Positions 1 through 64,000 of a DNA stretch of 64,000 nt are shown here, piece after piece. The notes under the pieces are model-generated. The model made no database searches. It was not told the DNA's origin and was given only the letters and a program-made list of their open reading frames with translations. Origin of the DNA: an uncultured virus (IMG/VR IMGVR_UViG_3300037420_000217) (Duplodnaviria; Heunggongvirae; Uroviricota; Caudoviricetes); the IMG/VR virus record IMGVR_UViG_3300037420_000217; one strand, 5' to 3'. Numbering within the stretch: the first letter of the stretch is position 1; every line of letters begins with the position of its first letter. Both the position numbers and the translations under genes were made by a program.

Positions 1-157
1 ACAGCTCCAGCCTGACCCACTCCAGGTCTGCGCCCTCGGCCGCGATGCGCATCAGCTTCAGCGCTTCGTCCAGAGTCACCCCGAAGGCTCCCGAGAGGGT
101 CAGAAACGTCGTCTCGGGCGTGTGCTTGATCTTCATGACAACTTTGTACCGGGTCAT
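1..157 (-). CDS. Hypothetical protein, 5' part only (runs off window start)
   Basis: ATG at 157 overlaps the TGA of the upstream gene (ATGA); open frame MTRYKVVMKIKHTPETTFLTLSGAFGV... to the window edge. Confidence 0.6.
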   Translation of the reverse strand, partial: MTRYKVVMKIKHTPETTFLTLSGAFGVTLDEALKLMRIAAEGADLEWVRLEL

Positions 158-396
158 TGCTTGAACTCCACCCTGATTGAGCTGTGGTTTTCCAAGTCCA
201 GCCGGGTCCGGGTGTGGGGTTCACCCACTTGGTCCAGCATTGCCTCCAGAGCGTCCGCGTTCTGCTTGGCGCAGTTGCCATCGCAACCGAGGGTCACCAC
301 CCTCGGTTGCTTGGGCTGCGGCAGGCGCATGTAGCTCCAGGGGTCCAAATTCAGCAAGAACCGGACCCCGAGCTTGAACCAGCCCCACATGCTCAC
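154..396 (-). CDS. Hypothetical protein (80 aa)
   Basis: ORF track; GTGA/ATGA coupling with both neighbours. Confidence 0.6.
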   Translation of the reverse strand: MSMWGWFKLGVRFLLNLDPWSYMRLPQPKQPRVVTLGCDGNCAKQNADALEAMLDQVGEPHTRTRLDLENHSSIRVEFKQ

Positions 397-1535
397 TTCA
401 GCCTCCCAGCCGACGACGGCGCACCTTGGTTGACCTGCTTGTCCAGGCCCACACCAGCCCCAGCTTCGGAGCCGCGACGGAAGTGAGTGGAGCCACGACG
501 CCTGTCGCGTTCCTCATTCTCCCGGTCCCGAGCATTCCAGTACCGGCGGTTGGCCCGCTCCTCACGCGCCTCACGATCCGCCTTCTGCTTGGGCGTCTCC
601 TTGGCGTGCTTGGCACGCTCTGCCACCTTGTCGTTGTGCCAACGCATGGCCAGCTCAATGGCGAGCCGCATCAGCGCCTCCAGGCGTTCCGGGTCGATGC
701 TGAAGCGCTCGGCCTGTTCCTCAGCCACCTTGGTGGCGAAGGGGATCACCAGTTCAGGGTCGTTGACGTCCGCCATCTCGCGTCCCAGAGCCCAATAGGC
801 CTCATTGCGCATGGTGGCCTCAGCCTCGTTCTCGATGCGCTTGCGAGCCGACGTGCCGGGCTCCCGGCCAAGCCGGAAGTCCTCGTTGGCATCCTTCTCG
901 GCTTGCTGGACGTCCTCCAGGACGATCATCAGCGCTGTGCCGGGGGCTGCCGAGGGATGGCGAGCGGCAGCGTTCGCTTCAGCGGCCTGGCGCTTCTGTT
1001 CAGCCAGGGCGTCCAGGTGGCGCTGCTTGAGGCGCTTGCCAAGGCGATCTGCCATGCCTTCCTTGAAGCCGATGGCCTCGCGGCTGAGGATCATCTTGGG
1101 ATCGCCGCCGACGTATTCCCGAGCCAGACGCTCCATGGTCTGGTTGAGGTAGTCGAATGTCTGTTGGGCCGACACCACATTGGCCTCGCGGCCGATCATG
1201 TTGTAGCCGGAGGGAGCCCAGCGACGGCCGTTCCAATCGGTCTTGATCGAGAGGTGGACGAAGTTCACCTCAGCGATGATGGCCATCAGCTCCTGCTGAT
1301 ACTTGTACCCGGCGCGGCCCTTCGCAGCGGCCTTGGCGCGCTTGCCGCCTTCGCCGTCCGACGACTTGCCAGCCATCTCCAGGGCGGCCATCGTGAGGTT
1401 GTGCTCCCGCATGATGCGCTGCATCATCTCGGTGGCGTTGTTGGCCTCGTTCTCGTTGGCTCCGTCGTCCTTGGCGAGCGCGTTGAGCTTCAGCAGGCGG
1501 TCGATGACCTTCGGGTCAATGGCAGCTTCTGACAT
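393..1535 (-). CDS. DUF2786-like domain phage protein
   Basis: N-terminus IDRLLKLNALAKD..ANENEANNA..M..HNL fits the DUF2786 pattern; start moved to ATG 1535 (MSEAAID), preceded by the AGAAACCGAG leader motif. Confidence 0.75.
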   Translation of the reverse strand: MSEAAIDPKVIDRLLKLNALAKDDGANENEANNATEMMQRIMREHNLTMAALEMAGKSSDGEGGKRAKAAAKGRAGYKYQQELMAIIAEVNFVHLSIKTDWNGRRWAPSGYNMIGREANVVSAQQTFDYLNQTMERLAREYVGGDPKMILSREAIGFKEGMADRLGKRLKQRHLDALAEQKRQAAEANAAARHPSAAPGTALMIVLEDVQQAEKDANEDFRLGREPGTSARKRIENEAEATMRNEAYWALGREMADVNDPELVIPFATKVAEEQAERFSIDPERLEALMRLAIELAMRWHNDKVAERAKHAKETPKQKADREAREERANRRYWNARDRENEERDRRRGSTHFRRGSEAGAGVGLDKQVNQGAPSSAGRLK

Positions 1536-1573
1536 GGTCGTTCTCTCGGTTTCTGGAGGTGGGGCTTGGAAGA

Positions 1574-1795
1574 TCAGATTGGCTTGTAGTTGACGGTGGC
1601 AACCCACCGTCCGCAAACCTTGTCAACCTGAGCGAGGTCCATAGAGCAACCGTATTGGTTCTTGGCGCTGCCAGGCATCTCAAAATAGATGCGGGTGCCG
1701 TAAGCTCCATCACCACACTGACCTAGGCCAATTTGCACGTAACCGCGCGAGGTCACAGCCTTGATGGCTTCAGCCTTATTCCGAAAATTGGTCAT
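1574..1795 (-). CDS. Small early hypothetical protein (73 aa)
   Basis: Directly downstream of a repeated promoter and AGAAACTGAGG/SD. Confidence 0.7.
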   Translation of the reverse strand: MTNFRNKAEAIKAVTSRGYVQIGLGQCGDGAYGTRIYFEMPGSAKNQYGCSMDLAQVDKVCGRWVATVNYKPI

Positions 1796-1821
1796 CTCGT
1801 TGTTCCTCAGTTTCTAAGACC

Positions 1822-1851
1822 CTTGTAGCCTCCAGAGCGGGGATAGGTCAA
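1822..1851 (-). promoter_or_regulatory. Sigma70-type phage promoter TTGACC-N18-TACAAG with TATCCCC box in spacer
   Basis: Minus strand TTGACCTATCCCCGCTCTGGAGGCTACAAG; one of five near-identical copies. Confidence 0.8.
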
Positions 1852-1942
1852 TCCCCTTAAATGTTAAATCGTACCGAGTGTGGTAAGTGTGTCCTATCGC
1901 TGACCAGGTGACGAGGCACGTGGTCAGCGATGGCAGCCAACC

Positions 1943-2206
1943 CTAGTGGACCAACCGCAGCGCGAAGGCGCAGCCGTAGCCCAGAGCAACCACACCGATC
2001 ACCAGGGCTGTGGCGAGCTGCAGGCGCTTCATCCGCTCGGCGCGGTCCCAGGCCGACTGCGGCGGGGTGTACACGTAGCTGCCGAAAGGGTAGTCACGTC
2101 CCAGGTTCAGCGCCCCTCTGGTGCCATGATCGCCAGGTCGGTGGGCATCCTGCCACCTGATGTCGGCTTCGATCCGGTTGGGGTTCTTTCCAAGTCCGTA
2201 TTGCAT
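1943..2206 (-). CDS. Hypothetical protein with C-terminal TM helix (87 aa)
   Basis: ORF with GAGG upstream; hydrophobic C-terminus LATALVIGVVALGYGCAFAL. Confidence 0.6.
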   Translation of the reverse strand: MQYGLGKNPNRIEADIRWQDAHRPGDHGTRGALNLGRDYPFGSYVYTPPQSAWDRAERMKRLQLATALVIGVVALGYGCAFALRLVH

Positions 2207-2247
2207 CGTATTCCATCCTCGTTTGCGCAGGGTGCATCCTACGGTGG

Positions 2248-2279
2248 AAAGCCAGGCTCGGTTGCAGCGAGCCTGGCTT
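2248..2279 (-). terminator. Intrinsic terminator-like hairpin
   Basis: Perfect 12-bp inverted repeat AAGCCAGGCTCG/CGAGCCTGGCTT with a short T run on the minus strand, downstream of the gene ending at 2300. Confidence 0.6.
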
Positions 2280-2299
2280 ACGGCCCTAGGAGGCAGCGC

Positions 2300-2935
2300 C
2301 TAGAAGTTGCCGGGGTTAGCGTCCTTGGCCTGCTCCAAGAACTCGGTCAGGGCCTGGGACTTGGTGTCCTCCTCATCCCAATCCTCGCCAGGGTCCTCGC
2401 TGTCAGGCTCCTGCGCAATCAGAGCGTCCATCTGCGCGTCAGTCGCAGACTCATCTTGTTCCAGCTCCTCAATGGCTTGCCAATGAGCGTCCCACTCCAC
2501 CTTGGCCTCAGCAGCCTTCTGGATGTCGTCCAGAGCGTTTTCCAGCTCGTCAGCGGCTTCGTCGATGGCGTCAGCCCACTCATCGCAGTCGCTCGCGCGC
2601 TGCTCCAACAGCTGGCCCGTCTCGCCCTGCTGGAGGCCTTCGGGCATGTTGTCGAAGCTGTCTTGGGCCTCCTGACCAGCCTCGCGGATTTGCTCTGCCA
2701 CAGCCCGCAGGTCCTCAGCACACGTGATGTTGTCGAAGCCTTCGTCTTCAATCTGCCAGATGGCCTGGTTGAAGGAGCTGGTGGTCAGCTGCCACCGCTT
2801 CGGCTGCGTCTTCGACCGCAGCGTGTAGCCAGAGCGAGGTCCCGTCTTGATGTCGGCGGTCCAGTACAGATCGCCCTTCTTGATGCCCTGCTGCGGGTAG
2901 TCCTTACGGGCCTTGACTTGCTTGGCACGTGCCAT
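2300..2935 (-). CDS. Hypothetical phage protein, acidic coiled-coil C-terminus (211 aa)
   Basis: Long ORF, phage-like codon use, GAGG SD. Confidence 0.75.
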   Translation of the reverse strand: MARAKQVKARKDYPQQGIKKGDLYWTADIKTGPRSGYTLRSKTQPKRWQLTTSSFNQAIWQIEDEGFDNITCAEDLRAVAEQIREAGQEAQDSFDNMPEGLQQGETGQLLEQRASDCDEWADAIDEAADELENALDDIQKAAEAKVEWDAHWQAIEELEQDESATDAQMDALIAQEPDSEDPGEDWDEEDTKSQALTEFLEQAKDANPGNF

Positions 2936-2960
2936 GTTGGTGTTCCTCTGCTATGTGGGA

Positions 2961-2984
2961 AAGGTCCCCGGCCGAAGCCGGGGA
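2961..2984 (-). terminator. Hairpin with C(UUCG)G tetraloop
   Basis: Minus strand TCCCCGGC-TTCG-GCCGGGGA-CCTTT in an intergenic gap. Confidence 0.55.
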
Positions 2985-2993
2985 TGTGGGGTT

Positions 2994-3485
2994 TTACGCT
3001 GTGGCCTTCTTGACCCAGGCCGCCGCACCAGCCTCGGTGCGGAACAGGCGCAGCGGCGTCGGGTAGCCGGGGCGCTTCGAAGGGGCGGCCAGGACCCAGG
3101 CCCCCTTGGAGTCAACCAGCCCGAAGCTCTTGCCGTTCGGGACGATCTTGACCTTGCCCGAGGGTTGCTGAGTAGTCTTCATGGCCGTCACCGCCTTGGC
3201 GATCTTGCCTGCCGTGCGCTTCAGCAGGGAGCCGTACTGGCCGCCGCAGCCGAGGCATTCGTGCTGCCGGATGAAGCCCTTGCGCTGCTGAGGGGTCTCA
3301 GCGTCTTCGACGGACCAAGCGCCATTCGACAGGTGAAGGCCGCAGTGAGGGCAGTGACCGTAGTCGTCACCCTCAACCATCTCGACGCCATGATAGCAAG
3401 AGACGATGGCGCTCAGCTGCTCATCCGTGTACTCAGTCGCGGCGATCCGGCCGCGCTTGGCCTCGTAGGTTTCCGGGGCGGTCAT
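2994..3485 (-). CDS. Early hypothetical protein with two CxxC motifs (163 aa)
   Basis: CPHC and CLGC; first gene after the promoter at 3513-3541. Confidence 0.75.
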   Translation of the reverse strand: MTAPETYEAKRGRIAATEYTDEQLSAIVSCYHGVEMVEGDDYGHCPHCGLHLSNGAWSVEDAETPQQRKGFIRQHECLGCGGQYGSLLKRTAGKIAKAVTAMKTTQQPSGKVKIVPNGKSFGLVDSKGAWVLAAPSKRPGYPTPLRLFRTEAGAAAWVKKATA

Positions 3486-3512
3486 CTCGGTAGCTCCTCA
3501 GTTTCTAAGGAA

Positions 3513-3541
3513 CTTGTAGCCTCAGACCGGGGATAGGTCAA
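3513..3541 (-). promoter_or_regulatory. Sigma70-type phage promoter TTGACC-N17-TACAAG with TATCCCC box
   Basis: Minus strand TTGACCTATCCCCGGTCTGAGGCTACAAG. Confidence 0.8.
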
Positions 3542-3581
3542 CCCCCTGGACGAAAATAATTTCTGTCCAGGGGCTACCGTG

Positions 3582-4124
3582 TCAGGCTTCTGCCACGCAC
3601 TGCTGGACGTCGAAGTGACGGGCCATGATGATCGGAGCCAGCTCCGGTGGGCTGTAGTTCGGACCCTTCAGCACCCGGCCGGAAGGCGCCACCAACGGCT
3701 TGCCGCCGTTCCCGAGCTTGCTCATGTTGGACCGGTGGACCTCCCGAGCCCCAAGAGCCTTGATCTCACCCATGCCGTAGATCAGGAAGGTGCCGTTTGT
3801 CACGTAGTCGATGTCCAGCAGAGCATCGAACACCTGGACCTCATCCTGGTCTGCCAGCCCGGCAGCCAGCTCCCCCGGCTCCTCCACGTGGAGCTGCATC
3901 CGAACCAGCGCCAGTCCCAGCGCAGCCCGGCCATCCGCGTTCGCCTGGGCTGCCTGCTTCTTGAGCCGTTGGGCTAGCAGCGCCAGCTCAGTGGCGAGTT
4001 CGCCCAGCACGTCCCGGTCGGCCTCGCTCAGTTCTGGCAGATAGGGTTCTGGCGGTGAGGGCATCTCGTAGGCCCTGTGGAACTCATCGACCCTTGCCAG
4101 GTTCATGTCTTCGAATTTGATCAT
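3582..4124 (-). CDS. MazG-like (PRA-PH family) nucleoside-triphosphate pyrophosphohydrolase
   Basis: EEPGEL...DALLDIDYV...EVHRSNMSK...GRVLKGPNYSPP motifs of all-alpha NTP-PPases. Confidence 0.8.
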   Translation of the reverse strand: MIKFEDMNLARVDEFHRAYEMPSPPEPYLPELSEADRDVLGELATELALLAQRLKKQAAQANADGRAALGLALVRMQLHVEEPGELAAGLADQDEVQVFDALLDIDYVTNGTFLIYGMGEIKALGAREVHRSNMSKLGNGGKPLVAPSGRVLKGPNYSPPELAPIIMARHFDVQQCVAEA

Positions 4125-4176
4125 GGTAGCCCTCCGTTTCTCGCCTTAGAGGCGAACAGATATGGCGCTTCGCCGA

Positions 4177-6582
4177 TTAGTAAGGGTCCTCAGCGTTGTC
4201 CAACATTCCCTGGTCCGGTTTCGGTTCCGGGACATCATCTTTCGGCCAATCGAAGTGCGAGCCACCGGCATAACGCTTGTCCCAAGAAGCTCTAGCATTC
4301 TCCAGTGACGGGAGCTCATAGAAGTAGGCCCGCTCACGTGCTTCATAGCTCATTCCGTGAGCGTCCGTCTTGGTCAGCGTTGCCATCTTCTGCGAGCTGA
4401 CCGGGAACGGTTTGTCCAGGACCCGGCTGAGGAATTTGCCCAGGGCGGTGGGGCTGACCCGACGCATGATCTTTTGCGCTTCAGCGTACCGTAGGTAGTC
4501 CTGGTGTAGACGCTCCTTCATCACTGAAGTGTGCCATTCGTTGGAGCTAGCGGTGGTGCGGCCATCCATCAACCGCTCCATCCACCACTGCTCCTCCACC
4601 GACATGCTGAACAGCTTCTGGTCACGCAGGGCGTCCGTCTGCGGCACCTTGCGCACGTCGAAGTCCGCAAGGTCCAGACTCATCAGGAAGTGCAGCAGGT
4701 TCTCCCGGCCACCGTTGTCCATCGCCCGGCGTATCTCCTTGAAGTACACCGTGGACTGCTTCTGCCCGTCCCCCACATCCATGACCAGGAAGCGGCGCTC
4801 ATCCATCCCGGCCGGCACCAGCCAATGGCCGTTACCTGCCATCAGGAGGTGGGTGAAGTTGGGCCCAATCTCCGCATCGACCCCCTTGCCTTCCACCACC
4901 ACCGTGTCCTCGGTGATCAGGGTCTTCAGCACCGACTCATGCTGCTTGTCCCCAGCGAAGAACGCCTCATCAGCGAACAAGACCACGCAGTCCCGCAAGT
5001 GCGCATTGAACTGACCCACGAGGTGCTTGGCTGAACTCACCTGGAGGTAATGACGGCCCCAGAGCGATCCGAAGCCATTGATGAAGGTGCCTTTGCCGGT
5101 CCCCTGCCCACCACGCAGGACGATAGCAACCTCACCCTGCTCATCCGGCTGTTGGACGCAGCGTGCCAGCCAGTGGATGACGTAGTGGTAATGCTCCTCA
5201 TTGCCAGAGCATATGTTGTCCAGCAGGTGCTTGAGGTAGGGCTGGTGCTGATCCCCTGGCAGGGCGTCGCAGGCGAACCCACGCCACAGGTTGTAGGCGT
5301 CCGGCACCTCCCGGCGAGGCGCAAACACCATGGTCTCATACTGTCGCCGCAGTTGGTGTTCCAGCCACCACTTGCCGGCAGGCTTGTAGATCGGTGCGCC
5401 TTCCTTGGTCGTACCGACCTGGACCTTCATGTGCATGTAACGATTGCGGAAGTCCTCAAAAGACTGCTTGCTCACCCGTGATCTTGGACGCTTGAGCGAA
5501 GTATCCAGCACCTCAGATATGACACGGCACTTGCCGCCGATGTCGGCAATTACAGCGTGCGCCTCGTTCATCTTGCGCAGTAGTGGTTCCTCGACTTCCT
5601 CCTTGGCACGCTGAATTTGCCGGGCCGCGTATTCGACCGGACGGCGCTGCTTGGTAACATGTTCGCTGACAGCGTAGTCAGGATCAAGGAGGATAGCGGC
5701 GATGATGTCATCAGCAACGTTAGCTCGAACAAGCTCACAGCACACAGCGAAGCATACTTCAGACTTGCTCTGATACTTGGTCGGGTCATCGGGATCGTCC
5801 CCCTGTACGATCAACATGCGGGTGCGCTGCGTGACGTGCTCGGGCAGGTCTGTCATCACGTTGACAGACGGCAGGTTGCCGCTCAGCTGGACCTTCGCCC
5901 CGCCGCCGATAGCGCCACTATCCTGCTGGACGCGAGGCGCGGCTGTGAAGTCGTACAGCGGGTGCTCAGTCCCTGCATCGGTGAGCAGCTTCGCCAGGAA
6001 GGGGATGCGACCCTTGGCCACCTTCTTCTGGTTGGGGAAGTTGACCGTGCCAGGAAGGCGCATCACCCGGTCGATGTTGAAGCAGTGGTCCCCTCCCAGC
6101 ACCTTCTCCAGCTGCTGGTTGTAGGCCTCCAAGTCCGCGATCCGCACAGGGTCGCCGCCGACGTGAACAGCGTCATCCAGCCGCCAGAAGGCCTGAACCC
6201 CGCCGCCACTGTCGACAATGAAGGTGGGAGACGGCTTGAAATCCTCCAGCGCCTTCAGGGCGCGTGGCTTGGCTGCCTCCCAGGTCTCTCCCTTGCGAGG
6301 ATCGATGTCAACGTGGAGATATTCCAGCGCCTCCACGTCCTCTTTCTTGGCCTTGGAGGACAGCGGACCCCGCGCCGGGTTCACCATGAAATAAACGTTG
6401 TTGCCGCGTTCCTCGTGGCTTTCCAACCACTTGATCAGACGCTCAACGTTGGCCATGTTGAACGTGGCAGTGTCCGTCCGACCACCCTCGTTTGGGATAG
6501 CCGTCAGCACCCAAGGACCGCCGGTGCGGAACTTGTCCAGGAAGGCCACTGCCTCCTTGGGTTGACCCTTGGGTAAGCTCAC
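4177..6582 (-). CDS. Primase-helicase (RepB-like primase N-domain plus SF3/DUF5906-like helicase)
   Basis: HVDID, DSGGGVQAFW, RVMRLPGT in the N-half; Walker A GGQGTGKGT, FADE, ERRF in the C-half. Confidence 0.85.
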   Translation of the reverse strand: MSLPKGQPKEAVAFLDKFRTGGPWVLTAIPNEGGRTDTATFNMANVERLIKWLESHEERGNNVYFMVNPARGPLSSKAKKEDVEALEYLHVDIDPRKGETWEAAKPRALKALEDFKPSPTFIVDSGGGVQAFWRLDDAVHVGGDPVRIADLEAYNQQLEKVLGGDHCFNIDRVMRLPGTVNFPNQKKVAKGRIPFLAKLLTDAGTEHPLYDFTAAPRVQQDSGAIGGGAKVQLSGNLPSVNVMTDLPEHVTQRTRMLIVQGDDPDDPTKYQSKSEVCFAVCCELVRANVADDIIAAILLDPDYAVSEHVTKQRRPVEYAARQIQRAKEEVEEPLLRKMNEAHAVIADIGGKCRVISEVLDTSLKRPRSRVSKQSFEDFRNRYMHMKVQVGTTKEGAPIYKPAGKWWLEHQLRRQYETMVFAPRREVPDAYNLWRGFACDALPGDQHQPYLKHLLDNICSGNEEHYHYVIHWLARCVQQPDEQGEVAIVLRGGQGTGKGTFINGFGSLWGRHYLQVSSAKHLVGQFNAHLRDCVVLFADEAFFAGDKQHESVLKTLITEDTVVVEGKGVDAEIGPNFTHLLMAGNGHWLVPAGMDERRFLVMDVGDGQKQSTVYFKEIRRAMDNGGRENLLHFLMSLDLADFDVRKVPQTDALRDQKLFSMSVEEQWWMERLMDGRTTASSNEWHTSVMKERLHQDYLRYAEAQKIMRRVSPTALGKFLSRVLDKPFPVSSQKMATLTKTDAHGMSYEARERAYFYELPSLENARASWDKRYAGGSHFDWPKDDVPEPKPDQGMLDNAEDPY

Positions 6583-6585
6583 TTG

Positions 6586-7167
6586 TTAGTTCTCCCAATA
6601 CGCCAGCAGGTCGTCAGTGCGCACACCGTAGGTGCGTTCGCAGAAGATCACTGACCAGGGTGCCCAGCCCAACGCAGCAGCCGTCTGCTCCACCGTCTTC
6701 AGGCAACGCAGTCGGTGGAACCGAGCGCGGTCAGGTGCCGGGAAGTGGTCCTCAATCCCGGTGAGCCAGCGCTTCAGACTCAACGTGTCGCTGCGACTGA
6801 TCTTGCCGATCTGGGCAGACCACACGGCCATGTCGCGGAAGGCACGCTGTGTCAGGCCCTGCTTGACGGCCATGGCGTCGAAGCCACTGAACAGGAACAG
6901 TTCCTTGCCCACCCGGACGAACACCCAGGCCAGGCCGCCCTTGTACCAGCGGCGAGTGAGCCACGGCACCTGGTCCGGCCGGAACTTGACCCTGACGGGA
7001 GTATCTGGACGCACAGGGAAGGCGTCCAGATACTTGTTCTCAATCCAGCCGTGCTTGTAGTTGACGTCCGGGGTGCCGGCCATCAGGATGTTCTCGACAC
7101 GAACCGGGTCCATGTCGAACGCCACGAGGTGCGGCCTCAGGTGGCTCCAGGCGTCGGCTTCATCCAT
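6586..7167 (-). CDS. PD-(D/E)XK nuclease, VRR-NUC/resolvase-like
   Basis: RVEN...GTPDVN...WIENK...RPDQVPWL motif; start at ATG 7167. Confidence 0.65.
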   Translation of the reverse strand: MDEADAWSHLRPHLVAFDMDPVRVENILMAGTPDVNYKHGWIENKYLDAFPVRPDTPVRVKFRPDQVPWLTRRWYKGGLAWVFVRVGKELFLFSGFDAMAVKQGLTQRAFRDMAVWSAQIGKISRSDTLSLKRWLTGIEDHFPAPDRARFHRLRCLKTVEQTAAALGWAPWSVIFCERTYGVRTDDLLAYWEN

Positions 7168-7783
7168 GGTTGAACTCCCCATTGGAGTGACGCTTAAGCA
7201 TAATAGTCCGAAGTTTGTCTTTATGTTCTTCTGAACATGGGTGTCCTTTACGACCTGTCAGAGCCATTGATATTTTAGCTCGTCTCTCTGCAGGGCAGGG
7301 ACCTCTAGATTTACCAGCGCGAGCCGCAGACAGCTTAGCGCGTGTTGTCTCGCTAGGTTTGATGCCGCGCTTAGAAGCAGATATTTTGGCTCGCGTTTCC
7401 ACAGAGGTCGAACCCCTCTGTCTACGAGCAATGGTAATCTTCTCTATGGTCGCGTCAGAGTGCCGTTGGCCCTGACGTTGAACAGATTTCCGTTGGGCAT
7501 AAGCTCTACGCAAGTCAGCATGTTTCAAACGCGAATGCCTTCCTGCGTAACGCTCATTATCCAACATCAACACAAACGCGGACACCATTGGGCCACCATG
7601 TATTTTAGCCAATAGCAGATGTCCAAAAAGGTGATCGCCATGAGACAGTTTGATTAGATTATCAGGCGCATCTGTACCACCCAGCGATCTGGGCACAACA
7701 TGGTGTGTTTCATACACGACCAACGCGTGTTGAATGAGGCGTCGAGACTGTATGAAGTCATTGTAAATGCGCTCAAGATTCAT
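7160..7783 (-). mobile_element. Free-standing HNH homing endonuclease with NUMOD3-like repeats
   Basis: ETHHVVPRSLGG.D..DNL..L...DH..GH; repeated ETRAK(I/L)S; AT-richer than flanks; start ATG 7783 overlaps the upstream TAA. Confidence 0.8.
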
Positions 7784-8244
7784 TATCTGGCTGCCTGCGG
7801 TCCAGCTTCTTGATCTTGATATTTCGCTGTCTCGGGATAAGGCAGCTCGGTTGGAGCGTCCAACCATTCAAAAATCACCTGCGCAATGGCTTGACCTTGT
7901 TCCAAACGAATCACTTTGTGGCCGTGGTTGACTAGCTCCAAAGTCAGAAAGCCTCGCCAACCAGGCTCGATGACAGTATTCATCACCGATAGTCCACGCC
8001 GTGCCAGAGACGATTTGTCGCAAACTCTCGCCATGATAGACGGAGTCATGGTGAAGCGCTCCAAGGCGGCAGCCAAAATGAATTCACCGCTCCGTAGGTA
8101 GCGCTCTTGTTTTCCATTCCCGAGGTCCAACCGTAAATCATAGCCGCAAGGCCCCAATCCATAGGTCAAACCATTGCGCTCGGTGCGCGGGTGGCAAGGC
8201 TCTAGCAGCTTGTTAAGCCTAATCGATTGAGCAGAGAGGATCAT
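7783..8244 (-). CDS. dcd: dCTP deaminase
   Basis: YGL...GYDLRL, DKSSLARRGL...NTVIEPGWRGFLTLEL, KYQDQ motifs. Confidence 0.85.
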   Translation of the reverse strand: MILSAQSIRLNKLLEPCHPRTERNGLTYGLGPCGYDLRLDLGNGKQERYLRSGEFILAAALERFTMTPSIMARVCDKSSLARRGLSVMNTVIEPGWRGFLTLELVNHGHKVIRLEQGQAIAQVIFEWLDAPTELPYPETAKYQDQEAGPQAAR

Positions 8245-8561
8245 TTGTCCAACATTGCCTCAAGACGTCCGGAGCTGCGCAGGGGCACATAGCTCACCAC
8301 CCGGATGTCGCTCGGCCACACGCCGAGCTTCTTGGCGATCCGGGGGGTGATCCGAGTGGCCTCGTAGTACAGCCAGCCGCTGTGCGGTCCCCGCAGGATG
8401 CGCCGTTGGGCCAGGAACACCAGCCCTTCGTCGCTGGCCTTCATCGCGCTGTGGAGTGACGCGTGGTCCTCCTGCGTCCTGCGCGGGTCCTTGTTATCGC
8501 ACTTGAAGTAGGTCATCTTCTGACCCGGAAGGGCCTTCAACGCCCAGGTGTACACGCTCAC
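8241..8561 (-). CDS. Hypothetical phage protein (~106 aa)
   Basis: Start moved to GTG 8561 with GGAGG SD; ATGA overlap with dcd. Confidence 0.6.
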   Translation of the reverse strand: MSVYTWALKALPGQKMTYFKCDNKDPRRTQEDHASLHSAMKASDEGLVFLAQRRILRGPHSGWLYYEATRITPRIAKKLGVWPSDIRVVSYVPLRSSGRLEAMLDK

Positions 8562-8637
8562 GGCTCTAGGCCCTCCACTTCGGAAGTCGCACCCTACCTG
8601 GTCGATGGTTGCAACCGCGACTACAGGCGGTTGAGGG

Positions 8638-10599
8638 TCACGCCGCGTCCTTGATCTCGCCCCAGGACGGCCCCACCTCAAGGTCCACCTTGGAGGGAAC
8701 CTTCAACTGGATCACGTTCTCCATGATCTCAGCGGCGCGGCGGCCTTCCTCGACGCTCCCCAGGCTCCAGTCGAATTCATCGTGCACCTGGAGCTGAAGG
8801 GGGAAACCCTCCCGGTCCAGCGCCACCATGGCGGCCTTCGTCTGGTCAGCCGCTGAGCCTTGAATGGCTCTATTGAATGCTTTATGAGTCCAATCAAAAT
8901 TCCCGAACTGATCTTTAGCGAAGCGGCAGCGCCGTCCGCCAATCGTCACGATGTAACCACGAGCCTTGGCCACCTTCTCAACAGCCTTGGCGGTTGCCTT
9001 TACATACGGCACCCGAGCTTCGATCTGGTCGAGGATGGCGCGGCCTTCGTCACCGGCCACTTCGAACCGCTTGCCACTGCGTTCGTCCTCTTTGATCTTG
9101 GTGGGGAGGCCCAGCTGACGACACATCTTGGGCTCACCCATGCCGTAGCAGATGCCCAGGTAGATGTTCTTGAGGATCGTGCGGGCCTGCTTGAAGCCAG
9201 CCTTGCCCAAGCGCTCCAAGGCGTCGTCACCGTGCACCAGCTGGGTGAACATCGTGTGGGCGTCCGTGTTCCGGTCGCTCCAGTATCGTCGGGCAGCCTC
9301 TTCAGCGGAGGCGAAGGCCCTCTGTCCAAGTCGCTGCATGCCAGAGGCTATGGCGAAGTGGACGGCCAGGCGCGGCTCCTGCTGGCTGTAGTCGAGGCTG
9401 CCCCACAGGCCGCCCTCATCCGGTATGTACACCTTGCGCCAGAAAGGTCCCAGCTCAGGGTCGCGTGCCGGTTGCTGCTGTAGGTTCGGGTCCTGGCAAC
9501 TCAGTCGGCCGAAGGCTGCGCCCTCAGTCTCATCGCTGTCATCCTCCTGTCGCACGATCTGGTTGAACGTACAGTGGATGCGGTCGCCAATAGCGTGAGT
9601 GCGGATCGCGGCCACGAAGGTGGAGCGCAGCTGGCTCATCTTGCGTGCCCGGCGGATCAACTCCCCAAGGGGGTGGTCCAAGGCGTCAAGGTAGTCCTTG
9701 GTGATGGACGCCTTGCCTTTGGCTGTGTTGTAGACCGGGATGTCAGCAGCCCGAAGTGCCTGAGCCACGACCTCAGCCTTCATGGCATCACCCACGCGGA
9801 TCGCCACGCCGGTCAGGCGTTGGACCTCGCCCCAGGCCTTCATCTCCTCCGCCATGGAGAAGCGTTCCACCTTGTCAAGGTGGTCGAAGTCCACACGCAC
9901 CCCGCGTCGTCGCATCTTGACAAGGACTGGCGTGACCGCCGTCTCCAGGCTCCAGATGCGGCCCAGCCCTTGTTCCTCAATCTCAGCCTCCTGCTTGCGC
10001 AAGAGGGTCAGTGGTCGGATAGCGTCAGCCTCAGCGTATTCGCCCACGTAGCGCGCCGGGAGCTTCCACAGGTCGGCCTTCGGGTCCACCCGGAACTCAG
10101 CCGCCGCCTTGCGCAGCTCATCCTCAAACTTGAGTGGCAGGCCGTGGCGCTTGAGGATGTTGTCGAGGCTGTAGCTGTACTGGAGTTCATCCAGCAGCGG
10201 CTCAGCCACCTGGACGTCCTTGAAGCATTTGGCGTTGGGAAACGTGATGCCAGCTTCCGCCAGGTAATCCAGATCGTAATCCAACCTGGCGCCAACAATC
10301 TCCCCACGGAAGTTGCGGGCCTGCTCCCGAACGTACTCCAGCGCCTTCTCCGGGTCCTCCATGTTGTCGCCGCCGAGGTGACGCAACGGGAGGTAGTGAG
10401 CGCGGTTCTCACCCACGGCGAAGCTGATGCCTGCGATGAAGCCGCCGCGCCGGACCCCAGGCCCCAGCTTCTTGAGCAGGGGGTCACAAGTCTCTGTGTC
10501 TAGCCCAAGACGATCCGTCTGGTTCCAGTCGGTGGGCAGATCAATCATGCGGGGCGCGGACCACTTCGCCACCGGTGGGAACAACGCGCCTTGTAGCAT
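8638..10599 (-). CDS. polA: Family A DNA polymerase with 3'-5' exonuclease domain
   Basis: ExoI GLDTET; GRLSCQDPNLQQ; motif A DYSQQEPR; motif B K..YLGICYG; motif C QVHDE. Confidence 0.95.
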   Translation of the reverse strand: MLQGALFPPVAKWSAPRMIDLPTDWNQTDRLGLDTETCDPLLKKLGPGVRRGGFIAGISFAVGENRAHYLPLRHLGGDNMEDPEKALEYVREQARNFRGEIVGARLDYDLDYLAEAGITFPNAKCFKDVQVAEPLLDELQYSYSLDNILKRHGLPLKFEDELRKAAAEFRVDPKADLWKLPARYVGEYAEADAIRPLTLLRKQEAEIEEQGLGRIWSLETAVTPVLVKMRRRGVRVDFDHLDKVERFSMAEEMKAWGEVQRLTGVAIRVGDAMKAEVVAQALRAADIPVYNTAKGKASITKDYLDALDHPLGELIRRARKMSQLRSTFVAAIRTHAIGDRIHCTFNQIVRQEDDSDETEGAAFGRLSCQDPNLQQQPARDPELGPFWRKVYIPDEGGLWGSLDYSQQEPRLAVHFAIASGMQRLGQRAFASAEEAARRYWSDRNTDAHTMFTQLVHGDDALERLGKAGFKQARTILKNIYLGICYGMGEPKMCRQLGLPTKIKEDERSGKRFEVAGDEGRAILDQIEARVPYVKATAKAVEKVAKARGYIVTIGGRRCRFAKDQFGNFDWTHKAFNRAIQGSAADQTKAAMVALDREGFPLQLQVHDEFDWSLGSVEEGRRAAEIMENVIQLKVPSKVDLEVGPSWGEIKDAA

Positions 10600-10907
10600 C
10601 AGATGTCATCCACCCGGACCCGGCACATCACGTTGCCGAGCTTCATGGGCAGCTGGTGTTTGGCGTCGTGAGCCAGCTCCTCCTGCACCCGTGCGATGGC
10701 GTGCCGCACCGTGGTCCGGTCGCGGTCGAAGGCGCGGCCAACCGAGGCGTTGGACTGGTTCGGCAAGCTCCGATAGACGTGCATGGCGTAACGTCGCAAA
10801 CGCGCCACCTCCGGCGTGCCTCTCGTGCACTTAAGCACAGCGGCCATAGATCGAGGTGCGCCGAACTCCCGACACACCTCTCGCACAACGTCTCGGGCCG
10901 TAATCAC
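10599..10907 (-). CDS. Stand-alone DnaA domain IV-like HTH protein (~102 aa)
   Basis: RRYAMHVYR...SNASVGRAFDRDRTTVRHAIARV resembles the DnaA C-terminal signature; GTG start in a GTGA overlap. Confidence 0.7.
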   Translation of the reverse strand: MITARDVVREVCREFGAPRSMAAVLKCTRGTPEVARLRRYAMHVYRSLPNQSNASVGRAFDRDRTTVRHAIARVQEELAHDAKHQLPMKLGNVMCRVRVDDI

Positions 10908-11278
10908 TGGTTGACCTCGATCAGCATGCCCCGCAAGATGCGGATCGCAGTTTCTATGTGGCCCGAAGTGCCGTAGTGGGGGTGCAGGATAAGGGCCAAG
11001 CAATCCCGGTCAGACGGCTGGTGGTGTTGTCTGCGGCAGTGGAACCAGCGCTCCAGCAGCTGGCGATCCGCAGACCGCTTCACCCCACGACCGTTCATCT
11101 TCTCCAGGTAGCTGATGGCCTTCTGTAGGTCCACCGCAGGCGTGCCCTTGTGGCGCCAACGGTCGATGTATTTGCTGGCCGTCGCTTCCAAGTAAGCCAC
11201 ATCAGTGGCTTCGATGACATCCCAGTGTTGTATTTCGCCGTCGTAATGAGCGCCGCCGACTTGGGGAACGTAGACCAT
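10904..11278 (-). CDS. DUF3310 protein (T7 gp1.7-like putative nucleotide kinase)
   Basis: QVGGAHY...KYIDRWRHKG...DLQKAISYLE. Confidence 0.75.
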   Translation of the reverse strand: MVYVPQVGGAHYDGEIQHWDVIEATDVAYLEATASKYIDRWRHKGTPAVDLQKAISYLEKMNGRGVKRSADRQLLERWFHCRRQHHQPSDRDCLALILHPHYGTSGHIETAIRILRGMLIEVNQ

Positions 11279-11901
11279 CAGATACCAGCCACCTGCTTGA
11301 GTAAATCGAACTTGAGACGCTGGCCGCAGTTAGCTTTCGCGGCTCGCATCACGGCAAGGAAGATAGGATGGGGCGGCGTCTTCTGGAAAGAGGCGTCGTA
11401 GTCGCGGACCCATTCCATAAAGTACACGTTGCCGCGCGCCGTCTCTTCAATGCACCACAGGTACAATTCTACCTTGTCGCAGGTGGTCAGCCATTCGTCC
11501 TCCTCAGGCGTGAGCTGGTAGTGGAGCCCAATGGCGTACTCCACCCGAAGCTCCCCGGCCTGGAGTGCCGGCCCAACCAGAACCTTGGTGGGTTGCGGCA
11601 TATCGCCGAAGATGCGCTCAGGGTGATCGTGAACCTGGGCCATGGCGATCAGCTCAGCACGAGGGAGCGCCCCGTTGTGCGCCGACTGCCAGGTCAGGAT
11701 CAGCAGGTTCACGAGGTCATGAGTGTGCATCCCGACGCTGTAGCGCATCAAGTGGGGATGGATGTGGCACCGCTCCACAGCCGCACCTTCCCGCGTGAGC
11801 CTGATCTTGTCGAACAGGCTCAGCTTAGGGGAGCACTGGCAGGCCGTCATCTTGTGGGCTCCGCAGTCCAGGCAGTAGGCTGCCGCTGATTGATCAGACA
11901 T
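11278..11901 (-). CDS. HD-domain 5'-deoxynucleotidase (YfbR-like)
   Basis: R.H....YSVGMH...VHDHPE.IFGDMP...CDKVE; start moved to ATG 11901. Confidence 0.75.
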   Translation of the reverse strand: MSDQSAAAYCLDCGAHKMTACQCSPKLSLFDKIRLTREGAAVERCHIHPHLMRYSVGMHTHDLVNLLILTWQSAHNGALPRAELIAMAQVHDHPERIFGDMPQPTKVLVGPALQAGELRVEYAIGLHYQLTPEEDEWLTTCDKVELYLWCIEETARGNVYFMEWVRDYDASFQKTPPHPIFLAVMRAAKANCGQRLKFDLLKQVAGI

Positions 11902-12979
11902 GCTGGACCCCATCGTCAGCGGCCTGCTCCCACTTGAGGTAGCGGCGCATGATCCACTCCTTGGCGGCCAGCCGCCAGTCGGAGGCCTGGACTTGATCCA
12001 GGATTTCCAGCGCGCCTTCGTAGCGGTCCCGGCCACGCTTGGTCTTCCAGTGATGGTGTGCGGCAGCCATCGGCACCACGACCTTGGACAGGAACGGCCA
12101 CCTGGCCTTGGTGGCTGAGTCCTGCCAGCCGTAGGTGAAGAACACCATCAGGTCATCCTGAAGGATGCGCTCTCGAACAGCATCGGAGCTGTGCTCTTGG
12201 AAGCCCTCGAACAGCCCAAAGGATGTCACAGTGCCGTAGGCGTACGGGTCCACGCCGCCTGGCCAGTTCGTCCAGCAAGCGTCAGGATCGCCCGCGTTCT
12301 CCACGTAGGCATGGAAGTTGTTGCTGATCTGGGTGTAGGTGCCCACCTCCAACCCGAGGCGGCAGGCCAGGTATTCCAGCATCACGCTGAAGTGGACTGC
12401 GTTCGCTCCGTAGGCTCCCCAGATCATGTCGTTGGAGCGGTTGAACACGGTCAGGTGGAGCTTGCCGTTGCCCACCCAAGGCAGGGCCGTCAGGTTGCAT
12501 GGGACGTCCTTGCTGTCGCGATTGGCGGCTGCAACATCTGTGAACGGGTCCCACATCTGGATGACCACGCGACGGTCGTTTGGATTGTCACGCAGACGCT
12601 TTACGGCCCAATTGAGCTGATCAGCCCAACCCAAGCCTTCGAAGCGATGATTGCGCCACCGCGCACCGTAGGCCGCAGGCTGCGTCACACCGCCATCGTC
12701 GCTGAACAGCTCCATGCGCTTGACGTAGGGCGTGAGCTGCTTCAGGTCATCTCGCCCAGCCAACATCCACATCGCCTCCACCAGGTGGAAGAACGGGTTG
12801 GCGTCCCGCCAGGGGTGGAATAGAACCCGCTCGTTGGGGTTCGTGTAGATCGTCGCCACCGGAGCCGGCATCCGCAGGACGTCACCCGCCCTGCTGGGCT
12901 CCGGTACACCGAGCTGGTGGATCAGAGTGACGCCTTGACTGATGGCGTAGTTGACATTGCGGGCGTCGATGAACAGCAT
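11894..12979 (-). CDS. Thymidylate-synthase-fold dUMP hydroxymethylase
   Basis: AYGARW, DRRVV, catalytic DVPCN, RSNDMIWGAYGAN (Asn at the dUMP-specificity position), FHAY; hypermodification gene context. Confidence 0.85.
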   Translation of the reverse strand: MLFIDARNVNYAISQGVTLIHQLGVPEPSRAGDVLRMPAPVATIYTNPNERVLFHPWRDANPFFHLVEAMWMLAGRDDLKQLTPYVKRMELFSDDGGVTQPAAYGARWRNHRFEGLGWADQLNWAVKRLRDNPNDRRVVIQMWDPFTDVAAANRDSKDVPCNLTALPWVGNGKLHLTVFNRSNDMIWGAYGANAVHFSVMLEYLACRLGLEVGTYTQISNNFHAYVENAGDPDACWTNWPGGVDPYAYGTVTSFGLFEGFQEHSSDAVRERILQDDLMVFFTYGWQDSATKARWPFLSKVVVPMAAAHHHWKTKRGRDRYEGALEILDQVQASDWRLAAKEWIMRRYLKWEQAADDGVQHV

Positions 12980-13104
12980 GCTGCGGCCTTTTTCTCGAAT
13001 TGTAATGCCAAGCGTCGTAGGGTGCGCTTGGTGGTGATTGATACAGCAGCCTCAGCCTCGCGCCGAAGGATCGCGGCTGCTTCAGCCCAGGTGTCAGCTT
13101 CCAC
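12922..13104 (-). CDS. Possible small protein (60 aa)
   Basis: Fills the gap between kinase and hydroxymethylase genes but overlaps both. Confidence 0.35.
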   Translation of the reverse strand: MEADTWAEAAAILRREAEAAVSITTKRTLRRLALQFEKKAAACCSSTPAMSTTPSVKASL

Positions 13105-14083
13105 GGCCAGGCACGTACATGGACCTTGGCCGACCCTCGCCGTTGCGGACCCGCAGCCACTTGTCGGTCTCGCAACAACAGTTTTGAATATCGCTCAGGT
13201 CGATGGGATGCATCCACGATGCCAAGTTGGCATTGACCAGCTCTCTTAATTCGATCAGCTCGGCCACGCCCTGGTCCTGCTTGAGCGGATACTTGACATC
13301 GCGTCCGTGAAGTCTGTTAAGTCCACGCGCCGAACCGGGACCTAAAGCAGTCCAAGTCTGGATGTCTGGGGCATTCCTCAGATAGCGGGTCCACCTCAGA
13401 TCAGTCACGACCTGTCCAGCCATAAACGGACCCCAGCCTGTGTAATGCTTGTCTTGGAAGCGCAGCCACACGTCCTGGAGCCGAAGATCAGGAACATCGA
13501 ACAGCTGGCGCCAGTGCTTGCGTTCAGCCCACAGCTTACCCAGCACAACCTCACTGATGTAGCGTTGCTTAGACCAATTGTACCATGGAGCGTTTGGGTC
13601 GCTCTCGGCGCGCAGCATATACGCGCCACCTTCCATCTTGACGCCGCGAGACTTGCGCAGCTCCAGACCAACGGTCATGGTCTCGGGGCTGAAGTGCTCG
13701 TCATCGGGCCAGCCATCCGTGCCGATCAGATCAGCCAGCGTATCGGGCCAGTTGATATACCTGGCCGCAGCGAGCATGTACCACAGGTGCTCGTGGTCCG
13801 CGAACGGCTCCCGGATGTGCTCCCTGATCCAGACCGTCACCCGGTCCAGCTCCCGGTACACGTTGCAGAAGCGGAACTGTCGCATGACAGGATCGTCGGT
13901 GAGCCAATTCAAGTCCCACGCTGCGGCCTCGTGGCCCCACGCCGCCTTCATGCGGCTGCTCATTCGAGCTGGGGTGTTGGGGTCCTCAGCTCGATGCTCC
14001 AGCCAGGTCTTGCGCATGTAGATCGCGTGGCGCTCGTTGGCCCAATCGATCAGGGGCTGGGCTTGATCAAGCGTGAGTGGCAT
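13094..14083 (-). CDS. 5-hmdU DNA kinase (aGPT-Pplase1 helical family)
   Basis: ERHAIY..K...WLTDDPV..FRFCNVYRE.DRVT, GPFMAGQVVTD, GPGS.RGL, IQNCCCE.DK; start at ATG 14083. Confidence 0.8.
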   Translation of the reverse strand: MPLTLDQAQPLIDWANERHAIYMRKTWLEHRAEDPNTPARMSSRMKAAWGHEAAAWDLNWLTDDPVMRQFRFCNVYRELDRVTVWIREHIREPFADHEHLWYMLAAARYINWPDTLADLIGTDGWPDDEHFSPETMTVGLELRKSRGVKMEGGAYMLRAESDPNAPWYNWSKQRYISEVVLGKLWAERKHWRQLFDVPDLRLQDVWLRFQDKHYTGWGPFMAGQVVTDLRWTRYLRNAPDIQTWTALGPGSARGLNRLHGRDVKYPLKQDQGVAELIELRELVNANLASWMHPIDLSDIQNCCCETDKWLRVRNGEGRPRSMYVPGRGS

Positions 14084-14744
14084 ACTCAGCTCCCCGGCCC
14101 GTAATGATCTTCCACACGACATCGACCTCACCGCCGAACGGCAGATCATAGACCAGCTTGCCGGCGGCCAGGGCCTTGGCGCGCGTCGCCGCAATAGCCT
14201 TGAACTTGTCGGCCACCAGATCGCGCTTGATCTCCTTGACCTTGCCGGAGGCCTCCTGGCGCTGCCGGATGCGGTCGAAGCAGATGTCCAGAGGCGTCTG
14301 CAGGTAGCAGAAGGCGAACTGGTGCCCCAGGTCCTTGACGGTCGCGGCGAACTCGCCCCAAGAGCCGTACACGGTGGAGGCCAGGACACCTTCGGCAATC
14401 ACTGCGTCCACCTCCCTGAACACCTGAGAGTACGTGTTGCTTCCCTCGCCAAGCGCATACAAGATCGCAGCCTGCTGAACCGCGAAGCTGGGCACGTTGT
14501 CCAGACCACCAGTGGCAGTCCTGTACGGCCCCACCACCGCGATGGTAGGCTCATCCTCGTCATGTCTGACGTAGCCCTCAACTCGCAGCTGCCGCAGCGG
14601 GTCCCTCTTGGTGGGCGAGCTGTACCAATTGAGGTCCACAGGACCTCCGTGGCTGTCACCCCTCAGGTTCGGCGGCAGGAAGGCCTTGGCCAGGGTGGTC
14701 TTGCCGGCACCGTTGGTGCCTCGAATGTTGATGACGATCCCCAC
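14067..14744 (-). CDS. P-loop nucleotide kinase of thymidine-modification clusters
   Basis: Walker A IRGTNGAGKTT; GGLD, EG; L.TPLD.C..RI..R. Confidence 0.75.
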   Translation of the reverse strand: MGIVINIRGTNGAGKTTLAKAFLPPNLRGDSHGGPVDLNWYSSPTKRDPLRQLRVEGYVRHDEDEPTIAVVGPYRTATGGLDNVPSFAVQQAAILYALGEGSNTYSQVFREVDAVIAEGVLASTVYGSWGEFAATVKDLGHQFAFCYLQTPLDICFDRIRQRQEASGKVKEIKRDLVADKFKAIAATRAKALAAGKLVYDLPFGGEVDVVWKIITGRGAEYATHA

Positions 14745-14821
14745 CGGGCCGCTCCTCTGCTTCTGGTCGATGGCACCTTATCCCCGGACGGCCGGAGCCG
14801 TCGCGGAGGTTCGGTTGCGGA

Positions 14822-15679
14822 TCAGTGCGACAGTGGCAGATAGCTCAACAACTCATCAGCCGTCTTGGACACCTTGGCCCAAGGCTCCGCGCCTTCCCTG
14901 ATCTCGATGAGGTCATTGTTCAGAGGATAGTGGCCATTCATGTGGGACTTCCACTTGCACAGAATGGTCTCGACCTCTTGAAGGCCCACAGGCCGGTCAT
15001 AGAGCGGCGGCGCCATATAGTTCTCGAAGTGCTCAATCAAGTAATCGACCACCATGTTGATGGCCTTGGCCTCATCCTTGATGGTAGCCTCTTCAGGAAT
15101 ACCCCCACGCAGACGGAACATCTTCAAAGCCGCTTTGCGCGGATCGTCGAACATGAACACAGCTGCGTTGTCGAACGACACGTCAGCGATACCAAGGCGG
15201 TCGATCATGTCGGCGATCTTGAACGACATCCAATCCCCGAAGCTGGCGTGCTGTTTCACCCGGCTCGCCACAGTCTTGTATGGAATGGTCGTGTCGAGGT
15301 CAGGCAGCTCCGCGATCTGACGCACCATGTCGCCGGGCACAGTGAGGTACTTGCCCATGAGGTCCCGGACGGCCTTGCGGGCTGCCAGGCCTCGCCAGTG
15401 GCGGCGCTCTGAGCCTCTGGGCCAACGGTCCCCGAGCGGCGAAGCCTGCTCGTTCTCGGCTGCCGTCCTGAGCAGTTGCCAGAACTCCCGGCCTTCCGCC
15501 TCGCTGATGTAGCAGGCCGCACCGACGTGGTACAGGCACCAGTAGGCGATCAACCACCTGTACATCCGCTCAGGCTCCATCTCCGCCTTGTGAAGCATGA
15601 TGTAGACCGGGTCAAGGTCGCCGCTTTCCAGCAGCTGGTTGCCGAAGGCCTCAATGGTGAGGCGCTCATAGTTGCGCAT
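14822..15679 (-). CDS. Amino acid:DNA transferase (aGPT-Pplase2/AADT family)
   Basis: GDLDPVY, WLIAYWCLYH.G.A, RGSERRHWRG, FGDWMSFKIADM, QEVETILCKWKSH.NGHY. Confidence 0.8.
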   Translation of the reverse strand: MRNYERLTIEAFGNQLLESGDLDPVYIMLHKAEMEPERMYRWLIAYWCLYHVGAACYISEAEGREFWQLLRTAAENEQASPLGDRWPRGSERRHWRGLAARKAVRDLMGKYLTVPGDMVRQIAELPDLDTTIPYKTVASRVKQHASFGDWMSFKIADMIDRLGIADVSFDNAAVFMFDDPRKAALKMFRLRGGIPEEATIKDEAKAINMVVDYLIEHFENYMAPPLYDRPVGLQEVETILCKWKSHMNGHYPLNNDLIEIREGAEPWAKVSKTADELLSYLPLSH

Positions 15680-15681
15680 AG

Positions 15682-16530
15682 TCAGGTCCTCAGTTTCTCG
15701 GTGAGTTGGATGGCAGCCCAGGCCGCTCCCAGCGTGCCGTTCTTGGCGCCACCGGTGACGATCCAGCCATTGGTGATCTCCCGGATGTATGCCGGCTCCT
15801 TCAGACCCTTCATGTATGGCCGGTAGCCGTACAGCACTTCCGCACGGCCAGGATCAGCCGCGAGTGCGGCTGCGCACCGGTTCAGGCTCGCCTGCATACG
15901 CTCCTCAGTCATGCTCATAGGCAGCAGCGCCGAGCCGTCTCCGATCCAGATGTGATCCGGGTCTCGGTTGAAGGCCACGATCTGCTTGTATGGCGCCCAG
16001 ACCTGGATGAACGGCTGGTCCAGCTGACCCTCGAACAGGAAGCCCCAGCCACCCTTGGACTGAAGGCTAAGCGCGTCGGCGTTGGCCATCTGCTCCCATG
16101 CCCAATTCCCGGTGGCAAAGATGATCTTGTCATAGCCCTCCATGTAGCTGCGACCGTGCTGATTATCCTCCCAGCGTGCCACTTGAGGCCATTCACACAT
16201 TGGCCACACCGTGTCCTTGTAGGTCCCGAACCGATCCGGTGGACGCAGGACCTTCGCCGGGTCCACCCAGTGGCAGTTGGTCATCAGACCGCTGGGCTTG
16301 ATCTTGAACGGGATCGTCTGGACGCCGTACAAGTGGTCCAGCAGCTCGATAGCGTGACCGTAGTCCTTGCCCATGCTGGAAGCCCACTCAGGCTTCATGA
16401 GGCAAGCCGCTGGGACCGAGCCCATACCATCCCGCTGATCAGCCAACACGACCACTTCATGGCCATGACGACGGATCGTGGCCGCGATGATTGAGCCAAA
16501 CAGCCCAGCGCCGACGACCAGGACCTTCAA
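15682..16530 (-). CDS. FAD-dependent oxidoreductase (DAO/glycine-oxidase-like) of the modification cluster
   Basis: N-terminal VVGAGLFG Rossmann motif, G.RPY, C-terminal TGGAKNG; TTG start in a TTGA overlap. Confidence 0.8.
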   Translation of the reverse strand: MKVLVVGAGLFGSIIAATIRRHGHEVVVLADQRDGMGSVPAACLMKPEWASSMGKDYGHAIELLDHLYGVQTIPFKIKPSGLMTNCHWVDPAKVLRPPDRFGTYKDTVWPMCEWPQVARWEDNQHGRSYMEGYDKIIFATGNWAWEQMANADALSLQSKGGWGFLFEGQLDQPFIQVWAPYKQIVAFNRDPDHIWIGDGSALLPMSMTEERMQASLNRCAAALAADPGRAEVLYGYRPYMKGLKEPAYIREITNGWIVTGGAKNGTLGAAWAAIQLTEKLRT

Positions 16531-16709
16531 TGGAGTAGCGCCTGGTGGATGTGAGTGACCATCTGCATCGCGCTTATGATGGTCACCATGCCGATGTAGA
16601 TGCCCATTCCCATGAACACGCCCTTGATGTATCCGGCCCAGGCTACATCTCGCGCCCACCGATTTTCATGCCACCAGCGGCGCAGCTTATCATGCCAATG
16701 TTCGTTCAC
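16527..16709 (-). CDS. Small membrane protein (60 aa)
   Basis: GTGA overlap start; one hydrophobic helix. Confidence 0.55.
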   Translation of the reverse strand: MNEHWHDKLRRWWHENRWARDVAWAGYIKGVFMGMGIYIGMVTIISAMQMVTHIHQALLH

Positions 16710-16924
16710 GCTGTATGTTCCCTCTTCAACCTGCACCACTCGACAGCTCTGTACCAACGTGCAGAGGATCGTGGGGGTGTCTCCACGAATGACTTGGCGT
16801 AGTGGCGCGCCATCGCCCGGTGTTCGGCCGGAACCTCAACAGGCTCCGGCAAGTCCTTGAACTTCACCAGCCACAGACGCTCGGTGGGGTTCTTGGGCCG
16901 ATCCTTGCGAGACTTACCCGGCAT
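16706..16924 (-). CDS. Small basic hypothetical protein (72 aa)
   Basis: ATG 16924, coupled to neighbours. Confidence 0.5.
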   Translation of the reverse strand: MPGKSRKDRPKNPTERLWLVKFKDLPEPVEVPAEHRAMARHYAKSFVETPPRSSARWYRAVEWCRLKREHTA

Positions 16925-17423
16925 TCCACCACACCGCCTCTGTATGGAGCTGACGACCAACGGTGAGCCACCACTTGATCGCCGTCTTGCCAGCCGGGGT
17001 GAGCGGAATTGGCGGTTCCATCAGCAGCCGCGCGTGCCGGGCTGGATAGGCGATTGTGACCCGAGCCCGGCGGGCTCCAGACTGCTCGTAAATGCGCCGG
17101 TACAGTAGGTGCCGCGTGAGGTGGCCGGTATTCAGGACGATCACCGGAGGCACATCCTCGCGCATCCTCTCCAGCCCCTTGACCACGCCTGCGGCAGTAG
17201 GGTCGGCCTTACAGGTTACGGCGACCAGCCAAGGCATCCCGGCCGATAGCAGCTTCCATTGATCGCGCGTGGCGCACTCCCAGGTGCGCTCGACTGCGTG
17301 GGCCACGGTCTCGACTGTCTGGGGCTGGCCATCTGGAAGCGGAGACAGGTCTGCCCGTTTCACGAGCAGACCTGCTTCAGCTAGGTGATCCTCAAGCGGC
17401 GGAAGGCTTGGCTCAAGGAACAT
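16914..17423 (-). CDS. Hypothetical protein (169 aa)
   Basis: AGGAG SD just after the upstream stop; no recognisable motif. Confidence 0.55.
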   Translation of the reverse strand: MFLEPSLPPLEDHLAEAGLLVKRADLSPLPDGQPQTVETVAHAVERTWECATRDQWKLLSAGMPWLVAVTCKADPTAAGVVKGLERMREDVPPVIVLNTGHLTRHLLYRRIYEQSGARRARVTIAYPARHARLLMEPPIPLTPAGKTAIKWWLTVGRQLHTEAVWWNAG

Positions 17424-17435
17424 GCGGCACGGCTC

Positions 17436-18302
17436 CTACTGCTTGGCCGCCGCTTCCTTGGCCGCCTTCAGGGCCTCAGCAGTGGCAGCCTTGGCTGCGG
17501 CGATCTGCTCCTTGGACGGCTTCGTCGGCCGGGGCGTATGCGCCAGAGGAACTTCCATACCCTTCGGCAGGGCCAGGCGATACACCAGCAGCTTGAAGTC
17601 GGGGTTATAAGCCGTGGTGCCGAAGCCCAGGCGGTTGGCCTCGTAGGTCCGACCCTGCTTGGCGAACTCCTCGCCGTTCAGCGCCTCGCTGGTCACGCCG
17701 TAGCCGGTCAGGTGGTTGATGTCCCAGGCGATCATCGAGCGGATGCTGACGCCGGTCCAGGGCTTGCCGTTGCGGGCAGCCTTGAGGGTGTCATACATCT
17801 CAGCGAAGGTGGCGCCTTGAGGACGGGCCAGCAGGTCCACCAGGGCGGCCTGAGCAGTGCCCTCCTTGCGGGGGAACACGCGGGTCTTGGCCTTCAGGTC
17901 GGTGAGCCGCACGACCTTGCGCAGCACCGGCATCTGGCTGTCCTTCTCCTTGTCATCGCTGGCGATGGGGAGCGACGGACCAACCGGCGGGGTCGGCGTC
18001 TGGTCCTTGGCGGCGGCCTTCGCCGCAGCAGCTTCCGCCTTCAGCCGATCCTTCTCGACCTTGGCGGCTTCCTTGGCCACATCCTTCTCGGCCTTGGTCG
18101 GGCCGCTAGCCGGAGCCGACGCCGCCTCGGTGAACGGAGCGGGGCGCTTCTCGGGCGCAACCATGCTCAGTACCTTGCGGGTCCGGTCCTCGGCGGTCTT
18201 GCGGTCGGCGAACTTGGTCACCGGCTTGTGGCCGAGCGCGTCAGCCAGGCCGTTGTAGGTATCGACCAGCACGTTGGTCGGGATGTCGTTGAAATTGATC
18301 AT
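17436..18302 (-). CDS. Ala/Lys-rich putative DNA-binding protein with DUF3489-like wHTH
   Basis: KEGTAQAALVDLLARPQGAT.AE pattern; strong codon bias; first gene after the promoter at 18361-18389. Confidence 0.65.
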   Translation of the reverse strand: MINFNDIPTNVLVDTYNGLADALGHKPVTKFADRKTAEDRTRKVLSMVAPEKRPAPFTEAASAPASGPTKAEKDVAKEAAKVEKDRLKAEAAAAKAAAKDQTPTPPVGPSLPIASDDKEKDSQMPVLRKVVRLTDLKAKTRVFPRKEGTAQAALVDLLARPQGATFAEMYDTLKAARNGKPWTGVSIRSMIAWDINHLTGYGVTSEALNGEEFAKQGRTYEANRLGFGTTAYNPDFKLLVYRLALPKGMEVPLAHTPRPTKPSKEQIAAAKAATAEALKAAKEAAAKQ

Positions 18303-18360
18303 GCGATTGTCCTCGGCTTCTTGATTCAGGGAGGGGTTAGGACCGCCTCAACGAGAACCA

Positions 18361-18389
18361 TTTGTAGTGCCACTCCGGGGATAGGTCAA
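18361..18389 (-). promoter_or_regulatory. Sigma70-type phage promoter TTGACC-N17-TACAAA with TATCCCC box
   Basis: Minus strand TTGACCTATCCCCGGAGTGGCACTACAAA. Confidence 0.75.
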
Positions 18390-18416
18390 GAGCCTTTCGG
18401 AGTAATTCTTGTCGCC

Positions 18417-18617
18417 TCAGATCAGGTCCTTGACCTCGCACAGCCAAGCCGGAACTTCCAGCTTGATCTTGGTGCCCTCCAACGGCTCATCCGGGACTTC
18501 GATTTTGCTGAGGGGGAGGTTCACCCTCACGTTGTGGTGGTTCATCACCCACCAGTTCAGCGCGTCGGCACGCATGAAGCGCACCTCCACTTCCACGAGT
18601 TCGTCACGTTTGGACAT
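18417..18617 (-). CDS. Small hypothetical protein (66 aa)
   Basis: GGAGG SD; LPLSKIE...VPAWL. Confidence 0.6.
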   Translation of the reverse strand: MSKRDELVEVEVRFMRADALNWWVMNHHNVRVNLPLSKIEVPDEPLEGTKIKLEVPAWLCEVKDLI

Positions 18618-18626
18618 GGTGTCCTC

Positions 18627-20597
18627 CTAGCGGATGGGGCAGACGCCGCTGGCGCATTCGTCGGCCAGCTCGTCCAGGTCCAGAGCCCCACCGAGCTTGG
18701 CGCTCCAGTCGATGGGCTGGAGCCCGGCGGTGTAGGCCTTGAATGTCTTTTCGTCCACGACTTCCTGCGGCAGGTAGGCTGCGCCGAAGTCCTTGGCGGT
18801 CTTGGTGGGGTCCGTGCGGAACGCCCACGACACTCCCACGTAGCTGTCCCAGTGCTGAAGCATCCAGTCGATGATGCCGGGGACCTCATCAGCGTCGTAG
18901 CTGATCGTGATGGAGCAATTCTGATCAACGAAGTTGTCCATCAGCAGCCGGTAGCGCTCCAGCTGGCTGATCGCAGGCTCAAGATTGACCGGCGTGCCGT
19001 GGAAGTCCTCGAACACCACCCCGGCGCTCTCCACCGGGAACTTGATCAGCACCTGCGTCTCTTGCGTCGGGTGCGGTCGCACCTCATAGCCGGCAGCCTT
19101 GAGGACGTCCACCAGAGGGTCCATGCGACCGTACACGATGGAGTTGAACACGTACCGGCCCAGCGGCTTGTGTGCCCCCTCGGTCGTGTCCATCACCTTG
19201 CTCAGCGTCCCGGACGGCTTGACGCAGGTGACGTTCTTGGGGCGCGGGGTGCCCAGCTCGTCAGCCATGCTCCAGGCCCCCATAGTGGCGGCGATCCGCA
19301 GCTGCTTCAGGTCGTGTGCGCCGAGGTCAGGGCGCATAGCCCAGCCAGTCCCGGACACACCGCAGAGGTGGAGAAACTCGTTGTTCTCGTGCCAGGCACG
19401 CTGCAGGATGCCGTCATCCAGGTTCACGAGGGTCTGGCGGTAGTTGGCGCGGCCGATCAGGTAGAACGTCCGGCTGAGCGCCGCGAGGTGCTGGTGGGCT
19501 TCGTGGGCCGTGTTAACTTCCGCCAGGTTGCAGAAGCCCTTGTCTGCCAGGAGGATTTCAACGCAGGGGTTGGCCGTGTCGAACCAAGGAGCGCGGCGAC
19601 GCGCGGCGGCGGCGTTGATGAACCCTGGCTCGTTGCCGCCGGAGGCCACGATCAGGTCGAATATGGAGTTGAGTTGTTCCCTGGTGGGCTTCTCCCAGAA
19701 CAGCAGTGAGTTGTTGGACTGCTGGCGCTGGAAGCGCGTCGGGTCGCTGTAGCAGTTCGTCTTGAACTTGATGAAGTCGCCCACCTCATCATCGTCCGCA
19801 TCCATCAGGAGGATTTCCGCGCCGCGACGGCCAGTCTGGATCACCCCCATGTGATTGATGATGTCCATGATGTCCACCTTGCGGAGCAGCTGTCCAGCGC
19901 GGCGGCTCATGATGGCGGCGATCTTGGGAAGCTCTTCACTGATCACCGTGTCACCGGAGGAGCGCCAGCCGTACCGACTGAGCATGCTGCCCTCCGGTCG
20001 CAGCTGGCTGAAGTCCAGCACCAGCTTGACAGCTGGGTACTTGCCAGCGAGCAGCTTGCCAATGGTCTTGGCCCAGGCTTCGCCGCTGTCCCCCACCTGG
20101 ATCATCCAGACCTTGGTCTCTGGGTCCCAGGTCTCGGTGTTGGTCTCCTTGCCGCCCTTTTCAGTGCGCTTGGAGCGGATGATCTCGATGTCTTGGATCG
20201 GCCTCATGAAGCCGTTGAGGCAACCGGTCTGCGGCTTCGCGCCGACGCCGCAGCCGTTGAGCAGCAGCCACATCATGTCAACCATGTCGTACACGGTCTT
20301 GGCAACCGCACCCGAGCAATTGAACATGCTGCACTCTCGGGTGTAGGCAATCTCGGTGCCACCCAGCCACATCGTGCGGCCTGCCGGTGCTGCTCGCCGG
20401 TCTGCAAACATAGCCTGGAGCTCATCCAGCTCTTGATCCTCGACAGTATTCAACACTCGTCCAAGCTGTCGTTCCCATAACCAACGCTGATGACGAATGA
20501 CCCTTGAGATAGTTTGCTCGTAAGTCTCATGTCCGTCGCCCAGCGGACGGGAATACGTGCGCATGAACACCGCCGCTGCGCGAGCTGACATAAGCAT
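18627..20597 (-). CDS. nrdJ: Class II (B12-dependent, monomeric RTPR-type) ribonucleotide reductase
   Basis: RTYSR, PAGR, FNCS, NPCVEI, CNLAE, VKPSGT, C-terminal CASGVC; no beta subunit gene nearby. Confidence 0.9.
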   Translation of the reverse strand: MLMSARAAAVFMRTYSRPLGDGHETYEQTISRVIRHQRWLWERQLGRVLNTVEDQELDELQAMFADRRAAPAGRTMWLGGTEIAYTRECSMFNCSGAVAKTVYDMVDMMWLLLNGCGVGAKPQTGCLNGFMRPIQDIEIIRSKRTEKGGKETNTETWDPETKVWMIQVGDSGEAWAKTIGKLLAGKYPAVKLVLDFSQLRPEGSMLSRYGWRSSGDTVISEELPKIAAIMSRRAGQLLRKVDIMDIINHMGVIQTGRRGAEILLMDADDDEVGDFIKFKTNCYSDPTRFQRQQSNNSLLFWEKPTREQLNSIFDLIVASGGNEPGFINAAAARRRAPWFDTANPCVEILLADKGFCNLAEVNTAHEAHQHLAALSRTFYLIGRANYRQTLVNLDDGILQRAWHENNEFLHLCGVSGTGWAMRPDLGAHDLKQLRIAATMGAWSMADELGTPRPKNVTCVKPSGTLSKVMDTTEGAHKPLGRYVFNSIVYGRMDPLVDVLKAAGYEVRPHPTQETQVLIKFPVESAGVVFEDFHGTPVNLEPAISQLERYRLLMDNFVDQNCSITISYDADEVPGIIDWMLQHWDSYVGVSWAFRTDPTKTAKDFGAAYLPQEVVDEKTFKAYTAGLQPIDWSAKLGGALDLDELADECASGVCPIR

Positions 20598-20599
20598 GA

Positions 20600-21046
20600 C
20601 TACTTAACCTTTGTCTGATATCGACCGTTCAGCCAACCATCTTTACAAGATTGACGCTGCTTGGCCTTAGTTTGCGGTGAGGTGATATGCTTCAGCACCT
20701 CCTGACGCCGCTCAGGATCGGCCCACCGACGCTTTGCTGCTTCAGACATGCGCTGTTTGATCTCTGCAGTAAAGCCAACGTGCTTTCCTCCAGAGGCCAT
20801 GTTGTAACCACCTGGCTCGATAGTTTGGAAGCGCTCTATCAACAACGCCTCCATCTCATAGCAGTATGACTCAGGACCTTCCAGCAACCTCTTAAGCGTC
20901 ATGTTCATGGCGCCGTGCTTGCGTATGGCTCGGCCAATCAACCAATTCGACCTAGCATGTTCCTTGAAGCGGCCTTCGGGATCGATAGACACGCCTATGT
21001 ACTGCTGACCGTTGGGGGCCGTTATGCAGTACACAAACGCCATCAT
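20600..21046 (-). mobile_element. Free-standing GIY-YIG homing endonuclease
   Basis: VYCIT..NGQQYIG.S...R..EH...E..LI...GYNM; AT-richer than flanks. Confidence 0.75.
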
Positions 21047-21240
21047 GGTTCCTTACGCTTAAGACGGGCAGAGGCCTCGCGACACAGTTCAGCGGCGCGG
21101 GCGTAGTTCGTAGCCGCGAGGTCGAGCGCGGCGATAGATGCACGACGTTGAATCACCATCCTGAGCAAAGGTTGCTCAGCGCTCAGCGCCAGCTTGCGGG
21201 CCTGATCAACAATCGCACCCAGGTCAGACGGCTCACTCAC
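21043..21240 (-). CDS. Small hypothetical protein (65 aa)
   Basis: GTG start at 21240, ATGA overlap downstream. Confidence 0.45.
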   Translation of the reverse strand: MSEPSDLGAIVDQARKLALSAEQPLLRMVIQRRASIAALDLAATNYARAAELCREASARLKRKEP

Positions 21241-21418
21241 ACCCCACGTCCTTGTAGTGGATGCCCTGCCTGATCTTGTAGATCGTGCTCTCACCGCACT
21301 GGAAGTGGTAGGCCCAGCTCTGGGCTGTGCCGCTCGCACGGATCATGCGCACCTCCTCAGGCGTGAACGTGCGTTTGCCGCCGCTCACTGGCTTCCGGGG
21401 TGTGAGCTTGTGGTTCAC
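21233..21418 (-). CDS. Small HTH protein (61 aa)
   Basis: FTPEEVRMIR...WAYHFQCGESTIYKIRQGIHYKDV resembles HTH tails of phage endonucleases. Confidence 0.6.
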   Translation of the reverse strand: MNHKLTPRKPVSGGKRTFTPEEVRMIRASGTAQSWAYHFQCGESTIYKIRQGIHYKDVGCE

Positions 21419-22623
21419 CGCTGAACAACCGTCAGTCTTTCAGCCGCTCTTGTTATACCTGTATACAGCCACTTGGCGTGGTTCTCCGCACGCGGCCAAT
21501 CATCGAACAGCAGGACCTCATCCCACTGCGAGCCCTGCGACTTGTGGACGGTGAGACACTCGCCGAAGGTGAACTGGTTGTTGTTCGAGAACTGCGGCTT
21601 GGTGGTCTCGTCCAGGAAAATGGTCGCGTCACAGGGGATGCCGATCACAGCCCCGCCGCTGTCCGGCCGGATGCGGAGGTGGACCGTCTGGTCACCGGCC
21701 TCATAGTGGGTGTTGGCGTCCTCGTCAGCGATCCAGAGCGTGCCGTTGAGCAACCCCAGGTCGTGATTGTTCCGCAGACACACCAGCCGCTCTCCAGCCT
21801 CTGGCATTGGGCTGGTATGGCCGTCCAGCTGACGGTGACGCATGTTGATCGACATCCGCAGCTTGTTCGTGCCGCAGAGCACCATGTCGGCTTCGCGAGC
21901 CGTCTTAGCGTCCACCGAGCCCCAGCGGACCACGCGAGCTGCACCCAGATCACAGAAGCTCAGACGCCTGCCCTCCCGCACATCCGTAGCCAGACGGATG
22001 ATGGGGCTATCCTTAGCCTGGCGGTGGACTTCGGTGAGCAGGAACTCGCACTTGCCGTCCACCATGAAGCCTGCGTCACCCACCGGGTCCAGCTGACCAG
22101 GGTCGCCCAGCAGCAAGACCTTCACGCCGAAGCTCAGCAAGTCCTCACCCATGCGGACCCCGACCATGGACCGTTCGTCCACGATCACCACCTGGTAGCT
22201 CTGGATGGCCGAGCCTTCCGCCAGCACGAAGGTTGGCCGCCCGGCTTGGGCTTCCGCCTCACGCAGCGAGCGGCGCACCGCGTCCATCCGGGCCAGCAGA
22301 CCCTTGGAGGGCGTGCGAACCCGCTCCAGCATCTCCAGCTCGTTCTTGAGCTCAACCACCCTGGTCTTGTCGGAGCCGGTGGGCACGTAGATGAGCCGGT
22401 GGATGGTGGTGGCGTTGCCCAGACCCTTCGACGCGAGGACGCTCGCAGCCTTGCCGGTGAAGGCGCAGGCCACCGCATTGAACTCGTTGTAGATGTCGCG
22501 GGCGAGGGTGGTCTTGCCGGTGCCGGCAAAGCCGTCCAGGCGGAACACCTGAGGGCTGGACGGATCGTTGAGCCAGACCCGAACCTTGGCCAGCGCGTGC
22601 TGTTGCTGAGGTGACCACTCCAT
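21415..22623 (-). CDS. RecD/Dda-like SF1 helicase
   Basis: GFAGTGKTT, TIHRLIY, VDE.SMV, GD..QL, EVHRQ, TVHKSQGSQW, YTGITRA. Confidence 0.9.
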   Translation of the reverse strand: MEWSPQQQHALAKVRVWLNDPSSPQVFRLDGFAGTGKTTLARDIYNEFNAVACAFTGKAASVLASKGLGNATTIHRLIYVPTGSDKTRVVELKNELEMLERVRTPSKGLLARMDAVRRSLREAEAQAGRPTFVLAEGSAIQSYQVVIVDERSMVGVRMGEDLLSFGVKVLLLGDPGQLDPVGDAGFMVDGKCEFLLTEVHRQAKDSPIIRLATDVREGRRLSFCDLGAARVVRWGSVDAKTAREADMVLCGTNKLRMSINMRHRQLDGHTSPMPEAGERLVCLRNNHDLGLLNGTLWIADEDANTHYEAGDQTVHLRIRPDSGGAVIGIPCDATIFLDETTKPQFSNNNQFTFGECLTVHKSQGSQWDEVLLFDDWPRAENHAKWLYTGITRAAERLTVVQR

Positions 22624-22626
22624 GGC

Positions 22627-22902
22627 TCAGACCTTCAGCCCCGGACGCATCAGCGTCGCTTCGACGTGGGGAGGGCCGTCAATCTGGCGGACCAGGAGCG
22701 CGCACCGCATGCCCCAGCAGGTCACGCCTTCCAGGCTCCTGGGCTCAGTCACCCACGACCGAGACAGGACCACGTAGGCCCGTCCCTCGTGCGAGAGGTT
22801 GTCGCCCTTGATCGGAGCTTCCGGGAGGTCCACCGACAGGACCTTGGGCGGGTCCTCATCATCGGGACCACGCATCAACAGCAGCTCAACCTTCACGCTC
22901 AT
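22627..22902 (-). CDS. Hypothetical protein (91 aa)
   Basis: ATG 22902 preceded by GAGGAG. Confidence 0.55.
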   Translation of the reverse strand: MSVKVELLLMRGPDDEDPPKVLSVDLPEAPIKGDNLSHEGRAYVVLSRSWVTEPRSLEGVTCWGMRCALLVRQIDGPPHVEATLMRPGLKV

Positions 22903-23017
22903 CTCCTCAGCTTCTACGGCCTCAGGCTCCCCACCTGCAGATGGGGAGCCCTTTTGTCGCCGTCCTCCTGAGGGGGTCAAATCCCTCACCCGTCAGGCGT
23001 AGGTCGTGGTTGACGCC

Positions 23018-23926
23018 CTAGTAAGGCGCGTCAGCCGCGTTGACGTCACCCTTCTGCGGCGCGGCGTCGCCGGTCTCTTCACGGGTCAGGCTGGAGGTGT
23101 CGGCCTTGGTGCGGCCGGTGCTCACGCCTTCATGGACCGACTTGGCCAGCTCGTACAGAGCCGAACCAGCCGGGACGCGGCTGTCCACAGCGTCCTTGCC
23201 GGCGAAGCCGACGCTGATGCCGTACCACTTGAAGCCGTTCTTCTCGGTCCAGACGGTGCGGATGCTGTAGGCGAACGCCCAGAGCGGCATCTGCTTGGCG
23301 GTGATCTTGGCACCAGTCTTGGGGTTGGTGAGGACGATGGAGCGAGCCCTGAACATCCAGTCCTTGTAGGGCTTGATGTGCGTGGACTGGAAGCCCATGA
23401 CCGCCGGCACGCCGTTGCCGTCACGGTCCACGGCGACGCCGTACACGGTGAAGGTCTCGATGAGGTCGTTCTTGTTGTCTGGGTGCACGTACTTGCCCAG
23501 GGGCTGGGACTCCCGGACCTGCTTGATCAGATCGCTGTCGATGGCGTGCATGCCGACCAGGCCGCCGCCGTTGTCCCGAGGAATGAACTCCAGGAACGTG
23601 TGTTCCGTGTAGGACGGGATGAACGTCATGCCGGTCTTGGCGTCGCCGTACACATCATCGGTGGTGTTGTTGATGATCTGACCGGCCTTGACAGTCGCGT
23701 CGGGCTGCTGGACCTTGGGCGAGCCCGGCTGCAGCACGATGAAGAACGGAACGCTGACGTCCTCGGCGGTCTGGTTCTCAGTGCCCAGCCCGGCGTCGTT
23801 GCCGTAGTCCCATTCATCGGTCACGGCCAGGGCCGTGCCGGGGGCACCAGCGACCAGATCGGTGCCGGGCGTTTCTTCGATCACTTCGCCGGTGGACTGG
23901 TCCACCTTCTCTTTGGCCGCAGCCAT
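23018..23926 (-). CDS. Putative single-stranded DNA-binding/annealing protein
   Basis: Replication-module position, strong codon bias, acidic-aromatic C-terminus (DAPY); function inferred. Confidence 0.55.
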   Translation of the reverse strand: MAAAKEKVDQSTGEVIEETPGTDLVAGAPGTALAVTDEWDYGNDAGLGTENQTAEDVSVPFFIVLQPGSPKVQQPDATVKAGQIINNTTDDVYGDAKTGMTFIPSYTEHTFLEFIPRDNGGGLVGMHAIDSDLIKQVRESQPLGKYVHPDNKNDLIETFTVYGVAVDRDGNGVPAVMGFQSTHIKPYKDWMFRARSIVLTNPKTGAKITAKQMPLWAFAYSIRTVWTEKNGFKWYGISVGFAGKDAVDSRVPAGSALYELAKSVHEGVSTGRTKADTSSLTREETGDAAPQKGDVNAADAPY

Positions 23927-23988
23927 GCTTGTATTCCTTTAGTTGAATTGAGGTGGTCTCTTTACCGTGCACCAGCTCTTGGCACGTC

Positions 23989-24603
23989 TCAGCTGCCAGA
24001 CGGTTTCCCGACCATGACACCTTTGATCTTGACGGTCTTGCGGACGTAAGCCCCCAGGAGTGCCATGGGGACTTCCTTGCCCTCCTTGATCATCTCCCGC
24101 AGAGCCGCCGCAAGGCTCATGGCGTGGACGGACTGCGTGTCGGTGGGCGTGAACCCAGCCTCCAGGATCAGGTCCAGGACCTCAGCCGCCTTCTGGTTCT
24201 CACCAGCGTCGAAGCCCAGCTCAATCTTGCGCTTGATGATGGCGCTCTGGTGGTTCGCCGTCAACCACATGATGGCCTGCGGCAGGTTGGCCTTCGGAAT
24301 GGACGCATACAGCGTCTCGTCCAGTTCGATCTGGTCGCCGTCCGACGTCTTGAGCTTATCCTGCTCAGCCTCGGACATGGCCTCCGGCAGCAGGAACTCC
24401 ACCAGGTTGCGGTAGGCGTCCTGCTTGGTCTTCAGCTCCTCCAGAGCCCTGTTGACCTCGATGGCCGCCTGCTTCGCTTCCCGCGTCAGCCGGGTGATCT
24501 TGTTGAGGATGTTCTCAGACTCAGCCGGAGCCTGTTGGGCGTCTGCCTCATAGGCGGCGAAGTCATCCTCAGCCTCGCCGCCAATGCCTGGAATGGCCGA
24601 CAT
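23989..24603 (-). CDS. Conserved replication-module coiled-coil protein (204 aa)
   Basis: LPEAM.E...VH..SL.A...E pattern seen next to SSB genes in such modules. Confidence 0.65.
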   Translation of the reverse strand: MSAIPGIGGEAEDDFAAYEADAQQAPAESENILNKITRLTREAKQAAIEVNRALEELKTKQDAYRNLVEFLLPEAMSEAEQDKLKTSDGDQIELDETLYASIPKANLPQAIMWLTANHQSAIIKRKIELGFDAGENQKAAEVLDLILEAGFTPTDTQSVHAMSLAAALREMIKEGKEVPMALLGAYVRKTVKIKGVMVGKPSGS

Positions 24604-24604
24604 G

Positions 24605-25000
24605 TTAGCGAGCCGCCCGGAAGCGGCGCTTGGCCTTGCTGTCGGGGGTCCGGTTGGCCTTGGAGAAGGCGTGCTCAGCCGGGGTCATGCCATAATCCTC
24701 ATGGCCACGGCCGATGTTGGCGAACACCAACGGGCGACCGGACAGCTTCAGCTGTTGGCGTGCCTTCAGCAGTCCGCCGCGCTCGTAGTAGCTGCCGTTG
24801 TTGCCGACGACGTGTTCCACCTTGACGCTCCCCATGTAGAGTTTGTGGCCCTTGTACTTGCGGAACGTCTTGGACGGCTGGCGATGCTTCGGCACCGGGC
24901 GCGGGTTGGTACGCCGCATGAGGATGGAAGCCTCACGCTGGCTGACGCCCATCTTGTCAAGCACGCTCAGCGACGGACGGTTGCGGTTCAGACTTCCCAT
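24605..25000 (-). CDS. Highly basic hypothetical protein (131 aa)
   Basis: AGAAACTGAGG leader; Arg/Lys rich. Confidence 0.6.
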   Translation of the reverse strand: MGSLNRNRPSLSVLDKMGVSQREASILMRRTNPRPVPKHRQPSKTFRKYKGHKLYMGSVKVEHVVGNNGSYYERGGLLKARQQLKLSGRPLVFANIGRGHEDYGMTPAEHAFSKANRTPDSKAKRRFRAAR

Positions 25001-25048
25001 GGTAGGCTCGCCTCAGTTTCTCTGCACAGTGTTAAGGGAAGCCGCAGC

Positions 25049-25426
25049 CTATCCCCGGCCGGTGAGACCAGCGAGCCCTGGCAGTTGTACCTCAACCGGC
25101 CGATACTGTCTGTCCGACCGGCTCCACTGGAGCACCCGCAAGGAGCCCACCTGACTCGCGGCCACAGCTGACACGACGGCGATCAGGGCAGGGTTGCCCA
25201 CCAACACCAGGAAGTCGTCACGGCAGAAGCCGCGCTGCACCAGGTAGTTGTGGACCCGGCGGGCCGTCCCGGTCAGGTCCTTGAAGGGGTTCTCAGTCTC
25301 GGTCAGGATGAAGTGCAGCTCGCCGTAATCGGCAGCTGGGGTGAGGTCCATGGTGTTGCGGACGGTCCCACTCTTGGGATCGCGACCTGTGGGTTGTTGG
25401 ACCGCAAACACACGCGGCTTATTCAT
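25049..25426 (-). CDS. Hypothetical phage protein (125 aa)
   Basis: Coupled to the helicase stop; YGEL...DDFLVLVGNP...LQW. Confidence 0.65.
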   Translation of the reverse strand: MNKPRVFAVQQPTGRDPKSGTVRNTMDLTPAADYGELHFILTETENPFKDLTGTARRVHNYLVQRGFCRDDFLVLVGNPALIAVVSAVAASQVGSLRVLQWSRSDRQYRPVEVQLPGLAGLTGRG

Positions 25427-26903
25427 CTGACAGAGCCTCCATGAGCCAGGCTCTGAGCGTTTCCTGCTTGTCGCCGAGAATTGAACCGGTGACGTCCCGC
25501 TTCTCCTTTAGGTCCCGAAGGGTCTTGGCGTCAAGGGTCCTCTCGGCAAGAAGGTCGATGTATGTCACATGGTTCGCTTGTCCGATCCTGTGATTACGAT
25601 CCTCGGACTGAAGACGGTTCAACAGTTTCGGCGAATTACTATAATAGATTGTCGTGTCGGCTTCATTCAGAGTGAAGCCTTCTCGCATGTTACTATCAAT
25701 GTTCGCGATCAGTACATCAACCTTACCTTCGTGGAAGGCGTCGATGGACAGATGCGGCTTGGTGCCGTCAAAGATCGCGGTGCGCAGCTTGGCCGCCTTC
25801 GCCACCTGAGCCGCCAGCTGGCAGTCGAAGGTGTACCGTCCCCAGATGATGGCAGGCCTGTACAGGTCCTCCAGGATCGTCTGCAGCAGCCTCGCTCGCG
25901 GGTTCGGGGCGAAGGGGATGGCTGCCTGTCCAGCCTCAGGGATGATGAACCCGCAGCCGATCTGGGTCAGCTTGTTGTGAAGGTTCATAGCCATGTCGGC
26001 TGTAATCAGCTCGCCAGACTCAAGGAACGTCATGGTTTCGGACTTGAGCTGCTCATACGCCGTGCGCTGAGAGTTGGTCAGCTCGTGGAACATCCGCTTG
26101 TAGGTCTTGGGCGGAAGGTCCAGCGCCTCATCCTTCGTCACCCGGCTGCCAATCTCCTTGAGGTTCTCCTCAAGCTGGTCCAGGTCTCTGTAGCTCTGAA
26201 TCTTGGGGAATTCACGACCCTCGTTGGTCTTGATCTTGATGATGTTGGCGAAGCGGTTCTTGAAGGCTGTGAAGCCGCCCACCGAGAACGACCGCACCCA
26301 CCAGTGGGCGTCCAGGAACCGCACCTGGCTGTAGATGTCGAAGGGGGTGTCCATAGGAGTGCCCGAGGCAATCCGGCGGTACTTGGCGTACACCGAGCTG
26401 GCGATCACTCGCTTGGTGCGGCTCGTGTCTGGGGTCTTGAAGCGCTGGCTCTCATCCCCAATGTACATGAACTTGCGGCTGCGGATGAAGTCCCAGGACG
26501 CCCGCTTGCCTGCGTCTGTCATCAGGGCGTCGTAGCTCATACACAGCACGGCGCAGGGTGGCGACAGGCTGAGGAACCGCTTCCAGGCGGCCTGGAAGCT
26601 CTTGTTGTTCGCCTTCTCGGTATCCCAGCAGAACGCCTCATAGGCCGGGACGTCCTTTGGCCAGTGCTTGGGAAGCTCCTCCACGTACCAGTTGCGGTGA
26701 ACCCCATTGGGGGCGAGGACGAACACCGCATCAATCTCCTGCTCGACCAGGAGCATCGCGACATTGTCGATGAGGGCCTTGGTCTTGCCGGTCCCCTGCT
26801 CCCAGAACAGCGCATATGAAGCGCGGCGAGCAGCAACAGCCAGAAACTCTGCTTGGTGCTTCAGAGGTGGGAATACAGGCGTGAAGGGGATTTCTTCTGA
26901 CAA
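25419..26903 (-). CDS. SNF2-family (SF2) DNA helicase
   Basis: EQGTGKT, GDESQ, ASGTP, EGFTL..A, QSEDRNHRIGQ. Confidence 0.9.
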   Translation of the reverse strand: MSEEIPFTPVFPPLKHQAEFLAVAARRASYALFWEQGTGKTKALIDNVAMLLVEQEIDAVFVLAPNGVHRNWYVEELPKHWPKDVPAYEAFCWDTEKANNKSFQAAWKRFLSLSPPCAVLCMSYDALMTDAGKRASWDFIRSRKFMYIGDESQRFKTPDTSRTKRVIASSVYAKYRRIASGTPMDTPFDIYSQVRFLDAHWWVRSFSVGGFTAFKNRFANIIKIKTNEGREFPKIQSYRDLDQLEENLKEIGSRVTKDEALDLPPKTYKRMFHELTNSQRTAYEQLKSETMTFLESGELITADMAMNLHNKLTQIGCGFIIPEAGQAAIPFAPNPRARLLQTILEDLYRPAIIWGRYTFDCQLAAQVAKAAKLRTAIFDGTKPHLSIDAFHEGKVDVLIANIDSNMREGFTLNEADTTIYYSNSPKLLNRLQSEDRNHRIGQANHVTYIDLLAERTLDAKTLRDLKEKRDVTGSILGDKQETLRAWLMEALSDE

Positions 26904-26978
26904 GACGGACCTCAGTTTCTGTAGGCTGTCAGATTACCTCGACCGCGAGCCCAGACGCGAGGGCGTGGTCATTGGGTG

Positions 26979-27250
26979 CCTACTTACCTTCTTAGGTTCG
27001 TGGATCATGGATCAATTGAACATAAGAAGGAAAAGGTCGTGTGAATTCAGGGCTCTAAATACTGGTTTCTTACCTTCTTAGGATTAGGGGGTTAAAATTC
27101 CTGGACATAATCGCGGTGTCTGTCTCGGAACTGCAAATCCACCTAAGTAACCTAAGAAGGTAAGAAACGTGCCATTTATCCCTGGAGCTTCCAACTGTTA
27201 GCCCTACTTAGGAACAATTGGTGCTCGACAGGTGAACCTAAGAAGGTAAG
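26979..27250. repeat. AT-rich iteron-like repeats, candidate replication origin
   Basis: CTTACCTTCTTAGG at 26983 and 27069; its reverse complement CCTAAGAAGGTAAG at 27151 and 27237; partial copies between; non-coding gap upstream of the replication operon. Confidence 0.7.
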
Positions 27251-27256
27251 TAATTC

Positions 27257-27562
27257 CTAGCTATCCGGTGGCGGGAGAGGACAATTGAAAGATAGCTTCG
27301 CGCCATTGGCGACAGCCCAACGGCACAGCCGAGCCTTCGCGCGCTCTGCGTCTTCACCCCAACGCTCAACAGCGCGGTTCCACGCCTCGTAGGCGTCCTC
27401 ATCGCTCAGTCCGGCATCACCAAGGATCGGCTTGGCCACCGGCCGGAGGTCAGCAGGGTCTGGGTACGCGGCCAGCCTCGGTGTCTTGTCTGCGCAGGAC
27501 GACACAAGCACGGCCACGCTGACGAGCAGTAGTGCTGCTGGGCGGAAGGTCTTTGACAGCAT
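27257..27562 (-). CDS. o-spanin (Rz1-like lipoprotein)
   Basis: Signal peptide with lipobox LVSSC, Pro-rich; overlaps the i-spanin 3' end; start ATG 27562. Confidence 0.75.
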   Translation of the reverse strand: MLSKTFRPAALLLVSVAVLVSSCADKTPRLAAYPDPADLRPVAKPILGDAGLSDEDAYEAWNRAVERWGEDAERAKARLCRWAVANGAKLSFNCPLPPPDS

Positions 27563-27854
27563 TGGCTTGCTCCTGTTCGGCCGCCGACGTGATAAGCATG
27601 TCGGCAGTCCTCTCACGCGCCGCGACCACTTTGGAAGCAGCATCACGTTGTATGACGCGGGTCTCAGCCTCAGCTGCAGCGATGGCGGCCCTGGAGCGCT
27701 CGGCCTTTGTGCCTTCGCACTTGCCGAGGGAGAAGGCCGCAAGGCCAACCAGGAGGGCTGTAGGGAGGGTGCGCTGCCAATCGGCCACAAGTGGCTTCAG
27801 GAAGCCCCAGACCAGGCCTCCTAGCGTGCGCAGGATGGCAAGGGCTTGGAACAT
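27450..27854 (-). CDS. i-spanin (Rz-like)
   Basis: N-terminal TM segments followed by an Ala-rich coiled coil; start ATG 27854. Confidence 0.7.
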   Translation of the reverse strand: MFQALAILRTLGGLVWGFLKPLVADWQRTLPTALLVGLAAFSLGKCEGTKAERSRAAIAAAEAETRVIQRDAASKVVAARERTADMLITSAAEQEQANAVKDLPPSSTTARQRGRACVVLRRQDTEAGRVPRPC

Positions 27855-27890
27855 GGCAGGCTCCTGAGTCTTGTGACACACCATAGACGC

Positions 27891-27921
27891 AAAGAGCCCA
27901 GACCGCGAGGCCTGGGCTCTT
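27891..27921 (-). terminator. Intrinsic terminator
   Basis: Minus strand AAGAGCCCAGGCC-TCGC-GGTCTGGGCTCTTT. Confidence 0.65.
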
Positions 27922-27945
27922 GAGGCAACCTTGGGGGAGGTGTGT

Positions 27946-28365
27946 TTAGTGCTGGAGTGCCTGTTCCAGTTCGCGGACCACCACGGCCCGGCGACGGCCC
28001 TTGGAGGGGCCTTTCAGTTCAGCCAGGGCGTGCTGGGCCGCTGTTTCGAGGTCCAGCACGCCTTCTCGCGCGCTGCCGAAGTCAGCGGGAGCCTTCTGCG
28101 GAGCTAGGGCCACGTCCAAGGCGTTCGACACCGGCGTCAGATCGACGCCTTGGAGTTGCTTGAGAGCCTGTCCCAGCTCCTTGACAATCCGATTGGCCTC
28201 GACGGCCTTCAAGCTGCCGGTGAGCGGCTTCGGGATGGAGCTGACATAATCAGCCTCAGCCTGCAACACGGCTTGGATCGTCTTGACGGCGATGGGGAGT
28301 AGCTGGTTGATTGTATCCAGCTGATCCGCCGCATCCGCCAATTGGCGGCGACGTTGATAGTTCAT
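27946..28365 (-). CDS. Helical hypothetical protein inserted between endolysin and spanins (139 aa)
   Basis: Own AGGAG SD, AGAAACTGAG motif and downstream terminator. Confidence 0.65.
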   Translation of the reverse strand: MNYQRRRQLADAADQLDTINQLLPIAVKTIQAVLQAEADYVSSIPKPLTGSLKAVEANRIVKELGQALKQLQGVDLTPVSNALDVALAPQKAPADFGSAREGVLDLETAAQHALAELKGPSKGRRRAVVVRELEQALQH

Positions 28366-28502
28366 CGTGACAACTCCTAGATGCTCAGTTTCTGATGCTC
28401 CACAAAACCTGTAGAAGCACTCACAAGTTCCCCTAAACTTGATGACTTATCCCCTCTTAGAGATTGACGGAACAACGCTTAAGCTACAGCTGAGGTGGTT
28501 GA

Positions 28503-29288
28503 TTACAACCAGCTACCGGCCTTAAGCGCAGCCTCGAAATGCAACGCGTGACCAGCGATCTTGGTGGCCTTGTCTGTGCCGTTTACCACATAGCGCGCAT
28601 TGACATACTGCTGCGCCGTTGCGGGGTTGAAGAGGTAGCGCCGCAAGCCTCGGCCGGTGAACCAGCCGTCGCGCATCCCATAGATCATGATCGCAACGGC
28701 GATGTCGAGCCGCAACGCGAGGTCCGGCGTGCGTTCCAGGTCCTCATCCGCCTTCAGGATGCCTAGCTTGTGGAGCTCAACAGTGGCACGACGGTAGTTG
28801 GCACGGCCGGTGAGTTGCGGGAAGCCTCGACCATGGAACAGCCCACCATCAGCAAGCGAGAGGTTGCCCAGGTCCTTGGCCTTCTGGCCCCGGCCATACT
28901 TCTCAAACCAGTCATCCACACCATTGTGGTCGCGGTCCCCCATGCCCTTCTCATGCACCGGCTGCATGGTCATGCCGGTCTCATGGTAGGCTGTGGCCAG
29001 GACGTAGGCCATCCAGGTCAGCGGGAGCACCCCAGCTCCAGCAGCCAGCATGCAACGCATCCCGTCGATTTGGGCGCGGGTCAGGACCCCAAACAGCGTC
29101 GCATCCACAGATGCGAAGAAGCCGTCAGGGTTCTGCAAGCCAGCGGTGGCCGTAGGGGCAGCCGGAGGTGGCGTCGCAGCCGGAGGCACAGGAGCGGGTG
29201 GCGCTCCAGACTCTAGCTCGCCTAGGATGCGATCCAGGACAGCCTGGACTTCCTTGACCTGCGCACGTATGCGCTCAGGATCGATCAA
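28503..29288 (-). CDS. Endolysin, glycoside hydrolase family 19
   Basis: AYVLATAYHETG..MQP..E, GRGFPQLTGRANY, AR.VVNG; lysis context. Confidence 0.85.
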   Translation of the reverse strand: MIDPERIRAQVKEVQAVLDRILGELESGAPPAPVPPAATPPPAAPTATAGLQNPDGFFASVDATLFGVLTRAQIDGMRCMLAAGAGVLPLTWMAYVLATAYHETGMTMQPVHEKGMGDRDHNGVDDWFEKYGRGQKAKDLGNLSLADGGLFHGRGFPQLTGRANYRRATVELHKLGILKADEDLERTPDLALRLDIAVAIMIYGMRDGWFTGRGLRRYLFNPATAQQYVNARYVVNGTDKATKIAGHALHFEAALKAGSWL

Positions 29289-29650
29289 GGCAGCCTCTGG
29301 CTCTCCGGCAGCTCGGCCGCCTCTGGTCCCACCGGCTGAGGTTCGGTGGGGGCAACGGCCTTGGGACCGAAGTGTGGGATGATCTGCTTGAAGACCGATC
29401 CGGCCTGGATCACCCGCGCAAGGTCCACTGAGTTGGCCCCACCGAAGTACAACAAGAGCACGAAGGCTTGGCTCAGCAGTAGCCAGAAGCAGAGCGTGAG
29501 GGCGTCCTTGTCCGGCAGCTTGAACCAGATGAGGACGCCGATGAACACGTTGACGCAGAGGCAGACCAGGAAGGCCCCGAACCGCCTCCAGCCCATGTTG
29601 GGTTCCGGTAGTGGGTCTTGAAGATCAAGCCCAGGAGGAAGCTCGTTCAT
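29285..29650 (-). CDS. Holin-like membrane protein (2 TM)
   Basis: Two hydrophobic helices; immediately upstream of the endolysin. Confidence 0.55.
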   Translation of the reverse strand: MNELPPGLDLQDPLPEPNMGWRRFGAFLVCLCVNVFIGVLIWFKLPDKDALTLCFWLLLSQAFVLLLYFGGANSVDLARVIQAGSVFKQIIPHFGPKAVAPTEPQPVGPEAAELPESQRLP

Positions 29651-30045
29651 CTGACTATCACCCTGAGACCCCTGCGCTCCACCTGGCCGCGTCGACAGCG
29701 GGCGAGGTCCATGATAGTCTGAATGCGCTTGTGGGTTTGTGCCGGCAGCCTGGACCGGAGGTGGTGCTCAAGCAGTGCGGTTTGCGCTACAGCCATGGCG
29801 ATGGAAACGCACAGCGCCCCGGCCGTGACGTATACCGGCGTTGATTGGTTGGCCAGAGAGAACATCTCCAGGCCACGGTAGGCTAGGAACACCGACCATG
29901 CGAACATAGCCAGGCGCACGTGCAGGCGCATTGTCGGGTAGTTTATGCGCTCGGGTCCAGCCATGATCTCCAGGAGGCCCACACAGAAGGCCGACCAGAG
30001 CACAGCCGTAGCGGCAACAACGGTCAGGATCAACGGGAAGTTCAT
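29647..30045 (-). CDS. Membrane protein (3 TM), holin/antiholin candidate
   Basis: Three hydrophobic segments, basic C-terminus. Confidence 0.5.
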   Translation of the reverse strand: MNFPLILTVVAATAVLWSAFCVGLLEIMAGPERINYPTMRLHVRLAMFAWSVFLAYRGLEMFSLANQSTPVYVTAGALCVSIAMAVAQTALLEHHLRSRLPAQTHKRIQTIMDLARCRRGQVERRGLRVIVR

Positions 30046-30404
30046 CAGTCATCTGCTCCTTGGCTCAACGACGCCCCTAGGTCGGACAGCCATCCTCCGA
30101 GTGCCTTCTTAAAGGCAGGCACCACACCTTCAACGATTACTGGCCACAGAACGTTCGCCATCAATCCGACCGCCACAGCTGCCGGGTACACCTTGACGTG
30201 AGGGAAAAGCTCGGCCAGCCACGGTGCGAACGCCATGGCAGCCACTGGACCGAAGAACATAGACACCCAGAACTGAACCCAGGCTCGTGCCAACTGGCGC
30301 GATGTGGGCGTATCGTCTGCGTACAACGCTGCGCTGAGACGCGTGGCGGCGTTGACGAAGGCCCCCGACAACCCCAGCAAGGCCACAATGATGAAGTGCG
30401 TCAC
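30045..30404 (-). CDS. Membrane protein (3 TM), holin candidate
   Basis: Hydrophobic helices; first gene of the lysis block. Confidence 0.5.
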   Translation of the reverse strand: MTHFIIVALLGLSGAFVNAATRLSAALYADDTPTSRQLARAWVQFWVSMFFGPVAAMAFAPWLAELFPHVKVYPAAVAVGLMANVLWPVIVEGVVPAFKKALGGWLSDLGASLSQGADD

Positions 30405-30517
30405 TCAACTGGCACCCTTTGCAGCCTGCGGTAGCTTCAGATGAGGGCCAGAACCTAGTGCGAACCTAGTAGCCAGGGCAACGCCATCGTACACGAAACA
30501 TTCCCCATTCGCAACGA

Positions 30518-30961
30518 TTAGATAGCTTGCGCCTCAGCCCACATCGCATCGATTTGAGCTTCAGTGATGCCCAGGCCTGCGGCCACCTTGGCGAACAAGG
30601 GACTGGTGCGGTGGAAGTCGGGAGCATCAGCCCACCACAGCGCCAGCTCGCCGTCATCATCAGCGCTGTTGACAAAGGACGTCACTGCAGTCAGCAGTCC
30701 ATGGCGACGCAACACCTCCTTGGCCTGGAGCCGGGTGACGGACGCGGCAGGCAGTGTGATGACGTCCCAGCCGTCCGTGCCGTTCCACTTCACCTCTTGA
30801 GTGGCAGGATCATGGGACGGGATCGGCGGAGCCTCGATCAGACCGCAGGCTTCAATCCCCTCAGGGTTCTGATCCAGATGCGACCACACGCTGCCATCCT
30901 CGCTGATGGCAAAGCCGGGCAGAGGCCCCGGTTCTTGGCCAAGCTTGTACCAGAGTGCCAT
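30518..30961 (-). CDS. Tail fibre assembly/chaperone-like protein
   Basis: P.HDPATQ..W...W then SVTRLQAK...W..A..F.R.SP...LG.T..QID pattern; follows the fibre gene. Confidence 0.6.
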   Translation of the reverse strand: MALWYKLGQEPGPLPGFAISEDGSVWSHLDQNPEGIEACGLIEAPPIPSHDPATQEVKWNGTDGWDVITLPAASVTRLQAKEVLRRHGLLTAVTSFVNSADDDGELALWWADAPDFHRTSPLFAKVAAGLGITEAQIDAMWAEAQAI

Positions 30962-31788
30962 CAGTCAAACGCTCCCAATTCGTCGATCAGATTGGACAGA
31001 ATGGCCAGGAACTTGGCTCCTTGGACCGCCGTTGCCGTGTAACTGAGGAAGCCATACGCACAGAGCCTCCCTGCATTCAGAGCGTTCTTGCTATCTGACG
31101 AGGTGATGTAGTTGGAGCTTGGGGCAGAGAATGAGGCCGATCCAAGACGCCCAACGCCGCCGGGCATGAAGGCATCTATGTAACGACTACCGAGGATGAT
31201 TTGTGTGGCGGAGAGGAAGGTACCGCCTGCAAAGCGGACGCCAGGAAGGATTTGTCCATTGCCGCCCTGAAGGGTGGTCTCCCACACGCCGGGGATTTGA
31301 TAGCTGGACCCCGCATCGCAGGTTATGAGACTGGTGGCTGCGAACTCGTCACCCGTTTCTGGTGCTCCATCTGCGTCTCCATAAAAATGGGACATTTTTG
31401 CTGCCAGAAAGGTACAAGTTTGGTAATTGTTATCCAGGATCGTCGCCGTGATCGGAAACTTGATCCGATGCGTGGCGTCAAATCCAGTAAAGCCCTTGAG
31501 CGCCACGAAGGGGGGCTGAGAACCTACAATCACAGCATCTCGCGCCGTGTCGCCGATGACGCTTAGCAGCGAGGCGTTGTATGTATGGGCGCATGTAACC
31601 CACAGACCCTTGATCAATACCCATAGCCCGGCCGCTTTCCAGCGGTAGATCGCCTTGTTCATGGCGTTACGATATTCGTTTGGAGGCGGAGTAGTCATAC
31701 GCGCAAACAGCGCGATGGCTTCGGCCTGTACAGGCGTACCGTCCGTGTTCGAGGTAATGCCGCCGATGTAGCGGTTGTTCTTAGGCAT
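30961..31788 (-). CDS. Putative tail fibre/receptor-binding protein
   Basis: End of the tail module; AT-richer central part. Confidence 0.55.
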   Translation of the reverse strand: MPKNNRYIGGITSNTDGTPVQAEAIALFARMTTPPPNEYRNAMNKAIYRWKAAGLWVLIKGLWVTCAHTYNASLLSVIGDTARDAVIVGSQPPFVALKGFTGFDATHRIKFPITATILDNNYQTCTFLAAKMSHFYGDADGAPETGDEFAATSLITCDAGSSYQIPGVWETTLQGGNGQILPGVRFAGGTFLSATQIILGSRYIDAFMPGGVGRLGSASFSAPSSNYITSSDSKNALNAGRLCAYGFLSYTATAVQGAKFLAILSNLIDELGAFD

Positions 31789-32119
31789 CGTCGTCCACGC
31801 TGGTTAGGCTGAAGTCCGCAGCACTGTTGGCCGATGCACGCACCTGGACTTTCCAGCCCGCCGTCAGCAGCAGTCCTGACTCCAGGTCGGGCGCACCTCC
31901 GGTCTGAAGATAGGTCACAGGGTAGTTGCGGCACCGGTAGTGGTTGTTGGAGGGATTGGCGGTGTCCACCAGATACACGTCCACGTACACGTCGGACGTG
32001 GTGATGTTGGCGCACCGGAGGTCCACGCTGCGCACCTTGCCAGTCGGCACCTCGTTGCCGATATCCGTCAGAGAGGTGGTGCCGGTCAGGCGAACCGGGG
32101 CGTTGATTGTGTCAGCCAT
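31781..32119 (-). CDS. Small beta-rich virion protein
   Basis: Tail-tip context; beta-strand pattern. Confidence 0.6.
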   Translation of the reverse strand: MADTINAPVRLTGTTSLTDIGNEVPTGKVRSVDLRCANITTSDVYVDVYLVDTANPSNNHYRCRNYPVTYLQTGGAPDLESGLLLTAGWKVQVRASANSAADFSLTSVDDDA

Positions 32120-32695
32120 TTAGCGAAGCTCCCGGTTGTAGAAACGACTGCGCGACTTCAGACGGGCCAGCTCAGTTTCGAGCGCGACCATGCGGCCGGT
32201 TAGCGAGGCGTCGATTGGTGCGGCGACAGATATGTTCCAAAGGGCCTGGGAGCCGCTGCCAGACTTCAGCAGCACGCGAACGGTCATCGTCTTGGCTGTA
32301 GCATCGAAGGCCAGGATGGGTCCGACCATCTGAACGGTGGGGTCCGTGTCATACGCCACGCAGACCGTTTGTCCCTTGGTGAAGGCCTTCCCAGCCTGCA
32401 ACAACGCGAGACTGATGTCAGTTGGCACCGAGGCCGGAATAGCAATGGTGGAGGTTGAGGTGGCGGAGGTTCCTGGAGCATTGACTGCTGACGCGGCGTA
32501 GCCCTGGATTTCCACGGCTTTGCCCTTGACCCAATTCGCTACGCCCACCAGCACGGTGATGAGCGGAATGAACCACAGGCGATGCCCACCGCCATCCATG
32601 CCCCGAACCGGAGAGCTGGAGGCGTATACGCCATCACTGTATGTGTTGTTGTCGCCGCCGATGTCTGAGGAGATTGTAACCGTGTTGACGGTCAA
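32120..32695 (-). CDS. Minor tail protein
   Basis: ATSTSTI...GQTV...M.G....D...TV...GSG...WNIS tail-tip pattern. Confidence 0.6.
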   Translation of the reverse strand: MTVNTVTISSDIGGDNNTYSDGVYASSSPVRGMDGGGHRLWFIPLITVLVGVANWVKGKAVEIQGYAASAVNAPGTSATSTSTIAIPASVPTDISLALLQAGKAFTKGQTVCVAYDTDPTVQMVGPILAFDATAKTMTVRVLLKSGSGSQALWNISVAAPIDASLTGRMVALETELARLKSRSRFYNRELR

Positions 32696-33579
32696 GGCAC
32701 TGACTCCTTCACTTCCCAGGCGGTTTGAACGGCCTGTTGTCCATCAACGTAGGCTTGCGGGAACTCCAACGCCTCCAGCTTGCGCAGGCGTCCCAGATAC
32801 TGGCGACGGATGGCGTGCCGGGTGTCGGTGGGGTTCCACATGAACACGACTTCCTTGTCGATACCCGACAGCCGCTGAATTTCAAAGGCCTTGGACATTG
32901 CTTCATCCTCAGTCATACCACGCGTGACGAAGCGGGTGACTCGGTATGTGATGCCCTCGTTGAAGAACTCAGCGCCAGAGTGAGCCAGAGACACCTCAGC
33001 AGTCGTCTCCAGCTGGATGACCGCGCCAAAGTCCATGTTGTATTGGGGCTGCCAGGACGGTGCTTGGAACAGGCGACCGATCTGGATGTACGGCTTGACG
33101 TTCTCTTGATCGTTGAATTCGAACAGCCAATACAAAGGTCGCACAGCAGCTGGCAGATTGTGGATCAGCGTCCAGACGTAAGCCTTCCGGTCACGCTCCA
33201 GGTAGCGGCCAGACCACCAGTTGGGAGAGCCCCAATCAAGATCGTATGAGTCGAAGGGCGCTGGCCATACGTCCATCCATCCGCTGTCATAGTCGAATGT
33301 GGTCAGCGTCGGATCATCAGTGTAGCGCACCCTGTACTGCGCCGACAAACTCATGTTATGGTTGGCCAAGGCGATGTTGGAGATGAGATTGTCGTCAGGA
33401 TACTGAGCCACGAACTTGGTGTGGTCAGGATTGAGACTAGTAGAGCGGGCCACCTGCTCAAGCTCTCGCACTTGGAGATTGCTCAACGGCAGCGTGGACG
33501 TCCAGGAGCCGCCAGACAACGTAGCATTGTCAACCAAATTGTCATAAGCAATCAGGACTTCTTCAGTTTGGTTGACCAT
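32692..33579 (-). CDS. Minor tail protein (distal-tail-like)
   Basis: Position after hub gene; YDSGW, IGRLF....QP.YN..FG. Confidence 0.65.
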   Translation of the reverse strand: MVNQTEEVLIAYDNLVDNATLSGGSWTSTLPLSNLQVRELEQVARSTSLNPDHTKFVAQYPDDNLISNIALANHNMSLSAQYRVRYTDDPTLTTFDYDSGWMDVWPAPFDSYDLDWGSPNWWSGRYLERDRKAYVWTLIHNLPAAVRPLYWLFEFNDQENVKPYIQIGRLFQAPSWQPQYNMDFGAVIQLETTAEVSLAHSGAEFFNEGITYRVTRFVTRGMTEDEAMSKAFEIQRLSGIDKEVVFMWNPTDTRHAIRRQYLGRLRKLEALEFPQAYVDGQQAVQTAWEVKESVP

Positions 33580-33581
33580 GC

Positions 33582-35099
33582 TCAGCCCCAGATCGTGAGA
33601 ACTACGTCGTTGGTGTACAGCTGAAGCGACACACCCAGCACCACAAACAACTTGCCATCGTCCAATCCGTACCTCGGATATTGTACACTGACAACATCAT
33701 TTAATTGAGTGGTGCCCAGCACAGAGGCGTCGATGGTGACCTCATACATGTCACGGTGGCGCGAATACAGATCGAAGTCCCGCAAGGCTTGCGTCCGAGC
33801 ATCAGCCTCGTTGATCAGCAGCGTGTCCAGCTGGTAGTCGTCTGCCAGACGATACTGCGTCTTGATCGCTGCGTTGGACGCCGGTTGCGCAGATCGACGC
33901 TCCCTCGTGAGATAAGCCTTGCGCGCCGCCGTCAGCGAGCCTGCGAGCGTGGCGAGCGTGTGCTGCGTATACAGCTTGCAATAGTTGGTTGTGGCACGCC
34001 ACAGCGGCCGATCCCCGTCAGCCGGGGTGATGCGCTCCAGCTCCTTGACCCGGCTGTTGGTGATGGTCAGAACCGGCGTGGCGGTGGGCTCATGAAGCCG
34101 CCCCACCTTCATGGCTCCATCGTTGTTGAAGATCGCGAACGCGCCGACGCTCTGAAGCACCTGGTTGATCGCTGAGCGCACAGTCGAGTTATCGTTGATG
34201 TGGATGCCCACCTGAGCAGGCACCTCAGTATCCAGGGCTGTGAACGAGGTTTCCTCAAACAACGTCACCCCAGCCAGTGCGCAGAGCCGTTTGGTGACCT
34301 GGGCGACCGTGCGGGATGCGACCGTGGACCCTTCAATCACATCAGCCGTCAGCACACCCTGCGGTGTGGCGCTGAGCTTGAACAGGCCTTCAGCCAGACA
34401 CGTCTGGTAGTAACCTGGAGTATATGGGGCGGCCAGGAGTAGGGCGCTCGTGGCATAGTCTGAACCACGCGTGAGCGGCGAGCCCTTGTCGTACACAGCT
34501 GCGATGTCGTACACAGCGCCGTCGTTGACACGGTACACTTCAACGTCTGTGTTCACGCAATCAGCCGGGACCTGGTACACGGTTCCGAACAGGCGCGGCT
34601 TCATCTTGCCTTTGATGTCGTTGGCTGTGCCCTCAATGCCAGCTGGAAGCGCGTTGTCACCGCGATAGGGATTGGTGCAGACCGGCACTTCCAAGACCTG
34701 CTGTAGATCGCGCAGGCGCATGGTCACCTTCTTACGGTCCACCTGCGGCGGTCCATCAGTGGTGCCTGAGTACAGGATCGGCATTGACGCGTAAGGCAGG
34801 CCCTTCACATAGCGACGCAGCAGGATGCGCTGGCCATCCCAGCCGTAGTTGATCCAGCTGTCAAAGCGCCCATCATTCTTCAGGCTCAACGCACCAATGT
34901 CGAGATCGCCAGTCCCACCAGCTCGCGTGGACCCGTACACGCTGCGCGTGATGTCTCCAGGATCATCCAGGGCGTTGGTGAACGCAACCGATCCAGGTGT
35001 GTCAGAGGGCTCAGTGGCGTAGCTGCCATTGCTGACATAGAACGTCTTCAGAGTGCCCAGAGGATCGATGATGGCGTCAATCTCGGCGAGGATCATCAC
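33582..35099 (-). CDS. Tail tip/hub protein
   Basis: Directly after TMP; GK.KP..FG.V, V.D.G, YPRYGL..G. Confidence 0.7.
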   Translation of the reverse strand: MMILAEIDAIIDPLGTLKTFYVSNGSYATEPSDTPGSVAFTNALDDPGDITRSVYGSTRAGGTGDLDIGALSLKNDGRFDSWINYGWDGQRILLRRYVKGLPYASMPILYSGTTDGPPQVDRKKVTMRLRDLQQVLEVPVCTNPYRGDNALPAGIEGTANDIKGKMKPRLFGTVYQVPADCVNTDVEVYRVNDGAVYDIAAVYDKGSPLTRGSDYATSALLLAAPYTPGYYQTCLAEGLFKLSATPQGVLTADVIEGSTVASRTVAQVTKRLCALAGVTLFEETSFTALDTEVPAQVGIHINDNSTVRSAINQVLQSVGAFAIFNNDGAMKVGRLHEPTATPVLTITNSRVKELERITPADGDRPLWRATTNYCKLYTQHTLATLAGSLTAARKAYLTRERRSAQPASNAAIKTQYRLADDYQLDTLLINEADARTQALRDFDLYSRHRDMYEVTIDASVLGTTQLNDVVSVQYPRYGLDDGKLFVVLGVSLQLYTNDVVLTIWG

Positions 35100-38000
35100 G
35101 CAGCCTTGTTGTTACGCAGCACCCGCTTGATATCCTGGAGCGTGCGGTTCAGCTCGTCCGACTTCTTGGCATCTCGGTTGCTGGCTTCGACGCCCAGCAA
35201 AGCCGCCCCCTTCTGAGCAGCCAGCAGTTCGGTCAGGAGCTGCTTCACCTCCGGGTCCATCGCCTGGCCACCAGAATTGCGCGAGGACACAGCTCGGACA
35301 CCGAGATGGCCCGAGGATGTGCGGGTGAGCGGCATGATGGCCTCCGGGTCAGCCTCGCCCATCTCACCGATGTTGAACTGCGTCCGGGTCTTGACAATGG
35401 AGCCGCCGTCGAAGGCGCTGCCCAGAGCGAACGGCACCACGCTCCGGTCCTCGTTGGAGCCGAAGTGGTTCCAATGGAACTTGCCGTATTGCTCCAGCGA
35501 CATCCCGAGCTGCGACTTGTTGGCTTCATAGTACGAAGCCAGATCAGCATTGCCCTGGACATAGCCACTGTAGCTCCCGGCCGTCTGCGGACCAGTCGCG
35601 GTGGCAGGCGTCGTCGTGGCCGGAGCAGGGTCAGCAGGCTTCTGCTGGGCGGCCAGCGCTGCAGCTTCGGCTGCGGCTCGCGCCGCTTCGGCCGCCTGAG
35701 TAGCGGCAGCCTGCGCCGCCGCTTGAGCTGCGGTCGCCGAAGCCAGAGACGCAATGGCGTCGCGGACGCTCAACACGGATTGATTGACCGTCAGCAGACC
35801 TTCGACCTGCTTGTTGAGCGCGGCGAGTTGCTGAGTGGCTGTGTCCACCTGGGTTTGAGCGAATTGCGTGGCCTGGTCCACAGCATTCTTGACCTGTTCC
35901 AGGTCCTTGAAGTACTGCTCGCTGCTAGCATAGTAATCCTTGCTGGCGTCCAGATAGTCCTGGCCGACCTGCTGAAGATCAGCCAAGGCCTTCTCATCGC
36001 CAGTGAGCGCCTTAGCACTGGTGGTCTCGAACAGAGACTTGGAGCGCTTGTAGCGTTCCTCAGGCGTCAGCAGCGCGGACGGTCCAGTTTCAAGGGTCTG
36101 GCGGAACGCCTTCAGGGTCTCCACAAAGCCTTCAAACTTCTCTTTGACCGCCGTGATGGCGTCAGCCTCACGCTCGTAGGCTTCCTGTAGCCGATCCCTG
36201 GCGTCCGTAACCTTGTCGCTCTCCTCAGAGAGACTGGCCATGTAATCCACAACAGAGGAGAACGCCGGGGCGATCTTCAGCAGTTGAGCATAGGTCTCAG
36301 CTCCCTTCTCCGTGGTCAGGTCCAGACCAAGAACCAGCTTCTTGAATTCCTCCTTGGTCTTGATAGTGCCGTATCCGAGCTTGCCCAGCTCGGTATACAC
36401 AGCCGTGATCACCGGCTTCATGCGCTCATCAACGCTGAGGAAGCTCTCACCGAACTCCTGCGTCATGCTGACGAGTTCGTCCATGCCACCGGCGAGGTCG
36501 ATCAGATACTGACGCGCCTTCAGGGAGGAGACACCCACAGCGCCGAACGTCTTGCCGATGGCGGACAGCGTGATGTCAAGCACCTGGTATTCGCGTGCCA
36601 CCCTGGTGAGGGTCTCAAACGCTCCCTCACCGACCTTCTGCAGCTCCGTGATGAACGGCGCAGCCGTGGTGGCCATGTCGTCGGCCGCCTTGCTGAACAC
36701 CGAGGCTAGGGCTTCCTCAATCTCCTCTCCGGTCATGTCCTTGAACGACAGCTTGCCCAGGTTCAGGGTCATGGCGTCGATCAAGCTCTGGGCTCCCTCC
36801 AGACCCAGGACCTTGGCAGCCTCCAGGACCCCGCCGCGCAGGCTGCTGATGACGTCCGTGATCTGGTCCTTCAGGTCGCCGTCCAGGGTATCAGTGAGGG
36901 TGCTGACCTTGGTCTTGTTGCTGTAGGTGATCCCAAAGGCTTTCTTCTTGGTCTGGGTGGCGATCTGCTGGTAAGTGTTCCCAGAGACGCCATTGGCCAA
37001 GATGTCCGACAACGTGCCGGAGTTGAAGTCAATCCCTTGATCTTGTAGCGTGGTCTTCTTGGTGGTGCCAAACAGCCCAGGTAACAGCACCGAGAACGGG
37101 TTGGCAATCTTGGTAAAGGTGCCGGGTCCTTGGCGTGTGGTGCCGAGATTGAGGTCTGAGGTGTCAAACGCACCGCCAGGTATTTGGAGCTGGCGAGCGA
37201 TCAAGGCGGCCAGGGAGCTGATCTGCGTGTCGATAGACCGCAGGGCCTTCAGCATGCCATTGCTGTATTCAAGCTCCTTGTTTGTGTTCTTGGACACGGC
37301 GTCCAGGGCTCGCTGGATGCTCTCAGACTTGGCTGTGGGATCGCCCAGCACAGACCCGGCACCCTGAGCCTTCTGGCGATCCTCAGCGTCAGTGACCCCC
37401 TTCTGAGAGCCACCGCCGCTCAGGCCCTTAACTCCAACGCCTACCATGAAGGCGACAGCAGCAGCTGCGACGGGGAAGGCCCATGGGCCGAGAGCTGCGA
37501 AGATGCCCGCGATGCCCTCTGCGGCCTTCGCACTGGCACGAGCCGTGGAGCCTGCGACCACAGCCGTGGTCTGGGTGGTTTCGCTAGTGACCGTGGCCGC
37601 CGTCTCAGCCGTCTTGAAGAAGATGGATTTGACAGCCATGGCGAACTCAAACAGCCGGTAAGCCTTCTCAGCGCCTTCCAGCACCTTGTATGCCGCAGAC
37701 TTCTCGCTGAAGAACTCCTTGGATGCACTCAGCATGTCGCCGTAGTGCTGAATCTCAGCATCGCGAGCGTCCTTGCTGAAGGCAGCCAGACGCCGGGCGT
37801 CATTGCCGCCTTGGTCGGTGTAAGCCTTCTGAGCGCGAGCGATCTCAGCTTGCTTGCGGTCGTAGGCCGTGAGCGTCGTGATCAGCTTGCCCACCGCCGA
37901 GCCAATCCGGCCGAACGAGCTGGTCAGGCCGGTGGCCATCTGGGAGGCAATAGCGTCGATGCGGCTGAGCGCGTCCACCTGGTAGTCCAGGCCCATGTTG

Positions 38001-40396
38001 TAGTTGAACGTAGCCTCGTTGAGTTTGACCTGCGCAGCGGCTGCGGCAATCCGAGACTGCACGAAGGCTTTGCCATCCGGGTCTGCGGTGGATTGACCGC
38101 GCTGCTTCAGCTCCTGCTCGGCCTGAAGTTGAGCAATGCTCTTGGCACGTTCCAGATTGGTAGCGGTCAGCAGGCTGACCTCGCGCTCCATCATCTGGAT
38201 ATTGTCGTTAGCCGCACGCGTACCAGCCAGGGTCTGTGACCTATCCAGCTCGGCGTTGTATTCCTTGGTGCTCTTGCGAAGCCCAGCGATCACGCCCAGC
38301 AGGACCTTCTTGGCATCACTTTCAGCTGCCGTCGCCTGAGCAATCAGCGGACGCAGAGCCGCCTCAAGCTGCATCTGCTCGTTGGCTTCTGCCTGAGTGG
38401 TGGTGCCGGCAGCCACGGCCGAGTTGGCAGCCTTCAAGGCAGTCGTCTTGAAGGTGATGTCCGACAGCTCCTTGGCTCCAGCAGCCGCAGCCTTGGCAGC
38501 ATTGGCTTCCAGCTGGCGAGCCACGAAGGCGTCAATGTCACCCTTCTTGGTGATCGCTTTGCCAACCGCCTCAGTGGATGCTTGAGCCTTCAAGGCTGCC
38601 ACATCGCTCACACCGTAGGCCTTGGCCAGCTCCAAGGTCGCTGCCGTGGTGGCTTCGACGGCCTGAGCCTCGCGGGCCAGTTGTTCAGCCCGGCGGGCCG
38701 CCGCACGCGCGGCCGACTCAGCCTTGTTTTCGGCCTTCGTCGCGTTCGGCGTGTAGCGCTTCATGATGGCTTCTTTGGTCTCCTTGATCTGCTGTGCGCT
38801 GGGCAGCAGAGCAGAGCCAGGATTGGCCTTCTTGAGCTTGGCAATGTCAGCCTCATAGGCTTGGACCTCACGACGCGCCCGCGCCGTGTTGTCTGCCATG
38901 TCGCCCCACTTGGTGGAAAGACGTTCAGCCGCACCCACACCTTCGGTCTGGGCCAGCGCCTTGGCCGACTTCTCGTCGGCCGCTGCGATCTTGGTCTTCA
39001 GCTCGGCTTCGCGCTTCAGCAGCTCTTGACGCACCGGAGCCAGCTGGTTGCCGATAGCCTTGGAACCTAGCTGCTCCTGGACCTTGGAAAGCTCCTGTTG
39101 AAGGCCCGCCGTGCCCTGTGCTCGTCCAAAGCTCTTCAGAGCATCAATGGCAGACGAGATGGCGTTGGTCACGCCCCGCCACGCCCGCTCCAGATACCCG
39201 AGGTTTTCTGGGCCGACCTTGCCCAGGTCCTCGTGGACCGCCTTCGCCAGGCTCAGCTGGGCTTCCGTCGTGCGGCCCTGCTCCTCAAGCAGGCGGATGT
39301 GCTCGTATTGAGCCGCCGTCAGGATGTGGTATTGCGAGTTGAAGTTGGACGCGAAGTCGCTGACCTTGTCCCCCATCTTGGAGAACAACGCAACGAACTC
39401 GTCAGCTGACCGGCCGGTGTACTGGCTCAGCTTCACGATATCCTCAGCCAGGAAGCGCATGGTCTCCCCGGTGAACTTGCCGGTGCTGGCAAGCTCCATG
39501 AGCACCTTGCGGGCGTTACCAATGCTGGTGTCCGTCGCGCGCGAGACGCTGACCGCCATATCATCAAATTGCTTCGCTGTGATCCCGGCGAAGTTGCCGG
39601 TGATGGCCAACGTGTTGTTGAGCTTGGCTGCCTCCTTGTTGCCAGACAGGAAGCTGCCCACCAGGACCCCGAACACAGTGGCCAGGGAGGCCACGAGCAC
39701 CACGGTAGGACCGATCAGCCCAGCCAAGGCGCGCAGCGATCCGCCGACGCCACCCGGCCCCATCTGGAGGACCTGGAACACCTGACCGCCCTGCTGAGCC
39801 AGGATTTGGAAGGCAGACTGACCCGAGGCCAAGCCGGTGACAACGTCGTTGAGCTGGAACGACATCTGCCCCAGCATCTGAGTCGTCTTGCGACCGGACG
39901 TCGTGAGGTTGTCGTTGGCCTTCGCCGCCTTCGCGGTGTGCTCCCGCCATGCTAGGACGTGGCTGTTCAGGTCCTGCTGTGCGACGGCCTGGGCTTTCGC
40001 CGAAGCTGCAACCTGCGTGGCTCCTTTCGCAGCGTCCACTGAGGCCTTGTACTCAGCCTTGAGCGCCGTCTCGGCGTCGCGGATGCTGGCAGCCATCTCA
40101 GTGAAGGCACGACTGGTGCGCTGCGTGTTGGTCTCAAGCGTCTTCTCGGCTTGAGCTGTGGTGTTGGCTGAGGCAGCCACCTTCGTGGTGGCGTTCGCCA
40201 GCTCATTGGCCGACGCGGCCATATCAGTCAGGGACCGCTGGCCTTCGCCAGCGGTGCTGAAGTCCAGAGCGCGGTCCAGGACTGCCTTGAGGCGGTCTGC
40301 GGCCTTCTCGATGGCGCGCAGCTTCTGCTCGACCGCATCCCCGCCCTGCTTTGACTTGGCGGGATCAATCTCAACGACAATCCGATAATCAGTCAC
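35096..40396 (-). CDS. Tape measure protein (1766 aa)
   Basis: Ala-rich helical; FQLNDVVTGLASGQS...LAQQGGQ lambda-type TMP motif; follows the chaperones. Confidence 0.9.
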   Translation of the reverse strand: MTDYRIVVEIDPAKSKQGGDAVEQKLRAIEKAADRLKAVLDRALDFSTAGEGQRSLTDMAASANELANATTKVAASANTTAQAEKTLETNTQRTSRAFTEMAASIRDAETALKAEYKASVDAAKGATQVAASAKAQAVAQQDLNSHVLAWREHTAKAAKANDNLTTSGRKTTQMLGQMSFQLNDVVTGLASGQSAFQILAQQGGQVFQVLQMGPGGVGGSLRALAGLIGPTVVLVASLATVFGVLVGSFLSGNKEAAKLNNTLAITGNFAGITAKQFDDMAVSVSRATDTSIGNARKVLMELASTGKFTGETMRFLAEDIVKLSQYTGRSADEFVALFSKMGDKVSDFASNFNSQYHILTAAQYEHIRLLEEQGRTTEAQLSLAKAVHEDLGKVGPENLGYLERAWRGVTNAISSAIDALKSFGRAQGTAGLQQELSKVQEQLGSKAIGNQLAPVRQELLKREAELKTKIAAADEKSAKALAQTEGVGAAERLSTKWGDMADNTARARREVQAYEADIAKLKKANPGSALLPSAQQIKETKEAIMKRYTPNATKAENKAESAARAAARRAEQLAREAQAVEATTAATLELAKAYGVSDVAALKAQASTEAVGKAITKKGDIDAFVARQLEANAAKAAAAGAKELSDITFKTTALKAANSAVAAGTTTQAEANEQMQLEAALRPLIAQATAAESDAKKVLLGVIAGLRKSTKEYNAELDRSQTLAGTRAANDNIQMMEREVSLLTATNLERAKSIAQLQAEQELKQRGQSTADPDGKAFVQSRIAAAAAQVKLNEATFNYNMGLDYQVDALSRIDAIASQMATGLTSSFGRIGSAVGKLITTLTAYDRKQAEIARAQKAYTDQGGNDARRLAAFSKDARDAEIQHYGDMLSASKEFFSEKSAAYKVLEGAEKAYRLFEFAMAVKSIFFKTAETAATVTSETTQTTAVVAGSTARASAKAAEGIAGIFAALGPWAFPVAAAAVAFMVGVGVKGLSGGGSQKGVTDAEDRQKAQGAGSVLGDPTAKSESIQRALDAVSKNTNKELEYSNGMLKALRSIDTQISSLAALIARQLQIPGGAFDTSDLNLGTTRQGPGTFTKIANPFSVLLPGLFGTTKKTTLQDQGIDFNSGTLSDILANGVSGNTYQQIATQTKKKAFGITYSNKTKVSTLTDTLDGDLKDQITDVISSLRGGVLEAAKVLGLEGAQSLIDAMTLNLGKLSFKDMTGEEIEEALASVFSKAADDMATTAAPFITELQKVGEGAFETLTRVAREYQVLDITLSAIGKTFGAVGVSSLKARQYLIDLAGGMDELVSMTQEFGESFLSVDERMKPVITAVYTELGKLGYGTIKTKEEFKKLVLGLDLTTEKGAETYAQLLKIAPAFSSVVDYMASLSEESDKVTDARDRLQEAYEREADAITAVKEKFEGFVETLKAFRQTLETGPSALLTPEERYKRSKSLFETTSAKALTGDEKALADLQQVGQDYLDASKDYYASSEQYFKDLEQVKNAVDQATQFAQTQVDTATQQLAALNKQVEGLLTVNQSVLSVRDAIASLASATAAQAAAQAAATQAAEAARAAAEAAALAAQQKPADPAPATTTPATATGPQTAGSYSGYVQGNADLASYYEANKSQLGMSLEQYGKFHWNHFGSNEDRSVVPFALGSAFDGGSIVKTRTQFNIGEMGEADPEAIMPLTRTSSGHLGVRAVSSRNSGGQAMDPEVKQLLTELLAAQKGAALLGVEASNRDAKKSDELNRTLQDIKRVLRNNKAA

Positions 40397-40749
40397 GCCG
40401 CGTCCCCAGAGTTACGCTCCAGGTCCTTGGGCGGTGGATTTTCGTGGTGCCACTTCCGCTCGGCTGCATCCAGCGTCTGGATGATGCCCCAAAGAAGGTC
40501 AACCACGTCACTGGCCAAAGACTTGTGTTCACCGTATAGCTGAACAGCTGTCCAAGGAATAGGCCCATCCATGGACCTGCAGGTGCTGAGGTCGTTGAAT
40601 GCCTTCAGCCAGAAGACGTCATCTTCATCAATTGGTGGCTCGGCCAGATACCAGTCTGGGAGGTCCCGTTTCTTCGCGAGGGCAGCCTCAACACTGAAGC
40701 CGTCCCTCGCGAATTTGAGCTCCCAGCAGACCCGAGCGGCTAGCGCTCC
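40393..40749 (-). CDS. Tail assembly chaperone C-terminal (GT-like) extension in the -1 frame
   Basis: Open 118-aa frame without its own start (GALAARVCWEL...FNDLSTCRSMDGPIPWTAVQLY...) ending in a GTGA overlap with TMP; absent from the ORF track. Confidence 0.75.
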   Translation of the reverse strand, partial: GALAARVCWELKFARDGFSVEAALAKKRDLPDWYLAEPPIDEDDVFWLKAFNDLSTCRSMDGPIPWTAVQLYGEHKSLASDVVDLLWGIIQTLDAAERKWHHENPPPKDLERNSGDAA

Positions 40750-41165
40750 CCCAGCGCCGTCCCGTCCACGGCGACCTTGACGAAGTTGGTGGGATCGGTC
40801 AGCCAGACCCGGAAGTCATCGAACACCCAGTCAGGCAGGGCGGCGAAGAACTCCATGCACTCGTCAGCGCTGAACTCCACATCGTTGCTGTCGATTTTCA
40901 TCGACCAGCTCCGCACGCAGAAGTTTGCGATGATTTCCTTGTCCTCCTCACGGGAGGCCTTCACCGTGTCGGCGTTGGTGACCTTCACGCGCCGGGCACG
41001 TCGCACCGCCGCACGCCGCAGGCTCTCGTTCATGAAGGGCTTGTTGTCTTCGGTCGCCGGCAGGCAGAACAGCGTCGGCTGGTTTGGCAACATGTCGAAG
41101 TGGTAGGGCAGCGGCTTCTCGCCGTCAACGTTCAGGCCATCGGCCAACTTGCCGTACTTGCTCAT
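40740..41165 (-). CDS. Tail assembly chaperone (G-like)
   Basis: Between major tail protein and TMP; ends CTG GGG GAG CGC TAG. Confidence 0.8.
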   Translation of the reverse strand: MSKYGKLADGLNVDGEKPLPYHFDMLPNQPTLFCLPATEDNKPFMNESLRRAAVRRARRVKVTNADTVKASREEDKEIIANFCVRSWSMKIDSNDVEFSADECMEFFAALPDWVFDDFRVWLTDPTNFVKVAVDGTALGER

Positions 41166-41199
41166 TCGTTCAATCCTCAGGTTTCTCAGCCAGATACAG

Positions 41200-41226
41200 A
41201 AAAGGCCCCGCCGCTAAGCGGGGCCT
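41200..41226 (-). terminator. Intrinsic terminator after the major tail gene
   Basis: AGGCCCCGC-TTAGCG-GCGGGGCCT-TTT. Confidence 0.7.
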
Positions 41227-41245
41227 CGCGCTTCTGTAGATTGCC

Positions 41246-42742
41246 CTACGCCGGCAGATAAGGGAAGAAGCTGGCGCTGAGGCTGTAGCCCAGCGCATCG
41301 TCCTTACGGGCCTGGAGCGTCGAGTTCAGCGTCACCGACTGGTTGACCGGGAAGGCGCGGTCACCACCGTCCAGCTCGCCGGACGGGATGTCGAAGTACA
41401 CGCCGCCGTCGCCGTTCTTGATGCAGAAGTCCAGGCCGACCGTGGTGTTGCCACGGATGCGGGCCACGACCGCGCCGTTGGAGAACAACAGGGTGGATTG
41501 AATGTCCACTTCGAAGTTGCCGACGTTCATGTAGGCCGCGCCGAGCTTCCCCAGCACCTTCTCAGGCGAGACGTTGTTGGTCAACGTCAGGGTCATGGAC
41601 TTGAAGTCCGTGGTCAGGCCTGACTCGTCAACGTCCTGGATGCGCAGCCGCGCCAGGTCCGTGGCCGAGGACAGCGCTGCCGTTGCCGTCTGCGATTGGG
41701 CGTTGCCCGAGTTGGTGGCGGGGGTGGCAGACGGCGACTGCGTATCCGTGCCCACGAAACCGAAGCTGGCCGTGGCCTTGTCCGTCAGGTTGATATTGAG
41801 CGTGATCGCGTCGGCGTAGTTGCCCAGCGCCTGCTCGTAGTTCGTGGCGCCACCGGTGCCCAGGTTCGGGCTGGTGAGCTGGAACTGCGTGGAGGTCTCC
41901 TGGTAGTCGGCATCACCCACGTCCACGTTGCGGCAGAACTCGCCGAACAGGATGTCAATGTCCTTGCCGGTGCCGGCGTCGGTGACGAAGGCTTGACCCT
42001 TCTTTTCCAGCGTCAGCTTGTTGGCCGCGATCACCCGGATGCGGGCGAAGCCGGTGTTGGCCGCGTTGGCGAACTGGTTGCCCACCGCAGCGCCGCCGAC
42101 CCAGATGAACTGGCCGACGTACAGGCCGAGCGTGGTGAAGTCCAGAGCCGTGCTGATCAGGTTGCCCTGGGCATCGATCTGGAGGTCAGCGGTGGCGCCA
42201 CGGACCCCGGCGATGCTGACCATGGCCGACTTGGTGGCAGCCACGGTCTCAGCCGTGAGGCCGGTAACCGCGATGGTGGTCGCCGCGTTGGCCACCGCAC
42301 CGGTGATGACCTTCAGGCCGTTGTTAGCCGCGATGACGAAGCCGCGAGCATAGACCAGGGTCTTGGCAGCGCTGGCGCCGTAGGTGAACTTGGTGTTAGT
42401 GACGGCCGGAACCGTGTAGCCGCTGGAAGTCACCGCGCTCGGGATGTAGGTGGGCGGGCCAACGTACTTGGCGTAGAAGAACGCATCCAGGACGTCGCGC
42501 AGCTGCTCATACGTGGCGTCCGCTTCGAACTCCACGCCGCTGTTCAGGTCGGTGACGACGCCCTTCCGACGCTGGCGGGCCTTCTGGATCGGCGTCCGCG
42601 CAACGCGGCTGATCTGAGCCCCGAAGCGGTTGATGTTGTTCGGTTCCGCCTGCTTCCAGACAGGGGAGCCGCCGGGCAGGACGCCCAGAGAAGCCTCACG
42701 CGTGTACGCGAGACTGATGCTGTTGGTAGTAACGCGTGCCAT
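41246..42742 (-). CDS. Major tail (tube) protein
   Basis: Position, strong codon bias, RE..LG..P N-terminus. Confidence 0.8.
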   Translation of the reverse strand: MARVTTNSISLAYTREASLGVLPGGSPVWKQAEPNNINRFGAQISRVARTPIQKARQRRKGVVTDLNSGVEFEADATYEQLRDVLDAFFYAKYVGPPTYIPSAVTSSGYTVPAVTNTKFTYGASAAKTLVYARGFVIAANNGLKVITGAVANAATTIAVTGLTAETVAATKSAMVSIAGVRGATADLQIDAQGNLISTALDFTTLGLYVGQFIWVGGAAVGNQFANAANTGFARIRVIAANKLTLEKKGQAFVTDAGTGKDIDILFGEFCRNVDVGDADYQETSTQFQLTSPNLGTGGATNYEQALGNYADAITLNINLTDKATASFGFVGTDTQSPSATPATNSGNAQSQTATAALSSATDLARLRIQDVDESGLTTDFKSMTLTLTNNVSPEKVLGKLGAAYMNVGNFEVDIQSTLLFSNGAVVARIRGNTTVGLDFCIKNGDGGVYFDIPSGELDGGDRAFPVNQSVTLNSTLQARKDDALGYSLSASFFPYLPA

Positions 42743-42754
42743 GGGGTGGCTCCT

Positions 42755-43180
42755 CTATTTGATCTGGATATAGTCGAAGTTGGCTTGAATAGTCGAGCCC
42801 CACCAACGTCCATCTTCGACATTGCCGATTTCACGCGGTATGACGTCCTTGAAGCGGATGCTCGTGCCAGGGATCGTGCGACCTTCGAACAGAGCCTGAC
42901 CGGCCACCATCAGAGTGTCAGCCAGCTTGGTGCCCTTATCAGGCAGCACAAAGACTTGAAGAAAGGCCGCAGCCTCCCTGTAGAACTTGCGATTACCTTG
43001 TTGCCCCAGCGTTTGCTGACCGGCATACAAGTGACGCACAGAGAGGCGCACCCAGCCATCAGCATCACCTTGATACTGCTCGTTGTCGAAGCGATACGGG
43101 CTGATGTCATTCCACTCGGCCAGGAACCGCTGGATGATGGCTGCCTTGACTTCAGGAAGCGTGCTGCTGTTGTCGCTCAT
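42755..43180 (-). CDS. Tail terminator protein
   Basis: FDNE...WVRLSV...QVFV...G pattern and position. Confidence 0.7.
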   Translation of the reverse strand: MSDNSSTLPEVKAAIIQRFLAEWNDISPYRFDNEQYQGDADGWVRLSVRHLYAGQQTLGQQGNRKFYREAAAFLQVFVLPDKGTKLADTLMVAGQALFEGRTIPGTSIRFKDVIPREIGNVEDGRWWGSTIQANFDYIQIK

Positions 43181-43575
43181 CGTTGCGCTCGCTGCGCCAC
43201 AGCCTGGATGATCGCGGCCTGGATGAAGGCCGCTGGTGCTTGGGCAGACCAGCCGTCATTCAAGCGCCGGATGTACGGAACGCCATTGGTGCAGAACACC
43301 GGGCCTTCCGCCATGGTGTAGGACGCCAGCTGCGCCTGAGCTGCCGCCGACTGCTGAGCTGCCCGAGCTACATCAGCCGGGGTGGCTTCGCTCGCCAGCG
43401 CCGGGACCGGCGGAGCAGGCACCCCGATGCTGGGCACCCAATTGGCGGCAGCCCAACCGGTCTTGCGAGGCGTGGTCTCGCGCAGGGTGGCTGTGATATC
43501 GAACGCCAGCCCAACCACCTCAGCCTCGGTATACCGGGCCAGGTCGCCGATGATGGCAGCTACCTGGTCCGCCAT
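43177..43575 (-). CDS. Neck/tail completion protein (HK97 gp10-like)
   Basis: TPRKTGWAAANW...N.VPYI.RLN.GWS.QAP. Confidence 0.75.
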   Translation of the reverse strand: MADQVAAIIGDLARYTEAEVVGLAFDITATLRETTPRKTGWAAANWVPSIGVPAPPVPALASEATPADVARAAQQSAAAQAQLASYTMAEGPVFCTNGVPYIRRLNDGWSAQAPAAFIQAAIIQAVAQRAQR

Positions 43576-43578
43576 GCC

Positions 43579-44118
43579 CTACTCCTGCGGAGGATCGGCC
43601 GGAGCTTCGGAAGTGGTCTCCGGCTGCGTCTCGGCGGTCGGCTGCGTCTCCGGCTGCTCCGTCTGCTCCGGTGCATCCTCGGTGGCTTCCGGCTGCGTCC
43701 CGGCTGGCTTCGGAGCGTCGGCCAGCATCTCGGCTTGGCGAGCCTCAGCAGCGGCCTTACCGCGCACCTTCTGCATCTTGGAAACGTCCCACGACGGGGT
43801 GAGCTGGTAGAAGCCCGCGCCGGTGTGGACCATCTCGACCGAATGGACGGGACCAGCATCAAGCGCCGCCGCAGCCGCCTCCACTTCAGCGACGTCCACG
43901 ATGGGGTCACCCGCCATGTCGTCCTGCGTGGGGCTGGGGCGGTAGTCCTTGGCGTACACGGCGCGCCCAGAGGTCCAGAGCCTCAGCTTGTTGCCGACAC
44001 CCAGGTCATCCGGGATGGGATCGCCAGGGTTGAGGTCCGTGCCGTTGAACAGCAGGACCTTGCGGGCCACCAAAGGCTCATCCTTGAGGAAGTAGCGGGG
44101 CGACAGGCGACGGTCCAC
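43579..44118 (-). CDS. Hypothetical head-region protein with acidic Pro/Glu/Thr tail
   Basis: Immediately after MCP; low-complexity EQPETQP tail. Confidence 0.6.
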   Translation of the reverse strand: MDRRLSPRYFLKDEPLVARKVLLFNGTDLNPGDPIPDDLGVGNKLRLWTSGRAVYAKDYRPSPTQDDMAGDPIVDVAEVEAAAAALDAGPVHSVEMVHTGAGFYQLTPSWDVSKMQKVRGKAAAEARQAEMLADAPKPAGTQPEATEDAPEQTEQPETQPTAETQPETTSEAPADPPQE

Positions 44119-44138
44119 AGGCAGGCCTCATTGTCAGT

Positions 44139-44179
44139 TTCTGACGCCTCAGGCCCGGACTGAACTAGCCAGCCGGGCC
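44139..44179. repeat. Hairpin-containing direct repeat, copy 1
   Basis: TTCTGACGCCTCAGGCCCGGACTG...CAGCCGGGCC; second copy at 45770-45809. Confidence 0.7.
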
Positions 44180-44207
44180 TTCGGCGACACAGGCTCTGGC
44201 GAACCTG

Positions 44208-45239
44208 TTAGGCGATGATGCCGTTGAAGAAGTAGCCGAGGTCAGCGCCGACCAGCTTCTGGTCATACGCCGCTTCGATCTCCACCCGGTCGGAAGCCAG
44301 GTGTTCCATGCGGAACTTCTTCATGCGGGCACCTTGCTGGGTGGCGGCCAGGTAGCCGGTCCAGCTGAAGGTGTAGCCGGCAGAGGGGGTCAGCACGGAC
44401 GGGGTGGGGTTGGCGTAGTACAGCCCCGCGTGCTTGCCGCCGATGAAGGCGTTGGTCTCGGTGTCGGTCGTGCCCTTCTTTTTGGCGCTGTTGTAGATGG
44501 CGTCCATGACCACCACTTCGTCCAGCTCCAGGATCGCGGCGATGGCGGCGCGGTTGGCCATGGCGGCCCCTTGCGTCTGACCACGGTCCATCCGGGCGAT
44601 GAAGTCCGGGTGGTCCACGAGCACATCGAACACCGGGCGGCCGAGGACCAGCTTGTTCGGCCGGAAGCCGGTGCGCTCCTGCATCTTGGTCATGCCTTGG
44701 CGCATGTCCTCGATGGGGTTGCTGGCGCCATCGTTCCACCGCAGCTTGTCGTTGGACGACAGGTTGGTGGGATCGAAGCTGCCGGCCGCCGTGGCGCCGC
44801 TGTCAACGCCGTCAGCCTGGAAGGTCCAGACGCCGGTGGTGAAGTAGCGGGCAGCCCAGCGACGCTCGCGGTTGAGCCGGAACTTGTGCGACAGGAACAT
44901 GGTCGCGTCGCGGTCCAGGTTCAGCGGATCGTCGGCGTTGCCGCGCAGCTGGTCCGGGATGTCCTTGTGGAGGGCCTTGACCGGAGCGTAGTAGGCGTTG
45001 GTGCCCAGCTCGTAGCCGCTGCCGGCGCTCTCCGCGCCAGGGGCGCGCTCCTCCATCTCGTCACGGTTCCAGTCATCCCGGTCGTATTCGAAGTAGGCGT
45101 CAGCCTGCTTGGTGACCGGGATGTTCGGGAACACCTTGTCGGCGACAAAGGCGCTTTCCGGCTGCATGTAGCCGACCAGGATGTTGGTCAGCGGCCGGGA
45201 GACGTGGACGTCACCGGGCGTCGGGCTGATATAGGGCAT
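44208..45239 (-). CDS. Major capsid protein
   Basis: LTNI.VGY.Q....FVAD.VFP.IPV N-terminus; strong codon bias; follows scaffold and decoration genes. Confidence 0.9.
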   Translation of the reverse strand: MPYISPTPGDVHVSRPLTNILVGYMQPESAFVADKVFPNIPVTKQADAYFEYDRDDWNRDEMEERAPGAESAGSGYELGTNAYYAPVKALHKDIPDQLRGNADDPLNLDRDATMFLSHKFRLNRERRWAARYFTTGVWTFQADGVDSGATAAGSFDPTNLSSNDKLRWNDGASNPIEDMRQGMTKMQERTGFRPNKLVLGRPVFDVLVDHPDFIARMDRGQTQGAAMANRAAIAAILELDEVVVMDAIYNSAKKKGTTDTETNAFIGGKHAGLYYANPTPSVLTPSAGYTFSWTGYLAATQQGARMKKFRMEHLASDRVEIEAAYDQKLVGADLGYFFNGIIA

Positions 45240-45299
45240 TCTCGTCTCCTTGGGCTACGCCCGGTGGGGTTACAGATCAGGTCTCAGCTGGTCCAGGCC

Positions 45300-45743
45300 T
45301 TACGGCACCAGGCCCGCGTAGCCCACGAATTCGATGGCGATGACCTCGCCCACAGCGCCGGTCTCCAGCGCATAGGCCACGATCACGTCGCCGGTTGCGT
45401 CGGCCAGGTAGCCAGCGCCGTCCACCTCGGTGGAGTTGCCGCCGACGCGGATGGCCTGGCCGGGAGCCGTGACCGCCTCGCCCAGCTCGATCAGCGCCTG
45501 GCAACCGTCCGGCAGCACCATGGTGCTGGAGCAGACCGCGCTCTTGACGTTCTGGTCCGTCTTCATGCCCAGGATGCCGCGAGCAGCAGCACCGTTGGCG
45601 CCAGGGACGTGAGTGATCACTTCCTTGAACGCACCGGAAGTCTTCCAGGTGCAGAAGCGGAACGGCAGGGCCGCACCCACGCCGCTGGAGTCATTGGTGA
45701 CCGCCACCGTGATGGAGCGGCAGGCCTCGTAAGTCGCGGACAT
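45300..45743 (-). CDS. Capsid decoration/cement protein
   Basis: Gly/Ala-rich beta protein with ALE.G..GEVI tail, upstream of MCP. Confidence 0.7.
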   Translation of the reverse strand: MSATYEACRSITVAVTNDSSGVGAALPFRFCTWKTSGAFKEVITHVPGANGAAARGILGMKTDQNVKSAVCSSTMVLPDGCQALIELGEAVTAPGQAIRVGGNSTEVDGAGYLADATGDVIVAYALETGAVGEVIAIEFVGYAGLVP

Positions 45744-45769
45744 GATTGTCTCCTGATCCGGTGGCTATC

Positions 45770-45809
45770 TTCTGACACCTTAGGCCCGGACTGCCTGCGC
45801 AGCCGGGCC
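45770..45809. repeat. Hairpin-containing direct repeat, copy 2
   Basis: TTCTGACACCTTAGGCCCGGACTG...CAGCCGGGCC. Confidence 0.7.
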
Positions 45810-45837
45810 AGAAGGCTGGGCGTTGAGCCCTGAGTGG

Positions 45838-46782
45838 TTAGGCGAGCGCCTTGTACAGCGCCCGGCCTTCGTCGGTGTCGAGCACGGCACTGTACGCCTT
45901 GGCAAAGTCCACCTTCGTCGCCGTCGCGTGGGCCTTGGCCAGCTCGTCCAGCTTGGCTTCCGCCTCAGCCTTGGACATCTTGGTCGGGTCCGTCTCGTCC
46001 TTGTCGTCCGCACCACCGGTGCGGCCGTTCTTCGCGAAGGCTCCACCCATCGCCGCGTTGGCGGCGCGCAGGCTCTTCATGACTTCGTCGCGGGTCTTCT
46101 GGTCAGCGATGCCGTCCACGGCCTTCAGCAGGGCCTTGCGGGTGTCGATGTCACCGGCCATCTTGCTGATGTCGGTCTCAGCGCGCTTGGCCAGGTCCTG
46201 GTCCGTGCGGGCCGCCTTCTCCACCAGCAGGTCCTTGCGGAGCTGGTCGTTGGACTTCGCGAGCTGGACCACCAGATCACCGGCCGACTTGCGGATGTCG
46301 GTACCGTCCAGCGTGGTGTAGACCACCGGGTCATCGCCCTTGGTCAGGGCGATGGCGGCGTCACGGCCGGAGGCGTCCTTGGCCAGGAAGGCGTCCTTGG
46401 CGGCGTCGTCGGACAGGCTGTCGTAGTGGGCCTTGTGGATGGCCGACAGCGCGATGATCTTGTCCGACTTCTCCAGACGGGCGATCAGCGCCGGGTCGGT
46501 GGCCGGAGCCGCCTTGCTGATGGACTGCGGCACCACGTCCAGCGCGTTCAGCGTGGTCGCGGCCTTCATGATCTCAGCTTGGTTGGCCGTGGCATAGGCC
46601 GGGTCCGTCAGGGACTTGGCGATGGCGGCCAGCAGTTCTTCGCGGGTCTTGAACATGGGGGTCTCCGGCTCCTTGGGCGGTTCAGCCCGCTTCATCAGTT
46701 GAACAGTTGCGCCGGGCTGAGCCGGACGGTCCACGCCGCTGATCTCGCTGAGCTTCAGCTTGGTGATACGATGCTTGGCCAT
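45838..46782 (-). CDS. Scaffolding protein
   Basis: N-terminal EIS.VDRPAQ.GA, long Ala/Lys helical body; position. Confidence 0.75.
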   Translation of the reverse strand: MAKHRITKLKLSEISGVDRPAQPGATVQLMKRAEPPKEPETPMFKTREELLAAIAKSLTDPAYATANQAEIMKAATTLNALDVVPQSISKAAPATDPALIARLEKSDKIIALSAIHKAHYDSLSDDAAKDAFLAKDASGRDAAIALTKGDDPVVYTTLDGTDIRKSAGDLVVQLAKSNDQLRKDLLVEKAARTDQDLAKRAETDISKMAGDIDTRKALLKAVDGIADQKTRDEVMKSLRAANAAMGGAFAKNGRTGGADDKDETDPTKMSKAEAEAKLDELAKAHATATKVDFAKAYSAVLDTDEGRALYKALA

Positions 46783-47192
46783 CAGGCAACCTCTTCAAGG
46801 TTGCCGACGCCGCCGATGCTGAAACCCTTGTATTCGCCGGAGACGAACTTGGCCAGCAGCGCCGCATCGGGCTTCATGGCGATCATCAGTCCGGTCTTGG
46901 GCGGGTCAGGCAGGCCGAAGGTCTTGGCGATCTCACCGGTCAGGGGGAACATGAAGGCGATCTCGCCAGTGATGTCGTCGCCCCGGTCGGACTTGCCGTG
47001 CATGTCCTTGGCCACACGGCTGTTCACGGCGAAGTCAGTGGCAGCCTCCAGCATCACGTCCTCGGGGATGTGGTGATCCTGAAGGTCGTAGTGGTCCTGA
47101 CCGTTCTCCTTGCAGACGATGGCGAAGCCGAAGACAAGACCAAGGGTCTCATCGGCTTTCAGCACTTCGACTGAGGAAAGGACGTCAGGCAC
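46782..47192 (-). CDS. XkdF-like putative head maturation protease
   Basis: LVFG...DLQ..I...AA.DF...MH...G.YKGFSIGG. Confidence 0.75.
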   Translation of the reverse strand: MPDVLSSVEVLKADETLGLVFGFAIVCKENGQDHYDLQDHHIPEDVMLEAATDFAVNSRVAKDMHGKSDRGDDITGEIAFMFPLTGEIAKTFGLPDPPKTGLMIAMKPDAALLAKFVSGEYKGFSIGGVGNLEEVA

Positions 47193-47253
47193 AGGCGCAT
47201 CGCAGCTTGGACGTTGGCGATGCTATGAGCCAACTGAATGATGAGCTGATCGT

Positions 47254-48231
47254 CTACTGTACCTTGATCCGTCTCGTCAAGAGGCACCGGCATTGAATTA
47301 CTTCCTCAGCTGGTGCATTCGGATCGCCGGGATACCTGATATCACCATTCTTGGTCTGAAACGGGACACCGAACGGACGTGTCTGACCGTTGAGATTATG
47401 GTGGGTATCACGCTCATGACCATCAAGGTGGGTGCTCCACTTTGATATCAAGTTATCAGGGCTGAGCATGCCTTGATCAATCGCTTGATTGTAGGCTTCC
47501 TCTGTGCCTTCGTGTACAGCCCGAAGGGCCTGCGTCCGCGCGATTACCTCAGCCCGATACTTGACATATCGCTCGCTGTAGCGCTGGACCATGCGGTCGA
47601 TTTGCGTGGGTGTCAGAGGTTGCCCGCGACGGATGGCTGCTTCAACTGTGCGGTCGAAGCGGCCATCACGCAGCGCGCGGCTGAGAGCCTCACGCTGGTC
47701 CCCCACGGAAAGGTTGGCGTCCCCAGCTTGCTCAAGGAGACGCCTGTAATTGAGCACGGCCCCGGCTTGACTGTCAGTGAGCCCAACGACATCGCGGAAG
47801 TTGCGTGCCTGGTCAATAGGGTTCAGCCCAGCCTGGACGCCGTTCATCAGCACCCTGTGGACGGCCAGCTGCTGGTCAGCCGTAAAGCCCCGGATCAGGT
47901 CCAGCTGCGTCTGCTGCATAGCAGCTAGCGCGCGGGTGTTGATTACATCGAAGGCTACACGGCCGACATCGGCAGCGGTCAGAAACGCCGCCGTGTCCAC
48001 CCCGGCAGAGATAAACGTGAGCGTCGATGCTTGCGCAAGTTGTTCAGAGACGCCTTTAACGATGTCCAGAGCTTCATAGTAGCGACCTTGCTCCAGTAGT
48101 TCAGCGATCAGCTCAAGATCAAGATTGGCCTTGAGTTGCTCAATAGCAGTCGTGAAGATGCGCGATATGCGCGCCTCTCCTTGAGAGAGCAGCGCGCGGA
48201 TGCGTTCTTCAGGATCGACAACATCAGGCAC
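47254..48231 (-). CDS. Mu gpF/SPP1 gp7-like head morphogenesis protein
   Basis: RAEVIART...K.W...D...R..H..LNG...YPGDP...EVIQCRC; start GTG 48231 or 48249. Confidence 0.8.
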   Translation of the reverse strand: MPDVVDPEERIRALLSQGEARISRIFTTAIEQLKANLDLELIAELLEQGRYYEALDIVKGVSEQLAQASTLTFISAGVDTAAFLTAADVGRVAFDVINTRALAAMQQTQLDLIRGFTADQQLAVHRVLMNGVQAGLNPIDQARNFRDVVGLTDSQAGAVLNYRRLLEQAGDANLSVGDQREALSRALRDGRFDRTVEAAIRRGQPLTPTQIDRMVQRYSERYVKYRAEVIARTQALRAVHEGTEEAYNQAIDQGMLSPDNLISKWSTHLDGHERDTHHNLNGQTRPFGVPFQTKNGDIRYPGDPNAPAEEVIQCRCLLTRRIKVQ

Positions 48232-48619
48232 TGGCAGCCGTCCGGTCACGACACTGGATCGTGAAGGTGGAGCCAGCCGGGTCTGAGCCCACCAAGCGCA
48301 CAGCGGTCAAGGACGTCTGTGCGTTGCGGCCAGCGTCGAATATGGTGATAACGTCCTCAGCCTGGGGCACCAGGTCCACCTTCATGATCAACGCCTTACG
48401 GTCCCCAGCGAGCACCAGCGTACCGTCCACCTCGTTGTTCTCATAGTCCACCCAGATGCCCTTACAAGGGTGGTCGGCGGGGTCCCGCACTAGGCCGCCA
48501 GTGGGGTCGCCCGGATCACGGGTGCCTTCGCTAAGGCGCGTGATCTTGGCGTCATACAGGCCAGTGGCCACGTGTTTGTCAAGGATCGCCTTGATGTCAA
48601 CGCCGAACAGCTTGGCCAT
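48224..48619 (-). CDS. Head closure/stopper protein
   Basis: DGTLV..GD.K pattern; position. Confidence 0.7.
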   Translation of the reverse strand: MAKLFGVDIKAILDKHVATGLYDAKITRLSEGTRDPGDPTGGLVRDPADHPCKGIWVDYENNEVDGTLVLAGDRKALIMKVDLVPQAEDVITIFDAGRNAQTSLTAVRLVGSDPAGSTFTIQCRDRTAASA

Positions 48620-49312
48620 CTAGACCACCGTACACTCGAATTGGTGCCAGCCAGCGTTGATCCGACAACTGTCACACCACACCTTGCCATAGAAGGTGGG
48701 ATCGCGCCGGATACGCTCCTTGAAGTGGTCGTGAATCACGTAGGTTCGGCCACAGGCCTTGTGCCTAAGATCGTAGGGACCGCCTTGGACCTCAACAACC
48801 GTGTAGTTGTACGATGTGTTGCGGTTGCGAGTCAGGTGTCCACCCCAGTGCCCCCCTTGGGCAGCCCTCAATACATTCTCACCGTTGTGACCGTGGCGGG
48901 CATCATCCCTGTGGGCTTCGATCAACGGATCAGCGTCATCCAGCGCCTTCGCAGCTCGCTGGATCAGGGCCTCCACACGCTCACGGGTCTGTGGGGTCCA
49001 CTTGATCGTGGTCACGTCGTCGGTCATGTCATGGCAGGCTTCGATCAGCGCCGTGGTCACGTCGATCACCTCTTGGATGATCGGGTGGTCTGATTTCAAC
49101 TTCAGGATGTCAGTACCGAACCGCCGGAGGTCATTGAGCTTCACCCATGCTTTGCCCTCGCTGATACGACCAGCTTGGACGTCGCAGCGGTTGAGGAAAT
49201 TGTGTACGTAGGCGAAGGCTGCGTGCCCATGGAACAGAATGCATGCCGGGCACGGCTCGCTCTGATCATACGGCGGGTTGTACAGGCGCTGAGGTTGCAT
49301 GGTTGGGCTCAT
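48620..49312 (-). CDS. Cys/His-rich hypothetical protein inserted in the neck genes (230 aa)
   Basis: CPAC; HKACG...RDPTFYG..WCDSC. Confidence 0.6.
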   Translation of the reverse strand: MSPTMQPQRLYNPPYDQSEPCPACILFHGHAAFAYVHNFLNRCDVQAGRISEGKAWVKLNDLRRFGTDILKLKSDHPIIQEVIDVTTALIEACHDMTDDVTTIKWTPQTRERVEALIQRAAKALDDADPLIEAHRDDARHGHNGENVLRAAQGGHWGGHLTRNRNTSYNYTVVEVQGGPYDLRHKACGRTYVIHDHFKERIRRDPTFYGKVWCDSCRINAGWHQFECTVV

Positions 49313-49818
49313 TGGTAGATGTCCGGCTTGTATTCGTTGCAGTCGAAGCGCGAGGGGAAGTCCGTGCCGCCAGCGTAGCCGTACAGGCCTTCCACTGTGG
49401 CTCCGCTGCCAAGCAACGCGCTGATGAGGTCGAAGGCAGCCTGCGGCAGAGGCGTGCCGTCCACCGGCCTGAAGAACTCGACCTTGGCAGGACCAGCCCC
49501 CGCGCTCTTGATGTTGGACGCAGACGACGGATTGCTGAACAGGTCAGGCTGCGTCAGCATGTCCGCCGCAAGGAGCGCGCAGGCCTGAGAAACTGCCGCA
49601 GGAGCAGTCTCGTCAGTCGGGGGTGCCGTCCCTGCAGCCCACTTCAGCCGTTGCAGCAGGCGCGTGGCGCTAGCCAGTCCGCGACCCTTCTCGTCAGCTG
49701 ACCGGGCTGCCCAGGCCGCGAACCGCTCCACGTCCGCCAGCAAATAGGTGGATGCGTCAGTCACGGTGATGTAGGAAGGGAACTGCGTGGCAGCGACGGT
49801 GACAGTGATAGCGGTCAT
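49309..49818 (-). CDS. Head-tail adaptor protein
   Basis: SYITV.DA..Y...W...L..AT..L...W, GP.KVEF; follows portal. Confidence 0.7.
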   Translation of the reverse strand: MTAITVTVAATQFPSYITVTDASTYLLADVERFAAWAARSADEKGRGLASATRLLQRLKWAAGTAPPTDETAPAAVSQACALLAADMLTQPDLFSNPSSASNIKSAGAGPAKVEFFRPVDGTPLPQAAFDLISALLGSGATVEGLYGYAGGTDFPSRFDCNEYKPDIYQ

Positions 49819-51314
49819 TTGGCCCCAGCCTCTCCAGACTTGACGTCTTTGCCCTTGCCCTTGGACTTGTCGTCCGCAGGCGGTTTGCCCATGGCAGCCT
49901 GGGCCTTCGCCGTCAGGGCCTCCAGCTCAGCGCCGGTCTTGAGGGCTGCGTTCTCCATCTCCCGGTCCAGCATCTCCTGGGGCGTGCGCGACAGCCCAAG
50001 CAGGTCACGCATCTCACCAATCGCCGGATCGTCGGGCGGCAGGACCGCTCCGGCCGCAGCCATGTCCTTCAGCGTCGTCGCCATCATGGCCACATCCTTG
50101 AATTGGACATCTTCGGTCTTGAGCTTGGGCCACAGCTCCTTGGGAATGCCGTTGAGCGTACACAACGCCCCCACGAAGTCCCGGTTGTAGGCATCCCGGA
50201 TGTCGTTCTGGCACGACGTCACGGTCATGTAGAAGTCCGTCACCTTCATGGTGCCGAGTGCTAGGGAGCCGGTGCCATCACTGCCGAGCAGCAGGTGGTC
50301 AGTCCCGAGGACAGTGGCCAGCTCCCGGTTGAGTCGATTGATGGCGTTGGCCACCTCGCCTTGGCCGGACGCGTCACCCTGGAGCAGGCTGACGTCCCAC
50401 ATCTTCTCATTGGATGGTGCTTGCTTGTCATCCGTCGTGATGAAGGTGGCGCTGTCCATCAGCAACCCGGACTTCTCATTGCGGATGTGGTTGCCGAGGA
50501 ACCGGGTCAACGGCCCAAGGAGCTTGGTGGCCTCAGGCGCGGTCAGCTTGCCTTGGCGCTCCATCTCCCGCAGCTGCGTCAGTGGCGCGCGGGCGATGGG
50601 AATGCCACGCAGGTCTGTCTCATAGCCGACCTGCTCAAGCTCCTCGTACGCTGTGAGGCGTTCCACGGTCTTGACAAGGTGACGCAGGATGCCCAGGCCC
50701 TCAGGGCTGTCATTGAGCGAGTCATCCACCAGGTGGATGATCTTCTTGCGCGGCAGGTAAATCTCACCGGCCGCCAACTCCGGCAGCTGCCAGCACCCGA
50801 GGACTGACCCGTTGTCGTCCAAGTCCCAACGTTCGATGGTAGATTGGGGCCGTGCCTCCACGTCCAGCATGCCGAGCTTGCCGTCAACGTCGCGGCGCTT
50901 GGCGGTCCACTCCTGGATGCTGAAGCCGAAGTAGCGGAACATGGCAGCCCGGCGGATGACCTTCGACCAGGGGGTGGTCATGTCGCACATACATGACTCA
51001 ATGAAATCCGCGACTTCTTTCGCGCCGTTGAGCTCTTTGCCCTGGCTATCGGTCGCAGGCTCCACGCTCCAGGAGGACTTGCCGAGGATGTTGAGGAAGT
51101 AGCGGGTGCCAGCGGCCACGATGGACGTGTTGGCCAGGATGTCGCTGTAGGTGCGGTACTTGGCCTTGCCAGCGATGGAGGGGGAGCGCTCACGCTCAAC
51201 CAGGTATCCACCGTAGGCCGTGGCCCCGCCCTTACCGGCTGTCACTGTGGGAGCGACGGCCTTGCGGCCAGGGCTGACGGCCTTCAGAATGTTGGTGAAA
51301 AGGCCGTCAGCCAT
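49815..51314 (-). CDS. Portal protein (DUF935-like)
   Basis: FGFS..E, R.Q.TI.RW, PEG.GILR, GS.AL; ~500 aa; start ATG 51314. Confidence 0.85.
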   Translation of the reverse strand: MADGLFTNILKAVSPGRKAVAPTVTAGKGGATAYGGYLVERERSPSIAGKAKYRTYSDILANTSIVAAGTRYFLNILGKSSWSVEPATDSQGKELNGAKEVADFIESCMCDMTTPWSKVIRRAAMFRYFGFSIQEWTAKRRDVDGKLGMLDVEARPQSTIERWDLDDNGSVLGCWQLPELAAGEIYLPRKKIIHLVDDSLNDSPEGLGILRHLVKTVERLTAYEELEQVGYETDLRGIPIARAPLTQLREMERQGKLTAPEATKLLGPLTRFLGNHIRNEKSGLLMDSATFITTDDKQAPSNEKMWDVSLLQGDASGQGEVANAINRLNRELATVLGTDHLLLGSDGTGSLALGTMKVTDFYMTVTSCQNDIRDAYNRDFVGALCTLNGIPKELWPKLKTEDVQFKDVAMMATTLKDMAAAGAVLPPDDPAIGEMRDLLGLSRTPQEMLDREMENAALKTGAELEALTAKAQAAMGKPPADDKSKGKGKDVKSGEAGAK

Positions 51315-51388
51315 ACCGAGGCTCCTCAAATCAGACGAGCAGCCTTACCCTGAACGATGGCGGATCGTCTAGGGAACAGGACCTGATG

Positions 51389-52393
51389 CTAGCAGGCCGG
51401 ATCAACGATGCTGGGGCGATTGGCGCCAGCTTCCACTATGTTGCCGCAGCGCTTCACGTAGGTGGAGCGCTCGGTGTTGATGCTGGTCCGCCACTGAGCA
51501 AGCGGCAGCGTCGCCACGCGATTGTTGGTGAGCTGGCATTGGCGGCAGTCATACAGGGCGATGCCCTGCGGATAGCTGCCCAGCACGTAGTTGTCGCTCA
51601 CCGTGATCCGGTCGAAGCCGCCATCATCCACGCCGTCCCGGACGTGATTGAAGCCGCTGAACCCCTGGCTGTCGCCAAAGGAGCTGTTGAACCGGATCGT
51701 GATGTCGGCCACCGGCGGGAAGGTCGGACGGCTGTACATCTGGATGCAGTCGGGGTGTTCCAGGCTGGTGATGCGCGTGCCGTCGCAGACGTTCCGCTCG
51801 ATCAGGCCCTTGTTGCTGCCTGGGCCAACGTTCACGCCATCCGACCGCATCGTGGTGAAGCGATTGCCCGCAATCCTGAAGTCGTGCGAGCCGTTGTCCA
51901 TCACGATGCCGATCTTGAAGCCGTGGAACACGTTGTTGGTGATCGACATGTTGGCCGTGGCGTTGGACCGCAGCCCGTAGCCGTCGCCCTTGGCCCCCAT
52001 CACACCGGCAATGCTGACCTCCGGTCCCTTGAGGAAGGCACCATTGAGGCTGAAGCCGGAGCCACCCGTGAGGATGATGGCATAGTTGTAGCAGTTCGTC
52101 AGAGCGCCGGGCACGCAGCCGTTGAGGAATGTGCCGCCCGTCACCTTGAAGTTGTTGACGTTCTTGAGGCTCATGCCGTTGATAGTGGAGCCGCGAGCGT
52201 CCACGGTCACGCTGGTGAAGGGGCGATCCTGGAGGACGATGGCGCTGTATGTCCCAGGAGCCAGGATGACAGTGTCACCGTCCTTGACAGCAGCCCAGGC
52301 CGTCCTGGTCGCTGTCTCAGGCGTGAAGTTGAGCGTTGCAGCGAGCGCAGGCGCTGCTAACAGGGTGAGCAGGAAGGCGAGCAGAAGTCGCAT
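51389..52393 (-). CDS. Signal-peptide-bearing right-handed beta-helix (pectate-lyase-like) protein
   Basis: MRLLLAFLLTLLAAPALA signal; GDTVILAPGTY; I.NN.F repeats; HPDCIQ. Confidence 0.75.
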   Translation of the reverse strand: MRLLLAFLLTLLAAPALAATLNFTPETATRTAWAAVKDGDTVILAPGTYSAIVLQDRPFTSVTVDARGSTINGMSLKNVNNFKVTGGTFLNGCVPGALTNCYNYAIILTGGSGFSLNGAFLKGPEVSIAGVMGAKGDGYGLRSNATANMSITNNVFHGFKIGIVMDNGSHDFRIAGNRFTTMRSDGVNVGPGSNKGLIERNVCDGTRITSLEHPDCIQMYSRPTFPPVADITIRFNSSFGDSQGFSGFNHVRDGVDDGGFDRITVSDNYVLGSYPQGIALYDCRQCQLTNNRVATLPLAQWRTSINTERSTYVKRCGNIVEAGANRPSIVDPAC

Positions 52394-52402
52394 GTGGTCT
52401 CC

Positions 52403-55348
52403 TTACGAGGCGAGGTCGAAGGCACCGGGGCACCCGTTGCCGTTCGTCGCTCTCGTAGTCCCGCTCAGGTCTTCAGGGAAGCACTGATCAGTGGCACTGA
52501 TCATCCCCTTGTGCGGCGAGAGGCTGGTGGGGTGGTAGTCCCCGCCACCTGCCTTCGCACCGCTCGGTGCCGACCAGGACTGATCGTTGACCCATTTGGG
52601 ATCAAGGTTGACGCCGGTCAGCGTGGTGGCCTCGAACACCTCGCCTGCGTTGTTGCCTGGACCAGCCACGTTGTTGAAGCTGCCAGCCCCAAACAGCGCA
52701 TTCTTGTAGCGGTCCACGCTGTGGATGGAGTGCCAGTTGCCCACGCGGAAGCGGTTCATGCGAGGTGTGGCACTGTCGTACAGGTCCGACTTCGCGTTGC
52801 GGTCCATGTAGGCGTTGCAGCGGTCGATCACGCGCTTTTGGACGCAGCCGAGGGCGCTGGGCGAGGTCTCGTTGATCGCCCCGTTGGAGGCCACGCTGTT
52901 CTCGTTGTACACGAGGTTGATGCCTTCACCAGCGTAGGTGTTCCAGAGGTGGTACAGGAGCGGGATCGGCCGGATGGTGCCGTCAGCTGACAGCTCGCCG
53001 CCCTTCGAACTCGCGACGCCAGCATTGCTGTACACCTCAACGAAGTTCATCATCCAGCAGCCTGCGCGAGCGAGGTCACCCGTGGTGCCGGTCTGGTTGA
53101 AGTCCTTGGGCGTGGCCTTACACGTCGGGAAGCTGTTGAAGGCACGCATGCTCGTCTGGAGCTGAGGTCCAGGAAGCGTTGTACTGCCCGTCCCCTCAGC
53201 GCAGTAGTACTGCGACGGGTTGAACATGTTGGCGCCGTTGCTGAAGATGATCCCAACAACGTTGACCGCGACCGTGGTGCAGTTGGACGACTGCCCGGTC
53301 AGGTTGCTGGCGCTCATGGTGCCGCCCGCAACCAGCTTGATGTTGCTGAATGCGTCGATGCCCAGAGCCGGGCCACAGCCGTCGAAGATGCAGTTGGTGA
53401 ACCACATCAGGCCCATGCGAGCCATACAGCGCTGTTGACTGGTCCCCGCGCCGGTGAGCTTGCAGCCTTCGAACCACGTCTCAAAGTTGTACTCAGAGGC
53501 GTTCGAAGGCGCGAGCGACTGATTGTCCAGCGCCGCCGTGGTGGTGTTGCCTTGGATCGTGACTTCCACGAACTTGACACGGCGACCACCGGTCTTGAGC
53601 GAGGTTGAGGCCGCAGGCGTGATGACCACATCCGCATAGGAGGACGTGGTGGACGGGTGGCGCTGGATGATCATCCAGGTGTCGCCCTTGGTGCCAGAGC
53701 TCATGTTGCTCGTGGTGCCGTGGTACCCGACGTAGGTGCCGCTCTTGAGGTAGATGACAATGTTGCCGGTGTCGTTCTTGTTGCGACCGCCCGAACCGGT
53801 TGCCAGAGCGCTCTTGGTCAGGGCCGCGACCTTGGCCGCGCTGATCGTCGCGAACGGCGAGGCGTCGGCTGTGGCCTGGGTCAGGCTCGCCACCCCGGTG
53901 CCATCGTTGCCTGACGTCGGGTCCACGGTGGCATACATGGGAGCCCAGGCCGCCGAGGCATCCTTGCGGAACGGGATGCGCTTGGTGTTGTTCGTGGGCG
54001 CACCACCCGCCTGCGTCGGGATCGCGAGGCCATAGCCGTGCGTGTTGGACAGGAACGAAGCGCCCCGGAACGGGAACACATCGTACTCCAGCCCGTACCA
54101 ACCATCAGAAAGGCTGCTGATGTCGATGGTCTGGCCGAACACCTGCACGATGTTGCCAGCCGTGCTGATCGTGGAGCGGACCATGCTCGTGACTTTGGCA
54201 GGCGTCAGCACCGTGTTGCCGTTGGACAGGTCGATCACGCGGAACTGGACGCAAGCGGCCATGCGGCCTGACTGGCCAAAGGGATGCCCAACGACAAGCT
54301 CCGCACGCAGGCTGGAGGTCACACGCTGGTAGGGCTGCGTCAGCTCGGTGATGACCGGCTGGTATTGGGCTATGGTGCTGTTGTTGGTCTTGGTGATGAT
54401 GTTGACGTTGCCAGCACGGCTCGCGCCGTACAGGTTGGCCGACGCATTGACAGCCGTGATCGTCTCACCGGCATGGATCGTCTGGTCAAGCACCACGTAG
54501 ATTTCAGCATCAGCCCCGTTCTGGATTTCCATCTTGGGGAGGGTGAAGCCGCCGCTGGCCGAGCCGATGCACTCCCAGCTCACGCCACCGTCCGTGACCA
54601 CCTGGCCAACCGTGGTGTGCGTGGGGGCGGTGGCGCCGCAAGTCCCGGCCGTCGTGGCCCGGTAGAACTTGGTGGAGCCGCTGAAGTCCCGGATGCGGCG
54701 ATCATTGATGGCCACCACTTCACCGGTGGTCCAGTCGGGGTCAACCGGGAGGCGCAGGGCAATGGTCGGCTTGACAGTGCGTGACGGCGTAGTCGCACCG
54801 CCGGTGCTGTCGAAGCCCGCACCCTGGACCGTGAGCGTCAGCTTGGTCGGATCGAAGGTCTGCCCGATGGACATGCCCTTGAACACCAGCTTCAGGCCGT
54901 AGCCGTTGAGGTTCACCAGGTTCGTGGGGCTCGTGACAACCGGCGTGGCGTCCATGACCGTGACGGACAGCAGGTCGTTGTTGACAGCGCCGACTGCGGT
55001 GCTGATGGAGAACGTGTCGCTGGTGGTGCCGATGTTGAGCACCACGTCCACGGTCGTGTCAGGATCGGTGCTGGAGTTGCGTCGCACCGAGAACTGATCT
55101 CCGTTGACAGCCGTTCCGGCCGACGAGGTGTAGGCTCCACCGTTCTTGCTGTACGTGCCCCCGGTGACCGTGACCGCAGCCGTGCCATTGATGCCGGTGA
55201 CGGTGATCGTGTTCGAGGTGTATTGCGTGTTGAGGGTGGCGCCCGTGACGTCGTTGAAATGGTAGGGGTCGGGCAGCACGTCAATCTGCCCTGAGACCTT
55301 TCCACCAAGCTGGCCGAGCCGTCCGAGGGAACCGGGACCTTTGCGCAT
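52403..55348 (-). CDS. Large fibre/spike-like virion protein (Ig-like, small CBM-like and beta-helix regions)
   Basis: Gly/Thr-rich 981 aa; Ig-like repeat PDPYHF..SNTITVTGIN; YRATTAGT.G..AP...TDGGVSW module; C-terminal GDYH...SP...DL.G..R...GAF. Confidence 0.65.
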   Translation of the reverse strand: MRKGPGSLGRLGQLGGKVSGQIDVLPDPYHFNDVTGATLNTQYTSNTITVTGINGTAAVTVTGGTYSKNGGAYTSSAGTAVNGDQFSVRRNSSTDPDTTVDVVLNIGTTSDTFSISTAVGAVNNDLLSVTVMDATPVVTSPTNLVNLNGYGLKLVFKGMSIGQTFDPTKLTLTVQGAGFDSTGGATTPSRTVKPTIALRLPVDPDWTTGEVVAINDRRIRDFSGSTKFYRATTAGTCGATAPTHTTVGQVVTDGGVSWECIGSASGGFTLPKMEIQNGADAEIYVVLDQTIHAGETITAVNASANLYGASRAGNVNIITKTNNSTIAQYQPVITELTQPYQRVTSSLRAELVVGHPFGQSGRMAACVQFRVIDLSNGNTVLTPAKVTSMVRSTISTAGNIVQVFGQTIDISSLSDGWYGLEYDVFPFRGASFLSNTHGYGLAIPTQAGGAPTNNTKRIPFRKDASAAWAPMYATVDPTSGNDGTGVASLTQATADASPFATISAAKVAALTKSALATGSGGRNKNDTGNIVIYLKSGTYVGYHGTTSNMSSGTKGDTWMIIQRHPSTTSSYADVVITPAASTSLKTGGRRVKFVEVTIQGNTTTAALDNQSLAPSNASEYNFETWFEGCKLTGAGTSQQRCMARMGLMWFTNCIFDGCGPALGIDAFSNIKLVAGGTMSASNLTGQSSNCTTVAVNVVGIIFSNGANMFNPSQYYCAEGTGSTTLPGPQLQTSMRAFNSFPTCKATPKDFNQTGTTGDLARAGCWMMNFVEVYSNAGVASSKGGELSADGTIRPIPLLYHLWNTYAGEGINLVYNENSVASNGAINETSPSALGCVQKRVIDRCNAYMDRNAKSDLYDSATPRMNRFRVGNWHSIHSVDRYKNALFGAGSFNNVAGPGNNAGEVFEATTLTGVNLDPKWVNDQSWSAPSGAKAGGGDYHPTSLSPHKGMISATDQCFPEDLSGTTRATNGNGCPGAFDLAS

Positions 55349-55360
55349 GGCGGATGATCC

Positions 55361-55687
55361 TTACAGGACGCCGCAGGGAGTGATATACAGCGTGCCAGAG
55401 CCACTGAGGGCAGCGGCGGCGATCTTGTCTTCACCCCGCTTGACCTGGATGAAGTGGCGCTCGCCGGCAGCCAGCACGAAGTTGTAGGCTGCGCCGGTGT
55501 CAGGGGTCGGCCCCCGAGCGATCTTCATGTCAGCGCCCATGGCGTGGAGCATGACTTCATCAGCGTCGATCACGGCGCTGGTGGGAGTGCTGGAGGTGGT
55601 GATGGCCAGCGCCTCTTGGATGTTTCCATACAGACGGGTGCCAGCTTCATAGGGATCGAACACAGACGACGCTCCTGGATTGGACAA
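55361..55687 (-). CDS. Small beta-rich virion protein (possible spike base)
   Basis: 108 aa beta pattern ending SGTLYITP; precedes the fibre gene. Confidence 0.55.
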   Translation of the reverse strand: MSNPGASSVFDPYEAGTRLYGNIQEALAITTSSTPTSAVIDADEVMLHAMGADMKIARGPTPDTGAAYNFVLAAGERHFIQVKRGEDKIAAAALSGSGTLYITPCGVL

Positions 55688-55783
55688 GCGCCGAGCAATG
55701 CTATGAGCCCGGTGAACATCGCACCCTTACTGCGGACCTCAGCCCAGAGGCAAGGCGGTTCACAGCCTCTGGGCGTTGGTCGG

Positions 55784-57469
55784 TCAGCCGAAGGCTCCAA
55801 GCGCCCTGTCAAGAGCGGATTGGTTTTCTTCGCTCGGCATTGATCCGGCTTTCACCTCTCGCGGACCCTCGGGCACCTGCGTGGTCGGCACGCTGATGAG
55901 GCGCTGATAGGCGCGGCTGGCGGCGTCCACCTGGTCCTTGTATGCGCCCCTAGGGAACGTGGCAAGCTCGTTGAGGAAGGCGTCATTCCACGGCCCCTTG
56001 ACGATCTTGACGTTGCCATTGTTCCACTGCGAGGCGAGGGGGATGGCGCGGTCAGCCTTGTCGCCTGACTCAGGCGTGATGCTGAACTTGCGGCCGTCCA
56101 GGGCCTTGCCGAGGTGAGCCTTCTGCGACTTGCCGGCCGAGCCGGGGTCTTGGGGCAGGTCCTGGTGCACGCCAAAGTCGTCATCGCGAGCGGTGTCAAC
56201 GATGTGTTGCTCAGCCGCTTCGATCTCAGCCCTGACCCTGGTGACGTGCTTCACCACGTAGCCGCCGGTGGGCGTCTTGCCAAGCATCACGCTGGCTGTG
56301 TAGGGGCTGGTCTTGCGCGTGGAACCGGCGATGTCCCAGCCTCGCACCCATTCGCAGTTGGCAGGGGCGAACTCCAAAGGCTCACCGCACGCATCCCGCT
56401 TGAACATGCCGCCGCCACGAGGCGCGGGGCGCTGCTGCAGCTGACCAGCAACAGCGTAGTCGCCGCCCCATGAGCTGAGCGTGCGCTTGAGGTCCGCGAC
56501 CCCCTTGGCAGTGAAGCGCTCAGGGAACAGCAGCTCATCCTCGACCGTGCGGGGGTCAGTGAAGGTCAGCTCCTCCGGCTGCGCAGGATCAGCGCCCGCT
56601 GGTCGCAGGACCGTGTGGCAGCGTCGGCTGGGTTCGAACTCCATGGGCAGCTCTAGGTGCACGTAGGGCAGCCCCTCGGCCAGGATCAGGCCGGACACGT
56701 CCCGCTCGTGGACGCGCTGCATGATCACCACGAAGGCTGACTCATCCAGATCGTTCACGCGTGAGGGGACAACTTCGGTGAACCACTGCGCCTTGCTGTC
56801 AAGATCCACCTCGCTCTCAGCGGTCTTGACGTTGTGGGGGTCGTCGATGATGAACCTGTCGCCCCGCTCGCCGGTCGCTGTACCGCCGACCGAGGTGGCA
56901 ATGCGGAAGCCCCTGTGGTCGTTCTCATACTTCACCTTGGCGTTCTGGTCGCTTGCCATGGCGAAGCGATCACCCCAGAGGTGTTGATACATGTCGCTTT
57001 CGATCAGCTGTCGAGCCCGGCGGTTGTCCCGGATCGTCAGTGACTCGCTGTACGAGGCTGACACGTAGCGCAGGAAGGGCTGGTTGCGTGGCCCCCACTC
57101 CCAGCTGGGCCAGATCACCTGCGTGAGCAGCGACTTCATCATGCCCGGCGGGACGTTGATGAGGAGCTTCTTGATGTGGCCGTAGCTGACCGCCTCAAGG
57201 TGGTCGCAGATCGCCCGGATCGCCCAACCATCCTTCATCTCGCGGCCAGGCTCCAGGACGGGCCACATCATCTTGGCGTAGTCGATCAACGACGCCTCTG
57301 CGATGTCCTGGTTGAGCAGCGCCAAGGCCTTCTGCGCATCGCTGAGGGCATGCGTGACCTTGGTGTGGATCGCGAGCCGAGCGCGCTCCTCCGGTGGCAT
57401 GGGGCCGCGCCCCTGCTTGGTCTTGCCGATCAGGTGGTGGCGTCCGTTGTGGGGGTCCTTGAAGGTCAT
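55784..57469 (-). CDS. terL: Terminase large subunit
   Basis: LLINVPPG.MKS, TGERGD..IIDDPH, MQR.HE.D, RGWDIA, FP.G..KDQVDA. Confidence 0.95.
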   Translation of the reverse strand: MTFKDPHNGRHHLIGKTKQGRGPMPPEERARLAIHTKVTHALSDAQKALALLNQDIAEASLIDYAKMMWPVLEPGREMKDGWAIRAICDHLEAVSYGHIKKLLINVPPGMMKSLLTQVIWPSWEWGPRNQPFLRYVSASYSESLTIRDNRRARQLIESDMYQHLWGDRFAMASDQNAKVKYENDHRGFRIATSVGGTATGERGDRFIIDDPHNVKTAESEVDLDSKAQWFTEVVPSRVNDLDESAFVVIMQRVHERDVSGLILAEGLPYVHLELPMEFEPSRRCHTVLRPAGADPAQPEELTFTDPRTVEDELLFPERFTAKGVADLKRTLSSWGGDYAVAGQLQQRPAPRGGGMFKRDACGEPLEFAPANCEWVRGWDIAGSTRKTSPYTASVMLGKTPTGGYVVKHVTRVRAEIEAAEQHIVDTARDDDFGVHQDLPQDPGSAGKSQKAHLGKALDGRKFSITPESGDKADRAIPLASQWNNGNVKIVKGPWNDAFLNELATFPRGAYKDQVDAASRAYQRLISVPTTQVPEGPREVKAGSMPSEENQSALDRALGAFG

Positions 57470-57630
57470 TGCTCGCCGTCCTTGAGCGGCACGATGCGGA
57501 ACCGTTCTCCAGTGGGCAACGTAGCAACCAAACCGCGCAGCTTGGTGCCCTTTGGGAACCGGATCGCTGCCATGATTGCTGCTAGGCGCACTGCGTCCTC
57601 AATCCACTCGTCATTGGGCCGTTCAAACAT
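57466..57630 (-). CDS. Small hypothetical protein (54 aa)
   Basis: Coupled between terS and terL; ATG 57630. Confidence 0.45.
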   Translation of the reverse strand: MFERPNDEWIEDAVRLAAIMAAIRFPKGTKLRGLVATLPTGERFRIVPLKDGEQ

Positions 57631-58177
57631 CGCTGTGATCCTCCAGCTTCTGCTGCGAGATGACCTGATGCTGCTCAGCGGCCTTGACGCGTTGAGCTTC
57701 CAGGTCCTCCATGATGATGTCCCGGATGCGCTTCTTGGCGTCCAGGCTGAGCTGCTTGAAAACGTCCAGGCCGCCGCCGAGCTGACCCTGGTGATTGACC
57801 GTGATCTCGCTCTTGTTGGCGAACTCAGGATGGAGCTTGGTCGCCATGAGCTCAAGCAGCCGGTCGGACTTCTTTTGAACGTACCCGACCACCTTGCCCA
57901 TGTGGAACACCGGCTCGTTCCAGCCGTCCACGGCCCGGCTGCGCACCTCAGTCTTCACGCTCTCAAGGAACTTGGCGTAGGACTCATCCCACAGCTCTTG
58001 CCACTCAAGATCGCCGATAGCCGCTTGCGCGTTGATGGCGTCCATCACGCCGCCATACTTGACGCCGGACAGCTCACAGCTCTTGTACTTCGCCCCTGTG
58101 AGCTCAAGGTTGGTGCATATCTCCTGGAACAACGCCCAAGTGATCTTCACCCTGCTCTCGTCTGGCCGCTTTGCCAT
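57623..58177 (-). CDS. terS: Terminase small subunit
   Basis: E...RAVDG..EPVF..G.VVG....SDRLL...K..PE.F; upstream of terL. Confidence 0.8.
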   Translation of the reverse strand: MAKRPDESRVKITWALFQEICTNLELTGAKYKSCELSGVKYGGVMDAINAQAAIGDLEWQELWDESYAKFLESVKTEVRSRAVDGWNEPVFHMGKVVGYVQKKSDRLLELMATKLHPEFANKSEITVNHQGQLGGGLDVFKQLSLDAKKRIRDIIMEDLEAQRVKAAEQHQVISQQKLEDHSDV

Positions 58178-58289
58178 GTGTCGTCCCTAAACGTTGGTAG
58201 CAATGAGGCTCCGCGCCCGCATGCTAATTGAGTCATGAGTTGGAGGGGAGTGGTGTTTCATTGCCCAGAACACGCGCTCACCATTCTCA

Positions 58290-58497
58290 GCCTACTTAGG
58301 TTCGTACTTAACGCTGACAATTGAACGTAAGTACACTGAATGCCATCATAAAACACACATAAATATATGTTTCTCTTTACGTTAGTTAAGTAGAGATTGA
58401 TATACTTATGTTCTTGTGGGCTATCGGTGCCGGAGCTAGGGAATTCCCTGTCTCGGAATACCCGAGTACCCACGAGCGTGTCAAGTAAGGTAAGAAA
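58290..58497. repeat. AT-rich degenerate copy of the 26979-27167 element
   Basis: Collinear shared blocks CTTAGGTTCGT, CAATTGAAC(A/G)TAAG, CTGTCTCGGAA, AAGGTAAGAAA. Confidence 0.65.
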
Positions 58498-58566
58498 GCC
58501 TGGGCAACGCAGCATAATACAACGCTTACCTTTATAGCACTCGTTAAGCCAAAAGTCGCCGTTCGC

Positions 58567-58935
58567 TTAATAACGTGGCCGAATGCCCATGATCCGGGGG
58601 TTTAGGCACCTCCACTCGTATCCCCAATCAAGGTTGGTCGCCCACCCGAGCTTCCGGCTGCTCACTAGCCAGTCCGGCATATTGAGCTTGGCCCTCAGCT
58701 TGTGGATCATTTGATGGAGAGTGTTCGCCGGGTTCGATGGTCGCGGTCTCCCGGCCCAAAGCCCAGCAATCAGGTCCTCCTTGCTGATGTATCGCAAGTG
58801 GTGAGAGCTGGATAGGCTCGCGAGGTGTCGAGCCATGATGAGCTCAATGAGCTCGCCTTCCATGGGCGTCACGTCCACGACCCTTGGATATTGTCCGATG
58901 AATATGTGGACCTTGGAACAAGTGAGCTTTCGCAA
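58567..58935 (-). CDS. Stand-alone OmpR/PhoB(CtrA)-type winged-helix DNA-binding protein
   Basis: TP.E..LI..I...ISKEDLI..LW...NTL..MI.KLR.KL...SR.LGW; start uncertain (TTG 58935 has a GGAG SD; the track start at 59034 lies inside a terminator). Confidence 0.65.
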   Translation of the reverse strand: MRKLTCSKVHIFIGQYPRVVDVTPMEGELIELIMARHLASLSSSHHLRYISKEDLIAGLWAGRPRPSNPANTLHQMIHKLRAKLNMPDWLVSSRKLGWATNLDWGYEWRCLNPRIMGIRPRY

Positions 58936-59018
58936 GTCGATGTCTCCGCAAGATGCGGCTCTTACATAACTCGCAAAGGATAATGGCGCTTCACTTATTA
59001 AGTGACCTATCCCCGCAC

Positions 59019-59055
59019 AAGAAAAAGCCCCCACCGCTTCACAGCAGCAGGGGCC
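59019..59055 (-). terminator. Intrinsic terminator
   Basis: GCCCCTGCTGCT-GTGA-AGCGGTGGGGGC-TTTTTCTT. Confidence 0.7.
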
Positions 59056-59130
59056 TAGTCAGGGAGGAAACGCTCAGGGGTGAGCCTGAGCACATCGCCC
59101 AGGTAACATCGCCCAGGACAGGCTGCCCGT

Positions 59131-59631
59131 CTACTTAGGAGGATTGTCCAGCCGGGGGCCGATGTCTGCTAGTACAACCCCAGCCAGACCGCCTGTATGG
59201 CCGAGCAACCACCAGCTGCCATCTGTTTCAAGCTCAGCAGGTTGCCAACCCTCGCCTTTAACACGCTTCACCCAATAGAACCCCGGCTCCCGCTTCGGAG
59301 GAGGATCAAGGAAGTCAGCCGCGTCCAGGAACATCTGCGCAGCTGGTGCGCCAACACGCGCAGACATACCTCTCAAGGCTTCAGCCAATGAGACAGCCTC
59401 CACCGACCTCGGCAGCCCCTCCACCATCCAACGCACCATCTCGGTCGCCTGCGTCGCGGTGAACAGGTTCGTCCCGTTGGGCTCATGCCTCATGGGAGGT
59501 TTGCCCTGCTTGGCCATGTACTCCGCGCTGTGCTCAGGCTCGAATACGATCCCACAGTCAGGTGAGAAATTGGCAGGCAGCTTCCACCCTAGGAAACGGC
59601 TCACCATGTGCTTGATTTGTCTGTCATCCAT
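59131..59631 (-). CDS. Hypothetical phage protein (166 aa)
   Basis: ATG 59631; MVSRFLGWKLP..F.PD.GI..GTNL; C-terminal PGFYWV domain. Confidence 0.65.
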   Translation of the reverse strand: MDDRQIKHMVSRFLGWKLPANFSPDCGIVFEPEHSAEYMAKQGKPPMRHEPNGTNLFTATQATEMVRWMVEGLPRSVEAVSLAEALRGMSARVGAPAAQMFLDAADFLDPPPKREPGFYWVKRVKGEGWQPAELETDGSWWLLGHTGGLAGVVLADIGPRLDNPPK

Positions 59632-59872
59632 CCTTGTTCTCCTTCGATTTAGCTTCCAACTCGGCCACGCGATCAATCAAGCGTTTCTCACCGTCTAAAT
59701 CCAACAACGGACTCAGTACAGTTAGCTCATTGTCGTACCAGGTGAACTGCGTGCCGATCAGCTTCCACAGGCCTTGACCGATGTGCTGGGCAATCCGGGT
59801 TTCACCATGCTTGGCGAACTCGTTGGGCAGCAGCTGCACCCAATACAGGCCCTTCGATCGCTCAGTCACCAC
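59624..59872 (-). CDS. Hypothetical protein (82 aa)
   Basis: Coupled ORF; GLYWV motif. Confidence 0.55.
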   Translation of the reverse strand: MVTERSKGLYWVQLLPNEFAKHGETRIAQHIGQGLWKLIGTQFTWYDNELTVLSPLLDLDGEKRLIDRVAELEAKSKENKDG

Positions 59873-59994
59873 TGAGCCTTATACACGCGATCTCCATTTA
59901 CATAACAATCTTGATGTGGATCGCACCTCTCGTAGATTTGCGACCGATTACAAGCCGTCAGTCCCAGCATCACAACAATCAAGATGATCTTCAT
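59866..59994 (-). CDS. 42-aa lipoprotein, not in the ORF track
   Basis: MKIILIVVMLGLTAC-NRSQIYERCDPHQDCYVNGDRVYKAQW; lipobox LTAC; ATGA overlap upstream. Confidence 0.65.
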   Translation of the reverse strand: MKIILIVVMLGLTACNRSQIYERCDPHQDCYVNGDRVYKAQW

Positions 59995-60320
59995 GACTCG
60001 TCTGCCTCCTTCATCGCTGATGATTCATCCAACACTATCATTCGCGCTCGCTTACCGCCGACGTGGGCCATGACATGCGCTGTCATGGCAGCCTCTATCC
60101 GGCTGTAGTCCAGCTCCGGCAGCTCCGAAATCGGAGTGGTCATCCTCACCACGATAGGCATCTGCGGCACCATATCAAAGGTCCGTAGCTGGCCTGCCAT
60201 GACGCGATACACCCCAGCCCACCGACCAACGCCAGGCTTCATCGTCCGACGACAGAACCTGGCACGATACGCCGGCAGCCTCCGCTTGGCCCGCTTGTTG
60301 ACAGTCCTCAGTCGTGGCAT
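59991..60320 (-). CDS. Hypothetical protein (109 aa), starts MPRLRTVN
   Basis: ATG 60320 with AGGAG SD. Confidence 0.55.
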   Translation of the reverse strand: MPRLRTVNKRAKRRLPAYRARFCRRTMKPGVGRWAGVYRVMAGQLRTFDMVPQMPIVVRMTTPISELPELDYSRIEAAMTAHVMAHVGGKRARMIVLDESSAMKEADES

Positions 60321-60796
60321 CCCTGCTCCTTTGCTAGGCGCTCGGTGAACGCCTCCATCTGCTCCAGCGTGTCGAAGCTGATGCTGTCGTACATCGCTCC
60401 CTCGCCCACGGTCGCACCGCACTCCACCGCGATCCGGCGCATGGTCTCCATCTCAGTGGCGCTGTTCCGATCCTGGATCAGGCGCTGTGTGAAGTCCATC
60501 CTCAGCAACGGCTCCACAGCAGGTGAACTTGCGACATACGCCCACGCTCCACCTTGGATGGGTCCATCCCATCTGGCGTAGCTTCGATTGAACACATCGC
60601 TGTGCTTGTAACCGTGGTGTACAGATTCAATCAGGCCAGCCCAGACCTCATCAGCGCTCGCGCCATCCCACCTGACATAGCTCGTGTTGGACACGCCCCA
60701 CACCTTGGACGTCCGGCGGCGCGTGAAGGCCTTGTGAGACCATTCCCACGACAGCAGTCGCCTCAACCGGCGCTTGTTCGCCGTCCGCAGCCTCAT
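60308..60796 (-). CDS. Hypothetical protein (162 aa), starts MRLRTAN
   Basis: ATGA overlap at 60793-60796. Confidence 0.6.
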   Translation of the reverse strand: MRLRTANKRRLRRLLSWEWSHKAFTRRRTSKVWGVSNTSYVRWDGASADEVWAGLIESVHHGYKHSDVFNRSYARWDGPIQGGAWAYVASSPAVEPLLRMDFTQRLIQDRNSATEMETMRRIAVECGATVGEGAMYDSISFDTLEQMEAFTERLAKEQGCHD

Positions 60797-61029
60797 CGTT
60801 TGGCCCCCTTCATGTAGGCCCACGGCCAGACGTTCCTGATCCTATAGCCGTCCAGCGACATGCGTTTGGCTTCAGCCAACGGCAGCTTCATCAGCCCCAC
60901 AGCGCTACCGGATTGGTAGATGCTAGCCGCAAGGGCAAGGTGCAGCGTCGTTAGCACCCCTCTGCGCTCCAGATAGATGTTAGCAGGCAGCCCCTCTTCA
61001 GGGCCGACGTTGAATGTCCGCAGCCTCAC
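60793..61029 (-). CDS. Hypothetical protein (78 aa), starts MRLRTFN
   Basis: GTGA overlap. Confidence 0.55.
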   Translation of the reverse strand: MRLRTFNVGPEEGLPANIYLERRGVLTTLHLALAASIYQSGSAVGLMKLPLAEAKRMSLDGYRIRNVWPWAYMKGAKR

Positions 61030-61514
61030 GACGCACTCACCGACATCAGCTCGCTCACCTTCCCCGGCTGGATGCGATCAAAGGCGCGCTCCATGCCCGT
61101 GTACTGGAAGGATTTGTTGCGGTTGCGCACCAGCTCGGCGCGGAGATAGCCGTGGTCCTCCACCACCGGCGACAACACGGTGATGTTGCTAACCCATCGC
61201 AGCTGGTAGAGGTCCCCGGCTGCGTCGGTCACGTAGTCCCCGGCCTGGGCCGGGAGGCTGGCGTTCATGTAGCGCTGGACCGCCGCTTCCAGCGCCGTGA
61301 CCCACGCTAGGGTGAACGCGTTATCCACACCCTTGCTGGTCAGGAGGCTCTGGGTCAGCTCACGGCCCAACACCGTCACGATGCTCTCAAGAGCATACAG
61401 CTCCATCAGGTCCGGCAGGTCTGCGTCCTCCCGCCGCCTGAGGTCTTGGGCCATCGTGGTGAAGGCGTCAGCCATCCGACTGATCACCGTGATCGAGCTG
61501 TTGTTCTGAATCAT
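61026..61514 (-). CDS. Hypothetical protein (162 aa)
   Basis: ATGA/GTGA coupling. Confidence 0.6.
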   Translation of the reverse strand: MIQNNSSITVISRMADAFTTMAQDLRRREDADLPDLMELYALESIVTVLGRELTQSLLTSKGVDNAFTLAWVTALEAAVQRYMNASLPAQAGDYVTDAAGDLYQLRWVSNITVLSPVVEDHGYLRAELVRNRNKSFQYTGMERAFDRIQPGKVSELMSVSAS

Positions 61515-61699
61515 TTCTTGTCCCTCTGCTCTGTTCTAGCTCTACGGATACAAGTTGCATGGGCGTAGGCAATCGCACCAGCTGGCACTTCGTACCCAAG
61601 GAATTTCAAAATCGTGGTTGAGCCTATGCCTCCTGGCTTCCCACAGATGCCGCAGCACCGGACGTTCGGATCAGATCGCTTGAGCGGGATGCCCATCAC
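61511..61699 (-). CDS. Small zinc-finger-like protein (62 aa)
   Basis: CGIC...HATC. Confidence 0.55.
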   Translation of the reverse strand: MMGIPLKRSDPNVRCCGICGKPGGIGSTTILKFLGYEVPAGAIAYAHATCIRRARTEQRDKK

Positions 61700-61944
61700 T
61701 TCCCCTCCAAATGCTTCCGCATCACACGGTCCTGCTCTGCGAGCTGCGTCTTGAGATTGGCTAGCCGCTCAGCCTTCGCCTGCCGGATCGGTATGTCCAT
61801 TCCCATGTCGATCAGCCTGCGGCAGGCCGCCCCCTCTCCTGCAGCGTGGACCATCACCGGGCCACGGTTCGGCAGGTTCGCATACCGAAGCCCACGACCG
61901 CACCACTTGCAGCGAGCACGCATCAGGTTTGAGGGGATGTCCAT
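61696..61944 (-). CDS. Small Cys-containing protein (82 aa)
   Basis: CKWC...H...C. Confidence 0.55.
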   Translation of the reverse strand: MDIPSNLMRARCKWCGRGLRYANLPNRGPVMVHAAGEGAACRRLIDMGMDIPIRQAKAERLANLKTQLAEQDRVMRKHLEGK

Positions 61945-62597
61945 CAGATGTACATAAGCTGCTTGGGGCTCAACGGCGTGGCGTACTGCGGCGAGGGATC
62001 GCGGAGCCAGGCGACCACCTGCTGAGCGAGCTTCCGGCGGAATTCGCTCTTGAGACGCTTGCTCTCGACCTGCTTGGCGAGCTTGATCACCCGCTCCAGA
62101 TCGTCCTTGCGATAGGCCGCTTCTAGCCGCTTCACAGCAGACGGACGCACCCCGAACTCCCGAGCCAGCTCAGCGCGGCGCTTGGACGCCGACCGGCGCG
62201 ACTGCACGTCGTACACCCGCTGACGGCGCTTGATCCAGGCTTCGTGGGCTGCCCGAACCTCAGGCGTCGCGTCTACATAGGAATTGTAGGATGGATAGGA
62301 CCAGCCACGAGTGGAGGCAAAGCAGATGTCTTCAGGCGATTGCGTTTCCGGGTTCCACACGACCATATGGAAATCACTGTCGTCATAGCCGTTGCGCTCA
62401 TAGTCCTTGAGGCACAGGCCGATGTGGGTTTCATAGGTCCATAGACCAGTGGGGCCTGCGTGGTCCACGTAGACGTACTTGCGGCCGGTCTCATCCCACT
62501 GGCCCAACTGGTAACCAGCCCCACGATGCGAGGCCTGGACGTTCTGCGCCCCTTCGGGGAGCTTGTCCGGGGTGAATTCGAAGCGAATGATCGCCAT
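61944..62597 (-). CDS. Early hypothetical protein (217 aa)
   Basis: First gene after the promoter at 62629-62657; ERNGYDDSDF, WL...Y.TPLSPKQ. Confidence 0.75.
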   Translation of the reverse strand: MAIIRFEFTPDKLPEGAQNVQASHRGAGYQLGQWDETGRKYVYVDHAGPTGLWTYETHIGLCLKDYERNGYDDSDFHMVVWNPETQSPEDICFASTRGWSYPSYNSYVDATPEVRAAHEAWIKRRQRVYDVQSRRSASKRRAELAREFGVRPSAVKRLEAAYRKDDLERVIKLAKQVESKRLKSEFRRKLAQQVVAWLRDPSPQYATPLSPKQLMYI

Positions 62598-62628
62598 CTC
62601 AGTAGCTCCAACTCAGTTTCTAAGACAA

Positions 62629-62657
62629 CTTGTAGCCTCACTCAGGGGATAGGTCAA
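62629..62657 (-). promoter_or_regulatory. Sigma70-type phage promoter TTGACC-N17-TACAAG with TATCCCC box
   Basis: Minus strand TTGACCTATCCCCTGAGTGAGGCTACAAG. Confidence 0.8.
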
Positions 62658-62691
62658 GCCCCAACGACAAATTAATTTTGCCGTTGGCACG

Positions 62692-62729
62692 AAAAGGCCC
62701 CACCTGTGCGGGGAACACTGGCGGGGCCT
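62692..62729 (-). terminator. Intrinsic terminator
   Basis: AGGCCCCGCC...GGTGGGGCCT-TTT. Confidence 0.6.
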
Positions 62730-62781
62730 CAGGGCAACTTCATTCAATGGGGGAAAGTAAGTGCAAGACCAGAACACTACT

Positions 62782-63045
62782 TCATGCGTCACCTCCCGGA
62801 TCGCCGACGACCAGGTGAGCATCCGACTCAGCACCGGCGGGGTCTATCCCCGCTGCCTTGGTCGTCAGCGAGAGGAGCACCTTGTGGGCGTCAGCCTCGG
62901 TGTCGTGAGGTCCCTTGTACTTGAACCCCCACTCAGCGGCGTCGTCCACGACATGCCAGCCCTCAAAGATGGACTCCCGCAGGCCGCTCTCGTGGAACAG
63001 GTCTTCAGCCTCGCGCTCGCTCAGGTGTACCACTCGCAGAGTCAT
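62782..63045 (-). CDS. Early hypothetical protein (87 aa)
   Basis: Start moved to ATG 63045 (GAGGAG SD), downstream of a promoter. Confidence 0.6.
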   Translation of the reverse strand: MTLRVVHLSEREAEDLFHESGLRESIFEGWHVVDDAAEWGFKYKGPHDTEADAHKVLLSLTTKAAGIDPAGAESDAHLVVGDPGGDA

Positions 63046-63080
63046 CCCGTCCACTCCTCTGTTTCTGCCACAGACATAGT

Positions 63081-63108
63081 GCTGTAGCTTGAGGCGGGGA
63101 TAGGTCAA
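63081..63108 (-). promoter_or_regulatory. Sigma70-type phage promoter TTGACC-N16-TACAGC with TATCCCC box
   Basis: Minus strand TTGACCTATCCCCGCCTCAAGCTACAGC. Confidence 0.7.
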
Positions 63109-63440
63109 GAGGATTGATTGTCAACCCACCTCCGCACCAGGCGGCCCTTCCCGTCCCTCTGGGCAGTCTGGGAGAACTCTCGGGCACCGCCGCCCGCGTG
63201 GTGTAGACCCAGCCTATACGCACGTCCCACAACCGCGTTGTGGGTAGCTCCAAGCCGAGCGGCGATCACACGTACGGGCACGCCCTGCGCATACCAGCGT
63301 CGCAGCTTCCCGTCCCTGTCGTCAGTGTGCCAGAAGGGGTGGAAGCGCTGCTGCTTGAGGATGACATGGCTGCGATCCTCCTGACCTTCCTCAAGCATGT
63401 GGAGATGGTCATCAGCAACATCAGGGTCTAGGATACGCAT
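63105..63440 (-). CDS. GcrA N-terminal-domain-like HTH protein
   Basis: W.TDDRD..LRR.Y..G.....IAARLG.THNAVVGRAYRLGL matches the GcrA N-terminal pattern. Confidence 0.75.
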   Translation of the reverse strand: MRILDPDVADDHLHMLEEGQEDRSHVILKQQRFHPFWHTDDRDGKLRRWYAQGVPVRVIAARLGATHNAVVGRAYRLGLHHAGGGAREFSQTAQRDGKGRLVRRWVDNQSS

Positions 63441-63442
63441 AA

Positions 63443-63715
63443 CTACAGTCCAGCAGCTCTCTCAATCGCAGCTTTTACCATAGACTGCCAGACCCTGTAC
63501 ATAAGCCATCCAGCCTTGAGATCGCGGGTTACGTAGGTCCCGGCCTCGTATGTCAGTCTCTCACGTCGGTGGAGCATCCGGGCCAAGGCTGCCCGACGAC
63601 GCTTCAGCTTCTTGGGCACCAGCCTGTAGTGTCTGCTGCATAGGTATTCCTGCCCAACGAACTTGGCCGACGTGTTGGGACACCCAGGGACCTCACAGCA
63701 GACCCGGCTCACCAC
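63443..63715 (-). CDS. Small zinc-binding protein (90 aa)
   Basis: CEVPGC...LCSRHY.LVP. Confidence 0.6.
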   Translation of the reverse strand: MVSRVCCEVPGCPNTSAKFVGQEYLCSRHYRLVPKKLKRRRAALARMLHRRERLTYEAGTYVTRDLKAGWLMYRVWQSMVKAAIERAAGL

Positions 63716-64000
63716 ACCACCAACACAAAGCGGTCAGCCTGCTCAAACTCAGCCTTGTCCCGAACCCAGAGCCCTGGAGGGTGAGGATAGAGGTGCTTGT
63801 ACAGCACACGTTCCCGGCCGTCGTCAGCATCCCTGATAAGCTGCAGACGTGCGTACAGGCCGCCTTTCTTGTGCTTGAACAAGTTGCCGAAGGCTATCCA
63901 GCAGTTCACCTGGTCCATGCCGTACAGGTGGTCCAGCGCCTTCTGCTCATGCGGCTCTAGCCGATAGGTCGGACGCGAGGCTGTCCGTTGGACATAGGTG
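63709..64000 (-). CDS. DUF1653-like domain protein (frame open to the window end)
   Basis: FKHKKGGLY...VLY..LY...LWVR...EF; no stop between ATG 63918 and the window edge. Confidence 0.6.
   Translation of the reverse strand, partial: TYVQRTASRPTYRLEPHEQKALDHLYGMDQVNCWIAFGNLFKHKKGGLYARLQLIRDADDGRERVLYKHLYPHPPGLWVRDKAEFEQADRFVLVVW

Follow-up and report, generated by a model that had tools for sequence, protein, structure and literature searches.

A predicted thymidine hypermodification cluster pairing a flavin-dependent lyase with a truncated PLP-enzyme homologue in an uncultured phage

Results

Overall organization of the cluster

Analysis of a 64,000-nt stretch of DNA from an uncultured virus (IMG/VR IMGVR_UViG_3300037420_000217; hereafter, the window) points to a post-replicative thymidine hypermodification operon of the PaMx11/M6 family that would follow the FAD route, leave the amine free in virion DNA and carry a 169-aa ORF as the leftover of an enzyme swap; the probability of this reading is estimated at approximately 0.6. 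ORF calls and profile matches place five contiguous genes at 11894–16530, as the preliminary description of this DNA had reported; all five are on the minus strand. The labels that it gave to the FAD oxidoreductase, the transferase, the P-loop kinase and the dUMP hydroxymethylase homologue are retained, whereas the label "5-hmdU DNA kinase" for 13094–14083 is rejected: its product is a helical protein of the aGPT-Pplase1 type whose homologues are PaMx11 gp50 and M6 gp55, and it is the P-loop ORF at 14067–14744 that is homologous to the kinase with biochemical proof of activity (PaMx11 gp49, M6 gp54). The genes of the cluster and its surroundings are as follows.

7783–8244, minus strand: dCTP deaminase/dUTPase-like protein (PF22769, 1e-20; PF00692, 8.6e-10)
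10904–11278, minus strand: DUF3310 protein, PaMx11 gp53 homologue and conserved cluster neighbour (PF11753, 2.1e-6; tblastn to gp53, 1.2e-11)
11278–11900, minus strand: HD-domain phosphohydrolase, PaMx11 gp52 homologue (YfbR-like, 5.4e-8; phrog_6047, 3e-32)
11894–12979, minus strand: thymidylate synthase (TS) homologue (PF00303, 2.4e-19; phrog_5131, 4.4e-106)
13094–14083, minus strand: helical aGPT-Pplase1/HMUDK_hel protein, PaMx11 gp50 and M6 gp55 homologue (PF18723, 3.6e-34)
14067–14744, minus strand: P-loop kinase, PaMx11 gp49/M6 gp54 homologue (AAA_33, 5.5e-7; Walker A GTNGAGKT)
14822–15679, minus strand: amino acid:DNA transferase, aGPT-Pplase2/PUGT (PF18724, 3e-24)
15682–16530, minus strand: FAD lyase/N-alpha-glycinylthymidine oxidase, PaMx11 gp47 (NGTO) homologue, TTG start at 16530
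16527–16709, minus strand: orphan ORF of ~60 aa with one hydrophobic segment, read from the sequence
16706–16924, minus strand: basic orphan ORF of 71 aa
16914–17423, minus strand: homologue of M6 gp52 (PLP-dependent decarboxylase, fold type II), 169 aa long with an internal deletion
17436–18302, minus strand: gp45-like protein with a C-terminal DUF3489 (1.4e-4, under the cut-off)

The TS homologue is 43% identical to PaMx11 gp51, and among solved structures it is closest to the CMP 5-hydroxymethylase MilA (3.8e-21). Its catalytic Cys aligns with that of MilA, and a uracil-type Asn is found where the cytosine-specific MilA has an Asp; the choice between Asn and Asp at this position is associated with base specificity in the TS and dCMP hydroxymethylase literature. 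The protein is predicted to be a dUMP hydroxymethylase rather than a methylase because it resembles gp51, its best solved relative is a hydroxymethylase, and the pathway needs 5-hmdU. The HD protein matches PaMx11 gp52 (tblastn, 2.4e-22), its start codon (ATG at 11900) overlaps the stop codon of the TS gene, and it probably edits the nucleotide pool, while the product of 7783–8244 has a probable role in dU nucleotide supply.

The P-loop ORF, which scores 26.1 bits against HMUDK_HMUD1 (just below the 27-bit cut-off of Pfam), matches gp49 (tblastn, 7.8e-13, 30% identity) and EVB34_005 of phage RHph_TM26 (tblastn, 1.5e-45, 49.5%) and is predicted to be the 5-hmdU DNA kinase. The helical gene starts at the ATG at 14083 (not at 14398), is preceded by GGGGAG and overlaps the kinase stop by 17 nt; its product is 53% identical to RHph_TM26 EVB34_007. 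Production of N-alpha-GlyT in lysates did not need the homologue M6 gp55 (PMC8989533 section 16).

On the upstream side, the TGA of the ~60-aa orphan and the TTG that starts the FAD gene overlap. Neither this orphan nor the 71-aa orphan has a Pfam or PHROG match, and no other lyase or gp52 locus compared contains a counterpart of either; the 71-aa orphan has a homologue only in the near-identical contig L039. Many related clusters likewise have a gene for the gp45-like protein (38% identity to Sonora gp038; 16 homologues aligned) as a conserved neighbour on the upstream side of the transferase.

Active sites of the FAD lyase and the transferase

The FAD lyase matches DAO (PF01266, 1.3e-8) in Pfam, phrog_16743 (2e-58) and the "flavin-dependent lyase" of PDB 8z2o/8z79 (5e-62; 8z2o, 5.4e-62), and an alignment gives 43% identity to PaMx11 gp47. 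The dinucleotide motif GAGLFG is present. With the functional residues of gp47 taken from PMC11472151, the pocket residues K48, W51, P179, Y180, Q182, R210, R242, Y244 and K268 are conserved, including R242, which is proposed to bind the glycine carboxylate (PMC11472151), whereas four residues that contact the DNA backbone differ (F52A, R181K, K202L and N205S). The 8z2o match together with W51, Y180, Q182, R242, Y244 and K268 places the protein among the FAD-dependent N-alpha-GlyT oxidases by sequence. The gene is intact, and the second contig, L039, carries it with 99% conservation.

The transferase is 52% identical to PaMx11 gp46 and matches the "glycinyltransferase" of PDB 8z2m (2.8e-91) as well as 25qc (6.3e-91). 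In the gp46 alignment, D24, Y47, Y51, E92, R94, H95, R97, W146, K150, F173, D175, E243, T244, C247, D262 and E265 are retained; PF18724, the 8z2m match and the catalytic residues among these (D24, W146, K150, E243, T244 and C247) assign the protein to the gp46/PUGT family. The residues that determine the donor in YuA Pplase2 are described in PMC13458397 (sections 36 and 38), and the chain numbering of 25qc is converted to that of the paper by an offset of one. The alignment to 25qc shows all six donor-pocket residues conserved (D24, E96, K159, K248, Y257 and D262, YuA numbering), among them the glycine determinants K248 and Y257, and the transferase is predicted to be glycine-specific.

The 169-aa ORF is a truncated PLP-enzyme homologue

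The preliminary description had suggested 16914–17423 as a possible unknown finishing enzyme, which is not supported, as the encoded protein is of the gp52 PLP-enzyme type but has neither the small domain nor the lysine that would form the aldimine. A profile search identifies the long forms P0005 (5.6e-28), P0007 (1.9e-11) and P0010 (3.8e-7), which themselves match PALP at 24–34 bits. The alignment of the 169-aa family with M6 gp52 (hhalign) has a probability of 99.9 and an E-value of 1.3e-33, and BLASTP of the ORF against gp52 gives 6e-4. Approximately 110 residues are absent (gp52 columns ~27 to 136), including PSFSKIRGV, the small domain and K36, the lysine that forms the internal aldimine with PLP in M6 gp52 (PMC8989533 section 19). 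The large domain is kept, and the phosphate-loop residues are changed from SSGT in gp52 to CKADPT.

The AF2 model of the protein has a pLDDT of 90.2, and the top 29 rows of its VIA-align comparison are all fold-type-II PLP enzymes, with the best Z of 13.7 for 4d97_A (rmsd of 3.1 over 158 residues). Fold-type-II (PALP) homology is found, whereas K36, the small domain and an rSAM partner are absent. With both the small domain and the PLP-binding lysine gone, the ORF most likely represents a relic, or else a domain put to another use. Three other sequences contain conserved short gp52-like forms at 33–62% identity, and their persistence in diverged sequences suggests a retained function and argues against a dead relic.

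Genome closure and the search for tailoring enzymes

The genome was closed to a circle of about 69,967 bp via the near-identical IMG/VR contigs L008 and G001, a closure that depends on a single bridging contig. The cluster of the 169-aa protein itself is recorded on a 73,834-bp contig, 3.9 kb longer than the circle; the extra 3.9 kb could be a terminal repeat or sequence outside the circle. In the window, none of the 234 ORFs of at least 80 aa on both strands matches the GNAT, PLP or rSAM families of Pfam at E <= 0.001, and tblastn with PaMx11 gp48 gives no match at E < 1. A search of the closed genome, as 1,031 pieces translated in six frames, with custom profiles (AT, LMWPc, amidoligase-like, rSAM, two methyltransferases and Nmad5) yields nothing below E 0.3: the best score of the gp48-family acetyltransferase profile is E 5.4, so that no gp48-type GNAT is recognized, and that of the rSAM profile is E 2.9, with PF04055 absent from all scanned ORFs.

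The preliminary description had warned that the missing enzyme might lie beyond the window. This concern is largely removed, as the 5,967 bp of the circle outside the window contain no GNAT, PLP, rSAM, methyltransferase, LMW phosphatase or amidoligase gene according to Pfam and the profiles. Its statement that no GNAT, PLP or rSAM gene is present, for which it had proposed an HMM search of the whole genome, holds for intact enzymes, whereas 16914–17423 encodes a truncated PLP-family (PALP) protein.

Related loci and the host

A survey of fetched viral loci separates the two routes. The FAD lyase occurs in none of the 55 loci with a full-length gp52-like gene, 50 of which carry rSAM, and a gp52-like ORF occurs in none of the 30 other FAD-lyase loci. 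The backbone genes of the window are more like those of an M6-type locus than those of any sampled lyase locus. The closest backbone is that of L042 (RNR, 73% identity; PolA, 65%; DUF3310, 66%; helical protein, 59%; TS, 57%), in which the corresponding slot reads PLP-rSAM-transferase. From these gene contents, the window looks like the product of a swap from the rSAM and PLP route to the FAD route, with the 169-aa ORF left over.

A tailoring gene lies beside the lyase in 24 of the 31 viral lyase loci, in which an acetyltransferase (7), an LMW phosphatase with an amidoligase-like ORF (13), an rSAM gene (2) or a methyltransferase (2) was found. No tailoring gene is recognized in 6 of the 31; five other viral loci and two cultured phages share this arrangement with the window, whose architecture is not unique. 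In a quick tree of the FAD enzymes with weak support, the nearest relative of the lyase is that of L034, which places a SAM methyltransferase exactly at the position of the three orphans of the window.

The phage is siphovirus-like and about 70 kb. The genome contains a GcrA domain, its terminase has relatives in Rhizobium, Erythrobacter and Paracoccus phages and in a Shewanella phage, and the closest kinase and helical homologues are from Rhizobium phages, which makes the alphaproteobacterial host suggested previously plausible.

Discussion

Predicted pathway and end product

By homology, the dCTP-deaminase-like enzyme and the TS homologue would provide 5-hydroxymethyl-dUMP, HD and MazG-like hydrolases would edit the nucleotide pool, and the phage PolA would incorporate 5-hmdU in place of T. 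The conserved active-site residues suggest that the P-loop kinase would then phosphorylate 5-hmdU in DNA, the transferase would exchange the phosphate for glycine to give N-alpha-glycinylthymidine, and the FAD enzyme would oxidize the N-C-alpha bond, with hydrolysis releasing glyoxylate and 5-aminomethyl-dU. A PaMx11-like route of kinase, glycine transferase and FAD lyase that lacks the acetyltransferase is therefore supported, as proposed earlier. Judging from gene content, the virion DNA most likely keeps the free amine, with 5-aminomethyl-dU as the end product, because the closed genome has no acetyltransferase or other recognizable tailoring enzyme; the earlier suggestion of this base thus stands as the best inference from the enzyme set.

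The free amine is a minority state, since most lyase loci have an adjoining tailoring gene, and 5-aminomethyl-dU may be only an intermediate, capped or converted into a different, possibly undescribed base by a host enzyme or by a phage protein of unrecognized function (the 169-aa gp52-like protein, the 71-aa or ~60-aa orphan, the gp45-like protein or another unannotated ORF). Many phage ORFs carry no annotation, and the amine could be a substrate for one of them or for a host enzyme; the methyltransferase of L034 and the conservation and confident predicted fold of the short gp52-like form also favor such a step. However, no known tailoring-family profile scores in the genome, the 169-aa ORF has lost K36 and has an altered phosphate loop, the orphans have no counterparts in other lyase or gp52 loci, complete genomes of cultured phages show the same minimal layout, and M6 and ViI end in free primary amines (PMC8989533), which together make capping unlikely. 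The survival of the short architecture at only 33–34% identity and its predicted compact fold also raise the rather doubtful possibility that the 169-aa protein is a retained component acting with the FAD lyase, either as a reader or binder of aminated thymine in DNA or as a cofactor-independent catalyst, in which case the virion base or its distribution in the genome would differ from plain 5-aminomethyl-dU.

A pathway that stalls earlier, with a lyase that is weak or inactive on phage DNA and virions containing mainly N-alpha-glycinylthymidine or 5-hmdU, would fit the four altered backbone contacts and the signs of recent remodelling (the truncated PLP gene and the orphan ORFs), but the substrate pocket and FAD motif are kept and the ORF is intact and nearly invariant in L039, so this outcome is improbable. 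The use of a donor other than glycine, which would change the product of the FAD enzyme, is conceivable in that glycine, serine, putrescine and 1,3-diaminopropane all serve as donors within the Pplase2 family and two pocket residues are enough to switch the donor (PMC13458397 section 38). It appears very improbable here, as the transferase keeps K248, Y257 and the other residues of the YuA glycine pocket, the search for solved relatives found only the two glycine enzymes (E of about 1e-91), and the lyase retains the proposed carboxylate-binding R242.

Comparison with known systems

The pathway of PaMx11 to 5-acetylaminomethyl-dU comprises gp46 (PUGT), gp47 (NGTO), gp48 (acetyltransferase), gp49 (kinase), gp50 and gp51 (Lee et al. 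2021, PMC8989533; Wen et al. 2024, PMC11472151), although even there the native base has never had confirmation from virion DNA (PMC8989533 section 20). Homologues of gp46 (52%), gp47 (43%), gp49, gp50, gp51, gp52 and gp53 form one co-oriented block beside PolA in the window, and the published catalytic residues are retained. In contrast to PaMx11, the closed genome has no gp48 homologue or GNAT, the lyase gene precedes the transferase gene rather than following it, and an M6 gp52-type remnant and two orphans lie upstream.

The M6/YuA pathway to 5-(2-aminoethyl)uridine uses gp51 (transferase), gp52 (PLP decarboxylase), gp53 (rSAM isomerase), gp54 (kinase) and gp55. The window shares with it the glycine transferase, kinase, helical protein, TS homologue and RNR-PolA slot, in addition to the gp52 homology of the 169-aa ORF. 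It differs in that the rSAM isomerase is absent, the gp52 homologue lacks ~110 residues including K36, and a FAD lyase is present, as in none of the 55 sampled gp52-type loci.

The set of FAD lyase, transferase, kinase, helical protein and TS also occurs in Rhizobium phage RHph_TM26 (MN988465) and Stenotrophomonas phage Sonora (MZ326860), whose lyases are 34–38% identical to that of the window. The complete genomes of both contain no PF00583 (acetyltransferase), PF04055 (rSAM), PF13649 (Methyltransf_25), PF01451 (LMW phosphatase) or PF00291 (PALP), with PaMx11 scoring 2.6e-16 as the positive control for PF00583. RHph_TM26 differs from the window by an extra AAA_33 kinase between lyase and transferase, and Sonora by an Nmad5 gene. 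A gp52-like remnant is absent from the fetched stretches (L004 and L005) of RHph_TM26 and Sonora; the short form might escape the PF00291 search of the whole genomes. Both phages are cultured, share the minimal enzyme set and could be tested.

An analogy to tRNA MnmC, in which cleavage of a glycine adduct yields an aminomethyl group, is drawn by Lee et al. (PMC8989533). The substrate in the window is DNA instead of tRNA, and the methyltransferase partner is missing, whereas the related locus L034 has one beside the lyase. The chemical logic is the same as that of MnmC, in which the FAD domain MnmC1 makes nm5U and MnmC2 methylates it.

Organization of the modification cluster

The window has a G+C content of 61%, and almost all genes from position 1 to about 27000 are carried by the minus strand.

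Genes of the cluster and its neighborhood, in transcription order (minus strand)
18627-20597, minus: class II ribonucleotide reductase
17436-18302, minus: gp45-like protein, weak DUF3489 match
16914-17423, minus: 169-aa ORF, gp52-type homologue
16706-16924, minus: 71-aa basic ORF
16527-16709, minus: ORF of about 60 aa with one hydrophobic segment
15682-16530, minus: FAD oxidoreductase; its TTG start overlaps the stop of the preceding ORF
14822-15679, minus: amino acid:DNA transferase
14067-14744, minus: P-loop kinase
13094-14083, minus: helical HMUDK_hel protein
11894-12979, minus: thymidylate synthase homologue
11278-11900, minus: HD hydrolase
after the HD hydrolase, minus: DUF3310 protein, then DnaA-type HTH protein, then PolA

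The same gene set is present in Pseudomonas phage PaMx11, in the order gp45-gp46-gp47-gp48-gp49-gp50-gp51-gp52-gp53, followed by PolA. In the gp45-like protein, a low-complexity linker connects a short N-terminal domain to a DUF3489-like domain at the C terminus, and in many loci of all classes this protein is kept directly upstream of the transferase or the PLP gene; gp45 was dispensable in the PaMx11 reconstitution. A scan of positions 10500-21500 for promoters and terminators gave nothing beyond chance, and a tRNA search found none.

A GIY-YIG endonuclease gene (20600-21046) adjoins the ribonucleotide reductase gene, and a NUMOD3-bearing ORF (7160-7867) lies near a dCTP deaminase-like gene, each probably encoding a homing endonuclease. 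Further GIY-YIG genes occur inside the modification clusters of three other loci (L027, L029 and L030). Proteins similar to Pam3 gp32, gp33 and gp34 (23018-25426) tie the replication module to a cyanophage. The alphaproteobacterial host proposed in the preliminary description is supported by a GcrA-domain protein at 63105-63440 (2.7e-7, over the cut-off).

Conserved residues of the modification enzymes

Two solved glycine enzymes match the transferase, the PaMx11 glycinyltransferase at 2.8e-91 and another one at 6.3e-91. Among the residues examined, which are those in the results of Wen et al. 2024 (PMC11472151), D24, Y47, Y51, E92, R94, H95, R97, W146, K150, F173, D175, E243, T244, C247, D262 and E265 are retained (alignment A1), and the K261 position is occupied by Asn. 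According to Li et al. 2026 (PMC13458397), K248 and Y257 set the glycine preference of YuA Pplase2; both residues, together with the remaining residues of the YuA glycine pocket, are present in the window transferase. The FAD enzyme matches the solved lyase gp47 (5.4e-62) and keeps K48, W51, P179, Y180, Q182, R210, R242, Y244 and K268, differing from gp47 at F52A, R181K, K202L and N205S. The closest solved relative of the thymidylate synthase homologue is the CMP hydroxymethylase MilA (3.8e-21), with which its cysteine is aligned, and an Asn replaces the MilA Asp at what we take to be the base-specificity position (Asn in uracil-type enzymes, Asp in the cytosine-specific MilA).

By its annotations, the helical protein is of the aGPT-Pplase1 type. 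The kinase label that it had initially been given is wrong: its M6 homologue gp55 is dispensable for N-alpha-GlyT formation in lysates (PMC8989533), and the homologue of the proven kinase is therefore the P-loop ORF at 14067-14744. A frameshifted kinase fusion was ruled out, because in PaMx11 (gp49/gp50) and the cultured phage RHph_TM26 (EVB34_005/007) the P-loop and helical proteins are likewise encoded by two distinct genes, and because the helical gene starts at an ATG of its own (14083), preceded by a Shine-Dalgarno sequence (GGGGAG). In RHph_TM26, the FAD lyase and transferase genes are separated by that of a second small P-loop kinase (EVB34_003, L004:1228-1719; AAA_33, 6e-12).

A gp52-type large domain upstream of the FAD lyase

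The 169-aa ORF has no match in Pfam or PHROGs, only two matches in a word-based homologue search and a best score of 0.78 against the ESM Atlas, and an AlphaFold2 model built from a two-sequence alignment reaches a pLDDT of 50. A comparison with the gp48 acetyltransferase family gave an hhalign probability of only 0.2%, and BLASTP against the methyltransferase of the viral contig L034 gave nothing. The link to the PALP family surfaced only with an exhaustive profile search, which, starting from the ORF and one close homologue, recovered 11 proteins at E <= 0.001, including the long forms P0005 (275 aa, 5.6e-28), P0007 (304 aa, 1.9e-11) and P0010 (286 aa, 3.8e-7). These long forms score 24-34 bits against Pfam PALP, for which the cut-off is 35.

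In hhalign, the family profile aligns with residues 5-278 of M6 gp52, which acts as PLP decarboxylase in the 5-NedU pathway (probability 99.9, E-value 1.3e-33), and the 169-aa ORF alone matches the C-terminal 112 residues of gp52 at E 6e-4. Residues 1-27 of the ORF correspond to gp52 residues 5-26, and residues 28-169 to gp52 from about residue 137. The intervening part of gp52, in which the segment PSFSKIRGV carries K36, the lysine proposed to form the aldimine (PMC8989533), has no counterpart in the ORF, and the SSGT loop of gp52 is replaced by CKADPT. A wider search returned 450 relatives, and among the best 120 of these the only proteins shorter than 259 aa are the 169-aa protein, P0002 (165 aa) and P0011 (213 aa).

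With a 49-sequence alignment, the AlphaFold2 model reaches a pLDDT of 90.2 and a pTM of 0.88. Foldseek gave no match to this model at E <= 0.001; its top five rows, above that threshold, are beta-cyanoalanine synthase, a fold-type-II enzyme. In a VIA-align comparison with 48,161 chains, the top 29 rows are 29 fold-type-II PLP enzymes, the best being D-cysteine desulfhydrase (4d97_A), with a Z of 13.7 and an rmsd of 3.1 over 158 aligned residues, which extend from residue 13 to residue 316 of the 328-residue chain. The homology, the missing segment and the fold matches together indicate, at the level of sequence and predicted structure, that the ORF is a gp52-type enzyme reduced to its large domain, the small domain and the lysine having gone. 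It had been put forward as a possible finishing enzyme of the cluster, a role that this remnant, lacking both the small domain and K36, does not bear out.

The gp52-like ORF is read as a remnant of an ancestral route with radical SAM and PLP enzymes, in which the isomerase was replaced by the lyase. An intact gp52 would be left with no substrate after such a swap, because gp52 is inactive on N-alpha-GlyT unless this is isomerized first (PMC8989533). Whether the remnant is purely a dead relic may be judged from its relatives and its model: the short forms P0002, P0006 and P0012 (62, 34 and 33% identity) share similar deletion boundaries and the predicted structure is confident, and both points argue against a relic of that kind. 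A viral-contig locus search with P0005 or P0006 gave no loci.

Closure of the genome and search for further tailoring genes

A Pfam scan (E <= 0.001) of every window ORF of 80 aa or longer on either strand (234 in total, 25 + 209), plus one of 76 aa, found no member of the acetyltransferase, PLP or radical SAM families among the 234. The near-identical record G001 (99%) covers the window from 17695 to 2,657 bp beyond its end. It begins at a coordinate past the cluster, so the empty result of an ADDT family search on it carries no information. The IMG/VR contig L008 contains window positions 59968-64000 (100% identity), 5,967 further bases (L008:4034-10000) and window positions 1-9463 (99.98% identity). 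L008 thus joins both window ends, so that the genome closes, through this single bridging contig, at about 69,967 bp, of which the window makes up 91%. No second gap-spanning contig was found among the metagenome contigs, and the viral scan returned L008 only. For the cluster of the 169-aa protein, the recorded contig is 73,834 bp long; its excess of about 3.9 kb over the circle of about 69,967 bp may be a terminal repeat or additional genes.

The acetyltransferase, PLP and radical SAM families were again absent from the ORFs of the 5,967-bp gap (20 of at least 60 aa, then 29 of at least 77 aa), and PaMx11 gp48 gave no tblastn match at E < 1. Related loci supplied tailoring genes for a further set of profiles (acetyltransferase, LMW phosphatase, amidoligase-like, radical SAM, two methyltransferases and Nmad5); when the closed sequence was searched as 1,031 six-frame pieces with all filters off, the best E-value was 0.36. 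The suggestion that a missing enzyme could lie beyond the window is therefore not borne out by the gap ORFs or these profiles. The stated lack of GNAT, PLP and radical SAM genes within the window holds for the Pfam families and fails for 16914-17423, the PLP gp52-type homologue.

Tailoring genes at loci with the FAD lyase

The viral contigs scanned yielded 31 FAD-lyase loci, including PaMx11 itself (L009) and L039, a contig of 28 kb that shares 99-100% identity with the window. Labels were assigned by tblastn and by Pfam scans of the unlabelled ORFs.

Genes beside the FAD lyase at 31 loci
gp48-like acetyltransferase: 7 of 31
LMW phosphatase with a 300-370-aa ORF: 13 of 31 (ORF matches Amidoligase_2 in 5; 10 loci scanned, near-duplicates L026, L032 and L038 classed by layout only)
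radical SAM/SPASM gene: 2 of 31
SAM methyltransferase: 2 of 31
nothing recognized: 6 of 31 (L019, L020, L024, L028, L036, cut inside the lyase gene with its upstream side not covered, and L039)
contig end inside the lyase gene: 1 of 31 (L012)

In the gaps between lyase and kinase of L014, L016, L023, L025, L027, L029, L030, L031, L033 and L037, a gene of the LMW phosphotyrosine phosphatase family and the 300-370-aa ORF replace the acetyltransferase. The radical SAM/SPASM genes adjoining the lyase (L015:8741-9937 and L018:5689-6975) match each other by tblastn and not M6 gp53. The FAD lyase closest to that of the window belongs to the viral contig L034, where a class I SAM methyltransferase (L034:6426-7753; Methyltransf_25, 1.9e-16) lies directly upstream of the lyase. 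This pairing resembles the MnmC1/MnmC2 logic transferred to DNA, which by analogy makes 5-methylaminomethyl-dU a candidate product. The cultured phages RHph_TM26 (Rhizobium) and Sonora (Stenotrophomonas) possess the lyase but no gp48 homologue, PF00583, PF04055, PF13649, PF01451 or PF00291; PaMx11 served as the positive control for PF00583.

Backbone of the window and proposed exchange of the tailoring module

A scan for full-length gp52-like genes gave 55 loci. An M6-type radical SAM gene lies within the fetched stretch in 50 of them, and the PLP gene stands alone in the other five, several at contig ends. None of the 55 carries the FAD lyase, and a gp52-like ORF (E <= 0.01) is absent from all lyase loci except that of the window. 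Three of the PLP and radical SAM loci contain a gp48-like acetyltransferase gene (L054, L066 and L080) and five an amidoligase-like gene (L046, L047, L064, L070 and L076), which suggests capped derivatives of 5-aminoethyl-dU.

The backbone of the window is closest to that of L042 (ribonucleotide reductase 73%, PolA 65%, DUF3310 66%, helical protein 59%, thymidylate synthase homologue 57%, kinase 50%), in which the slot from the reductase to the transferase holds the PLP gene and then the radical SAM gene; no lyase-class locus exceeds 52% (PolA), 55% (helical protein) or 50% (thymidylate synthase homologue). In a quick lyase tree, the window enzyme stands beside that of L034 (SH-aLRT 80), which shares the lyase-transferase-kinase order and has its methyltransferase where the window has orphans. 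The state with nothing recognized beside the lyase requires at least three changes on this tree.

Proposed pathway and comparison with known systems

By homology, the route would begin with the supply of dU nucleotides, followed by hydroxymethylation of dUMP, editing of the pool and incorporation of 5-hmdU. The conserved residues, taken together with what has been published on the biochemistry of homologous enzymes, suggest that 5-hmdU in DNA would then be phosphorylated, that glycine transfer would follow, and that FAD-dependent oxidation and hydrolysis would yield 5-aminomethyl-dU and glyoxylate. From the absence of further enzymes, no later step is predicted.

Every enzyme type of the cluster is already described, and combinatorial mixes of FAD, radical SAM, PLP and amidoligase genes have been noted in metaviromes (Lee et al., PMC8989533). 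5-aminomethyl-dU has been shown only as an in vitro intermediate of the PaMx11 pathway, and the literature searched does not report it as the end product in virion DNA; supplements, outside the scope of the search, might show acetyltransferase-less clusters in figures. A chemistry paper counts 5-aminomethyluracil among phage bases (PMC11550810). The window cluster and the minimal set of RHph_TM26 and Sonora predict 5-aminomethyl-dU as a virion base, in named cultured phages, and DNA bearing a free aminomethyl handle is relevant to restriction evasion and to enzymatic DNA labelling. The literature searched also yielded no account of a gp52-type remnant next to an FAD lyase. The truncated gp52 homologue on a backbone like that of the PLP and radical SAM loci can be read as a concrete trace of the replacement of a tailoring module, which favors the “combinatorial gene pool” view of Lee et al.
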